Positions 1 to 64,000 of a stretch of 64,000 bases of DNA are shown one piece after another (the first letter of the stretch is position 1; each line of letters begins with the position of its first letter). The notes beneath the pieces were generated by a model. The model was not told the DNA's origin and searched no databases. It saw only the letters and a program-made list of their open reading frames with translations. The position numbers and the translations under genes were made by a program. This DNA comes from Azolla caroliniana (Eukaryota > Plantae > Polypodiophyta). The DNA lies in contig JBHGNT010000009.1 of NCBI GenBank assembly GCA_043228905.1, positions 20,398,001 through 20,462,000 on the forward strand. The letters are read 5' to 3'.

Positions 1-429
1 GAAACACATTGCAGATTTGCAGCCTTCAGCCGACTTGGTCTAATAACCATTCGGTCTCGTACCATTGCGTTTTTCCTGTTTCATATTTTAGGAATGCACT
101 CCAGATTTACAGCCATCTTGATTGGTCCAACTTGATAGGAAGAAAAAGGGGGAGGGTATATCCGATTTTAAAAGTAATCTCAACTCATAATATTGATAGC
201 CTAACTAGCCCAAAATGAACTTCATGACACTGATATGCAAAATAATTAGGGAAGCATTTGATGTATACCCGATCACATACTCTAAATGCAAAAACGGGAA
301 TGTGGTAGAACATCAGAGAGAAATGTGGCCTATGCAGTTTGAACAAGCTAGAGTGTCAAAATCTATATAAATAGGACGCTATATTGACTAGCTACCAAAT
401 CCACCTCTTTGTAGAAATAGGTTGCTATT

Positions 430-775
430 TTTCTCATGTCCCCATCTAAACATGACCAAAGTGGAAAAGAAGAGAGTGATCCAAACTGATACTATTAACT
501 TGGAAAACAAGATAACATGGCCCCAAAGCATCTCTTTCTTAGTAGGAAGATGGCCTACTATAAGACACTTTTTACAGTCATCGGAGGATGGATTCATCAT
601 CAGACCATCTTATATGGACATACATCTATCCTATCCACTGTGCAGTGTGGCAGGGCAGCTGTGAATTTCATCACATAAGTTAGAGATTGAGGTAGGCAGA
701 TGTGCACAAATACCTCTAGAAGAACAAATATTTCGATTGTGTCATCAGGAAGTGGAATCTGAAGAACACTAAGAT
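430..775 (+). mobile_element. Degraded RTE-X-type LINE ORF2 C-terminal fragment
   Basis: Translation HLNMTKVEKKRVIQTD...RPSYMDIHLSYPLCSVAGQL*ISSHKLEIEVGR...CHQEVESEEH is nearly collinear with the 3' end of the long LINE at 10733-11505 (opposite strand). Confidence 0.8.
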
Positions 776-873
776 TTTTCATCTTTCTTTTCATCTGTGT
801 AGATCAGTTGGGGCTGAATAGATGAGTTGGTATTGTATGAGATGGGAGTCCACATACAGATTCTCTAAGACAT

Positions 874-3149
874 TGTTGTCACTGTCGACTGAAACAAAGA
901 GTTGAACGTCAAGTGGATTGTGATTAGGAATGGAATCTTTCCGGCTTTACTTAATGCTTTCTTAAACGTAGTAACACATGATACCGATATTAATTTATCA
1001 TACTTAATTAATACGACTATGGAATACTATTCTGTTCGACTGTCAATTATATATATATAATCTGCCTAACAGAGATACTGAACAACAGTACACAACACAG
1101 CATATACTCTAGCTACATAAATTATATTACTTATAACCAAAACAGACCGATGTTGTTACAATGCTCTCGGTCCCTTTTTATAGGTGACCTGAGAGACTCT
1201 TCCAAGATAATACACTTGCCATTCGGCAAGAACCTACAGTTACACTGTCCTATTTTTTAACTATTCTATTTTCTTACTCGGCTAAAAATACTATTTCGGC
1301 TACTTCCTTTACCATTAGTCCTTTTACGATTACGACTCCGACTAGTTTGTTGACCCGGCTTCGTCATTGTTCCAATCTTCGTGGTCATGTTCGTTCTGGT
1401 CGTTGTCCTCAGGCTCGTCTTCGTCGGCATCCTCATTCAAAATATCCAGCAAATTCGGTTCTTTTTCTTCCTGATCTTCATTTTGGTGAAAGTCGTCCGG
1501 AGTTTGCTGATCTTCTGTTTGATGTGAATGCTAAGCCCTCATAGGGGACTCTCTTCTTCTCCTGATCATCGTCCGTCCTAGGCTTGTTGTGGTGCGTCTG
1601 GTCTTCCTTAGGATCAGCTTGGTTTGCCTGTGGCGCTGTATGCAGCTGGTCTTGTTGTAACATTTCAGCTTCTTTGGGGTTAACAGTTGCCTCGCCTGTT
1701 CGGATTGCTGCGATGTGTCGTCGTTGCTCTCCTCAGTTGCTTGCTGCTAACTTTCCTTTTGACGACATTCCTTCTCAGAGGAGTCAAGTTCTAACGCAAG
1801 TTGAATTTGTTGGTCGTCGTATTCTTCCAGTAACTTGGTACTTTCCTCCATATGGTGGCTTGCCAGTTCGTAGAAATCCCCTGACAACTCATCTTGAACA
1901 GTGGTCAGGTTTGCTTCATCCATCTTGAAAAATTCCTCACCTTTCTTTTTCCTGTTTTTGTGGTCGGTCCACAATAATTGCAACTCAGCTGCTTGAGTTG
2001 ACCACTTCTTCCAGCCGTTTTGCAGAGCCTCTGTGATTGCCTGATGCATCGTCCTCTTGTGTCGGTTCAATATGGCTTGTACTTTTTCCTCCCCCATGCT
2101 GAGCTGATACTTTAGAACACTCATTTCATTTTTTAGTTCCTCTTGTCAAGCTGCTGCTGAGTCGTGCTCAAACTGCAGTTTCGCTTCCGCCACCATGAGT
2201 GCGGTTCGCAACTGTTCATATTTATCCGTGAGCTGTTTGTAGTGTTGAGTCATGTCCTCCTTTTCTGCTTCGAATCTAGCTATGTGTTGTTGACATAACT
2301 CCTCCTGTGCTTTAAGATGCCCGTTGAGATCATCTATTATTCTTTGCTTCCTGCGAAAATGTATTTTGAGTGCTGTGTGTTGATCATTGAGTTGATCAAA
2401 CTCCTCCTTCTGGGTTTGAAGCGTGTCTTGGAGTTGTTTCTGGAACCCTTCCATTTATTAATGCCCCCTTCGGAGTCAGTCTCTCATCCTTTGCACTTCA
2501 GTGTCCGCCTCCTGTAGGATGGTCTGTACTAGGTTGATTGGGCGACATCCATTCTCCTTGTTCTCTGTTTGTAACAGATGTAACCGGGCGTGCCAAAATA
2601 TTGTGTTGTCACTGTCAACTAAAACAAAGAGTTGAACGTCTTAATCACCAAGTCGTTCTATCAAGTGGATTGTGATTAGGAATGGAATCTTTCCGGCTTT
2701 ACTTAATGCTTTCTTAAACGTAGTAACACAGGATACCGAGATTAATTTATCATACTTAATTAATACGACTATGGAATACAATTCTGTTCGATTGTCAATT
2801 ATATATATAATCTATGTATAGAGATACTGAACATCAGTACACAACATAGCATATACTCTAACTACACAAATTATATTACTTATAACCAAAACAGACCGAT
2901 GTTGTTACAATGCTCTCGGTCCCTTTTATAGGCGACTTGAGAGACTCTTCCAAGATAATACACTTGCCGTTCGGCAAGAACCTACACTTTCACCAACTGT
3001 CCTATTTTTTAATTAGTCTATTTTCTTACTTGGCTAAAAATACTATTTCGGCTACTTCCTTTCCCATTAGTCCTTTTACGACTCCGACTCCGACTCCGAC
3101 CCCGACTAGCTTGTCGACCCGTATACTTTGGCCAGCCGACCGGCTACCA
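874..3149 (-). mobile_element. Internally deleted (non-autonomous) LTR retrotransposon, gypsy Tat/Athila-like PBS
   Basis: Direct repeats at 874-~1359 and 2604-3149; TG...CA termini; perfect 5-bp TSD GACAT at 869-873 and 3150-3154; PBS-like TGGCACGCCCGGT (minus strand, 2595-2583) just inside the 5' LTR; no pol. Confidence 0.9.
1747..2570 (-). pseudogene. Decayed coiled-coil ORF inside the LTR element
   Basis: ORFs 2146-2454 and 1747-2124 are in the same frame and Q/E/K-rich; the frame continues upstream (ENKENGCRPINLVQTILQEADTEVQRMRD*LRRGH**MEGFQ) through TGA/TAA stops compatible with CGA/CAA C-to-T changes. Confidence 0.65.
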
Positions 3150-3588
3150 GACATTGCCATAGCTATGGCTATATCTCCCAATATAGAACTTTCTTTTTAT
3201 TCGTGGAACGAAATTTCTCCTAGCACATTCCCATACAGGTGAGTTAGAGTGTTCTAGAAGCGTTGGTGTATTCTCTGACTCCAAATCAATGGATATAGAA
3301 ATCTAGAGGCCTTTTACCTAGCTTAAACAGCGTTTTCTAAAATAGTGGGGGCATTGTTTTGCTTGCAAGTTGAACGAGACATTCACTCCCATTTTGTATT
3401 TCAAACTGCCTGTATGCTGGGCTGCAGAATAGTTTAGGATGTGTGACATAGCATTCACCTTTGTTGGAATGACCATTTGAAGATATATTATCTTAAAATT
3501 GTTCAGCATTTAAAGCATATAAATCAACTAATTCAAATTGAAAAAATGCTTTCATGTTTTGTTGAAACAATTTATGAGCTGTTGATAG

Positions 3589-6500
3589 AATGAGGTTAGC
3601 TGTGTTGCATGCTTAGAAGAAGGTAAAGTCAAATTTGTTGGTGCTGGAGGTTGGAATGGAAAGGTGAGTTTGTCTAGACTTTAATATATTCTAAGATCTT
3701 AAATAGTAATTTATTATTGTTATTATATAAAACGAATAGTTGTAGGTCTGTATATGGGGAGATGGTGTCAAAGAGAGAGAAATGGTTGAACATGTTACTC
3801 GAGGTCATTCTGATGATATTATATGCATGGCTATATTCCCTCCTAATTGTTTTGCAACTGGAAGCTATGATGGGAAGGTATGATTTCCAGTTTTTTGAAA
3901 AAATTATGAAATTTTCAGTAATACAAAATACTGGGTTAGTGTTGTGGATTGTCAGGTAGTAATTACGATTAGATTCCATATAGAATCAAAATTCTCCTTA
4001 TTCAATTTATTCTAATTTTCATGGAAAATAATTTGGTTCTGGCATGAATCAGTTAATTTCTTTCTGATTATTTCTCTAAATGTTTTGGTAGTGAATGCAA
4101 TCAGATTTCCTATAAATTTATTTGTGCTTGAAGTTTTTCTCACTGTTTTAATTTTCATCAAAAATAATCTGCTACTTGCAAGAATCAAATTTATTACTCC
4201 AAATTTATTTGTGCTGAATTGCTAATGTTTTGATGGCTGCCAAGAACTCAAATATAACATATTAACTAAATTTCAGGTGATTGTTTGGAAGGTGGATGGT
4301 GTGATTAGATGTGTTCTTCAAGCTTCTGATCTTCATTCAAATGAGAATATTTGTAATCCTATAACGAGCCTGTTAACCTTGCCTATGGTATTGCTTTCTC
4401 CTTTAATATGACATTAGGAGAACTAATTATCATTAAAAATGTATTTGGGTTACTTTTATATTTACTGTGTAATATTTATTTTATTTTGATTTGTTCTCAA
4501 AGACGAGACAACACTTAAAATTTAATCTCTTATTTGGTCCTATAGGACATTTTGGCCTCTTAAAATACGTTAATATATCTTTCTTTCTTTCTTTTGTCCT
4601 ACAGAAGTCTTCTCCAAGAATGTGTGATCAGTTGAAATAAAATATCTTTCTTTGGATAAGAAATTAAGATTGTAATTTTTTTTGCTTGTACCTAGAAACT
4701 CTAGAAATATATGCTGATTAAATAATCTTTAGGAAGATTATAAAAGAGTCTGGTATGCAGCATATTTGTTCTGTGATGTTCTGCTCAACCATTTAACTCC
4801 AACATGAAAGCTGACAAAATAAACCATACCATAGTTAACTCCTGACGCAGTGAAAACAAGGATTCACATAAAATAGCTGCTTCAGTCAATTTAGGCCTAC
4901 CCCAGAAGAACAACTTGTAAACAAAATTGTGTTTTCAGAATATGATGTAATGTATAAGTATATAAATATTATAATATATTTATATTAATACCAAATTGGT
5001 CTATGAGACAGGACCAGGTTAACATTATGAGCTTATATGAACTGAAACTTCAATTGAGAAAGTTGTAGAATTGCTAAGTTCCATGTATTCGTGTCTTTTA
5101 CTCATATAAAGAAGGAATTTAATTTTCGTTTTCTCTATATATAATTGCTCTCTAGGAGAAAGTGTTGATTAGTGTTTCTGCACATGGATATATCTACTTT
5201 TGGAAAGTTCCTGAACCTAAACCTGTAAGTTTGGAATTTTTTCAGTATTTCGAAAAGCAAAACATCAAGAAATATTGTTAGATTGAAAATTTATGTGGAG
5301 TTGCAAAAGAATGCCTGGAGTAAAACTAAAATACAAAATAGAAAACTAGCTGAAACTTCAGGATAGGCTATATGGGCAACTGAATACAAGGATGTAAGAC
5401 CCTGAACCTATCTCAGTTGCATTTGAGAGATTAATAGATTCCTTCAAATGCAGCCTTGGGAATTTTAAAGATTTTGCAGATTTCTTTTGATCTCATACTC
5501 CTTCACGCGCATACAAAGACATCTAGAATCTCTACATGCATTTTATGAAGAAAAAAATCTACTTGAGAACCTTTGTAAGGCAAAATTTATGATATTTAAT
5601 ACAACTGAAGCATGGGTGAATAGGTTCGATCACGAATTCCTATTTTGTAGACTGCCAGTAATGTACATCAACCTATGTATATGGGAACCTTGAAGGAGGC
5701 ATGCACAACCAGTGTCTCCAGAGGAATGCAGCTTTGGGAATACCTGAGAGATGTTGTGCTTATGTACAATTACAAGGGCTACATAACAGGATATGGTTGT
5801 TAAATACATTGGTCACACCCACCTCTTGAATGCAGCAGAGATATGGGCACCTGGCTTCTGAAATGTAGACAATTGAAGAAACAATGAAAAGTTGTTAGCC
5901 ACGATGATTGCCTGCATGATAGGAGCAAAACATCAGTATCTCATGAGATAATAAGAGCTGATTTAGGAGCAGCAGTCAAAGAGGCAGGTTTTCATTGAAT
6001 TTTGCAGGTACTTCTCATCTATAAATTGGCAGAGGAAAGATTGGGATTCATTAATGGAAGATTGGTGCGAAGTACATGACGTGGATATGGTTGCACTCCC
6101 ACCAATTAAAGAGTATAGCCTTGATTGTCCAGTTTTGAATATGACTGAGTTAAAGAGAAATAAAGTAGGATAAGTGCAGCTAGGCTGGAAAAGGACCAAT
6201 TCTAAATTCTGCTTCATATGTATGTCCTTGCATGGTTATATTATTCAGGCCAAGTATATGGAGAAACAAAGATCACAGGCCATTTGCATTGCCATAGGGC
6301 ATATCTAATATCATCTGATCAGCAGACAATTTTAATTTTTGTCAGCTCTCCTAGGCCATTATCATCTTTTAGAGACATTAATATATTGTTCTTTCCTTCT
6401 TGTTGCATTTTCAGGTGTATGAAGCTTCACTTGGACATGTAGCTCAACCAGGTCCAATGTGCGTTGATTTCAAGAACCAGGTAAGCTACCATTGCAACAT

Positions 6501-9500
6501 TGTACCAGTAAAGTAGAAAAAAGAAAGATACATTAGCGTCTTTTTAAGAGGCTGAAATGGCCTATAAGAAAAACCAAGATTACAGCAAAAGAAATGTGAC
6601 TAAGTAAAAAGTAAATAAATAAAACGTGACAAAATGTAAAGAATCTAACTCTCGTAGAGTTTGAGTATGTGGAAGCGTAGTGCGTGTGTGAGCAAGAGAA
6701 GGAATCAGAGAAAATAACCTGAAATAATAAAATACACAGTACGGGGATGATAGCCTATGCACTGAAGAAGACAGAAAGATATATTAACGTCTTTTAAGAG
6801 GCCAAAATGGCCTATAAGACCAAACAAGATATTACATCTTAAGTGTTGTCTCGTCTTTGAGAACAACAAATCAAAAAAATAAGTAAATAATGCACCTTAA
6901 AGATAAAAGTATATAAGATAAAAAGAGACGAGGGAATCTGGTTTTCGGCACATGTGAGATTCTCAAGTTAGATATATTGTAGCTTTTGTCTTTGAAAGAT
7001 CTCAAGCATAGGTCGATCCAGAATGGAAATGTCTCCGAAGCGAGGGAAGCACCTGTGATGGCGGGAGATAATGGGCCAAGGAGGTTTTATATACAAGTGC
7101 TCAAGGGTCTACCACATTATTTGTAGTTGGTGGAATCTACTCATAGATATCTACTCCAGTACGATTCTGTCATCGAATATATGATATTCTTTGAAAACTA
7201 ATTAGATATCACAATCTAATTCTTCGTGTAATTAGATAATTGACATGGAGGCATCATGGGGTTTCCACTCTTGAGGATTGGCACAATGGTATGCTGAGTC
7301 CATCTAGTAGGGAAACCGTCACATATGGCTCTATTAAAGATGTGTGCTAGCATGAGAACAAGGTGTCACGGCCATAGATAAAGCACTGACCAACCAATCC
7401 ATCATGATCCAGGGCCTTCCCAAATTGTGGAGTAAAAAAGGTGGATTCATGTGGGGGTGAGCCATGTGGGTGGGGAAGAGGAGGTTGCCCCAAGATATCA
7501 TATAGGACCTTTGCATATTCATGCCACACCAGAGGTGAGGCCACTTCTGTGGTAGTTTGCCTCTCATTAAACATTTTCATGCTCTTGTCCTAAAAACAAG
7601 CGATACAAATGATCTTCAAATTTAGCTAAATACAATCTCTTCTTCTTCCTTACGAGGCGTTGGAAGGTTGCTCTTGCTTGTTTGTGTGTATAGATTCCCC
7701 GAGTTACTTCACGTTGCAAGCATCTCCTTGTATCACGACATTCCTCATCATACCAACTATTTTGTATTACTCTACCAAGTTTGGAGGGGATTGGCTGTTG
7801 TGTGAGGAAATGCATTTGTGTCTGCTTTATGCAATGATTTTGGCAATCCTTGGGTAATTTCATCAAGGGGTGCGAAAGGATCCAAATCTAGCATGCCATT
7901 GTATACTCCACAACTATACACATCAATTGTCTCGCGAGTAAATCGATACTTAGCCAGCTCACTCTCCTTAGCGTATACATCATCCATCCTTTACCTCAAA
8001 GTGTAGATATGCATGATTTGTTGCCAAGCCAATAGGTCCACCAGATATAGTGAACTCTTTCATTTCAGCTATAAAAGATGGAGATCCCATTAGATAATTG
8101 ACTGTGCTTGCACCTCCTTTTGGTTCCAACATGTCAGAGCATCCAATCCAGGTCATTCGAAAACTAAGGATGAACAAACAACTACTGCAAACACTGCAAA
8201 TACTGATGATGTGAATTATTCGAAAACCTAGGAAAATCTATGAATTTTGTGATTTTAAGATGCTTCTTTATCTGGAGATTTGGATATAGGTTACATCATC
8301 AGAAAACAATATCACAAACCTCATAATTTTCATGCTTTCAAAATTCCTTTTTATAGATTCGAAAATTTCAAGCTGATATATGGCTTTGTGCTTGATAATC
8401 AGATTCTCTTTACATCAGACATAAAAGGATATGTTAAGGCATGGACAATGAAGGAACTAATATTTTCAAAAGAGAGCGTTGATTCAAAGTTATCAGAATT
8501 ATTTTGTTTCCGTGCACATCATGGAACAATTGTGAGTATCCATAGCAAAAGCCAGGTTTTAACTTGTCTTTTTCACCAGTTCCATGGTGAATTATGATCT
8601 TAACTGATAACAAGTATCAAATGTTTGAATATTGACGCCAATCACTATGACTCAAGACATAATGGTGCTCTGATTGAGTTTGTTTTCCATACTTTTCAGG
8701 TTTCCATGATTTTTATAGAGGAGAAGAAACTGATTCTCACAGCATCTATTTTCTTTGCTTGGTATACGTTCGTTAATGCATAAACTTGGAGCAAATGTAT
8801 CGTTCTATCATATGAACTTTTTAACAAATATAAATACTGGTTTCACATAATTGTGAATGACCAGAATTTCCATGATCATATTTAGTAAGCTCAGTGTTCA
8901 CACACTTGGCTTTTATTCTTGTAAATGGAGGAATTCATTTATGATGACAATCCGGTCCCCAAGATAATGACTACAAGTTATAGTTGGTAGTAGGTACTTG
9001 GATACTCATGCAACCAACTCAAAAACTTCAAACATAAAACTCGTACCATGAAGGTGAATGAGTGCATGTAAAATATACCCTATATACTGGAATGCCACAT
9101 AGGTCACATCTCATTGTTCTAAAAACGTCATATTATATGTTTTCATTTTATCTCTCTGCATCTAAAGGATATATGTGCTCTTTACAGTCAGATTAAAATT
9201 TAAATGGCATAATATGTTTGAGTGTTAATTTATTATATTTTTATGTCAAACTGCAAATATTTTCAGCCGATTATGGACAGACACAGGAATCAAGATAGGC
9301 CAGTTTGGACAATCAAATACATGGAATTTACAGGTACCTGAAACATGGGCAAAGAAGAATCCTTCTTATATAGCGAACATTCCTCAAGCGCAAGATTTTG
9401 ATTCTATATCCAGCAGTACCCGCTCAAGCTCAAGAATTAGCACTAGTGCGTCTTCAGGAAGATGTTCCAGCAACAGTAGACAAACCAGTAGGGGAAGTGG

Positions 9501-12500
9501 CAGTAGTGCACCCTTGGTAATAACTTCAGAAAATGAAGAAATTGATGACGAAAATCGAGATACTTCATTGAAATGTCAAAGTTTTAGGTCAGTCACATTT
9601 TCTGTCCTGTGATTATTCTCATGTAGAAATGTATGTGGATGTATTTGATTATTTTTGGCATATGGCATACTGTACTGTATGGATATGCCTTACATTTATA
9701 AGAATTCAATCGGATGCCAGTCTTCTAGCAATAGATTGCCAAAAGTCTATGAAGTCAATCAATAGTAGAACTGAAGTGAGAGGCGGGTTCTTTCACCAAT
9801 TATTTTTGTTAATTTTGGCAGATTCCATCCAATTCATGGTTTGTATTAGCAAGTTCTACCAATGAAATAGGTAGAATGACGGGAAATATAAAGGAGGCAA
9901 GGGTTTTTATTAGCAAATGGAGTGGAACCCCCCTTTTTATGCATTTCATGTGTTCGATCTCATGAGCCTCAGAAAAGATATTAAATGTCTCTCTGTCCAT
10001 TATCCTACACCTTAGACAAGGTGCTTCCCTCGCTTCCAAGACCTCACCATCTTGGGTCAGCCAAAGTGGCAATCTTTTGAAGGCTGAAGTTTAGAATAAT
10101 TAAGTGATTAGCTAACAAGATTCTCTAGCGTCTTAGGAAGTTTGGACTCAGAGGCCATTTTGGTTGGTGTTCTCTACTTTTGCTGTGTTTATTTTAGAGC
10201 AGACAATGTTTTCAGATGTAATCTCTCATTCAGTGTCATAGGAAAATTTGTCCATATAAAGGATGTTAATGTGCCTTTCTTTTTTGTTAAGTACCTTCCG
10301 TTCTGGAAAAGAACCGCGAAGACGAAAGCTTAAAAGGAACACTAGAAAAAGGGGGATAGAGTAAATCTCACCAAAAACTAGAAGGCAAATGGCCACTCCT
10401 AAATGTCTTTTAAGAAAGAAAGAAAGAAGATATATTAACATCTTTTAAGAGGCCAAAATGGCCTATGAGACCAAATAAGAGATTACATCTTGAGTGTTGT
10501 CTCGTCTTTGAGAACAAATCAAAATAAAATAAATATTACACAGTAAATATAAAAGTAAATAACATGAAAAGAGAAGAAACGAGGGAATCTGGTTTTTGGC
10601 ACATGTAAGATTCTCAAATTAGGTATATTGTAGCATTTGTCTTTGAAAGATCTCTAGCATAGGTCTATCCAGAATAGAAATTTCTCCGAAGCGAGGGAAG
10701 CACCTACTATGGCAGGAGATAATGGCTTTTATCTATCGATGACAAGGGTGTCGAGGTCGTGGTCTATGGGGCCGGGGCCTACGTGCACGGCAAATTGCTA
10801 TTGCCCGATCAATTGTAACCCCTTTGTTATGTCCTGGTCTGGAGCTCATTTGTGTATCCCGCGATGGACTTCTAGCATTAGTAGGAGTGATGGGGCTAAA
10901 TAAAGTTGCGATTGTGCGTTGTGGATGAGCTTGTGTGGCTGTATTCTTCAATAACTTTTCCTGATGTCTCTTGACCTCTAGCAAGAAAAGTCCTAGGCAT
11001 CGTTGGTCCTCATATTCCACTACCTTGCGTAGTGGGTCAAAGCCTTGTTTAAAGAGGCAATGGTATCTCCCTCTGATTTCATAAAAGACACTAAAATGAC
11101 AAACATAGTGTTCCTCAGATTCCACTCCTTGATGACACAATTGGCAAATTCTCTCTTCTAGAGGTAGTCGTGTATATCTGCCTACTTCAATCTGTAGCTG
11201 ATGTGATGAAGTTCGCAGCTGCCCTATCACAATACACAGTGCATAGGATAGATGTATGTCCATATAAGGTGGCCTGATGACGAATCCATCCTCCGATGTA
11301 TGTAAGAAGTGTATCTTATAGTGGGCCATCTTTGTGCTAAGTGGTATTTTGGGCTGATCCATGTTATCTTGTTTTCCAAGTTAATAATATCAGTTTGGAT
11401 CACTCTATTCTTTTCCACTTTCGTCATATTTAGGTGGGGCCAGTCCAAGCTATATATTGGAACGGGGGTAGTGCATTTATACTCATGCCATGTGACTCGA
11501 ACCATTGCTGCATTTCAGCATACCAACAATGAGTGTCTCCATTTTCACCCAGTTGTCTTGATGACATTAGTGCCAACCTTGGGTACCTTCGTTTAGAGAG
11601 CTCCCAAAGACGTTAGATAAATGTCACTGATTGGAACAATGCCTTGGTTATTATAGGTGCTGCTCCCATCTCTGCCCGGATTATATCGTGGGGCACCGAT
11701 GCTTTGCTCCTTATCATGCGAGCAATCATTGACACTAAAGGTCTCTCTAAATCGTTCTAATGATTTGGCTTGTTAAGACTTGATCCCCATGTTTCTACTC
11801 CATAGAGAAGAGTTGGTGTGACAAGTGTATCAAATAACCATAGCTTAGTCCGTGGCTCTTGGAACTGCAAATGTGCACATTGTCTCTCGAGAGCACCAAG
11901 GGCTGCATATCCACGAGAAAGTCGAGCACAAGCAGCCTCCTGTAAGGAGAACCTAGGTCCTGTAAATGTTACTCCTAGGTATGTGTAGGAGCGTGTGTAT
12001 TCTACCTTTTCCTCTCCCAAGAAGAATTCTGGTTCTGATCGTGTTACCTATGCTTGAGTGGTGTTAAAAACCATCACTTTAGTTTTGTCCATGTTGATTG
12101 ACAAACCTTTGTCCGTACAAAATAGTTTTAAGGCATTTAGATGTCTTTGTAGTCCCTCCAGAGAGTCAGAAATGAGCACAATGGCATCAGCATATAGTAA
12201 TATTTGTATAGCAATACCTGCTAGGTGTGCTCCGGAACCTCCGAATCTCTCCAATTGTCTATATAGAGACCGAAGAGAGTGGGGGATAGTGGGCATCCTT
12301 GCTTCACTCGAATTGTGCTAGCCACCGCCTTTGACAAGCCCTTGGGAGACCGCACTTTTCATGACACGGATTCATAGAGTGCATAGACTCCCCATTGCAT
12401 ATATGTAGGAACACCAAGGGCTTCTAGTCGCTACATAAGTCGAGCACGTGGTAGTGTCAAAGGCTTTTCGGAAATCCAAAAAGCAGCAATAAATCCTCTT

Positions 12501-15500
12501 ATTGTGGGTTCTGCCCTCAATAAGGATCCGTAGGGTGAGTATGTGGTCCAAAGTTGTGAACCCCTTCCGAAAGCCTGCCTGTCCAACTGAATGGCAGCCA
12601 TTCTACTCTGCCCATATACTCAATTCTGATTCTAGAATCGAGCCATATAGTTTAGCCAAGTAATGGCCAATCATGATTGTCCTATAGTTGCTTGGCATCA
12701 TGGGGTCTCCACTTTTGAGGATTGGCACAATGGTATGCTGAGTCCATCTAGTAGGGAAACCTTCACACATGGCTCTATTAAAGATGTGTGCTAGCAATGG
12801 GAGCAAGCTGTCGCGGGCATAGATAAAGTTCTCACCCACCAATCCATCATGATCTTGGGCCTTCCCAAATTGTAGCAGATCAATGGTATTTCTTACATTT
12901 TGTGGTGTAAAGAAGGTTAATTCATGTGGGAGTGATGCATTCGGGTGGGGAAGAGGAGGTTGCCTCGGGATATCATATAGAACCTTTGTATATTCATGCC
13001 ACACCTGAGGTGAGGTCAATTGTGTGGTGGGTTCCCTCTCATTAAACATTTTCCATGCTCTTTTACTCTCTTGTCCTAGGAACAAGCGATACAAAGGATC
13101 TTCAAATTTAGCCAAATACAATCTCTTCTTCTTCCGTACGAGGCGTTGGAAGGTTTCTCTTGCTTGGTTGTGTGTATAAATGCCCCAAGTTACATGACTC
13201 TGCAAGCATCTCCTTGTATCACGACATTCCTCATCATACCAACTGTTTTGTATTACTCTACCAAGTTTGGGGGGATTGGCTGTTGTGTGAGGGAAGGCAT
13301 TTTTGGCTGCTTTATGCAATGATTTGAACAATCCTTGGGTAAGTTCTTCAAGGGGTGCAAAAGGATCCAGAGCTAGCATGCCATTGTATACACCACAACT
13401 ATACACATCAATTGTCTCGTGAGTAAATAGATACTTAGCCAGCCCACTCTCCTTAGCATATACATCCTTTGTGCATCCATCCTTTACCTCGAAGCGTAGA
13501 TATGCATGATCAGCTGCCAAGCCAATAGGTCTACCCGATATAGTGAACACTTTTATTTTAGGTATAAGAGATGGAGATCCCATCTGTGCTTGCACCCCCT
13601 TTTGGGTTTCAACATGTCAAAGCATCTGATCCAGGCCATTGTGACAAGCCCTTATATATCACAAATCCATGCGCACTTCCCAAGGCTAGAAAGTGTTTTC
13701 CATATTCAGTTATAGCGCTCATATCTTGAGCTTGTCGCTTTAGACCAACCTCTTTTGCCATAACTTCTCCATAAACAGCCTCGTTGGTGTTAAACATAGG
13801 TGTTTGTTCATGCTTGGTTCGTGCAATGCTTTAGATATTTCGTTAGTATTCATAGCAATATCTGTGTTTTTCAATGTATCTTCAAAATATCCAACATCTG
13901 TCCGTAGAGAGCTGTTGCAATTCCATATGGTCATGCGTAGGGTCTCATAGGCCATATATCATCATGCGTTCTCTTCTCTGTAATAATGACCTTGCCATCT
14001 CTATATATGGCCCATTTTACTTCCTTTCTTGCATCAAGCACTCGTGGCATGTTTTCTTTGCGGTGTGCTACTTGGGCTGGAGTGAGAACGTCATCTAAGT
14101 ATATTTTTTCACCCTTGAGTGCCTTTCTTTTAGAGAGGAAAGCTTTTTTCTTGTCAATATCCATGAAGCAGATGATAAGGGCTTTAGCTCTAGACTTATC
14201 TCTTCCCATCCTCCACACCAAAGCAAATGGAATATGTGATGCTCCAATCTTTGTTCCGAGAAAGAAAGATATATTAACGTCTTTTACGAGGCCAAAATGG
14301 CCTATAAGACCAAATAAGAGATTATGTCTTAAAACGTTGTCTCATCTTTGAGAACAACAAAATCAAAATAAATGTAACTAAGCAAAAAAGTAAATAGAAA
14401 TAGAAATAGAGTAAGACATGACAGAATATCGTCATCTATTCATGAACTCAAATAAATTATATTGTCATTGTCTTTAAAAGATCTTTAGCATAGGTCGATA
14501 CAGAATGGAGAGAGCTTCAAAGCAAGGGAAGCACCTCATATATATATTGGTGGAAGATAGAGAAATGTATACAACTTTTAAAAGTCAGAATAGACTATAA
14601 GAGCAAAACAGAGATCACATCTTAAAATGCTGTCTCATCTTTGAGAAGAAAAAACAAAATAAATGTAACTGAACGAATACGTAAAATAATAGTGATGGAA
14701 GAATCCCACTATTTATACATATAAGATTCTCACGTCAGATAGATTATTAGAAAGAAAGAAAGAAAGACATATTAACGTCTTTTAAGAGTCCAAAATGGCC
14801 TATAAGACCAAACAAGAGATTACATCTTAAGTGTTGTCTCGTCTTTGAGAACAACAAATGAAAATAAAATAAGTATTACTAAGTAAATATAAAAAATTGC
14901 TATTGCCCGGGGCCGGGGCCTACGTGCACGACAAATTGCTATTGCCCGATCTATTGTAACCCCCCTTTCTTATGTCCTGGTTGGGAGCCCATTTGTGTTT
15001 CCCTAACTTAATATACAGAAAATTTGTTGACTTAGCTACTCCTAAATCACCAGCAAGTATGCTTGTCGCTAGTCCTTGTTGTATCTACATGATTTGTCTA
15101 TGTATATTCTCATGATTGGTTTTCCTGGTAGCTATGGGACGACAAAATTAGTGCAGAAAATTATTCCTGGGATGAATGCTATTTTAACAAATTATGTATG
15201 CACAGTTTTTTCGCTATTGAGATAGGTCGATGAATAAATAACATAAAACCGTTTGCTGTTTGTTAGTGGCATGTATGTGAATGAGCTTCCATCTGCCCTA
15301 GATTTACCAAACTCTTACATTGAAGGAATAATTTTTCTCTAGGTATCCTGATTCAAAGATTGCAAACATATTGGAGGGTGGTCCACCGCATTTGCGTCTG
15401 GAATCTTGGTACAGGCCACTACAAATGGCATACAATAGGAAGCTTCCTACAAAGGTAATTATATGTAGAAATTTTCTTGGCTTCAGTGATTTCAAGAATT

Positions 15501-15782
15501 ATTGATATATTTTTTATGTTATTTCTCAAGGAACTTATGCCCTTTGGACCAATAATACCAAGTGATATATCATTTGTTAAAAAGAAGCAAGAGACGATGC
15601 TGGAGAAGGCATCGTCAGTACAATCTAGAAGAAAGTCCAGGAATCAGGTTTTGCTTAATATTCTACAAAAACATCGTGAATCAGTCCCAAATGCACAAAT
15701 ATTTCAGCCTTTAACTCTCTTCAGTGATATCTCGTGCTGTAGGAATCTCCACCTAGGCTTTCGTTGCCACGATTCCGACTGA
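3589..15782 (+). CDS. WD40-repeat protein, WDR49/WDR64/WDY(EFCAB8)-like, 3' portion; exons 3589-3663, 3746-3877, 4277-4387, 5156-5224, 6415-6480, 8403-8531, 8700-8761, 9267-9587, 15343-15454, 15531-15782
   Basis: GT-AG exons join in frame: NEVSCVACLEEGKVKFVGAGGWNGKVCIW...GHSDDIICMAIFPPNCFATGSYDGKVIVWK...FTSDIKGYVKAW...FRAHHGTIVSMIF...LILTAS...RLWTDTGIKIGQFGQSNTW. WD repeats are clear; the subfamily is from recalled motifs. The start lies upstream. Confidence 0.8.
4440..4594 (+). mobile_element. 5'-truncated RTE-X LINE 3' tail ending in (CTTT)n
   Basis: Reverse complement of the AGAAAG...ATATTAACGTCTTTTAAGAGGCCAAAATGGCCTATAAGACC...TTGTCTCGTCTTTGAGAACAA motif that terminates the long LINE at ~10413. 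Confidence 0.8.
5487..5960 (+). mobile_element. Old RTE-X LINE RT fragment
   Basis: LISYSFTRIQRHLESLHAFYEEKNLLENLCKAKFMIFNTTEAW aligns by eye with LISDSLEGLQRHLNALKLFCTDKGLSINMDKTKVMVFNTTQA of ORF 12048-12296. Confidence 0.7.
6516..8165 (-). mobile_element. RTE-X LINE fragments: two 3' tails (~6516, ~6770) plus an ORF2 segment (~7250-8160)
   Basis: Tail motif present twice; ORFs 7567-7866, 7772-7987 and 7980-8177 are near-identical to parts of ORF 12603-13595 (e.g. KLGRVIQNSWYDEECRDTRRCLQ). Confidence 0.85.
10413..14258 (-). mobile_element. Long but disrupted RTE-X-like LINE (ORF1 C-terminus, APE endonuclease start, RT, C-terminal Cys/His domain, 3' UTR with (CTTT)n tail)
   Basis: ORF1-like KALKGEKIYLDDVLTPAQVAHRKE...YRDGKVII (13931-14221); APE start MTIWNCNSSL; RT motifs IVPILKSGDPMMPSNYRTI, DFRKAFD, LLYADA, YTYLGVTF, LFDTLVTPTLLYGVETWG; C-terminal LRTSSHQLQIEVGRY...ERICQLC...ESEEHYVCH; several frameshifts and stops. 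Confidence 0.9.
14259..15002 (-). mobile_element. Three stacked short RTE-X 3'-end copies (~14259, ~14590, ~14748)
   Basis: The same tail motif is repeated head-to-tail; 14895-15000 duplicates 10768-10860 of the long copy. Confidence 0.8.
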
Positions 15783-17860
15783 ATCATACTGCACAAACAT
15801 TTTCTACTATAAAAAGTGATACTTGTTCACCAAGAAGTATGGCTAGTTTCGGCCTGCGTGGGGATACATGGTGAAAGTGGAAGTGATTGTATCTGTTCTT
15901 GGTTGGATTGTAGAGTAATATAAAATTCAATCACAGGTTTACATACAACAACCAATTAGTAGCAATTAACCAAAGGAGGGCGATAGATTGGTCATGGAAC
16001 CATAAAAGATATATTTCCAAGGAAGAACTGCATTTCATAAGCTACTGAATCCATAGGTTACATTCTTCAATATGTCCATGATATACAAATGATGGGTCTA
16101 TTGCTATGGGACAAAGGCATGGTTATTTTGTTGTCTATTAACCAGAAGGGTTTCCCAAATTTCCCAGTTTCTTTGTCACAATTGTTGCATGCATTTTCCC
16201 CAGATTTTATTACTATGTTTCTTGATGCCACAATATTTCTATGTTACTTGATGCAGCCATGCACATGAAAACTCCATGTGTAATATGGAACGCCATGATA
16301 CTATGTCATTCAGTATGTAATTCTTGCAATGTTCATCATGAAGATGAATATCAACATTATGAGGTCTTCATAACCATGAAGGTTTTATGTTGTCATTCTA
16401 CCTTAATCTAAGATTGGTCACAAATTATAAAGAGAGATAAAATGTTGTCTCACTTGAGCTAACAATTTGGTGCTATATAATTTACGTAGTGTACCTTCAA
16501 TGTGTAACCTTATTGAATACACATGATGTAGTCTTTGTGAATGTTGATTAGGTACATACATGTTTATGTTGGCTTCATATTCAAACTTGGTGTCAATACT
16601 CATTTTGTCAAATTCTCATTGCTATGCCCCTTACAATTTGCCACTACGGAAAAATAGGTAATTGTTTAAGCTACATGATGACAATAAAAACTCATGCATC
16701 AAAATAGAATGTGTAAAACATATATTGCTACATGGCCATATGGATTTATGCTCAATGTGCATGTGACATAATTGTGATATTATAGGATACTTTTTACACA
16801 ATGAAGGAACCAATCATTTGAAGGTAATAGGAAGGTGTCTAAAGTCATGTGGGCGCTTTCTACTATTGGTTGATGATGTCTTTGGTTACTTGTGATGGTA
16901 GGAAGCTTTGTTTTTATAATTATGAGTTTGCAATTGTGACAAATGATTTATCATTGAGCTGAAAATTCAATTCTATTAATTGGGTTTTGTGTCTTGGGGT
17001 AAGCTGCAAACAATATGTGTGTGTGTGTGTGTACTTGGAAGTCAAATTCATCTCAAACCGAAGGATCTTTGGCCTTATTCATTTTGTATTAAGATGAAAG
17101 TTTTTTGGCAAAAAAACTAGGTTGTAGATAGGGTTTGTAATGTTTATTCTTCTTTATCGGAGTATCTATGAACATATTTCAAAAGTGTATAACATTATGT
17201 CTTATATGATGCTTTTACTTCAACCCTTTGGGTTGTTGAAAGTGAATAATTCATATATTTAGAAGAAGTGCATATTGCATGTTGTGATCTATCTCGTTGA
17301 CACGGCTTTATCGCAATGCAAAGGTTGTTTTGTCATCCCCGTGGGTTGGTTTGTTAGCTCGCCTCTTCACAAAACAATGATGATTTTGTCCCTTTATCAA
17401 ATGACAAGCAATGTCCATTACCCATAAAAGCATGCAAGTAACTAACTATTAAGACTCCAAAATGGTTAAAAGTAGACATATTAAGGCACCAGTACATACA
17501 AACAACTACCACCACTATGCTCTCAAGTATTGAGGCCCATCAACTTGTATATTCCGAGCCCATCGTCTTGTCTTGCGAGTCCGTCGAATCTAATCAGCTC
17601 CTCAGCCGATGTTGCACTATCAATTGTAAGTTACGTAGCGAATGTGCTAGAACTGAATGAAGTGGACGACATTAGGCAAGCAAAAGAATAGAAAGGGTTA
17701 TTTGGATATTTGGATAGGCATGGGAGGCAGGCGAGGTCCCGTGTGGTCCATGTCCTCTCCTAGTGCTAAATTTCTCGTGGGGCCGGACATTAAATTAGGA
17801 CCCGGCCCATTGAGGAGGCCCCCTTCATTAATGGGAATCTCTGCAGAAACGCTGCTGCAA

Positions 17861-18032
17861 AAGCTTCAGAAACGCGTTTCCGGGAAGACAAGAAACGGGC
17901 ACAGAAATATTTCCCATTTTCTTTGTCTCTCTCTTTCCGTTTCTGCAAGCTTCAGAAACGCGTTTCCGGAAAGATAAGAAACGGACACAGAAATATTTCC
18001 CATTTTCTGCAGAAACGGAAAGAGAGACAAAA
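17861..18032. repeat. 86-bp direct duplication plus ~25-bp inverted repeat in the promoter/5' region of the synergin-like gene
   Basis: AAGCTTCAGAAACGCGTTTCCGG...CACAGAAATATTTCCCATTTTCT at 17861 and 17947; TTTGTCTCTCTCTTTCCGTTTCTGCA (~17922) versus TGCAGAAACGGAAAGAGAGACAAA (~18008). Confidence 0.8.
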
Positions 18033-18307
18033 AGAGTAATCGCCACAGTTGTACGTATCTCCATTCTTCAGCAGAAACGGGGGGAGAGAGAGAGTAATTT
18101 CTGAGAGAGAGAGAGAGAGATCACCACAGTAATATCTCCATTCTTCAGCAGAAACGGGGAGATGGAGAGAGAGAGAGAGAGGGTAGTTTCTGCTTCGACG
18201 ATGCTCACTTTGATCAGATCCGTTTCAAGAAAGCATGTACCTCGGACTAGCCATGGCGGAGAATAGCAGGGAAAGGAGGAGGAGGAGGAGGAGGAGGAAA
18301 AGAAGCT

Positions 18308-21300
18308 ATGGATCCTCTATCTGTTCATGCGATGACTCCTAACACCACTGCTACTAACCGAGGCCTTCTTGATTACAATTTCTCCTTTTCTTCCCTTCCC
18401 AAGAAACGGGAACCATTTGATCTTTCCATTTTCTCCGCTGCACCTTCTTCTATATCCATGGCTCCTTCAACGGGTTTGATCAGGCCGAGTGATGTTCGTG
18501 ATGATGATTTTGGTGACTTTGAGTCTGGTCCTGCCGTTTCTTTTGTTTCTCCTAGACATACTAATGATGATCATGATGATGATTTCGGTGACTTTGAGTC
18601 TGTTCCTGCCATGTCGTTTGTTTCTCCAAGCATTATTATGACGCCTGATTCCTCCTCTTCAAACCCTACACAGGATCTCCATGGATCGTCCACAGGAATG
18701 CTAGATTCTTTCGCAGCTCCATCAACTGGTGGCCATATCATGAGTGAAAGTTTAGATACTTTCAGCCATTTCACTGCTGTGAAGAGCATTTCCACTTATT
18801 CTTCTTCGTCGTCACTCTGGTTAAACAAAGAAAGTAATGATCTTGACGTATCTAAGCTCAAATCAAGTTCTGTAGATTCGGATATTTTTAACAAGAATGT
18901 ATCTTCCAACCTATTCGACAATTTTGCTTCAACAAATGCACATAGTTCAAGTGAAACTGTTGGCATTTTCAGTGATTTCATCACCAGTTCCTCGTCTTTC
19001 CAGGTAAAGAAAGAAAATACCTATCTTGATGCCTCTATGACGAACTCTGTGGATGCATATTTTCATATACATAGAAAGAACATTTCTCCTGAGGACTCAT
19101 TTGGCAATTTCTCTTCAAAAAATGCTCATTTTACTGGTGCAAATGTAGACATTTTCAGCAAACCCAGTGCTTCAATTGACAGTTCTTCTTCACTGCAGTT
19201 GAAGAAAGAAAGTAAAGCCCATGGTGGATTGAAGGCCAAAAATGGGGATATGGATTCTGATCTGGATACAATGAAGCGTTCTTCTGAGAACATATTTGAC
19301 AATTTTACGTTACCAAGCAAAATAACCATCCCATCGGATGGAGGAAATTTTGGTGATTTCCCAAATGTAGAAAGCAATGTCGATTCTGATGATTTGTTTT
19401 ACAAATTTGCTCCTTCAGATCCATCTGTTAAAGTCACGTCAGTGGTTGTCATCCCAAATATAAGTGTTAAAACTGTCCAGGAAGACCTGTTTTCCAAATT
19501 CTCTGATAGTTCAGCCCTGCAATCAATCAAAGAAGTTACCCACTTTGGTGGAAACAATGGAATGTCGTTGAAGACAAGCTTAGAAGATGATTGGGGGGAT
19601 TTTGTAGAATACTCGGTTTCAGCAGCAACCAGCACAACTCAACACAGCACAGATGATATTGAGCCAAATCGAAATAATGTATGGGGAAGTAATAGTGATA
19701 CAAGCACTCCTTTTGTGAAAACAGAAAGCTTAAATGGAAATGCGAGAGAAGATATGTTTACTGGCCTTGACCCCTTTGATAGAGATAGCTCTTCATATTT
19801 AAAGGCAAATAATACACTTGTCCTGGGAAACATGGATTCAGATGATCTGAAAGGCAATGCGAAGACAGCATTCAAAACATCAGAGTTACAGAGAACACTA
19901 TCAGAGAATCTAACGGGAGAAGTTAGAATAGGCTCATTAATTGAAACATCTGCACCAATTCCTTTGTCTTTATTTGGTGAAGAAGAGCCAGAGGTTGAGG
20001 ATTGTAGAGATGAACCTTTGCAACCTGTAACTCAGCATTTCCAAGGGCGTTCCAGAAGAAAATCCTTCAGCATTGGTTCATTGCCTTCAGGTGATGGAGT
20101 AAACTTTTCTGAAATGATTGCATCTCTCTACCCAGTAGCCGGGCCAGAATCATTTGAGAACAATGTGTTTCAAATGAACAATGAGGATAAAGAACATGAA
20201 CCAAATGCTGAAATGAAGAAAAAAAAAAGTGTGCTTGATGGAATAGAGGATAATTGTAACTCATCTGAGGGGGGCTTTCGAAACCATAGTTTGGAAGAAG
20301 ACTTGTTTGATCTGAATTTGGCGCCTTCATCCAATCAAGGCTACGTGCAGGTAATTTTATATAGAGAGTGATTGTACTTTAGATATTTCAGTTTAGAAAT
20401 GATTAATTGCATTTCCTCTCTTGATTGTGTTTTCATTCTATATTATAAGGTCTAGGCTAACGGCTTTTAAACATATATATTTTACATTCTTCTAGGTTTT
20501 AAAGTTTGATTATGTACGCTTAATACCATCCACAAGTCCACTTTGAAGAAACCCTTGAAACAGAATTCGCAGCTTTCATTTTTAACAGCTGATTTTTTTC
20601 TTGGAAATAAGAGTTTTTAAACACTACATTAACAAAGTGAGTATTCCAAACGAGAAAGTAAAAAATGGGACACAGAGGAAAGGCTTGAGTAGCTTGTAAT
20701 GGAGTTTGTTTGCACACATCCACTGCAAGAAAAGAAAGTCTTGGGATTCATAGAGCATCAGATTTTATCATCGTGAGCACAAAGTTGTTGTGTTTGTTTT
20801 AGCCTATATGATTTATCTGTTTTTATAAGCATGGTATAGGTTTTTATATTATCCCTTTCTATATAAGTGTGCGACTTTATTTACGGAGTTTCTATGATAA
20901 TGAAAGTTTTCAATTTCTGAACAAAATTATGTCTTATAACATAGTATTGTTATGTCCATGGCTTATGGTGTCCTAAACTCTGTATAAACTATTTTATGTT
21001 CTAAACTCTATTTATCATATTTTATAATTTTCCAAACGTTTCCAACTTAGCCTATCCCCATTGTTCTGCTCCATGCATGTGCTTGTTTTCATTCCTATCA
21101 TGGCCAATATACTCAGCTTCCTCTGTAGTGCAAACAGATAAAATTGCAATAATATTGTGACGGAGATAAATGAGAAGAATGAAATCTTCTGAAAATGAGA
21201 AAGAGATAGCCAATACAATCACATGGACTAAGGGTTGTGTCCGGTTATATTGTTATTGGTGAACAAGTTTTGATTTTAAAAAATCATCCTGTAAGTCCAT

Positions 21301-23807
21301 GAGTACTGAACAGTTTTGCCTCTTTTCACATGATTAGAATTTGATCAGAAGAGTTCACCTGGTTTCACATAACTTCCACAAGATTCCATCAAAGTCATGG
21401 TTTAGAGCACCTAATGAGCAGTCAGGGTGTGGGTAAACAAACTTCTAATGATCTGTCTGTTTCATAAATAAAATTGCAATATTTGAATATTAGTTATGCA
21501 AAGACACTTGAGGTTAACACATCAAACATGCTATTCAGGCAAGAAGCCATACTTACTCATATTTAGAGAAAACTATTCCACTATAAACATGTTTCAAGAG
21601 TTATACCTACAGAGATCAGAGTAGGAATGGGATCTTGCTTACATCTTGATGGCTGAGATTTTGAAATGAACCAACAAGTCTATAGGAAGTACATACAACA
21701 TAGGAGCTAGCTAGTGTATCGACCATCAACACCCAGGTTGTTCAAACCAAATGGAGGTAGAAGGCCAAATACAAGGTAGTCCCTACTTTAGAAACGTACA
21801 ATCCTAGATTGGTTAGACAAGAGTTTGTAGATCTTGAGGATTAAAATTTGGAAGAGTCTTTCTTCTTCTGGGCACAATTCCCACAATTCTAATCGTGACT
21901 TCTCAGAACTGATAAGAAGTATATCAGCATTCTTGAATGAGGACCTCGTGTAGGTGTCTACAATGGTGCTATAAATGGATGACCTTGTTCTCTCATGTGT
22001 GGCGGTGATGAAATTGTTCAGCCAGAATAAGGAGGCTTTGACCACTGAGTTGAGATGATAACTTTACAGGTCATTGTTCATGCATTTTTGTCTCCAAGAG
22101 CTAGAGAAGATTGTCTATTTTCTGTCTTCTTTTGTATTTTGCTATTATTCCTACTGTAGTTTGGTGACTGCGCATGAAACTGGTTTAGTTTGAACAAGTT
22201 AAACTGATAGATGGCTTTATATATGTAGGATGATTCTTGTGCCAAAGAAGAAGGGAATGAGGAAGCTATGTCTGCTTCATTATTGAGTAGAGCTTCTGTT
22301 GATGATCAACACATATTTATCAAGGCTTGGGCTGATGTCTTGGCAGTTTGTGCATCTGAGCTTCAACATGCTTCAAATGTATGGAGTCAGGCACAGAACG
22401 AGAGTGTCCAACTAGATTTTCTCGCTAATCATGAAGGTTGTCTATTTAATTTTACTAAATGTGATGCCTCTTAGCTTATGCAAGTGCACTATTCTCTTGC
22501 AAACTCTCTAAATTTGGTACATTTTTCGCAGCCCAAAGGTACTTTGCTGCAATTGGGCAAATATATGTGGTTTCTCTGATTCTTGCCTTGACTTTAAATA
22601 TATGCAAGTCTTGGTTGAGAGTCGATTCAAAGGAAAGTGAAAACCTACTAGCCAGTCTACGATCTTGTAAAGAAACATGGGTGCAAACAAATCTGAAAGA
22701 GGCAGTTCGGTTTTCTCTTGATGCATTAAAAGACTCGCTTCCAAGATCACTTGTTTCTTGGAAAGGTATTGAAGATTTCCCATCAACTGCACAGACCATG
22801 TGTACTCAAGCTCCTGGCTATTCAGATCTCATTTGCAGACTGTCATTATTGCCATTGCTTCCTTTCACTGGTGAGTACCATTAATTAATGGCAAAAACTC
22901 CAAAATATGATTGAAAATCCGTATTTCCCTGAATGCCATGGGTCAACCTCAAAAGAGATATGGAGGATGAATGCTTAGGTAATTGGGAGAAAAAAGGCTG
23001 AATTGACCCTGTAATTTGTTCAAATAACGTGTATAATTGCTCAAGAGGGGGTTGACCAAAGGCATTTGGGGGAGATAATGAAAATTTAGGGGCCCTTGGG
23101 AAATAAAGAAAAACTTAGGACTGTTTCGGAGATTCTCTTAATGAGGTAGGAGGCGAATAGAGAGAAATTAATTTATTAGTTCGGAATGATTAATGGATGC
23201 AAGACATCAATTGCTACTTAACAATCGGCAACGGTTCAAACCGAACCGTTTACAAGTTTTGAAACCTGAACCAAACCATGAAACTGTTAAACCAAACCGT
23301 TAAATATTTTGCAAACCGTTAAACCACTAAACCGTAAAAACTGCGGTTTCGGTTTTTCAACATAGGTCAAATTTTAATTTTTTAATTTTTAATTTTGTTA
23401 AGATGTTCCTAAAATGTGAGAATAACTTATAAGGTCTAAAAATTAAAAACAATTTTTTAAATTGATTAAATTTTTTTAAAAGAAATAAAAAATAAAAAAC
23501 TGTTTAAACCGCGGTTTCTGACTGTTAAAACCGAACTGAACCGTTTTAAAAAACCTGAACCAAACTGTTGCCGATTGTTAATTGCTAGATTTTCATGCAG
23601 AAACCAACCACGCGTTCTAACTCAGTTTTCTTTGTCTGTTGTTGCCACTATTTCTAACCACATGTTGATCATTATGGTTTAGACACAGGCTTATCAACAA
23701 TTCAATGGTCTGGATCATCTTATTTTCTGCCCTTGGCTAATGTATGGGCCCAATATGTGTCAAACGAAGCTCCATTGGTGCCATCAATACAGTTACAGAG
23801 TTGTTAA
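18308..23807 (+). CDS. Synergin-gamma-like AP-1 accessory protein (At1g54920-like); exons 18308-20350, 22229-22436, 22532-22870, 23689-23807
   Basis: Long acidic low-complexity N-terminus with repeated DDDFGDF/DDWGDF/FGNF gamma-ear-binding-type motifs and PIPLSLFGEEE; spliced C-terminus ICRLSLLPLLPFTGLSTIQWSGSSYFLPLANVWAQYVSNEAPLVP; splice phases consistent. Confidence 0.8.
22891..23137. mobile_element. Probable foldback MITE in intron
   Basis: Imperfect inverted arms, e.g. AATGCCATGGGTCAACCTC versus GGGGTTGACCAAAGGCATT; TTAAT flanks both sides. Confidence 0.4.
23219..23580. mobile_element. Non-autonomous hAT-like MITE with AACCG-rich subterminal repeats
   Basis: TIR TAACAATCGGCAAC...GTTGCCGATTGTTA; near 8-bp TSD ATTGCTAC/ATTGCTAG (one extra T on the left); many AACCG/CGGTT motifs. 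Confidence 0.75.
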
Positions 23808-24287
23808 TTCACATGTTTTTCTTTTAAGTGGCCAGTTCTTTCTTGATGAGAAATTTTGATTATGATCTTTAGCAAGAAAGAAAAAATGAGTTGTCCTCAT
23901 TTTAAGGCCTGGTTTTTGTACCATAAGTGGCAGCCAATTTTCCTTTGCGTTGTCTTTTGGTTCTGTTATACATTTGATTGTATATTAACATTTATTTGAG
24001 ATAACCTTTTTCCATTGATTCCATTAGAATTCTTTGATTTGAAAATCACACTATTTTTGTGATCTCTATTATTGATTAATATTTCAAGAACTTATTATGG
24101 GCAAAGGATTGTAGCAGATATTAGAATGACAAATATCAGAGTGCTCCAAGCTTCCTGTTTCTTCGGTTGATGAAATATATTATTCCTATGCTTTTTCAAC
24201 TCAGATGAGATGCTTCTACACTTGTTCCAGTTTTGCATGGCGTACAAATCAGTTAAAGATCAATTGAAGTGTTAACGACAAATAGAC

Positions 24288-24517
24288 AGTAGACATTTTG
24301 TCCAGAGAAATTCTACGATCAGTCTTGTCCAAAGCAAAGCAATGTGAAAATAGTGTTTCTTTTTCAATTAGAGTCAACCTACCTTTTGTACAACAAGTAG
24401 ACATTTTGTCCATAGACATTCTACAATCAGTCTTGTCCAAAGCAAAGCAATGTGAAAATAATGTTTCTTATTCAATTAGAGTCAACCTACCTTTTGTACA
24501 ACAAGTAGACATTTTGT
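24288..24517. repeat. 108-bp tandem duplication (about 2.1 copies)
   Basis: AGTAGACATTTTGT recurs at 24288, 24396 and 24504 with near-identical intervening sequence. Confidence 0.9.
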
Positions 24518-27211
24518 ACATCTTAAGTTTTTGCAAAGAACTCATGTTGCGTGCTCAAACACTTCTCTCCAAAAGAAAACCTGACACAAATTCGTCTTCA
24601 ACAACCCATGGGCTTTCCATCTCCTATTTTAGATTGGCCTACATCTAGGCCAAGATATGTGCACATTCATTTGCAACATGTTGGATGGATCTGACTCATT
24701 TTTGGGCTTGCACATTGGAGCAGGAATGACCATGTCCTAGAATTATCTTTGATATCACCATGACCCACATAAGAACTGCATGCCCCAATTGGACCTTGTT
24801 CTGTGCTGAAGATACTAATTTTCGGATCATCTTGGCTACCCTGTGCTCGATGAGGAAGAGCATTTCCATTCATATCCAACTTTGTGCTAACATCAATGCT
24901 AGATATACAAGTGTTTTTAACCACTTCATGTATGGAACCAAGGAGGATTTGAACAATATATCTAAGTTGGGGGGTATCATCCACGATTACTTTCTAAGTA
25001 CAACTTGTAAGGCAAATGAGCTTTCCCACGGGGTTCTCCCAGTAATAATGGACTAAAATCCAACATTCGTGATCATTTAATGATCCAAGAGGGGAATTTG
25101 AACTTAGAAGTTCTATACATAGCATTCCTTAAGCTTGTTTTTGGTAAAGTTGATCGTAAAAAATTATGTTAGAGATATTCCATGTTATGCCAAACTCTAT
25201 TGGCACCCACCTATTTGGATCTTTGGTAACGTGTTACCCATGAATAGGAAGTGCCTTTTCCTTGTTGTAATTGTAAGTTGAATTAGTTGTTATTGAGTCT
25301 AGATTGAATTTATATCTCACAAACTATCTTCATACAATCATTAGTAGAATAAGGGACTTGATATAATATACACTTGTAGCATTTCCTTTTATAAGGATAT
25401 ATTATTGATTTTGGTATTATAACTTAAATTGCCATTGTGTCACTTTGAACTTATGGGAAGTGAAATTCAAAAACGAGATTTTGTATTGCTTTTGAAGTGT
25501 GTAAAAGTGCATTGGTGAAGCCATATTGTTGAGAGCAAACTTTATTGCCCATGATTTCAAACTATGTTTCCAATGTCAAAAACGAATTTGAAAGGATAAT
25601 GAAGTCATAAAGCCATATTTTAGGAGCAAAAAAATATTAGTGGGCATGATCCAAAGCTAAGAACATGAGACATTGTATAAGAAACATAAGCATCAAACTC
25701 ATTCTGTAAAGTCTACAACCTCAACTATAGTCTTTAGGGAAAAAAAAACTCAACTACAACATTGTGTTTATGTTTAATGCAATGACATATGTTTACTTGT
25801 TTATGTATGATAATTTCTTTGCTCAAGCTCATAGGGAGTATCAAAAGTCACTTACGTGAGGAAACAATTCACATTTTACTTCAATGTTCTAGTTCAACAT
25901 GAGACTTCCTATTCCTTGCTTGCAAATCAGTGTTCTAGTTCAATGCGACATTTCAATTCTTTGCTTGCAAAAGTGTCTCCATGTTGCTCCTTCCCATAGG
26001 GAAAGAATAAGAAAACACGAAATCTTGTGTCCCTACATTATAATATTTTATACTCTAATTTAACTAGATGGAGCATTATGTATGCGAATCGTGATTTGAT
26101 TAAATTCAAGGATCTTGTGAGTCTTCTAGAATTGATTTCTAAAACACAATTTTATTATCCTTACGATTGGCTTCTAACTAAAGTTGTCTGTGAGCACGTA
26201 TATGCCCTTCATATAATACTCGAGTGCATTGATGCTAGAGCATTGGAAAGCTAAAATATCATCGATCGTGAAACATTTAATTTGATTCTAGAAGTGTTTT
26301 ATATGTATCTAAATCTTCTTCTTTTCCAACAGTTTATTCTTTAGAAAACATTGTTAGTTGGTAAAGCAGAAGGTAAGGAATCTCTATTTGTACAATGTTG
26401 CAATGTCAAAAGGAACTCTCGAGTCACTCCACAAAATATGAAACCAGAAAAACGTACTAGAGATGGTGGCGAAAGAGCAATAATGAGAGGTCAATAGAAA
26501 AGTGGGGAAGCCCGAGCTAAAATGTGATGGAAGGTGAGTTACATTCCGGGGGGTTGTCCTTGACTCCTCTTCGATTTCGTGAATGACAATTCTTGTACGA
26601 GCAGCTGGTGGCAATGCAGGTTCGATGAAAGTTTCTCTTCCCCACGGTTCCCCATGCATTCCAGGCAACTTATTGAGCATGGAGTTGGGGAACGTAAATA
26701 AACGTCGTACGATTCGATCGCAGCACTGTCTCGAGGGCGAATCGAATGGTTGGAAGGTGAGCAGGGGGAGCATCGAGTGCATTGGAGCTTAACGGGGGGG
26801 CGGGGGGGGGAGATATCACATGTCAGGGGTGTGTGAGTGTGTATGGGGCCAGGACTAGCTATGAAAGGTGAGAGAATGACGGGAGGTTACGAGAGGAGGT
26901 TTACACGACAAAGGTGTCCAATGTCCGCGTGTCCATTTGTGCACTTGTCAGTGTGTCTGTCCATTGAGACTCAGAACCACCCCCCCAAAACCCACCCCCT
27001 AACAAACTAATCAACACCAATGTGTCAATACACACACTAATGGATGTGTTGATAATAATAATAAGTAAGAGAGGTATTAGAAAGCAGATTCAGGAAGAAT
27101 GGGGGGGGGTTTCATTAGGAAGAAAAACAAATGTGTGCCTGCTTTTTCTATCAATTGCTTTTTTGGCCTCCTCTCAAAGAAAGGAACAAAAGGAAAAACA
27201 CAGAGAAACAG

Positions 27212-27342
27212 AGCAGCAGCAGAAGAAGAAGAAGAAGAAGAAGAAGAAGAAGAAGAAAAGAGACAGAAAGAGAAAAGAAGAACAAATTGAAAGAGAAGTT
27301 CCTGCATGCTCTGCTCTCTCTCTCTCTCTCTCTCCCTCTCTC

Positions 27343-27373
<31 letters not shown>

Positions 27374-27495
27374 TCTTTCTCTCTCTTCTCTCTCTCTCTC
27401 TCTTCTCTCTCTCTGTCTCTGTCTTTTTCTGCATGAACCCTGCATGTAACTAAATCCTTACTAATTCTTCCTCCTCCTCCTCCTCCTCCTCCTCT
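27212..27495. repeat. Microsatellite cluster (AGC)n(AAG)n, (CT)n, (CCT)n in the FATA 5' region
   Basis: Directly visible; it produces the spurious low-complexity ORFs at 27022-27504. Confidence 0.9.
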
Positions 27496-27645
27496 TCCCC
27501 ACATTCTCTCCTTATCTCCTCAGACATCATCATTACCTTACTTTAATCCCCATCTCTTGCCGTTTTAAGCATTTTCATTGCCCTGTTCGTCTCTGCACAT
27601 ATACAGGCTTAATCAATCAATTCGATCGTGAGTTCCGCCATTACC

Positions 27646-30600
27646 ATGCCTTTCATGACAGGCTCAGCTACAGCTACTGGCTGCGCCTCTTTCCTTCTTC
27701 CTCTCCCATCTCCTTCTGCTTCTGCTTCTTCTTCTTCTTCTCAATATGTTAGTAACAACAATTATGCAGGCCATAATGTTACCCAATGTGTTCTATTCCT
27801 TAATCCCCGACTTAATTCATCCCCAACCACCGTCAGGATTAACTACTCCTCTTCACCATCGCCGTCTTCTTCTTCTTCTTCTTCTTGTTCGTCTTCATGG
27901 ATGAATGCAATAGTAGTATCGGGGCTTATGAATCGGCAAGAATATATCAGACAAGACATTCATCCTGCGGTATCAGCTTCGGCTTCCAACTCTGCAAGAT
28001 CAGATCACAACAATTTGTTGAACATTAATAATAATTCAAATAGCCCCATGACAATGGTTCCTTCTCCTTCTCCATCTCCTCCTCCTCCTCCTTCTTCTTC
28101 TCCCCCCATCACCATCACAACCCTAGACCCCAGAGAACATCAATGTCACAAGAGCTCCAGGGCCTTCTATAAGACAGCTAATCTAGACAGCTTTAATGAT
28201 AATGTGGAAGCTGAGGCTATTGTAATCAGTGGAAATGATGATGAGAACATGGTCAACTACGACCTAAGCATCTCTACTGCTGTGTCTGCCGTCAATGGAT
28301 CTGTCATGAAGAATGTCCCGGTCAATGTTGGAGGCCATGGATGCCTCGATCCATCAGGCACCTCCTTCAAGGAGAAATTCCTGATACGATGCTACGAGGT
28401 CGGAATGAATGGCACCGCATCGCCTGAAACCATGGCCAATCTTCTCCAGGTACAATAACTTCCTCTTACATCTCGTCAACACACATAACAAGCATACATG
28501 CATGCATGCATGCCTGTTAGATAGATTGATATGTGCAATCCATGCATGCTTGCTTGAATAGATAGATGTGTGCAACGCATGCACAGAGACATAGATCTAT
28601 GTACAACTGGTTTTCTGTATCTGTGTCTTTAGTGTACCAATAGTTGCTTGTTCTTCTTTGTCGATACTAAAATTTAATCAAATGTAGATGGATGTGCTGC
28701 TCAATGCATGCACAGAAATTGTTCAAATGTAGATAAATGTGCTGCTTATTGCATGCACAGAAATTTTTCAAATGTAGATGGATGTGCTCAATGCATGCAC
28801 AGACACAAAAAAATGTTTATATTGGTTTTCTGTATATAAGCATATCACTAGTTGCTTGTCCTCCAATATGTATGCTTATTCATTCAAGCGTAGATCTATC
28901 CATTATAATTTTCTCCTCTGATTTTCAGGCCTCCATCCGTGTATTTTTTTTATCACTGTCTGTTTTGTGTATATATATCTATCTACACAATGTATGTGTG
29001 TGTACATACACAAAAATTCTCTTTTTTTTGTGACTACAGGAAGTTGCTTGCAACCATGCACAGAGTGTGGGGTTCTCGACAGATGGTTTTGCGACAACCA
29101 CCGCGATGCGCAAGAAGAGATTGATTTGGGTAACAACCAGAATGCACATTGAGGTCCTCCAATATCCTGTTTGGTAGGGTATTTCCATCACGTTTGAATT
29201 CAAAACCTTTTCTTTATTCAGTTTTGGATCATCATTTAAAACTCTAAAGATGGCAATAATTTGTAATATTAATGCTAGCTCCTTTTTAGCTTGGAACTCT
29301 CCAAGAGGTAAAATTCTCGTAAATGGAGAAAAGTTATGTGTACATTGAATGCCTCCTTGCAGTAAATTTTTTTGTCTCTTGAAGGCTTCATTAAACAAAA
29401 CAAAAAAAACCCTACTTGGGCGACTTTAAACTTTTCTCAATCTTTTTTAGCAATAATGTCAAAATATTGAATCTAAAAGTTATAATGATTTTTTGTATGG
29501 TAATTTTTTATCACTGAACTTATATGGAGATATGTGCCTTTTAGGTTACTTGAGTTTGCCCACTTGAATTTCTGTGCCCCATCTATGTTAAAATCCATTG
29601 CTCCCATACAAAAGACAAGCCGTGTCTTGCAATTGCTACCTATAAGAAATCTCAGTATTTGGCTTTGAAATCGATGATACCAAAAAAATTGAAATTTGTG
29701 TATGTGCATTGAAGTTCTGACAATTAAATTTCCTACTGCATGAAGGTATCTATTATATGCCTATATTTGTCTGTCTATTAACAAATATAAGACACTAGAT
29801 CTTGAGATGAGTTGTTAACTCTTATTTCTCCATGGACTCAGGGGTAATGCGCTCGAAATGGAGACATGGTGCCAGTGTGAAGGCAAAGCAGGCACACGAA
29901 GGGATTGGACAATTATAGACCTGGCAACCAACCAAATCGTTGGACGAGCAACTAGGTGTGACATATAGCTCTTCAAAGTTCCATCTCATGTTCATCAATC
30001 ATTTGTGCAACATACATAGACATAAGCATTTGGTGACTTCACTATTTAGTGTGTGCTCTTCTTTTTTTTGTTAATGTAGCACATGGGTAATGATGAACCA
30101 AGATACAAGACGTTTATCAAGAGTACCAGAGGATGTGCTCAATGAGCTATTACAATATTATCCTACCGAGCCAAGGTCATGTGGACCCAAGCCCCCATGT
30201 TTAATAAATCTCTCCTCAAAATTCAATCAAATTTTGGAAAGCTAATAGTATCAATGAAACTTATAAGAATAAATACAATTTGTTTTTAAATGCCTGAAAG
30301 GCTAAAGTTTATACATTGATATTACAGGTATGCATTTCCAGAGGAGAATAGCGTTAGCTTAAAGAAGATTCCAAAGTTGCAAGACCCTGCTCAACACATT
30401 CGATCTGGTCTCAAGGTAATTGTGCTCACTTGTTTAGTCTCTCATCAGGAAAAAGCTGCTCCACATCGAGCTTTTAGAAATTTTAAGCATGGTAAACCTT
30501 CTTTTTTCTACCTTTTGCATTTCGTGAAACTTTGAGCACATTATTTGAAATATTTTTTTCTTCATTTGGTTCTCTTAATTTCTCCTTACATATGATACAG

Positions 30601-31315
30601 CCAAGGCGTGGAGATCTCGACATGAATCGGCATGTGAACAATGTGACTTACATTGGTTGGGTTTTGGAGGTACAGTGTATCTGTGTCTCAAATCTCTTTT
30701 CCAACAAAACAAAGGAGATTTTGATATTTTGGGTTGTTATGATATGCATTGTGACTTTGATAGTTTTGGGATGTCAAAAAAAGCAATTATGTGTATTCTA
30801 TTCTGATTTGTTGCTTTATTTATGTATCAAAGTGCTTAAGTTTCTGAAAACAAGGTGTGTTTAGGTTAATTAATGCTATGGTTTGACATTTTTATTTCGA
30901 AGAATTGATATTTTGTGTTGTATGAAGAAAGTGTCTTGGATTAAAAAATATAAATGTTTTTGGTTAATGCAATGGCTTGATGTTTTTTATGTCAAAATAA
31001 TCATGTTTTTTGCACATGTTTTTGCAGAGTATTCCGCAAAATATACTCGAGACACACCAGTTACATACAATCACGCTAGATTATAGAAGGGAATGCAATT
31101 ACAATGATGTTGTGGAGTCATTTGCAAGTTTGGAAGGGCTAATGAATGGTGAAAGTGAAGGTTGCTTGAGCTCGAATGGTTGCGATTCAGATGATTTGGT
31201 GTTTTTGCATATTGTAAGGTTGGCAGGCTCTCATATCGAAATCAATAGGGCGAGGACAGTGTGGAGGGAAAAAGCTATCGAAAAATCTTCAAATGCTTCT
31301 TCCAATCATAACTAG
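27646..31315 (+). CDS. FATA: Plastid acyl-ACP thioesterase, FatA type; exons 27646-28449, 29040-29173, 29842-29955, 30080-30175, 30328-30415, 30601-30669, 31028-31315
   Basis: SFKEKFLIRCYEVGMNGTASPETMANLLQEVACNHAQSVGFSTDGFATTTAMRKKRLIWVTTRMHIE (FatA signature), DLDMNRHVNNVTYIGWVLE, ITLDYRREC; Ser-rich transit-peptide-like N-terminus. Exact start ATG uncertain. Confidence 0.93.
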
Positions 31316-33610
31316 AGGGGGGGCAGCCTTTTCACCATACATTTAACTTTTCGTTTCGATGCAAATTTCCGGTGAATAGCAGTGTTTTCATGTTCAACGA
31401 ATAGCACGGTTTTCCGATGGAAGAGAAAGAGAGAAAAAAAGGCAAATTCCGAAATGTCTTTTTTTTGCATGGATCTTATACCAAGTTGGGTGATTGTGAC
31501 ATAGAGTCCCTTTTTATTTAAGGACATAGAAAATAAAAGGGGGTTGGGGGGATCATTTTTTGTGGCCAAAAAAAGATAAGTAGCACTTTGAAAGGAATCC
31601 AATGAAAAAGAAGTTGGGTTTCATTTGAATATTGGTGAACTCGAGAGTTTATAAAAAAATATATATAGCCTTGGACAGAGATCGAAATCGGGTTTTCTCT
31701 CCAAGAAATGTAGGAAATATGGATGAGTATTACAGCATAATGTTATACTTCACAAATGATCAAATATATACACATATATATATAATTTTGCTTCTAGCCA
31801 TTGTGCGCTACAATACAATGTCTACAAACCTGGGCTATACAATTGTGTTGGGAATTGTTTGTATACCTCTTAAGAATGATTTTCATCCAACAACAATCTC
31901 ATTCATACTGACATGTATGATTTGGACACATGCACCCTTGATAATTATGTTTCTCTAAACGTTGTTTGAGTAGTATTTCAACTTCTTGATTTTTTTGTCG
32001 AGTTTGCAAAGCTTGATTTGTTTTGTTCTATCCCTAGGGCTTGGATTATGTCATTGATAGATTAGCCATAGGCTTTGAATTTATACCAAGATAGGCAGGA
32101 GACTTATTGCCCGACCATCTGTAATAGAGTGTCAATATTTCATATGCAGTTACAAAAAAATCATTATTGCCCTCTTCAAATGTGCAATTAATGATATACT
32201 TTAACATATGCAAGTGATAGTTGCAACATGTTAGAATTGAATATAACATGCTAGAACTAGATATGACTTTGCTCTTTTAACGTACAAGTGATATTCACAA
32301 CATGTTAGAAATATCACATGCAAGAATGGTTCACAACCATCCTTTACCCAAAAAAGGAAGAAAAATCAAAGGTCCCTTTAATGGCCATTTTCATGTTGCT
32401 TTAAAAGTTTTGTTCTCCCCAAGCATGAGCTTGAATTTTTTTGCAAGGTAGACGGCACCAATTTGATCACAATTTCTAGTATTTGAGTGAGTTTTGAATA
32501 TTGTGCACTGTTATGTTATTTTCATGCAATACCAAGCATGCAAAAAAGGTTGTGAGAGGAAGTAGTAAGCCTAAAATTGAGGGTAAAACTTTATGCAATT
32601 TCCTCGAGTAAAAACTAATTTGTAGTGTATTCTCATCTTGCATCTAGTCTTGCGCATGAGTTCCCTGACTACTGTTCCAAGCGAGGTTTCTAAGTAAAAC
32701 ACGTGTAATTTAATAGTCGGATATGGTCTTTATTTTCACTATTAAATTTGGTAGGCCATGATCTACATAGTGGGTACGCTTCTCCCTTCACATGTACTCC
32801 GCACTAGCATGCATTACGTACTTAATTTATTGTTTGTTTTCATTCAATCACGGTTCACCATGGATACAATCAAGAAGAGCATCGTATCTCAAGTCATCAC
32901 AATTGTATTTGTCTGAGTAAGAACAATCCTATTTGTAAGATTCAATACATTTATGTTAGGCATACCACTTCTATTCTGTATGTGTGTGTGTGTGTTTGTG
33001 TGTGTTGTAAAGGGGAGTCATGAACATATGTCATATTTCTACACAACAAATTCACGATTGTCATGCAATTAATAACACCCAAAATAAGTGAATTGATTAA
33101 ATTGGCAAGCTTCATTGGCAAAGATTAATTTAAACTAGTTTAGAGAAGGGATAAACAAATTGTACAATATGGCCCTACAAACATGCATATGCACGCACAT
33201 TTAGTTTTTATTTGGAATGTCGAATAAGTCAAATGACTCGTTTTTACTGAATAATGTTGGTGTGTTGTGGATATCTCTTTTTGGGAGGGGGTCAATTGAA
33301 AGTTTTCATAAGAGACATTTTTGAGACATTTTCCAATCAAACTGTAGCGAGCGAAAAGAATAATTCACAAATATTGGGCAACACGCCATTATGGTTCATG
33401 AATCATCCGGACATATAGTGTGAAAAGGGGGGACATAAATTGAGCAGCCAGTCAAACTAATAAGTCAAAAGTCTGTCAAGTCAAAAATGCATTGCTTCTC
33501 CTTCCAACTCCCCTTGAACATACCTATAAGTACACACTTCCATTTTCCTTCAAATTCACATACCCACTCTCATCTTTTGCCAAAAACACTTCTCTTTTCT
33601 TTCATTTAAT

Positions 33611-33646
<36 letters not shown>

Positions 33647-33721
33647 ATTGCAAAAAATTTCTTCTTGTGTGTGAGGCTTACACATTCTCTACCCATACTT
33701 AGATCTATTGGCTACTTGGCC

Positions 33722-34406
33722 ATGGCATCTTATACTCATTGCCTCTCCAACATCTCATTACTTAATAGTGCGCACCCTAACCCTAACTCTAACATTAATT
33801 CCCATGCTTTTTCTCCCATTCAATTAAGGTCCATGACCTCTAATGCTTTGAACCATAACCCTCATCCCCATACATCTCCCATCAATACACCATCCAAATT
33901 CTCCACCATCGCAAACCAGAATGCGAACACAACCCTCAACTTGAACCCGTACCCTCGTTTACGTGCATCTCCGACCCAGTGTGCCACCTCGACGTCACGT
34001 GCACTACAGATTAATACAACTAATGGTCATGAATTCTCAAATTATGGAGGGGAACCATCAATGAACGTGCAAGAGATGTATGTGTATGAGATTAATGAGA
34101 GGGATAGGGATAGCCCTGCATACCTCCCTCTTAGCCACAAAATTGGCTTCTCCAATGGATTTCGTCCCCATGGATCTTTGGGTGATTTGGTTCCTTTCAC
34201 AAACAAGGTTAGAGAAAGAGTCAATTCTTTCCTAAGCACTAGTACTCAATAGTTTTTTGAAACAGTTCTAGCTAGGAGTATTTATTTGTTTTTAATTCAT
34301 GCAAGCAAGGATCATTTATCATATGTCACATGGTGTGTCCCACACGCCATTAAATTTGTTCACACTCATTCTTATCCTCAAACTATTCACGTTTTAAAGG
34401 TTGTGT

Positions 34407-34449
<43 letters not shown>

Positions 34450-35445
34450 GTATTTGAAGCATTGAGTTTCTTGAAAAAGAACCCACTTTCCAAAAAACAA
34501 AAATGATGAATTTAGACTCCTTCATAACTAGAGAGTATAAGACTCAATGTCTTCTTGTTGTTTGCATTGCACCCAATTTCATGTAGAGTCATTGTCGTGA
34601 CAAAACTTGGACTTGTTGATTGTTGTAGCTCTACGATGGATCGTTGCAGACGAGGCTGGGGATCACTGCTGGTCTATGTGTCCTCATTAAGCACTACCCC
34701 GAGAAGGGTGGAGAACGCTACGAGGCAACATATAGCTTCTATTTTGGAGACTATGGCCACATCTCAGTTCAGGTATAGCATAGCAAATTATTGAGTGCAA
34801 TTCACCAATTTGATAATTCTATTTGATGCACATTCACCAAATTTAGGCATTTTGACACTTGGTGTGTTTTTTACGCCATTCCCATTTATGCATCTACATA
34901 CATTGGATGAGCACATGTAGCTAGGTGTGAAAGGGATCATGCCAAGCCCATGTGGAAAAGTGCTCACTTCCCTCATATTTCCAATAATGCACAAACTTTA
35001 TTATCATTTGTAGTCAACAATCCACATAGCAAGGCGCATATAATGGGGCCTAATGGATGGTCCATAGCTAGACATTCTTGAACTTGACAACCAAAACTTT
35101 GGCATGCGAGGTCATAGCTCAAGCATCACATGGAAAATATCTAGGTTTAATTTGGTTTTAACATTGAAATTGGATTGCTTCATGCAGGGTCCGTACCTAA
35201 CATTCGAGGATTCAAATCTAGCAGTGACGGGTGGATCAGGAATATTCACCGGGGTGTATGGCACAGTGCGATTGCATCAAATTGAATTCCCCTTCAAGAT
35301 CTTCTATTCCTTCTATCTACAAGGCATTCCCATGCTCCCAACAGAACTCACACGTGCACATGTTCCACCATCACAATCCATTAGGCCCTCCCTTGCTGCT
35401 AAGCATTGTCACCCAACAGCTACTGCTCCTAATTTCTCAGATTAA
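33722..35445 (+). CDS. AOC: Allene oxide cyclase (OPDA/jasmonate pathway); exons 33722-34207, 34629-34772, 35188-35445
   Basis: [20 protein letters not shown]...[33 protein letters not shown]...[66 protein letters not shown]; plastid transit-like N-terminus. Confidence 0.96.
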
Positions 35446-36943
35446 TACTCCCTATTTGAGAATGTCTTCAATACTAGCCCTCACATATTGAAAAGTGGCC
35501 CAATTTTTGGTACAATGTAAAAACAAAGTCCATTGTACATTCTTATTCATTAGTCTACCAATACTTGGTAGAAGGTCTAAGAGTAGTTATGTTTCATTAA
35601 GAAACCTAATTAAGCATACTAATGAGTGGGTATCTGTATACAACAAAAGATTGTCCCCGATTGACCATATATACATGTGAATATTTGTCGTTTATCAATT
35701 ATAGATGGGTTTATTGTTAAATTGGTCTAAGAATCTCTAAATCTCACACTGTGCATATTTGTAGACGACATGTGTTGTATCATGAGCTAAGTGTCTCTAC
35801 CTCATGGTGTGACGTAGTGAGTTGCAAAAGAACCTCCATGTCAATAACCCATTTACATCAAGAAAAATTAGAAAATGGGCGAGAATTTCAAAATGTGGGA
35901 CACCATGAACAAATCACCAATCCAAGTCATGTTCCAACTAATATATTATCTAATGATTACAGTAAACTATAACAATGCAATATGTAAGATTTAAAAAAAT
36001 GAAAACATAAATTTACCATATTCATTCGTTGTCATGAACATTCATTGGGTTATTGGGCTGAAGTGTATCCTTTATTCAAATATCTTTTTCGAAAATGCCT
36101 CATTATTTTCAAAAAGTATTGCGCACGTTCCTTGTATATTCATCATGCTCATTGCGAATATGTCCTAAATTGATTAGCTTTATGAGAACTAGTGATAGTG
36201 AACCACACTTCCACAAACTAATAGACCTCAAGTCCTATATACTTACCGAATGCTAAAAACGAGAGAGATGCGTTAGAAGGGAATCACAATTATCACGAAG
36301 GCAAAAAAAGACAAAGTAGAAACTCTTGGTGAACCTAATGTGTAACTCGTGCCAATTGTATAAGACAAGGTGCGTGTTAGCTTTGTAACAAAAAACACTA
36401 TTTCCTAGGGGAATCATGATGATTGAAGTAAAACCATTGTTAATATATATCAAGGAATCTATCTTATTATATCTCATTCCTTCTCTTTGTTTGTTGACGT
36501 GGTGGTTAACACTATATCGTCAAAATCATAAAATTGAGAGAAATAAAGTTTGATCCTCATTGTGGGCTAGACGATCTCTCATAGATCACAATCGGGTTCT
36601 AGTGAATCTCAACTTGGTGGTTCTATGCTTCAATATAAAAGTCATGAAATTGAAAGAATCCAAGTTCAATCCTCGCCACATGTTGGGCCTTGTCCCATAT
36701 ACAGTAAACATTAATAACCTCTCTCTCTCTCTCTCATTATTTTTAAGGTAAGCTATGTGGGGCAACTTGCAAGGTGATCAAAGTATTCTTAAGATCAAGA
36801 AGAAATCTCACTTTTTCTCGACTTAATGCTTGTCATCTTCGCATAAAAACATGCTAATATATTATGTATCGTTCCATAATTAACAATTATCCGAATCATT
36901 CCAATATGTATTTCTCAAATGTCCCGGAATGAACAAGATGAGA

Positions 36944-36945
<2 letters not shown>

Positions 36946-37024
<79 letters not shown>
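36946..37024. repeat. (CT)n(AT)n compound microsatellite
   Basis: Directly visible. Confidence 0.95.
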
Positions 37025-37028
<4 letters not shown>

Positions 37029-37504
37029 AAGAATCAAATATGATTCTTGTGCAACGGAAGAGATGTGTGTTATGTGTATGTGTGAGAGGAAAGAGAGGAG
37101 AGGAGAGAAAACACAAGATAGATTAGATAGAATGGAAAAAAGAATACTCAAGAAGAAGGTGTATATATTCACAAGGAGAATAGCCAATAAAATGTAACAT
37201 TACAAGATAAAATGTAACATTACAAGGAGTCACAACTGACACTCTATTAAGTAGGAGAAGGGTGCTTTATATAAGGTCACCCTCTCTCTTTATTAATTCA
37301 CTACAACAACTACTCTCTCTTAGGGAATGTGAAGACTCATAGTCATGGGAATATGGAACTCATTAGTTATGTGTCATAGAATCATATTCTATGACACATA
37401 GTTAATGTGTAGAGAGTAGTGGTATGACTCTTGACCTTTGAGTGATCATAGATTCTCAAAGGGTATGTTCACACATTGCACTAGGTTGAGCTTGATTCTC
37501 AACA
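37025..37504 (-). mobile_element. Solo LTR (~480 bp) inserted in an (AT)n tract
   Basis: TG...CA ends (TGTAAAG...CTCAACA); flanks ATATA/ATATG; right end GTTGAGCTTGATTCTCAACA resembles that of the 40159-40594 element. Strand is a guess. Confidence 0.65.
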
Positions 37505-37515
37505 ATATGTGTGTG

Positions 37516-37549
<34 letters not shown>

Positions 37550-38864
37550 TATAGTTATAGTTATAGTTAGGATAGGTGTGGTACCTTGCAAGGGGCATTT
37601 TTTAAGATTAACAAAAACACTCTGTCTATATAGTTGGTTAAGTTAAGTGTGGTTACCTGGAAGGGCATTTTTTAAGATTGACAAAAACTCCCTCTCATGA
37701 AATGAATGAAGGCAACTAAACAAATCATGCCTGCAAATAATTTGCCCTTCCGTTTCATATGAATTAGAGCACCCCAATTAATTGAAACAAGAGATCCTCT
37801 CTAAGGCTCTGTGTTCAACGCGAATCTTCAGATTAGGCCTAGTATGCGAGAGACGGGAACTCCCTCATCTCTTCACCAAGCTTCGCCTGGAAGCTTCAAT
37901 GGTAATGAAGAACCATATCGGGCGTCACGGTAACATGCCACGGCTAGTAGGTGTAATGAAGAGAGAAACAAAAAAGAATAAGCTTTGGCTGTGTGAAAGT
38001 CAATCGATGGGTCACTTAAACCAATTGCTCAGAGATCTTGGATGTGGTTTGTCTACTTGCAAAAGTTATGGTGGCATCCTCTATTTCTTTTCTTTGCTCA
38101 GTTGGGGGGGGGAGAGAGAGAGAGCACAAGTGTTACCAAAAAACGACAAGTGTAAGAGAAGGTCTTCTATAACAATCATTTTTAAAAGACCCTTTTCATA
38201 ATAAGCCTTTGTGTGGTTCCTTGCTTTAGGTCCACCGATGAGTCTCCATAACCAATGTGTCAACTCGTGACCTCGGTCTCGAGTTCTAGTAGGCATGCCC
38301 AACTTCTAGGCACTTTCAAAGTTGTCGTGTCTGACTCTGGGGCATCGGTGGCAGCGATGTTCTTGCTTTTGGCACGTGGCTGGCTCCAAGTATTATAATG
38401 AATCAATATAATCCTATATGCAATTTCTCTACCTAATAGTAGGGTAGATGGCAATCCGACCCCACAATGCACCTCAATGGGGAGGATTAACTCTAACTAT
38501 GATTAAGATGTTACCATTCTCGAGCTTGACACGGGGTTCTCCTTCACACAATCTAGACTTGACTTTGATAGATAAAATGGATGATGACTTACTTGAAGGG
38601 AGTATGATTGATTGTCAAGAGAACCCGTGTTCTAACGAGAGGACGAGAAAAAGCGTTCTCAAACATGGGCTTCATGTAGTTGTATGAGTACCAAACATTT
38701 GACCAATTCATCATATGTCAATATCAATTTTGACAAAATGGCTTCCATGTTGACAATAGTTAATAGCATCCACGATATGTCTAGGTCAAAATGGTGTATA
38801 GTGTGCAAAGGCGATTCTCAACATGGGTAAAAGAAGAGGGACAAGTTAGTAAACACAGTTTTCT

Positions 38865-41010
38865 ATTTTATTTTATTTTTTAAAGATATCCATGCATTAG
38901 TGTAAACAATTTACAGAGTTTTGATTCTTAAGTGATCGGCAAAGGGAACAACCATCTTGGTGGTTGAAAGTGCTAAAAAGGAGTGTCATTCTTCGAGTAC
39001 ATAAGTGAGTAGCTTTCCACAAAGTAAGAAACTGATGATGATGAGCAACATTATGGTTAGAATCTCCAACAATACAATCCCCTTGTCCCTTTAAAGTATG
39101 AACCATGTCCAACCAAATATTATTTGCCAATTCAATTTAGCGAGGCTCTAACTTGATTAAAAACGAGAAAGCAACGAGCCTTTCAGATGTAATATGTAGT
39201 AGTACTACTCAATATCTCCCATAGTGGTTGCACCTCCTTCCTTATCCCTAAAAATTACATAAACACTAATGGAAGTACACAAACACTTCTAGAGTTAGTG
39301 TGAAAATTGTGGCCCATAGATTCATTGTCGTAACGGAAAATAGAGCTGATAAGTGATGTCCAAACCACCATGCCCCATGTGAATACCGATGGGGGAAAGT
39401 AGTTAGCAAATATTCTTAGGCGGTGTTGCCAAACTAGTTGAGAATCAATTTTGAGTTTCGACTTGCAAATGACACTAAGCACAACAAGAGGATATGCCCA
39501 TCTTATGTAGCCATGTGCCAGGTTTGGTGCACAAGTAACACCATTGTACATGAAGTAATTGTCGTGATTGTTTTCTTGCCCATATGTTAGCCTAGAACGT
39601 AGCAAGAAACTTTGGGGTAATACTGTATTGACTCCATTATTTAAAATGCAGTTGTTTCCATCCAAGAATTACTCAAGAGTTGAGATTGTTTTGATGTTCC
39701 TTTCAACCATGCATGATTCCAAGAGACTATTCAGTGCAAGTATAAATGATGATTGCTTCAATGTGGGGGGTGATCAACAACTCCGTCCCCACATGTGGAG
39801 AAATGGAGTGCATTGGAAGTGTGTGATCGGATTGATGAGGCCTTCTAGGGCATGCCCGTTGATGATAGCGGTGGTAGTGATGATGATGATGGAGTTTTTA
39901 ACAAAATAAATAAAGATATCCTTTCATTAGTGTAAACATTTTACAAGATTTCAAAGTCTATGTGATCGGCGGAGGAAACAACCATTTTAGAGGTTGAAAC
40001 TACCAGTAAGGAATGCCTTTCTTGGAGGTCATGAATGGAGTAGTTATCCATACGCTAAGAAACTTACAACGTTGAGCAGTTTTATCATTAGAATCTCCAA
40101 CTATACCGTCCCATTGACCCTTCAAAGTATGGACTATGTCCAACCAAATATAAGTAATTGTTAAGAATTAGGTAAGTAATTAAGCAAGGGTTCATTAGTA
40201 CCTAATTATGTGATTAAGTTAAGCGCGGAAGATTATGTGATATGTGTGTGAGAGGAAGAGAGAGAGAGGAAGATACACTTAGGAACAACACAAGATGGGG
40301 GATGATAAACTCTATATTAAATTAGCAACATCATCATCAAATACAAAAATACCAACAATGAGGTATATATAGATCTCATGTGCAAGGGTGCACATGTGTG
40401 AGGAGAATATAGGTACAAAGGTGTAAGTCTTATATTAAATGTACTTGGGAGTGGAGGATCTAAAATATCCCACTAAGTACAAGGTCCTATTTACGACGTT
40501 ATAGTCAACACTTCTAACTAGATTCTAACTAGGTAACTACGAAGTTACGTGGTTGACTAACTAACTAACTATAGTTGAGCTTGATATCTCAACCGTAATC
40601 AATTCCGTTGGCGCTGCTTTAACTTGACGGAAAATGAGAGAACATTGAGCATTCCAGATGTTATATACAATCGTACTACTCAGTATCTCCCATATTGGTT
40701 GGATTTCTTTTCTTATCCCTGAAAACAGTAGTGTCAACAATGGTTGTGCACGAACACTTCCAGATTTAGTGTAAAATCCATGGTCCATAGATTCGGCGTC
40801 ATAATGGAAAGCATAATGGACAAGAGACATCCAAACCACGGTGCCCCATATGAAAACCAATGGGGGGAAATAGTTAGCAAAGATTCTAAGGAGAAGTTGC
40901 CATATCAGTTGAGACTCAATGCATTCCCATAAACAATGTTTTTGAGTTTCAATTTGTAAATGTCATTGAGAATGATGATGATGGTGTTGGGAATGAGGAG
41001 CCTAATATGT
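38865..41010 (-). mobile_element. Two degraded L1-like LINE 3' ends (~38865-39720 and ~39900-41010)
   Basis: Paralogous minus-strand peptides IWLDMVHTLKGQ / IWEILSSTIVYNIWNAQCS / VFTWGMVVWTSL; the first copy ends in an A-rich tail. The clade is an inference. Confidence 0.6.
40159..40594 (-). mobile_element. Solo LTR (436 bp) interrupting the L1-like remnant
   Basis: Perfect 5-bp TSD GTAAT (40154-40158, 40595-40599); starts TG, ends CTCAACC; removing it restores the LINE frame PTELITYIWLDIVHTLKGQWD. Confidence 0.8.
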
Positions 41011-41379
41011 TTGTGTAATTGATTCATTTCATTGAATGCAGGTATGCAGTGTATGTATGTATGTAAGTGATGCTCATGTCTATATGCTACCAAATCATAA
41101 AGAGCTATGACGAGGGGATCGCGGCCACGGACAATGTAGGGTGCTTGGTTGAGGGTGTCAACTTTTTCATTGGTGCGTTTTTTTTATCCATATCGCATAC
41201 ACTCTTAGCCAAGCGTCCTGCACCATTCGTGCCCGCGATTCCCTCGAATGCCCTCTTTATGATTTGGCAGCAGATAAACACGTAAGTGATGTAGTTGCCA
41301 GATGGAGACATTGAAACATTGCTTCTGGGAATGTCATGTTGCATAACAAGTTTGGAGATGAGTGTTTCGAATTCTAACC

Positions 41380-41870
41380 TTTATGTTTAGGGATGGTAGT
41401 TTTTCGTGGGTATGGTAATATGGGCTACAATGGCACAAATGATGTGGACATATGAGGCATGTCCAAATTATACGATTATTAGAATTCAAAGAAGAAGGAT
41501 AATGGTGGTGCAACGAAGTCATATGGAAGCTCTGTATATGTTAAAGGCAATGCAAGAAGTATGGGAGCCGCTATGCACTACTACAATGTGGTTTATTTGG
41601 ACTGCTTGGTGTTCTACGATTTTTGGTAATACTATTGTTTATCCAGTGTAAAGTGTACGAAATGTCTGGACGCAGATGGTGCATACCTTGAAAGGGAGGT
41701 ATGATGAAATTAAAGGTGAGATAGAGGTTGCAGTGTTGCAACGCCTTGAATTTATTGCCTTATTGGAAGAATGCCCCTTTTCTCACATCACAAAATGCAA
41801 GACCCAAATGGTGCTTAGCACCACCAGTATCGTTGTTCCCACCACCAAACACCTAACGTAAGTAGGTTAT
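41380..41870 (+). mobile_element. Degraded L1-like LINE 3' end, related to 38865-41010
   Basis: FSWGMVIW, EVWEPLCTTTMWFIWTAWCSTIFG and VWTQMVHTLKGRYDEIKG parallel the minus-strand remnants. Confidence 0.6.
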
Positions 41871-42442
41871 GGAGTGGTGGAGTGTTGATACTATTTATAT
41901 CCTTTAGGGATGGGGACCTAAGGAAGAATGCAACATATGAATGGTAGCTTGACGGTAGCTCAACATTCTTGTAATAACTGTTTATAACTAATGAAAGGAT
42001 ATTTTCCACGAAAAAAAGAGAAAAGAAAACACGTAAGTGATGTATTGTATGTTCATATGTATGTATGCATGCATGTACACGATGCATTGTATGTATGTGT
42101 GTGTAATGCACTCTATGTATGCAATGTAAGTATGTTATTTAAAGCAGAGTATGTATTGTAAGTGTGTGTGTGTGTGTGTCCGATGCATCGCATGTTGTGT
42201 GTGCGCTATTTCGTATTCTCGAATATTGAGAATATCACGCATGGAGAATATCACGAATGGGGCGCATGTGTCAATCTATGTATGTATGTATGTATGTATG
42301 TATGTATCATGTATGTGTCTGATGGCCCAACTGTATTTTGGCAGTTAAAGAGAATGCATACCTCTGTCTTAAGCTTTTCTAGGGTTTTGTTCTCTTCTTC
42401 TTCTTCTTCTTCTTCTTCTTCCTCCTCTCTGTTGATGCTTCC

Positions 42443-44375
42443 ATGACGCGTATATACTTCAAACCGCAGACCTGCTCTGTGCGTAACCCTAAAATCAGCC
42501 GAAAGCAAGGCCCCACGAAGAAGCTGCAATCCGATGATGCTTCTTCATTTAACATACCACACAGTGATTGGAGAACTCAGTTAGACCCCGATGCCATCGA
42601 ACAGATTGCTGATGGCCTTGAGAAGATGGTCCTCTCTTGGACTCACCCATCTGCACCTGATTCTAAAACTTACCCTAAACTTCAAACTAACTCTAATGAA
42701 GACGTTTCTGCAGTTCTTCCAGAAACGAACACAGACGCTAACCCTAACTTCTCCTCGGGTATGGATCATAACATTCCCTCTAATGTGAACCCTAACCTTA
42801 AAATTACAAACCTTTACCATAACCATAACCATAACCCTAATTATAACCCCGATCATACCCCTGACCCAGACCCTAACTCTAACTCTAACTCTAACTCTAA
42901 CTCTAACCCTAACTCCAAATGTAATCCCAATCCTGACATTAACCCCAACCATAACCCTGATCATGACCATAAAGCTGATTCTAGCCAAAATCCTAACCCT
43001 GATTCTAACCAAGATGCTAAGCATAAGCATAGCCCTGATTTTAACCGAAACCCTAACCTTCACTGCACTCCTAGTTATAGCACTAACCAAAATTCTAACC
43101 ATAACCCGACACCTATACCAGTCTTAATCGAGTCTAGTGAACCTTCAGACATAACCTTGAATATAGTTCCAACTGCATCTTCTAATATTAGCTTACCGGT
43201 GACATCTATGGCACCTGCTCTGGATGAGATGATGAGAGGCGAGCTTATCAAGAGCTGTAGGCCGTCCATGACAAGTGCACAATCTTCCATTGCCGATCAA
43301 CAAAGCGCAGAGGCGAGCTTTTGGTACCTCTCTCCAGCCAAATCGTTACCGTATTGCATCGCAAATGGCCTCGGAAATGTAGAAGAATGTAAGCTGATTC
43401 CGGAACCTTCTTTCCACCATGGAGGTGCCTTTACCCCCTTGCAGCTCACAGGTAGCAATTTTGACAGGATAGATCCTCATCAACATCTTCAATGTACTAG
43501 TATGCAAGAGAATACATTAAATCATTCTCTTCCCAACCATAGCTATGGACATAGCCAAAATGGAGGTCACCCTCATCGGAAAGGACCACGCATCCGTAGT
43601 ATCGAAGAAGGAGAAGAAGATGAAGGAGATGGCAATTCTGACAATGATGATAATCTCCAAGACATGAGACAAGAGAATCCTATGTTGTCGGAGAGGGTTT
43701 CTTACCACATTAAAACAGCTGGAACCAGCCATTGGAGTGAAAGCATAGAGGTAAATGGTAAGGGTTTTCTCCCAAATCTACACTATTGCTATCTCATCTT
43801 TTTGATGCATCCCTTTTTTATCCTTATGGAGGCAATGCATTTGTGTTTTAAAAGTGATTCATTTCATGAAATGTTTGCAATGGAGATTCTGGCACTGTGA
43901 TTTAGCTTTATGTGCATTGCCACTAAGCTACATACATAAAGCATTACTAGTTCCAATCATGGAGCAGAGGTGTATATGCTCATCCTAATGTTGTTTTCTG
44001 CGCATTACTATCGGCAGGCGGAAATCGTATCCATGAGATACTCGAGAAGAAGCTCACCTCAGCACAAAGCGACTGCCATCGATCTCCTTATCCCCAAGCT
44101 CTACAGGTCATCTTGTGTGTTTTCGATCTTCGAACATATTCCCATGCTCAATAATCTTGCAAAACCTGAAACCCAATCAGTCACAATGGATTTTCTAACA
44201 CTTCCTTCATACAATCATTCTCTCAGGGAGAGGAAAAATGTGGTGTTTACAAGAAGAAGGTCGAAGAGCTTCAGATTGCCCTGCTAGAATGTGCTATGGA
44301 ATATGAAGTCAAGGTGTGTCATCCCTTGAACAGATTGCAGTCACCATATGTGTATGTGTATGTATATGTATATGT

Positions 44376-44415
<40 letters not shown>

Positions 44416-45256
44416 CACCTACATGTATATGTATGTATATAAGAATCTCTCCATATTGTTGACAGATTGTTGAGATGAAAATGCAAATGTTGCATATGAA
44501 ATCAGAGCAACGTCAAAGGGATGGTGATGGTAGTTCACATTCAAAATCAGGGTGTGACAAATCAACAGTGGTAATTCAATAAATAAATAAAACTTGACCA
44601 CTTTTTCTTTTTTTGTTTTACTTGTTTGGAGCCGAGAATCATAGTGTATCTATGTTGAAAGCTAAGATTTTTCATTCTTTGAAGAGGAAAAGATCTCATC
44701 ACAGGAAATCGATCAACTATTCCGAGAGAATGGTCATCAGGTGGGAACCGATGGGCAGAGGGTAGAATTCTTAAGGAAGCAATTGTGCAAACAACAACGC
44801 GAGAAACGCGCATTGGTACGAGAACTCAATGATTTGAAGAAACGAGAAAGGTATAAAACATATAAATGGGGAAAAACATTCCCCTAGCTATTTGGATGTT
44901 CACCAGAATAACCATGTTTTTCGAAAAAAAATTATGAAAACACTGGTCTCGGAATAATGGGTATTCCCAACAACTTTTTATCACACTTTTGAGTGATGAA
45001 AAACCGGGTGGTATTCTGTTGAGTATCTGAATTTGCTAGAGGTATTTCCAGCGTTTTTCCCCAATGCATAACAAATAGTTGTATCATTTAGAGGATGAAG
45101 ATGGATGGTCGTATTTGAATATGAATTATATTCCATGAGTCGTAATATAAAATCCATTATTGGTATATATAACAGGCAATTCGATCTACAACGGCGAGGT
45201 TTGGACGATGCATTGGGACGTGTAAACACATTGCAAAGGTAAAGCTCTATGTTATG

Positions 45257-45290
<34 letters not shown>

Positions 45291-46470
45291 GATAGATAGA
45301 TATAGAGAGAGAGAACCAGAGTTGAGATGAAGTCAATTATACACACATGGATGCGGTCATAAGTTTGATATACCAATATGGTGTAGATTAGGAGAATATG
45401 GTGTAACAAAGATGTGACAACGGTAGGAAAAAAATTTGAACTCAAGATCTTCAGTTGATGGGTAAAGCCCATTATGATTAAAAAAAAGAAGAAATACCTT
45501 CATTGATTCCATTAGTTTCGTGAAAGACTCATTAATGCATTTATTGATCCCATTGGTCACATTAAGAGGAAGAAGGTTTTCAAAGTTTTAATGTAGATTA
45601 CTACCATCCTATAGGGAGCTTGCAAAGAGGGAGCAAGAGATTGTGGATTGCCAATTACGCGAAAAAGAAGTGAGAGCTCAACTCTATGAGGTTCAACTAG
45701 CGTTACACAAGATTCAAGCTTCACAAATAGAGCCAAGGAAACTCTTGTCTTTGCTCCCTGCTCTTAGAGAATGGCTTCACACCGTCAAAAAGGTATCGCT
45801 ATCACTAAAATGCCGGTTGAATTTTTGAACTTCTTGGTTGGAAATATATCTATAAACATAAAAGGGAACAAAATCTGATAAAAAGACATAAGAAACTTCT
45901 ATAAATTTGTGGCATTTTCTCGTAGTTCCTATTATAAATTTAGTGAATCAAGGTAAACATTGATTTCAATGCTTTTGTTTAGGGCACTTGCCCTTCATCC
46001 CACAAGTTGAGAGATGGAGCCCTACCCCATAATAGATATATCTCCCTACCAAATCACTACTATTATTGTGCGTGTAGGCTCGAATCATTGCTATTGTGCA
46101 TTATACATGCACAATAGCAGCGATTTGAGCTATTGCTCATAGGTTGGGAGATCAAGCCCTACCCCAAAGAGAAAGAAAACAATATACAAATATACACACT
46201 ACGAAGGTCATAGAGTGATGCTCTGCATACTCTATTTATTTTGTGATTTGACATCATTTATTAACATAATTGTTTAGTGTGATTTTGCATCCCTTATCAA
46301 CATCTTTGTTTTGTGATCTCAAATAGCTTCCAAGTGGCAATACTCTTGTAGAGCCTCATGAGAAATCCACACCCCGGGCTCCAGCACATGTTGATAATAT
46401 AGTTTGTTCTGTGACAAAGGAGATTCAAGCATTGCAAAAAGCACTTTCGAAGCTAGCTACAAAGAAGTGA
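42443..46470 (+). CDS. Uncharacterised protein: disordered N/P/H-rich N-terminus plus coiled-coil C-terminus; exons 42443-43757, 44018-44106, 44227-44313, 44705-44850, 45176-45238, 45615-45792, 46327-46470
   Basis: All GT-AG junctions keep frame: ...YKKKVEELQIALLECAMEYEVKEIDQLFREN...FLRKQLCKQQREKRALVRELNDLKKRERQFDLQRRGLDDALGRVNTLQRELAKREQEIVDCQLREKEVRAQLYEVQLAL...VTKEIQALQKALSKLATKK*. No family recognised. Confidence 0.75.
44868..45062. mobile_element. MITE (~195 bp) in intron
   Basis: TIR GGGGAAAAAC...GTTTTTCCCC, further imperfect inner inverted arms, 3-bp TSD AAT. Confidence 0.65.
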
Positions 46471-48320
46471 TTCCACTCCATCAAACCACATGACGCAACT
46501 TCTTGCTTGATCCTTGAAATAGACAAATTCTATGCAATTTATTGTAAGATATATGCAATATTATTGGATTTGCTTGTCATTGTTACATTTCCAAATGAGA
46601 TGTATCATGGTTCAAATTGAAGCATAATGGAAGTTTCTCCCTCTCTCTCATTAGTGGACCTGGAAGCCACTTTTATTTTATTTTATTTTCGATGATTGGG
46701 TGCACATCCTGTCATTGTATCATTTGTCTCCTGGGCCAATTTTGGTTTTAGAAGATGTTAATATCTCTCTCTCTCTCATACAAACATATGATTTCTCTTG
46801 AGTAGATGGAGCCGATAATTACATTGTGTCCAATCATCACCAGTGTAAAATAAAGTGGAAAGTGAAATTGCAATTTGCAAATTCATAATGTTGTGTTTAA
46901 AAGCAAATTGTTAGGTTACATAATCTCAAACTGAAACTACAAGAAGCTTTACAATGAAATCCAACATCAAGTCAACTAATTCCTCAAGACTTGAACCTCC
47001 ACCATCAAGCTTGCAAAACCCCTATATGTCTCCTATATTTGATTGCTTTGTGGAAGTTATCCTTGAAAAATACATTTTTTGAGTTAAAGGGAGATGTCCA
47101 ACAATCATTTAGAAAAAAATCATAGTTCCGCTTAATGACCAATGTTTTGAAATCCACCGCATTGATCAAATTAAGAAATTATGCAATCTATCCCATGTAG
47201 GAACACAATTGTTGCAAGCTTGAGAGAACTAACCTTTATGAGCACCAAGACCCACTTGATATGGAGCGTGGAAGTACATCCTTTCCTTTACGCCTAGCAA
47301 TGAAGTTTCAGGGACAATGCATAACTTGTTCATGTTCATAAAAAAATTGTCTAATAATGTAGATTTGAAGTTAGGCCCACAAAGTAATGTATATTAAGTT
47401 ATGTTTATCCAGTTCATTGAAAGATATTTTGTTTATCTTGGATGGCAACGCCAAATGTTGAACCATCACAATGTTGTAAGTTACCTTATTGGTGTTGATG
47501 TGTCACCCTATTAATACAAGCAATAATTCGTGTGATTTCTTATTTTTAGTCATCATTGTCTAATTGATTAGATGTCCAATAGACATTATGGAAGATAAAT
47601 CGAGACTAGACAATGGAGCCTTAAGAGGGAGCAACCTTATTGAATTTGACAAATCCTATGGTCACGTAAAGTTTCAACCTCTTAAAAGAAAAATGTATGT
47701 GCGTAGGAACTTATCATTGGGTGGAGAGAATAGAAATAGGTTGGCCATTTACTTATTGTATGTAAACACAAGGATTGAAGCCTCATGATGGCAAGTTGTT
47801 GATATCGTTTAAAATTTCAAGTCTAGTTTGGTGCTCTCATGGCAACAAAGTTTCGACAACGTTTAAAGTACATATTTCTCCAATGAAGAAAAGTTATTCA
47901 TGTTCTCATTCACAAATCTTTTTGAATGTCAAAAAAGACGTTGTCAAGCTCAAGTCTAATGATAGTATGGTGAAATTTTAAGTTTAGCTTCGCATTTGTA
48001 CCCGAATCTTACTTTAGTCCATCAGATTGGGAGTAGTGCCACCCAAGTTTTCGTATATGTCTTAGATAGGATCATATTTGCGCTCATTACTTGCTTTGCC
48101 CTATTCGTGTGGCTTGGCCCCCCATCCCCCCCTTTCCAGAATTGGTGGCAGACGAAAGAGACCGATCATTCTAGGAAGCATATAAAAGAAAAAGCCATAC
48201 TCTCAATGATCACCCATGGCCAGGCTGGTTGGTGTGGAGTATAGTCTTGTGAGCCGGTGGCCATGGGGTGGCACCACCACCATCACTAGGTGACCAAGGT
48301 TTGTGTGTCTGGGATTCTAC

Positions 48321-48639
48321 TAGGAGTCAACACTGGCTCAACTCAAGCCTAAACTGAACAGTTAAAACGTTTTAAATGGTTTGGCAGTTCGATTCGGTTG
48401 CCTTTGGCTTGAGCGTCCTTAACTGGTTTGAGCTCAGTTTGGGGTGGCTCAAGCCCGAACCGAACCGTTATGGTCTAAATCGTTTCCCAAAACCATTAAA
48501 GGCTTAATCGGCTTGGACAAACCGGTTAGGAGCTGGTTCGGTTCAAGTTGGAAAACTCCCAAACAGGTTAAGGCGTAACCGGTTTGGTTTGGACTAGGCC
48601 AAACCGGTTACGCGGAAACCGAACCATTGCCGATTCCTA
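48321..48639. mobile_element. hAT-like MITE with AACCG-rich repeats, related to 23219-23580
   Basis: Right end reads TAGGAATCGGCAA on the minus strand (cf. TAACAATCGGCAA); left end TAGGAGTCAACA; many AACCG/CGGTT motifs; TSD not clean. Confidence 0.55.
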
Positions 48640-48663
48640 GATGCCTAAATTTTCAAAATTCAA

Positions 48664-51600
48664 ATGGTTTGGAAAGAGAACAGAAACCTGTGTGTATCCA
48701 TGGCCATGGCCATGGCGGACCTTCCTCCTCTGTCTTCTTCTTCTTCTTCTTCTTCTTCCCCACAGTTCCCATCTGTCTGCTGTGCCCACTGCGAGCTCTC
48801 CCCTGCCACAGAGTTCTGCCGAGACGAATCTCTCCCTTACTGCTCCCCCTGCTCCTCCTCCCTCCACTCCAAGAAGGCCAGAGCTCACCACATCCTCATG
48901 CCCCTTCGTGTCTGCGACCAGTGCGAGAAATCCCCTGCCTCCTTAACATGCTCTCTGTGTGGTGGATCCGGAGAACCTCTCGCCTTCTGCGCTCCCTGTT
49001 CGTCTCATCTTCATTCAAGAAAAGCTCGGTCTCATCATCAACTTGTCGCCATATCCATTACTGGTAAGAGGAACTTCACTTCTACTTCTGATTCTCTTCT
49101 GCCATTAAACATGGAGGAGGGGGTTACTGATTTTCCTCCCTCGACTGGTCTCTATCCAGGGAATCTTGGCCAGGGTAGGAAGCAGGATGGATCTGATATT
49201 TGTGGTGATGATGACGAGGAGCATAAACAGGGATCTATCAGAAACCCCAAACGAGAGGATGAGAAATCCTCATTGAATCGTCTTCATGAATCAAAGAGAA
49301 GTAAAAAAAGTAAAGAAGAAATGAAAGAAGAAGAGAACAGCAAAGGACAAAGAAAACCTTTGGTGGACTGTCAGCCACTTTTTCTGCAGGACACCAAGAA
49401 GAAGAAGAACAACAACAACAATCATGATAAAGAAAAAAAGAACGATATTGCAAAGAAGAAAAAACAGGACCACAAGAAAGATAAAGAGAAGAAGAAGGCA
49501 GTGAAGGGAGAATATCTGAACAACGATATTAAACAGGAGAGTACCAGTCCCATGCAATCTGGTGGAAGTCTAACAAGTCCTGTCTTAACAAATGTTCAGA
49601 ATCAAGAGACTATCTATCTTAGCGATGATTCAAGCAGTGATAGTGCGCATGATGCTAGCAATGCCAAGAAAAAGGAGAAGCAAAAGAGTGAAGAATACCT
49701 GAATAACGATAGAGATGCTAATAAAGAAAATGCTTCTATTGTTGGATGTCATAGAGCAAACCCTAATAGCAGGGTCTTGAGGAGTGCACACAATCAACGT
49801 GCTCATTATCTTAGTGAGGAATTGAGTGCTGCAAGTGATGATGACTCGATCAGTGAGAGTGAGAGTGAGAGTAATCATGACACTAGTGATGATGATGAGA
49901 CCTATGGCACCAAAAAATACCACAAAGGTTCTGTCACTCTCGAGGCATTTGTGGTGAATGTGGAAGCTGAGGAAGAAGGGAATATCAGAAGAGGTACTAT
50001 TAAGTTTTTACTTACTCCTTGTTAATATACATTCTGTATTGTTTATTGCTAACAAACTTCTTTCTTGTTTATTTGACATAAGAAATTCAAAATATTTTTT
50101 TGGCTACAAAGCTTCTTTCTTATTAATTTCACTGAAAAGGATATATTCTAGCCATACAAAAAGAGCCCACTTTCCCTCAAGTTTCCTGACACTAGGTTCC
50201 TGAAGACAATGAGGCTATAGAGGATATCCACCATTTTTCCGTACAATTTTCAACAATACGAGCTTTTCTAGACAAGGCTCGACATGCCTGGCTAGATGTC
50301 AACCATTTTCTGTGTGGGAAAGAGCTTATGTTTCTCTGTATGCTGAGCTTCAATAGGCGACCTTCTGAACTATGGGGGATGATAGTCATCTTACCCTTTG
50401 GGAAGAACCCACCTCCCCCCATGTTTACTCACAATGTTGAACATTAGTAGCTTTTGCAGGCAAGGATCACATATACCTGGCTAGGTGATGGTGAGGGTTA
50501 GAAGGCTTCTCAGCCATTTTTAGGGGTCAACTACCTGTATGTTTCCCTAGAATGTTTAAACATCATGAGCAAGGCAGTGTACCTAACTAGGTGTGGTGCG
50601 ACATGGCTGGGGGTCAGGGGTCTTAATCTGGGTTGTGGATGACAGGAAAATTGTCTTAAGATTTCTTGTGAATCTGAATCATGCTGAAGGATTGTGAATA
50701 TGAAGAATCATGAATAATGAGCTTGTAATTCAGGTTCTTGTGCGGAAAATCAAGTTGAAGAAGGTGTCCATGGAAGGATAAGGAAAATGCTGGAGCTTGG
50801 GTTGCACCCAGACACTCCTGACTTTGAAGCACAACAAGCCTTGAAAAATGCACAACGGCTCCTCACAAAACACAACCTACAACAGGTCACCTATGTGCTT
50901 TTCACTTAAAAGTCTGAAATCTGGCCTCATTTTGTCAAGAAAATATTAGTATATTGCTATGCTCATTGTTCAATGCTGTTGGGAGAGCCGTTATATTTGC
51001 ACTACATAACATATGAGCCTGGTTCTGATTTCCTGGAATTATTCTGTTGAGACATTCATCATATAACATTGCTAGATGTATGTCATGATAAGTTAATGTT
51101 TATTTCCAAACTTTCAGGCAGACGTACTGAAAGGAGACTTAGAGAACAATAAAAATGCGTTCGAAGGAGGAATGCGGATTGTGGACCTTCGATCTAAAGA
51201 CAAAAAACGTGCAGGATGTGTTGCTCATTGGCTCTACAGCTTAGCTCAAACTGTTGCTGAATACTTCGATACCCAATATTTTGTTCAGAAACGATCCACT
51301 ATTCAGGTTTTGGACCATTACTGATACAAGTATTAGCTTTGTTTCTTTCTCCTGTGAGAAATGATCAAGCTTTGCTCTAATGCAAAATTTATAAGCATTT
51401 AACTTCAAATGTGTCCAAATTATTGAGGAAACCTTCAAAAATACCCTCAATTCTTTTTTAGATGAGGGGAAATAAAAAGAAACTCAGGACTATTTGGGAG
51501 TTTTCCTTTGATTATTTACTATTTATCCGGTTTCGGAAGCATTTGTCAACACTGATTAGGTCTCATAGGACGCCATTCTGGCCTTGAGTAGATGTTAATC

Positions 51601-52263
51601 CAATTTCCTCTCTTTGCACTTGTGCAGATTGTGTTCTATGGAATCAAGCAAAATGTCGATTGTGCTGCCTATGCATTTGCAGCAACATTTAATCGAATCT
51701 CAAAGCTTTCTGCTGACTTTGTACCTACAAAGATGATGAAATCTGGTCAGGGTAAGGCTAATTCTAGTTCTTCTCAGAGTGTACATAGCAGAGTATCAAG
51801 AATGAGCTACAGAACTGGCCTTGTCGAGGGTTTGTTTGAGACAGTGAAAGCCTCAAAAAAGCAGCATCCCGAGACTAAGAAGAAATCTTGTGGTAGGAAA
51901 GAACAGAATGCTGAACTAGATTATACCAAGGGTTTAGAGAATAGAGAAGGCACAGGATGTGACAACTCTGAAGAAGAAACTTTTCCTTTGTGTAGTGAAG
52001 ATTCGGATGATGAGAATGTGAACAAGCCTCATAGCAGTTCAAAGGTATGGGAGAAAGAGAACGAAACTGCAATCACAGCTCTTGTGGTACACTCCAAGAA
52101 AGTTGCTGAAGATTTTCTCAAGGAAATGAAGGTGAAAGTGAGGACAAGAAAGCATAGCAATCCTATCATCTGGGATGGAGAAGCTTTTAGGAAAGGCAAG
52201 AAGGATTCAAAGACTATAGACATAGGGCAAAAAGCTCTCACAAGGAAAGCCAAGAGGGCTTGA
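48664..52263 (+). CDS. Tandem B-box zinc finger + low-complexity linker + DUF2786-type (with DUF7168-like C-terminal) protein; exons 48664-49993, 50734-50885, 51118-51306, 51628-52263
   Basis: B-boxes CAHC...C...CSPCSSSLHSKKARAHH and CDQC...CSLC...CAPCSSHLHSRKARSHH; spliced C-terminal half RIRKMLELGLHPDTPDFEAQQALKNAQRLLTKHNLQQADVL...WLYSLAQTVAEYFDTQYF...IVFYGIKQNVDCAAYAF...RMSYRTGLVEGL...DGEAFRKGKKDSKTIDI; phases consistent. The start may be one of the Mets at ~48700-48712. Confidence 0.8.
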
Positions 52264-53954
52264 ACATGATTCTTTTCAAATAGAAAATGAATTCAGATTG
52301 GGATTACTTGATGCATTCCCTATATGATATGGGATCACAGAGAAATGTAAGATCATTCAGCGTTTTGTATTGGATTTGTTTTTTGGTGTTTATGGAGGCT
52401 GTGTTTGTGCTAAGTTAATGCTCTCTTATGGGGTTTGTAAATATATATTGACGAATGCTGAGGTGATGCATTGCTAGCAAGACTACCATTGGAGGCTTGG
52501 TGCTTGTGCTAGGTTTGTAGATAATATATATTGGTGGATGCTGAGGTGATGCATTACTAGGAGCGAGATATTCTTAGTATCTGTACCAGATTGGGGATAT
52601 GTTGGGAGTCGTTGTATTGTGGATGGAGAACACATTGTTTATCGTGATGCTGGGTATTTATATATGCAATGGAAAAGATTGTTGAACATGGGGTGATTGT
52701 ATGCTGCATTGCTTGCATTTCACAAAGTTATGTGACATAACCATTAGGACCCCATATTCAATTCATGATGTTGTAAGGGTTTGAGTTTGTAAGCAAGATG
52801 CTCGTGCAATTGTTGTAGCAAATGTTTTATTAGTTGCAATGGACATTACCCACTTGATAGATGTCATTTGAAATTTGGTATTCATTCATGGGCATTATGA
52901 AAGATCTTATGGAGATTGATAAAGTATCATGTATGTAATATGCAAATAGCAAATATTAGTGTGACGTGTCTAATACAATTGTACCATTATAGGCTATAGG
53001 CAGGATCCAAAAGATGAACGACGAGTAAGTATAAGGCTGCTTCATTAAATGTGAATTGAGATTGATGAGTATGTTGATGGGATTTTATTATGAGAAGGAT
53101 GAATTGATGCAAAATTCATTTGGTAGCAATACTTGAAATGGTGATGCACTGCCATGAATATGATGATGATTCTCACACATGAATGAAGGTTACTCCCAAA
53201 TGCCCATTCTAGGAAATTAAGAACCACAATTTCGAAGCGAAAAATAAATAAATGGCATTGTATGTGAAAACTATCTAGCTAGTTATGCTTAATACTGTTG
53301 CTTGAGTAGCTATTAAATTGCGTGTGGAGAGTTGGAGAAAGCCAGCAAAGCCAATCAATGGCATGTGTGTCATTCATCCAACCATATAATTTTGCCTGGC
53401 ATCAATCAATGACATAACTCGAGGCCAGAATCAGATCGAAAGATGGTGTTTCAAAATATTTCGAGCAAATTACTTAATATTAGTATGTTGTTGGAACCAC
53501 GTTTTAATAGGTATCTTGATACTTGAAAGTTTATGATTCTAAAACATCTCAGCTAACTAAGCAAGTAGGTTATGCCTTCCATATCCATATTTAAACTTGA
53601 TTTCAAATAGATGTCTAAGAGTTTCATTACCTATCCCCCTCCCCTGCTTTCATCCATGAGAGCCCATGATCTGAATCTCTCGGGCAAATTTAAACTCTTG
53701 GGTTTTCTCCGATCCTGCGCACCCGTGCAGTCTCTGAGCTTATCCTTTTGCTTCAATTGGGAAGAACCCACAATCCATGTAAACGCAGATAGGTTCCCAT
53801 CCTCGGCGGTCTACTGATTCTTCACAATTCATGTATTAGATGATGAGATCCCAAACGATGAAACTTCCAATTAAATGAGATGATCCTTGACCTAGAGCCT
53901 TGGTGAAACCACGAGTACAACTTTCTGGCAAACTCTAGACTCAAGTACCTAACA

Positions 53955-55205
53955 ATGGAGCCTTCTTCTCCTAAGGTCGGGCCATGGCATGACCTGTCCC
54001 TCCCCTTAGCTATCCTTCTACGGGTTCTTCTTCAGCAAGATGCAGATTTAGCTTCTCTTACCCCTCAACTTGTTCAGATCAGAAGAGGTAATTCTTCACT
54101 GTCTCTTTCTTATGCTAAACTTAAAACTATCTAAGGCTTTCTTAACCACAATTGAGAGTGGTTCCCTTGTGGAAGCTATGTCGCCATCATCATCATCATC
54201 ACTAGCCACATATATCATTGCCACTATCATCATTACCATCATCATCCTCATTGTCTCATTCACTGATTGAAATTCTCTTGTGAAAAGAGTTAGTTGAAGA
54301 TTTTGAACAAAACTCAGCAGTATATCAATGCTTAGCACATTCTCTAGTGGAGTGTAACGGCATCCTCACAACAAAACCCAAGTTCTTGGAGCTCCTGAAG
54401 GAATTCAAAGAGGTATGTCTCAAATTTCTGTCAAAGTTTTGTAAGTTAAAAGACTTGCAGGTTTGGCTTTTCTTATAAAAGGAAGGTAAAAATAGAATGA
54501 AGCTAACTGCCAGTCTGGTCAGCACATCAGTTGATGTCATGTGTGAAGTATAGGTTACATGTTCAAGAACCCTTCTTTACACAGCTGAAAGGTATCTTCT
54601 TGCAATAAATATTTTGGTTTCTCGCAATATATCCTGGGCTCAAAGTTAGTTGTGAAATGCATGATACAAAATGCAGATGGTTCAAAGACAGTGGAGGGTA
54701 GATGTTCAATTGGTGCATACAATAGGTAATTTTTGCGATGTAGTATACAATTAAAGCTGAAAAATAATGTGAAATAGATCATGTGTAAGTTTATAAACCT
54801 GCTATGTGTTGATGAACAATTGGAACAATAATACCGGCCAACTAGGTAAAGTAGCTTAACCAGAGATTACTCCAGTGGTGCAAATCCAAAGCTTGTATTC
54901 ATTAGCAGTTTGACCTAGTAGTATGTACATAGATTATCCAATTGAACATTAATATGTCCATGCTAACGTTTCATATAATGAAAAAAAGCAGTCCATATCT
55001 ACCAACAAATTCTTGGGAGGAATGAAATTAAAGTGTATATATTGTATACAGGGAGGAATCCCAAATTGTTAGTGAACTAGTACTATAATATTGGCAAGCA
55101 TTGTATTTCCAACCTCAGAAATCATAGCAAATATGGACAAGAGGTGCTAGTGCTAGTTTTCCATAACATTGAAGTATTAGTGTTAGTGCTGATTACTCAA
55201 AAGTG

Positions 55206-55240
<35 letters not shown>

Positions 55241-57200
55241 TAGATAGATAGATAGATAGATAGACAGACAGATAGACATATGTATATGTATCCTATGAAG
55301 GACTGCCAATTCAACATGTTTTCTAATCATATGTGTTTGATCTGAAGTGCATGTCAATAATTTGATAACCATTTAGTTATAAATATGTTTTTTGCATATA
55401 TTAATAAATTGATAAATGATATAAACATGACAAGAACGAACTAAATCATTCTATGGAAGGGGTCAAAAGGCCACAGATATTGATGCCGTTATTCTGATGG
55501 ATGGTATGCAGCCTTGAGCCTGGAGATATCATACTTTTTAATGACACTTTGACTCGTATTGTCAAGGTATGGGTGCCAACAGTTTCGTAGTCCATTGTAT
55601 TCTTTAAAGATGGTTTCAATTATTTAAAGCAAGTTCCTCTACGTCATACATGGTGCGTACAGAAAAGATGTGGTGGTATCTTGCACTTGCTTTCTTTTAT
55701 AAGATCTTTAGAAACATGTAACATATTACCAAAAGAAAGTATATTTTTATGTACCTTATGAACATGACTGAGGCAATGACATACGTTTCCACATCTGTAC
55801 TCATATTGGTCTTTATTATAGGATGTTTTCTTTATAAGACGGAGCTAAATCATTTTTTATCATTTTAAAACAAGCTCGCTAAAAGTTTTCATTGAATCAT
55901 CATCACCTTGACTGGAAGCTGAAGTTTTTCTTAGAAAAAAATCTTAACAGATAAATATTTGTAGATGAAACTTAAAAGCGTTTTGAGGTAGTAGATGCAA
56001 CCTTAAAACCTAATAGTGGCCATCTCTTTGATGGATCACTCAGATACATGGAGACAACGGACTACAAAGGAAAGAGGTGTCAAACTAAAGATTCCTCTCA
56101 ATTGCAAGTGACTTTCAGCAACTAAATGAATACTTATGCACGAATTAAGAGCACCTGCCGTTTGTTATATAGATCAGAGATGATTAGAAAACAAAATCTA
56201 TTATTGGAGACATCTATTACATTAATCTCTTCATGATGGAGACACAAATATTTGTCTCTACATTATGGTGCTTTTTTTTTTCGATAGATGTGAAATATAA
56301 TTGTTTTTGCTCTCTCTGTTGATTGATGTATGTGCCTTACTATTGTTGAAGGTGCACTCTTTGCATGTAGGTTGTTATTCACTATAGCTCCTTTGAGGAA
56401 ATGCTGGAATCTGAAAGATTAGATGCAGTTCTTCCTGGTATCAACTCTGTTGCTGAAGGTATACAATCTGCAGTGACATTTCTAAATATTTATTGAACAT
56501 TTAGGCGTACTGGAATTAACTTTTCAGCATGACTTGATGGATTTAGGTGTATTGATATACCGACAATTCTACTCAGAAGAAAAGGAGAGCTTACAAGGCG
56601 TTATAGGTATCCATGTACTGTCTCCTCCCGAAGAAAAGCAACCACTTGCAATTGTTGGTAGCATGCTTCAGGTAATTGTTTCCTTACCTAAGATTGTCAT
56701 TTAGCTGATTTGGATTTCCCCAAAATAGCATGGGTTTCTCAACCCTTTTGTGAAATTTCCCGCTTATGTTATTTATAAAGGCTATAGAAATATTTAGAAT
56801 TTCTGCTAGATTTCTATAGATTCATGATATTTTATGTCTGCAAAAATAAAAACTCAATATTAGTCAAGAAAGTTTCCCAAACACTGGTTTGTGAGAATAA
56901 GACACTACACTCAGATTACTGCATGTTTAGATGTGATGCCACTATTAGGATAGAGTACATCCTTGCTTTTCTTATCATTTGGAAGAATTATCAAAATGCT
57001 TCTCAATATATGCATTATAGAATGAAATTGGTCAAAATTAAATGTCTTCTGTTATGGTGATCGTTATGAACGTTATCCTTTTCATTTATGTTGATAATGC
57101 AATTCTTCCTCACAAATATTTACTGGTGTCGCAGACAATTGGATTGAATGACTTGAAATCTTTGATACTGACTACTGTTGCAGTGGTTCCATCCACCTGA
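53955..57200 (+). CDS. ASCH (PUA-like) domain protein; exons 53955-54087, 54348-54412, 54531-54591, 54677-54725, 55512-55566, 56371-56458, 56547-56671, 57135-57200
   Basis: YRLHVQEPFFTQLKDGSKTVEGRCSIGAYNSLEPGDIILFN...HYSSFEEMLESERLDAVLPGINSVAEGVLIYRQFYSEEKESLQGVIGIHV contains the ASCH GxKxxExR motif; the first three exons are less certain. Confidence 0.85.
55207..55278. repeat. (AT)n(AGAT)n(AGAC)n compound microsatellite in an ASCH intron
   Basis: Directly visible. Confidence 0.9.
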
Positions 57201-58119
57201 TTTTGTGAACTTAGATTCAGGTAGATTAAGAGGAATGGTATATTCCTCCATATAGAATTTTAATGGATGACAAACTTAAAAATCAGGCAAAAGAGAAATC
57301 AAATAACATTGTATGCTAGAATGCTGTTTTGTAAATTGCATTTGAAGTAGTTATTCTCCTTGAATTGATTCTTTTATTGGGTCATTACTTTAGTTGTGTC
57401 TTTCACTTTCACTCTCTTGATCCTTGTCACTCAACAAAACAAGACCACTTTTAACCAGCGTCCTCACCACCAAGCCCTCTCCATCTTGGATTGGTCCATA
57501 TTGGGGATCTTCCATGAGAGAAAATACATGGCAATCTACTTGCATTGAGAAAATACATTTTAAAGTGCAGAAGTCCCACTTCATTACTCATCGACCTTGC
57601 TACGGAAGTGTTGTGATGGTCATCTCCATTGAGTACCTCATCATAGACCTATGGGATCAAGGAAAACTAGTATGTGATTCTTGCTAATGCAATGCCTTGA
57701 ATATCTTTGACAGAAACTAGCTAGTGTAATCTAACAAAATCTCAATCTGAATCATGGCATAATCTTAGTCCAATTATCCATGTAAGCAATGTTTGAGTCT
57801 CAATCATGGTTTAATTTGTCCAACCAAGTGTGGAAATGCAAATACTTATCCAATCCAACCATACTTCGGAGTAGTTACAACAAAGTAGCATGTAGGATTA
57901 GCAGCTTGCTGACACATTAATGACCAACCAATAATTTGAGAGAATGTAATTGGAGATGGGGGAAGTGTATTCAATGCAAACCACCCAAGGATATTCTATT
58001 TGCTATAATAGCGTTTTGTAAAGCATGAAATCAATAATGTCTTGGAACTCTATTTTCTTGATCTTGATCTTATTTGTTTTTATTTGTTAATGGCAATAAA
58101 TAATTAAGTGGTAGCAAAG

Positions 58120-59130
58120 TGTTGGGGGCACGATCTCTCTCCCCTTTTGTTTGGCTCTTTCGGGCGTCGGTGTTTGTTTGCTTGTCATCGGCCTTCGGAC
58201 CTCTTGTCCTGGGGCTGTGTTTGTGTCTGTGAGGCTCAACACTTGTTCACAAGCATGTGACACAACTGTTACAATCAATGGCATCATGACACCATGAAAA
58301 AGCCACTCGAGATCCATGAGGATTTGACACTGTGGCCAACATCATGGAAGTACAAGCTTCCACATGGCTTGTATCCAAAGAATCTTAATGAAGAGAATCA
58401 TCATGCCCGACACCCACGAACAAAAAATTCAATAATATAGAACGTGATTGGTAAAGTAAAAAGAAATTTGGGCAACATACAAGAAAGGTCATTGGATTGA
58501 CCCAATCCAAGTGTACTAATGGGAAGCAATTGTTAAGCGCTTGGACCGCATCATGATCGATCGTAAAGAAGGGTGTATTAACAAGGATGTTGTACAGTTA
58601 AGGGACCTACGAAGAGGAAATAATAAGAACCAAGCAAGGGAAAGGGAAGCCAATAGGCGGCCAAATGTGAAATGATCACATCCTTAATGTAAAAACTATA
58701 TAAACCACACTTTAGTGTCTTTGTAAAGGTTCTTCCATTTGTAAAGATCTCTATAGTGATTAAGAGCTCAAGCTTCCTCTCCTTTTCTTATAACCTTTTA
58801 AACTTACGAGAGATTAGTGATAGTATTTAGTAGAGAAACACTAATCTCTCTTCCTTGTTGGTGCTAGACCTCTTAGCAAGAGGGTTAATAAAGAAATTCC
58901 TTACGCCTATTGTCTGTGAGAGTGAGCGTGAGAGATTGAGAGAGATATTGTTCTAAATCATCGTTTAATTGTTAAATGAGTGTGAGGTTTGAAGGTGTTT
59001 GACAACCACCTTTGCTCGATTCGCCATCAAAAGACCATACTCCAGTCCAAGCTCCGTAAACGACATCGAGAAGGAATTAACTTTGTCGATACATAGATCC
59101 TACACATCTATTTGGTGCCACTGCCGGGGA
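58120..59130 (+). mobile_element. Probable Athila-like LTR with tRNA-Asp-type PBS
   Basis: TGGTGCCACTGCCGGGGA at 59113-59130 resembles the Athila PBS TGGCGCCGTTGCCGGGGA; it follows ...CCTACACA; TATA near 58697; candidate start TGTTGGGGG at 58120 (left boundary uncertain). Confidence 0.5.
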
Positions 59131-59548
59131 TAAGACCGACGCTTGAAGCCGACTTCGAGTGATCGAAAACTCGTTAGGCAAGCCACTTAACGAGGGAAGA
59201 GAACAAAGGATAACCATTGTTCTATTTTCATTAAAATCTTAACCATTTTACATTCCTACAAATATAGTTTCAAGCACCTAATTTTCTGTTTTTTCTTTAT
59301 TCTCCCCTTAATCTCCCGAACATTAGCAAACTAATTGTCTGATGATCACTAATTATTGTTGAGATATGACCCTTGTAGCGTAAGAGGAATTGGCGTGATT
59401 CACGTTGATACATAATCAAAGCGGTTGTACTTGAAACGGCCATTAGTGCCGAAATTTTCAATTTTTTTAAGTCTAACTCAAACAATCCACGAGTAGCAAT
59501 ACTCGATGTCATGAAGACATACATCTTGGCTTATCATGACATTCATCT

Positions 59549-59605
59549 TGGCGAACCAGGAATCGAACCCCTAACCTCTTGGTTTACATATTGTACTTTA
59601 ACCAT
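59549..59605 (-). other. tRNA-like fragment (tRNA pseudogene or tRNA-derived SINE head) cut by the gypsy LTR
   Basis: Minus strand ATGGTTAAAGTAC...AGAGGTTAGGGGTTCGATTCCTGGTTCGCCA: D-loop/A-box-like TGGTTAAAG, B-box GGTTCGATTCC and terminal CCA; the 5' ~14 nt are missing at the LTR junction. Confidence 0.55.
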
Positions 59606-59979
59606 TGTAATAACATATGTGAGATGTAATCATAATAATTATATGTTTAGTTATTACGAGATATTTAGAACATTCTAGATTATTCTAGAATGTTCTTGAA
59701 TATTTCATGATTATATTTATTATTATTATTATTCATAAATATCTAAAATATTCTAGAACATTCTAGAATACTCCATAAGGGCCTATAAATAAGAGTCCAT
59801 ACACTCATCACAACTCATTCGGTTCAAACTGTCGTGACTCTTGAGTAGGAAGCAGAGAGAGAGTGATGGCGATAGAGATAACGATAACGATAGAGATTGA
59901 ACCGAATATTTCTTTTCCCTTTCTCCAATAACCCTAGCAAGCTTTCTTCTTTATCCTTCTTTCTTTTTCCCCCGCGGTT

Positions 59980-61107
59980 ATGGAGTCGGTCAGCAAGCAA
60001 GAGTATATGCGTGTCCTTTCGGAGCTCGATATGCTCACCACTAAGTTTGTGGCATTAGAGCAAGAAAATCAAAGGCTACTCGGGGATCTTCAACAAGTCA
60101 GTACTGAGAAAGCTCATCAATATGAGGAGTTATCACAACGGGTTCATCAACTTGAGGCTACTATATTAACATTACGAGAACAAGCGGCGGGGGTTCAAAA
60201 CTCCCCAAGGGAACCAAAGATTAGCCTCCCTGCCAAGTTTGATGGTACCAGATCTCTCTTTCGAGGTTTCCTGAATCAAGTTCGTTTGGTGATTCAGTTA
60301 CATCCCAATCGGTATCCAACTGATGCTGCCCGTGTGGGATTAATAGGAACCTTGCTAAGCGGTACAGCGTTAGCATGGTTCGCACCACTTCTTGAGAAGA
60401 AATCACCATTACTGGAGGATTTCGAGGCATTCGTTAAGGAGTTTCAAGCTAGTTTTGGAGATACGGATAGCACTAGGACTGCAATAAACAAGATTCGAAG
60501 ACTCCGACAAGGAGATCGTCCCGCTTCAGCTTATGCCGCAGATTTCCGTCTCTTGGCATGCGACATCCCTTGGGATGAGGCAGCCTTAATGGATCAATTC
60601 CGTCAGGGTTTGCGTAACGATGTCAAAGATCTTCTTCTTACTTTCCATGAAGATCCAAAGTCTCTTACTGAAGCTATTAGCCGAGCTGTGCGATGTGATA
60701 ATCGCCTATTTGAGCGACGTTCTGAACGTCAACAAATGTTACGCCGCCAACCGGAACAGACATACGCTTCTATAGTCGCCACACCGCCACAAGGTTCTAG
60801 ACCCGTTACGAGGGATGGTCCCACTCCGATGGAAATAGAGTCGACACAACGTCGAGGGCCCTTATCAGATGCTGAGAAACAACGACGTCGGGCGCATCGC
60901 CTATGCCTCTACTGTGGTGGTCCAGGACATATAGCTGTGAATTGTCCACATAAACCCAGGCGTCAAGTTTACCAAGTAAGTGCACATGACAACCCTACAT
61001 CAAGTTCTACTATCACTTCTAATAACTTAAGTACTAAGCCTAATAGCCCATGCCATGAGAATAGATTTGATGTCTTGAGCCAATTAGAGGATGTGTTAAA
61101 CGAATAA
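59980..61107 (+). CDS. gag: Gag (PEG10/RTL-like capsid, CCHC zinc knuckle)
   Basis: EPKISLPAKFDGTRSLFRGFLNQ, LRQGDRPASAYAADFR, GPTPMEI, CLYCGGPGHIAVNC. Confidence 0.93.
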   Translation: MESVSKQEYMRVLSELDMLTTKFVALEQENQRLLGDLQQVSTEKAHQYEELSQRVHQLEATILTLREQAAGVQNSPREPKISLPAKFDGTRSLFRGFLNQVRLVIQLHPNRYPTDAARVGLIGTLLSGTALAWFAPLLEKKSPLLEDFEAFVKEFQASFGDTDSTRTAINKIRRLRQGDRPASAYAADFRLLACDIPWDEAALMDQFRQGLRNDVKDLLLTFHEDPKSLTEAISRAVRCDNRLFERRSERQQMLRRQPEQTYASIVATPPQGSRPVTRDGPTPMEIESTQRRGPLSDAEKQRRRAHRLCLYCGGPGHIAVNCPHKPRRQVYQVSAHDNPTSSSTITSNNLSTKPNSPCHENRFDVLSQLEDVLNE

Positions 61108-64000
61108 GTCCGGCCAAAATAGGAGCCATTTGGTTGGACCATCCTAGTTATGTAGAGTCAGTACCTAGTTGTGGTTCCATTTCATCAAATCAAGTTAGTA
61201 GAGTTTTTTCTGCACAAGTCGAGCTTAGCACATCTACAGGTCATCGCGCCCTAGCCTCTGCCCTCCTAGATTCCGGAGCCAATTCTTGTTTCATGGATCG
61301 CGAGTTTGCATTGACTCAAAACATCATCTTGAAAAAACTCCCAAACCCAGTAGCTGTAGGAGTCATCGATGGTCGCCCTATAGCATCAGGAGATATAGTC
61401 GAAGAGTCTGAACCAATTCGTGTAGTCCTAGGTAATTTGGCTAGTGTCATCTCATTTAACATCATTAGTAGTCCGGAGCACTCTCTAGTTCTTGGTCTTC
61501 CTTGGTTTGAGTTACATAACCCAACCATTGATTGGAGAAAAAGAACTATTGAAGAGGTCACCGTACAATCCAAGTCTCTTGAAGCTCCAACTAAGGATCT
61601 AGGATCCCCCACAATTTCAACAATCTCTATACATCAATTACGAGAGGATGGAAGAAAGGAAGACATGATGGTATTTGCGGTTTTAGCAACTCCCTCATCT
61701 AGCTCACAAGAATTGGGGGTCCAACTACCAAAGAAGTACATAGAATTCTCCGATGTGTTCGATAAGGTGAAGGCTAATAGACTACCAGAGCATCGACCAT
61801 ATGATTGCCCAATTGATTTGCAGCCAGGAAAAGAGCCTCCATGGGGACCAATTTATAATCTTTCGCCCACGGAGTTAGAGGTTCTTCGAGAATATATCAA
61901 TGAGAACTTGGCAAATGGTTTTATCCAACATTCAAAATCTCCTGCTGGTGCACCCATCTTTTTCGTTAAGAAGAAAGATGGTACGCTTCGTATGGTCGTG
62001 GATTATCGAGGCTTGAATAAAGTGACCGTTAGAAACCGATATGCTCTCCCATTGATCTCAAGCCTTCTAGAACGCCTCAGTGAAGCAAAGTATTTCACGA
62101 AGTTAGATCTTCGAGGTGCCTACAACCTTGTTCGAATTCGTCCTGGGGATGAATGGAAGACGGCGTTCCGCACTCGCTATGGTCATTTTGAGTACACAGT
62201 GATGCCTTTTGGCCTCACGAATGCACCAGCAGTCTTCCAACATATGGCGAATGATATTTTTCGAGACTTCCTCGATATCTTCATCATTGTTTACCTGGAT
62301 GATATCTTGATCTACTCAAAAACTCAAGAAGAACATGATATACATGTTCGCCAAGTTTTGCAACGGCTACGAGAGTATGGTCTCTATGCAAAATTGGAGA
62401 AGTGTAGTTTCGACCAATGTCAAGTGGAGTTTTTGGGGTACATAGTCTCTTCAAATGGAATCTCTATGGATCCATCAAAGGTTCAAACAATTTTGGATTG
62501 GCAAACACCACAGTCCGTGCGAGATGTGCAATGTTTTTTGGGGTTCGCAAACTTTTATCGCAAGTTCATCAAAGATTATTCAAAAATTGTGTTGCCCCTC
62601 ACTCAACTGACGCACAAGAATCGACCATTTGTATGGAGTATAGATGCGAACTCTGCATTTGAGGGTTTAAAGCAAGCATTTACATCCGCACCAATCTTAA
62701 TCCATGTCGATCCAATGAGGCGCTTTATACTTGAAGCTGATGCATCGGATTTCGCACTCGGAAGTGTACTATCCCAAATTGGTGATGATGATGAACTGCA
62801 CCCGGTGGCTTTTCACTCACGAAAATTTGAAGCCGCAGAAATCAACTATGAGATTCACGACAAAGAGCTTCTTGCCATTGTGGATTCTTTTCAACAATGG
62901 CGTCATTTTCTGGAGGGTTCTTCTCAGCAGATTATTGTCTACAATGATCATAAAAATCTAACATACTTTCAAAGTGCTCGAGTCTTGAATCGACGACAAG
63001 CTCGTTGGGCGCAGTTCTTAACTCGTTTCGATTTTGTAATTCTATATCGCCCTGGGATGCAACAAGGAAAAGCAGATGCTTTATCTAGACGTTCGTATAT
63101 GGAACTTCAACCTGGAGAGGCCGCATTTGAAAGCCAAAAGCAAATCCTCTTAGGTCCTGATCGTCTACGAATAATGGCAATGCATACCATCAACACACCG
63201 GGAGATTCAAGGCTTCTTGATTCCATTCGTGAGCAGATTGCGACTGATGCGTTCGCCCAAGAGGTTTTGAGCCATATTATCCCAAATCGTGCATCTAGCT
63301 CCCAAACTCAAAATCCTCGTCTAGACTACACCCAGTTTAGTTGGCATGATGGGTTACTTTTTCGACAAACTCTCTTGTATGTGCCTGACGGTCCTTCTCG
63401 ACTCAAAGTCATGCAACAATGTCATGACACACCAATGGCGGGACACTTCGGCATCCACAAGACTTTTGAGTTGATTTCTCGCCGATATTGGTGGCCACGG
63501 CTTCGCCATTTTGTTACGGATTATGTTCGTAGCTGTGATACATGTTGCCGATCAAAAAAGCCTCGACATCATCCATATGGCTTATTACAGCCAATGCCTA
63601 TTCCGGAGAGCCCATGGAAATCTATTTCCTTGGACTTTATTACGGATCTTCCACCTTCCAAGGGATTTGATTCGATTCTCACGGTTGTCGATCGTTTTAC
63701 GAAGATGGCACATTTCCTTCCATGCACAAAGACCATTACTAGTCAAGAGACAGCTGATTTACTCATGCGGGAGGTGTTTCGCCATCATGGTCTTCCGGAT
63801 GATATTATCAGTGATCGGGGTCCCCAATTCATCTCGAAATTTTGGCGGCACATGTTCAAACTCTTACAACTTCTTGTAAACTCTCTTCCGGCTACCATCC
63901 AGAGACTAATGGGCAGAGTGAGCGCACCAACCAAACAGTCGAGCAATATCTACGTTGTTTTGTCAACTATCAACAAGATGATTGGGTGGATTTACTTCCT
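61095..64000 (+). CDS. pol: Pol (protease-RT-RNase H-integrase) in the -1 frame relative to gag; frameshift near 63869
   Basis: [13 protein letters not shown] (61260), [57 protein letters not shown], integrase HHCC and SDRGPQF; no stop seen before the window end. Confidence 0.92.

Follow-up and report, generated by a model that had tools for sequence, protein, structure and literature searches.

The B-box–DUF2786 gene at this Azolla caroliniana locus is a real gene. We read it as a single-copy, five-exon member of an old land-plant family with two atypical B-boxes and a DUF2786–DUF7168 module, whose likely, putative role is that of a nuclear, non-enzymatic adaptor binding RNA or ssDNA; this complete reading is put forward tentatively, as somewhat short of an even chance.

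Gene structure and splicing

Coordinates refer to the window, the whole 64,000-nucleotide stretch of DNA analyzed. The original prediction had spliced a B-box exon to three downstream exons through junctions 49993/50734, 50885/51118 and 51306/51628. These junctions were verified: each is GT-AG and in frame, the three are the sole stop-free combination found near those coordinates, and spliced contigs from relatives join exactly there, X4, X5, X6 and X13 supporting all three and X2 two of them. The linkage to the B-box exon stands but the exon count does not, as a 96-nt, in-frame GT-AG intron (49064–49159), spliced out in X1, X4 and X6, had been overlooked; the gene therefore has five exons and encodes 724 amino acids from the ATG at 48700. 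In X5 and X13 intron 1 appears as an 84-nt skip, probably because a 12-nt insertion close by in these two shifts the length of what is one and the same intron. Several in-frame ATGs (48664, 48700, 48706 and 48712) could serve as start codon. The features are as follows.

48320..48640, no strand: dispersed ~320-bp repeat, outside the coding gene (genome copies, loose contig ends)
48700..49063, + strand: exon 1 (coding from ATG 48700), Ser run and two B-boxes (spliced contigs)
48781..48891, + strand: B-box 1, ligands C-C-C-E-C-C-H-H (sequence)
48913..49038, + strand: B-box 2, ligands C-C-C-C-C-C-H-H, 5-residue insert relative to CONSTANS (sequence)
49064..49159, + strand: intron 1, 96 nt, in frame, GT-AG (joints in X1, X4, X6)
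49160..49993, + strand: exon 2, low-complexity K/E/D/S linker with Lys runs and acidic tract, then the conserved strand
about 49397–49500, + strand: Lys runs within the exon 2 linker, NLS-like by eye
49933..49956, + strand: conserved β-strand motif (TLEAFVV type) ahead of DUF2786 (strand E8-13 in the P0008 model)
49994..50733, + strand: intron 2, 740 nt, phase 1 (splice pattern, spliced contigs)
50734..50885, + strand: exon 3, DUF2786 helical hairpin at 50766–50885 (PF10979, 38.3 bits)
50886..51117, + strand: intron 3, 232 nt, phase 0 (splice pattern, spliced contigs)
51118..51306, + strand: exon 4, first half of DUF7168 (strand, basic loop, conserved Trp, helix, strand) (PF23771)
51307..51627, + strand: intron 4, 321 nt, phase 0, directly before IVFYG (splice pattern, spliced contigs)
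51628..52263, + strand: exon 5, remaining DUF7168, long helices, acidic insert, C-terminal helices, basic tail, stop (PF23771)
52264..52450, + strand: 3′ UTR, at least to 52450, the end of the compared stretch (X5 and X6 contigs)

The contigs come from relatives (pieces mostly 90–99% alike) and from individuals other than the one sequenced; their runs were flagged as RNA by guess, none being on record as RNA, and only their joints and spans were used. X9 contigs, probably DNA, retain the introns. X5 contig 3 (2649 nt) covers 48767–52450 as a single piece, from the B-boxes through the 3′ UTR, so that B-boxes and module are on one transcript; the alternative of two separate genes, one for the B-box exon and one for the downstream exons, is ruled out by this spliced contig spanning both. 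The DUF2786 exon is the only match in the genome and exon 5 likewise has a single match. The flanking genes are ordinary plant nuclear genes, and contamination is ruled out by the introns, the location on a large contig and the plant neighbors.

The repeat ends about 60 bp upstream of the likely start codon, recurs in at least 40 other places at 73–80% identity (40 scored of 855 candidates), and is probably MITE-like. An intron at the same position as intron 4 is suggested in other lineages; one cryptophyte-like contig seems to have it.

B-boxes outside the BBX groups

The two predicted tandem N-terminal B-boxes are present, but the zf-B_box match (PF00643) expected with them falls below the cut-off (17–20.6 vs 24.1 bits); the N-terminal 139 residues match ANCHR-like_BBOX at 27.7 bits (cut-off 27). 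PF00643 scored at most 20.7 bits among the 21 relatives scanned, and the fusion gene is absent from the 24 matches of a PF00643 scan of this genome. A BBX survey (10.1101/2025.09.03.673946) used PF00643 above cut-off as its screen. Such surveys miss this architecture because its B-boxes score below the Pfam cut-off.

Each fused B-box has eight conserved candidate zinc ligands. The pattern C-x2-C-D-x3-H occurs in none of 28 fused B-boxes vs all 17 distinct BBX boxes of this genome; the full C-x2-D-x4-C-x2-C-D-x3-H pattern is likewise found in 0 of 28, and the BBX boxes here carry its parts in 17/17 (C-D-x3-H) and 16/17 (C-x2-D) cases. In a B-box tree built on only 44 columns, the fused boxes lie on a separate side from BBX boxes (support 95). 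Judged by ligand pattern and tree, the fused B-boxes are a separate subtype.

The likeness to BBX proteins such as CONSTANS lies in the tandem N-terminal B-boxes, disordered middle and C-terminal folded domain. A B-box model, which rests on a 15-row alignment, and the corresponding profile best match the tandem B-boxes of CONSTANS/COL2 (E 2.6e-6; Z 8.3, rmsd 5.8, 88 aligned), structures 7vsq, 7wsj and 7vsp being closest; the nearest COL genes of this genome show only 33–35% identity to the fused B-boxes. BBX groups I–V combine B-boxes with CCT or with no further domain. As originally proposed, the present gene departs from this norm: it carries DUF2786 and DUF7168, a Pfam scan found no CCT domain, and it falls outside all five groups.

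UniRef lists orthologs from Adiantum and Riccia as “B box-type domain-containing protein”, with both DUFs precomputed. No description, name or function of the fusion was found in the accessible parts of the literature, where DUF2786 appeared only in table rows and DUF7168 and PF10979 returned nothing. The gene adds to the known B-box proteins an old, conserved architecture that lies outside BBX surveys and that flowering plants have apparently lost.

The DUF2786–DUF7168 module, its relatives and its origin

Both domain assignments of the original prediction were borne out. PF10979 (DUF2786) matches 50736–50885 at 38.3 bits (cut-off 23.9), and PF23771 (DUF7168) matches the last exon, downstream of DUF2786, at 48.7 bits (cut-off 25.5), its positions 9–45 also matching exon 4 (E 0.0026); no NCBIfam match was found. 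The DUF2786 hairpin is almost invariant from liverworts to conifers. Conserved columns of the module are mostly structural, just 2 of the 174 modules contain HExxH, and no toxic or catalytic motif was seen. Plant modules carry a median net charge of +12. The 12-residue stretch ahead of the conserved Trp contains 3.8 basic residues in plants and 3.2 in the remaining non-prokaryotic rows (about 2 expected); in prokaryotic proteins this stretch is not enriched (2.2 vs 1.9 expected).

The B-box fusion was found in Pteridium, Adiantum, Ginkgo, Cryptomeria, Taxus, Marchantia, Riccia and Calypogeia; among the relatives found, named species of angiosperms, mosses and lycophytes were lacking. Of 164 proteins, 13 show a B-box pattern, and these all belong to the land-plant group. 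Patchy retention, as originally suggested, thus fits this distribution; restriction to non-seed plants does not, because Ginkgo, Cryptomeria and Taxus carry the fusion. Adiantum has degenerate paralogs and Cryptomeria several copies.

Without B-boxes, the module occurs in a Chara gene model, cryptophytes, fungi and many eukaryote-like proteins, some of which carry Tudor or SAM domains. Non-plant eukaryotic members (Mycena, Ascomycota clusters, Baffinella, Guillardia, Chara) share the module, upstream strand, acidic linker and basic tail; none has a B-box, and they carry Tudor, SAM or ubiquitin-like domains, or no adaptor, instead. Of 65 relatives scanned, 3 have a Tudor domain that scores above the Pfam cut-off, and two more are listed. 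The supposition that the module is of a prokaryotic or fungal type is not supported, since it is widespread in eukaryotes and its closest non-plant relatives are eukaryotic, a label that for most of them derives from length, linkers and domains (names were looked up for 20 of 140).

Among prokaryotic relatives, PHROG 421 proteins (Bacillus phage AR9 g005, an SPI-7-type ICE gene after parB, a Mu-like early gene) have the same two domains in the same order, share the conserved Glu, Trp, Phe, FxG and YxxG positions with the plant proteins and have a matching predicted fold (E 1e-10); relative P0001 matches PHROG 421 at E 3.6e-23. Prokaryotic proteins differ in being mostly 220–250 residues long and starting at DUF2786, without upstream strand, B-boxes, linker or introns. 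They are mostly encoded on phages, ICEs and plasmids. Some copies have replication or early genes as neighbors: they adjoin dnaB and parB in two ICE-type loci, lie between a dprA-like gene and dnaB in phage AR9, and occur in a Mu-like early operon; several other neighborhoods have no common theme. Scores of the plant module are 82–164 bits against Tudor-bearing and cryptophyte proteins and 13–26 bits against 10 named phage and plasmid proteins.

In a quick mixture tree of 72 of the 174 modules, a branch with an SH-aLRT support of 95 separates the land plants from the rest, and within them ferns (100), gymnosperms (100) and liverworts (99) form subclades; the 174-row tree agrees (84). Both free trees place the plants beside Tudor-bearing, cryptophyte and Chara rows (84–94). 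There is good support for a fusion that predates the split of liverworts and vascular plants, was vertically inherited and was lost in angiosperms, and likewise for a module drawn from an older pool of eukaryotic proteins with kinship to those of phages, ICEs and plasmids. Vertical inheritance of a common fusion across green plants, which the original prediction had set against its own reading, is thus largely what we see within land plants, but does not extend to all green plants, the Chara module having no B-box.

Old eukaryotic inheritance fits these data best. The horizontal acquisition originally proposed may still have happened, in an early eukaryote or in the land-plant ancestor, because AU tests, which like the trees included only 8–11 prokaryotic rows, left unrejected the grouping on one side of prokaryotes with land plants (p 0.30) and with ferns (p 0.13). 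The first p value would be compatible with the land-plant ancestor having acquired the module straight from a bacterium or phage, apart from other eukaryotes, and having then added B-boxes and introns, as would the long-branched, loosely placed Chara copy and the bacterial-looking protein P0122. This protein is similar to bacterial and phage clusters, and yet its score against the plant module (88 bits) exceeds those of Chara (69) and Mycena (55). We regard such a direct transfer as quite improbable. The upstream strand (118 of 147 eukaryote-type rows) and a hairpin His are common to plants and eukaryote-type rows; among the prokaryotic proteins examined the strand is absent and the His mostly missing. 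The placement in the free trees speaks against it too, as, weakly, does the apparent sharing of intron 4. A scan of 185,579 prokaryotic species genomes with narrow, plant-type patterns confirmed no relative. Pattern scans of prokaryotic genomes with A2 and P0122 and of viral contigs with A3, P0122, P0112 and P0026, all of which reach close relatives only, confirmed no locus. An acquisition confined to ferns or non-seed plants and recent in date, to which the p value of 0.13 would lend itself, is very improbable: liverworts and gymnosperms share the fusion, its two B-boxes and their unusual ligand pattern, which largely refutes it, their modules are 41–45% identical to that of Azolla, and the gene is flanked by plant nuclear genes.

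Predicted fold and putative function

The module is predicted to consist of a helical hairpin and a KH-like α/β domain without GxxG, based on a model of the relative P0008 (pLDDT 82.6) rather than of the Azolla protein. This model has 28 matches in BFVD at E ≤ 0.001 (best 1e-10), several of them named DUF2786. Most of its top structure matches are type I KH domains (Z up to 7.0, rmsd 3.5, 80 aligned), below Z 8, a range in which the tool cautions that a match may reflect no more than a common arrangement; domains of AspRS, EutL and phosphoglucosamine mutase match equally (Z 6.7–7.1). The likeness to type I KH domains (Nova-2 KH3, 1ec6; MEX-3C KH2, 5wwx) lies in a three-stranded sheet with helices in similar order; the model has one helix between strands 1 and 2 where KH has two, and identity is 8–16%. 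The hallmark of type I KH domains is a conserved GxxG loop between two helices; in the module GxxG is not conserved, occurring in 4 of 19 plant, 0 of 135 other and 0 of 10 prokaryotic rows. Solved structures gave no match to the module by sequence (best E 1.4) or by Foldseek (none at E ≤ 0.001).

Our best guess is a putative nuclear nucleic-acid-binding adaptor; the nuclear regulator originally suggested is a plausible candidate role. The Lys runs might import the protein into the nucleus; the KH-like domain could bind nucleic acid through its basic loop, placed where KH has helix 1 and GxxG, perhaps helped by the basic tail; and the B-boxes may cluster the module or bring it to partners, in the way reported for the CCT domain and the B-boxes of CONSTANS, whose role in oligomers is described in PMC11132886. 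In other eukaryotes Tudor, SAM or ubiquitin-like domains would play the corresponding role. A more extended scenario, which we consider rather unlikely, is that eukaryotes domesticated a nucleic-acid-binding module of phage/ICE type at an early stage and fitted it several times with adaptors for clustering or for reading chromatin (Tudor, SAM, ubiquitin-like, B-box). The land-plant form would then be a sixth, so far unrecognized B-box class, with a B-box subtype of its own and a nucleic-acid-binding domain other than CCT, and a nuclear regulator kept from liverworts to conifers and lost in flowering plants.

Two other roles compete with the adaptor. The protein might be a protein-quality-control scaffold, with an Sgt2/SGTA-like DUF2786 hairpin and B-boxes that link it to the ubiquitin machinery. 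The hairpin matches Sgt2/SGTA dimerization domains, including one bound to the Get5 ubiquitin-like domain, at Z 5.2–6.3, values that helical hairpins also reach by chance. By eye, the N-terminal domain of many non-plant relatives resembles ubiquitin; it gives weak profile matches to PB1 (E 0.0011) and, in a search swamped by acidic linkers, to the C-terminal residues 790–863 of AKT1 (E 0.017–0.8), presumably the KHA domain of this channel; but no plant member has such a domain and the plant module is net basic, which leaves the scaffold unlikely. Somewhat less probable still is a factor for defence or genome surveillance that was itself domesticated from mobile-element proteins and would act on viruses or mobile elements. 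The phage, ICE and plasmid setting of prokaryotic relatives, the patchy distribution with degenerate or multiple copies in Adiantum and Cryptomeria, and the repeated swapping of adaptors across eukaryotes would suit it. The single copy here argues against it, as do the near invariance of the hairpin, which is untypical of arms-race genes, and the want of a toxic or catalytic motif. The defence role raised in the original prediction gained no support from PADLOC, which matched no family for four relatives at E ≤ 0.01.

A link to flagellated sperm was also considered and rejected: conifers, whose sperm are non-motile, keep the gene, and no moss was found to have it. The large DUF2786/DUF7168 family of phages, ICEs, fungi and algae gains a possible genetic handle in land plants, where this low-copy gene has named orthologs in Marchantia paleacea and Ceratopteris, from genera used for knockouts; a function found in Marchantia or Ceratopteris would inform the phage and fungal members.

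Gene structure and the fused B-boxes

The predicted gene, which was to join its B-box exon to downstream module exons across junctions 49993/50734, 50885/51118 and 51306/51628 (+ strand), stood up well. All three junctions are GT-AG, they form the sole stop-free combination near those coordinates, and contigs of related organisms, from runs marked as probable RNA, join at exactly these points (run X2 at two of them; X4, X5, X6 and X13 as well); the introns are kept in X9, a run that is probably DNA. Because one X5 contig (contig 3) spans 48767-52450 in a single spliced piece, B-boxes and module belong to one transcript, as had been supposed, and the Pteridium transcript ORF P0001 likewise carries both. 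The original exon count was incomplete: the contigs show that a further 96 nt, at 49064-49159, are spliced out as an in-frame intron. The gene thus has five exons and, counted from ATG 48700, encodes 724 aa. The expected DUF2786 domain passes the cut-off (38.3 bits), as does DUF7168 (48.7 bits). Each has one match in the 523-Mb genome, and a genome search with a divergent fern paralogue returned only the locus described here.

Because the fused boxes match the tandem B-boxes of CONSTANS/COL2 best, by profile and by model, they are true B-boxes. Unlike the boxes of the plant BBX family, however, they lack C-x2-C-D-x3-H (0 of 28 fused boxes, versus all 17 distinct BBX boxes extracted from scan loci of the Azolla caroliniana genome); the fourth ligand is Glu in box 1 and Cys in box 2, and the two kinds separate in a tree built on a short alignment. 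They are not canonical BBX boxes. The predicted zf-B_box identity holds in kind but not by Pfam, as PF00643 fell below cut-off on the window protein and the relatives scanned, and the window gene is not among the 24 places listed in a PF00643 scan of the genome. A preprint on BBX evolution that screened with SMART and PF00643 and resolved five groups (10.1101/2025.09.03.673946) does not contain "DUF" in its main text; another (10.1101/2025.11.10.687525) counts six BBX genes in Marchantia, spread over four of these five groups, and depicts no domains in them other than B-box and CCT. The papers found to mention DUF2786 name it in tables only. The fusion is real; the literature searched contains no description of it, although automatic database annotation has already picked up the proteins. 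Its architecture is new, combining an atypical B-box with a family that is known but has not been characterised.

Distribution and origin

Of the candidates scored in three word-based searches, 4 of 564, 22 of 885 and 39 of 7990 were returned as matches. Both B-boxes plus module occur in ferns (Pteridium, two Adiantum species), gymnosperms (Ginkgo, Cryptomeria, Taxus) and liverworts (Marchantia paleacea, two Riccia species, Calypogeia), which removes the proposed restriction to non-seed plants; Ceratopteris has a partial gene model without B-boxes. The hairpin sequence is almost invariant over the three lineages. No named angiosperm, moss, lycophyte or hornwort was among the matches of these searches. 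Since angiosperms fill public databases, their absence points to loss, whereas for the other three groups it means "not found" only. The gene is a clean, testable case of an old gene apparently lost by flowering plants. When 1.84 billion representatives were searched with an index-free profile, 858 matches reached E<=0.001; 140 of the 150 listed were new, and names for 20 of these comprised three Adiantum and one Chara, the rest being nameless or "hypothetical". Baffinella, Guillardia and Mycena can be added to the named members outside plants. As a lead only, the closest Atlas clusters are 86-100% eukaryotic (scores 0.89-0.90). P0039, a last-exon fragment, is about equally distant from ferns, gymnosperms and liverworts.

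The original prediction had called for a phylogeny of the C-terminal half and proposed a prokaryote-type module that was either horizontally acquired or patchily retained. In a mixture-model tree of 72 rows (chosen from 174 modules by removing 102 that were redundant or long-branched), land plants come together (95), and within them ferns, gymnosperms and liverworts each make up a subgroup (99-100); the window protein falls among ferns, outside Pteridium, Adiantum and Ceratopteris; a 174-row tree (24 of 198 sequences left out as too partial) agrees. Because of this grouping, the fusion appears older than the liverwort/vascular-plant split. The B-box pattern, found in 13 of 164 proteins, is confined to the land-plant group. 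In comparisons with plant modules, Tudor-bearing and cryptophyte proteins give 82-164 bits and ten named proteins from phages and plasmids 13-26 bits, and an upstream strand common to 118 of 147 aligned rows is missing from the prokaryotic proteins. In one metagenomic contig that looks cryptophyte-like, a phase-0 intron of 37-40 nt apparently occupies the position of intron 4, where the Taxus gene model breaks off; the apparent sharing is weak because another cryptophyte-like locus has no intron there. A separate transfer of the module into the land-plant ancestor is a rival account. Two results argue against a firm conclusion: AU tests on 41 rows rejected neither plants + prokaryotes (p 0.30) nor ferns + prokaryotes (p 0.13), and bacterial-looking P0122 reaches 88 bits against the plant module. 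Our reading is of a eukaryotic family of long standing that is related to prokaryotic proteins, which is less exotic than a fern-specific transfer.

A Pfam scan of 65 relatives found three PTM/DIR17-like Tudor domains, one SAM, one kinase and one weak PB1. Tudor plus module was seen in P0025, P0176, P0177, P0060 and P0068, in two separate parts of the tree, which suggests that a possible chromatin reader was recruited repeatedly. Many non-plant members (including the P0027-P0115 group, P0019, P0020 and P0089) begin with a ~75-residue domain, ubiquitin-like by eye (KHA- or PB1-like), that matched no Pfam family above cut-off and may be an unmodelled family. In P0155, which belongs to the fungal clade, part of the sequence resembles a chromodomain by eye, although Pfam found nothing at E 0.005. 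P0175 (Riccia sorocarpa, 828 aa) has a precomputed PF02325 in addition, possibly from a merged gene model. A second, fast-evolving Adiantum paralogue (rows P0041, P0057, P0141, P0159 and P0163, Adiantum and others) keeps its B-boxes intact, but its linker is far longer and its module has degenerated, with DUF2786 undetected; no counterpart was found in the A. caroliniana genome.

Module structure and possible function

In the model of the module from relative P0008 (147-row alignment, pLDDT 82.6, pTM 0.74), an N-terminal strand is followed by the two-helix DUF2786 hairpin, then by a strand-loop-helix-strand-strand-helix domain together with long helices. Searched with this model, phage DUF2786 proteins reach E 1e-10 and share its predicted fold. 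No solved structure reached Z 8. The highest-ranked matches are mostly type I KH domains (Z up to 7.0), but unrelated alpha/beta domains score equally well. In place of helix 1 and GxxG of KH domains, the module has a loop, Lys/Arg-enriched in eukaryote-type but not prokaryotic rows. Most conserved columns hold aromatic, Gly or small residues, and no motif was recognised among the main conserved polar residues (His424, Glu431, Asn447, Arg571 and Asp706, five-exon numbering).

Our proposal, tentative and somewhat doubtful even to us, is a nuclear, non-enzymatic adaptor: the basic KH-like domain and tail would bind RNA or ssDNA, and the B-boxes would bring copies of the protein together or attach it to partners, by parallel with the role reported for CONSTANS B-boxes (PMC11132886). 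The hairpin also resembles Sgt2/SGTA N-terminal domains (Z 5.2-6.3), and a protein-quality-control scaffold is a rival reading; a defence factor, as originally suggested, is another. Among ten prokaryotic neighbourhoods, the module gene directly follows dnaB and parB in two SPI-7-type loci, lies between a dprA-like gene and dnaB in phage AR9, within the early operon of one Mu-like prophage, and near ardC, a toprim gene and topB on a Listeria innocua plasmid; the other five had no clear theme. In phage Dp-1, a DUF2786 frame directly downstream of a Tpt1/KptA-family gene is open for 223 codons (L014:3983-4654); gp34 is annotated from 4082, and the hairpin was therefore dropped from the record.

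Genomic surroundings

A family was found for 5 of 12 neighbouring frames scanned, including:

27613-30861, acyl-ACP thioesterase gene, an ordinary plant neighbour
33530-35442, allene oxide cyclase gene, an ordinary plant neighbour
59938-63998, Ty3/gypsy retrotransposon whose gag and pol frames are long and open

Open frames at 18251-20368 (706 aa) and 42383-43897 (505 aa, with NP/NH-type repeats) had no Pfam match at E 0.001. LINE-like remnants are visible by eye at about 10.7-14.3 kb. A dispersed repeat of ~320 bp lies at 48320-48640; of 855 candidate copies elsewhere, 40 were scored, and all 40 are at 73-80% identity. The repeat stops some 60 bp short of the likely start codon, and it may contribute to, or interfere with, the promoter or 5' UTR of the fusion gene.
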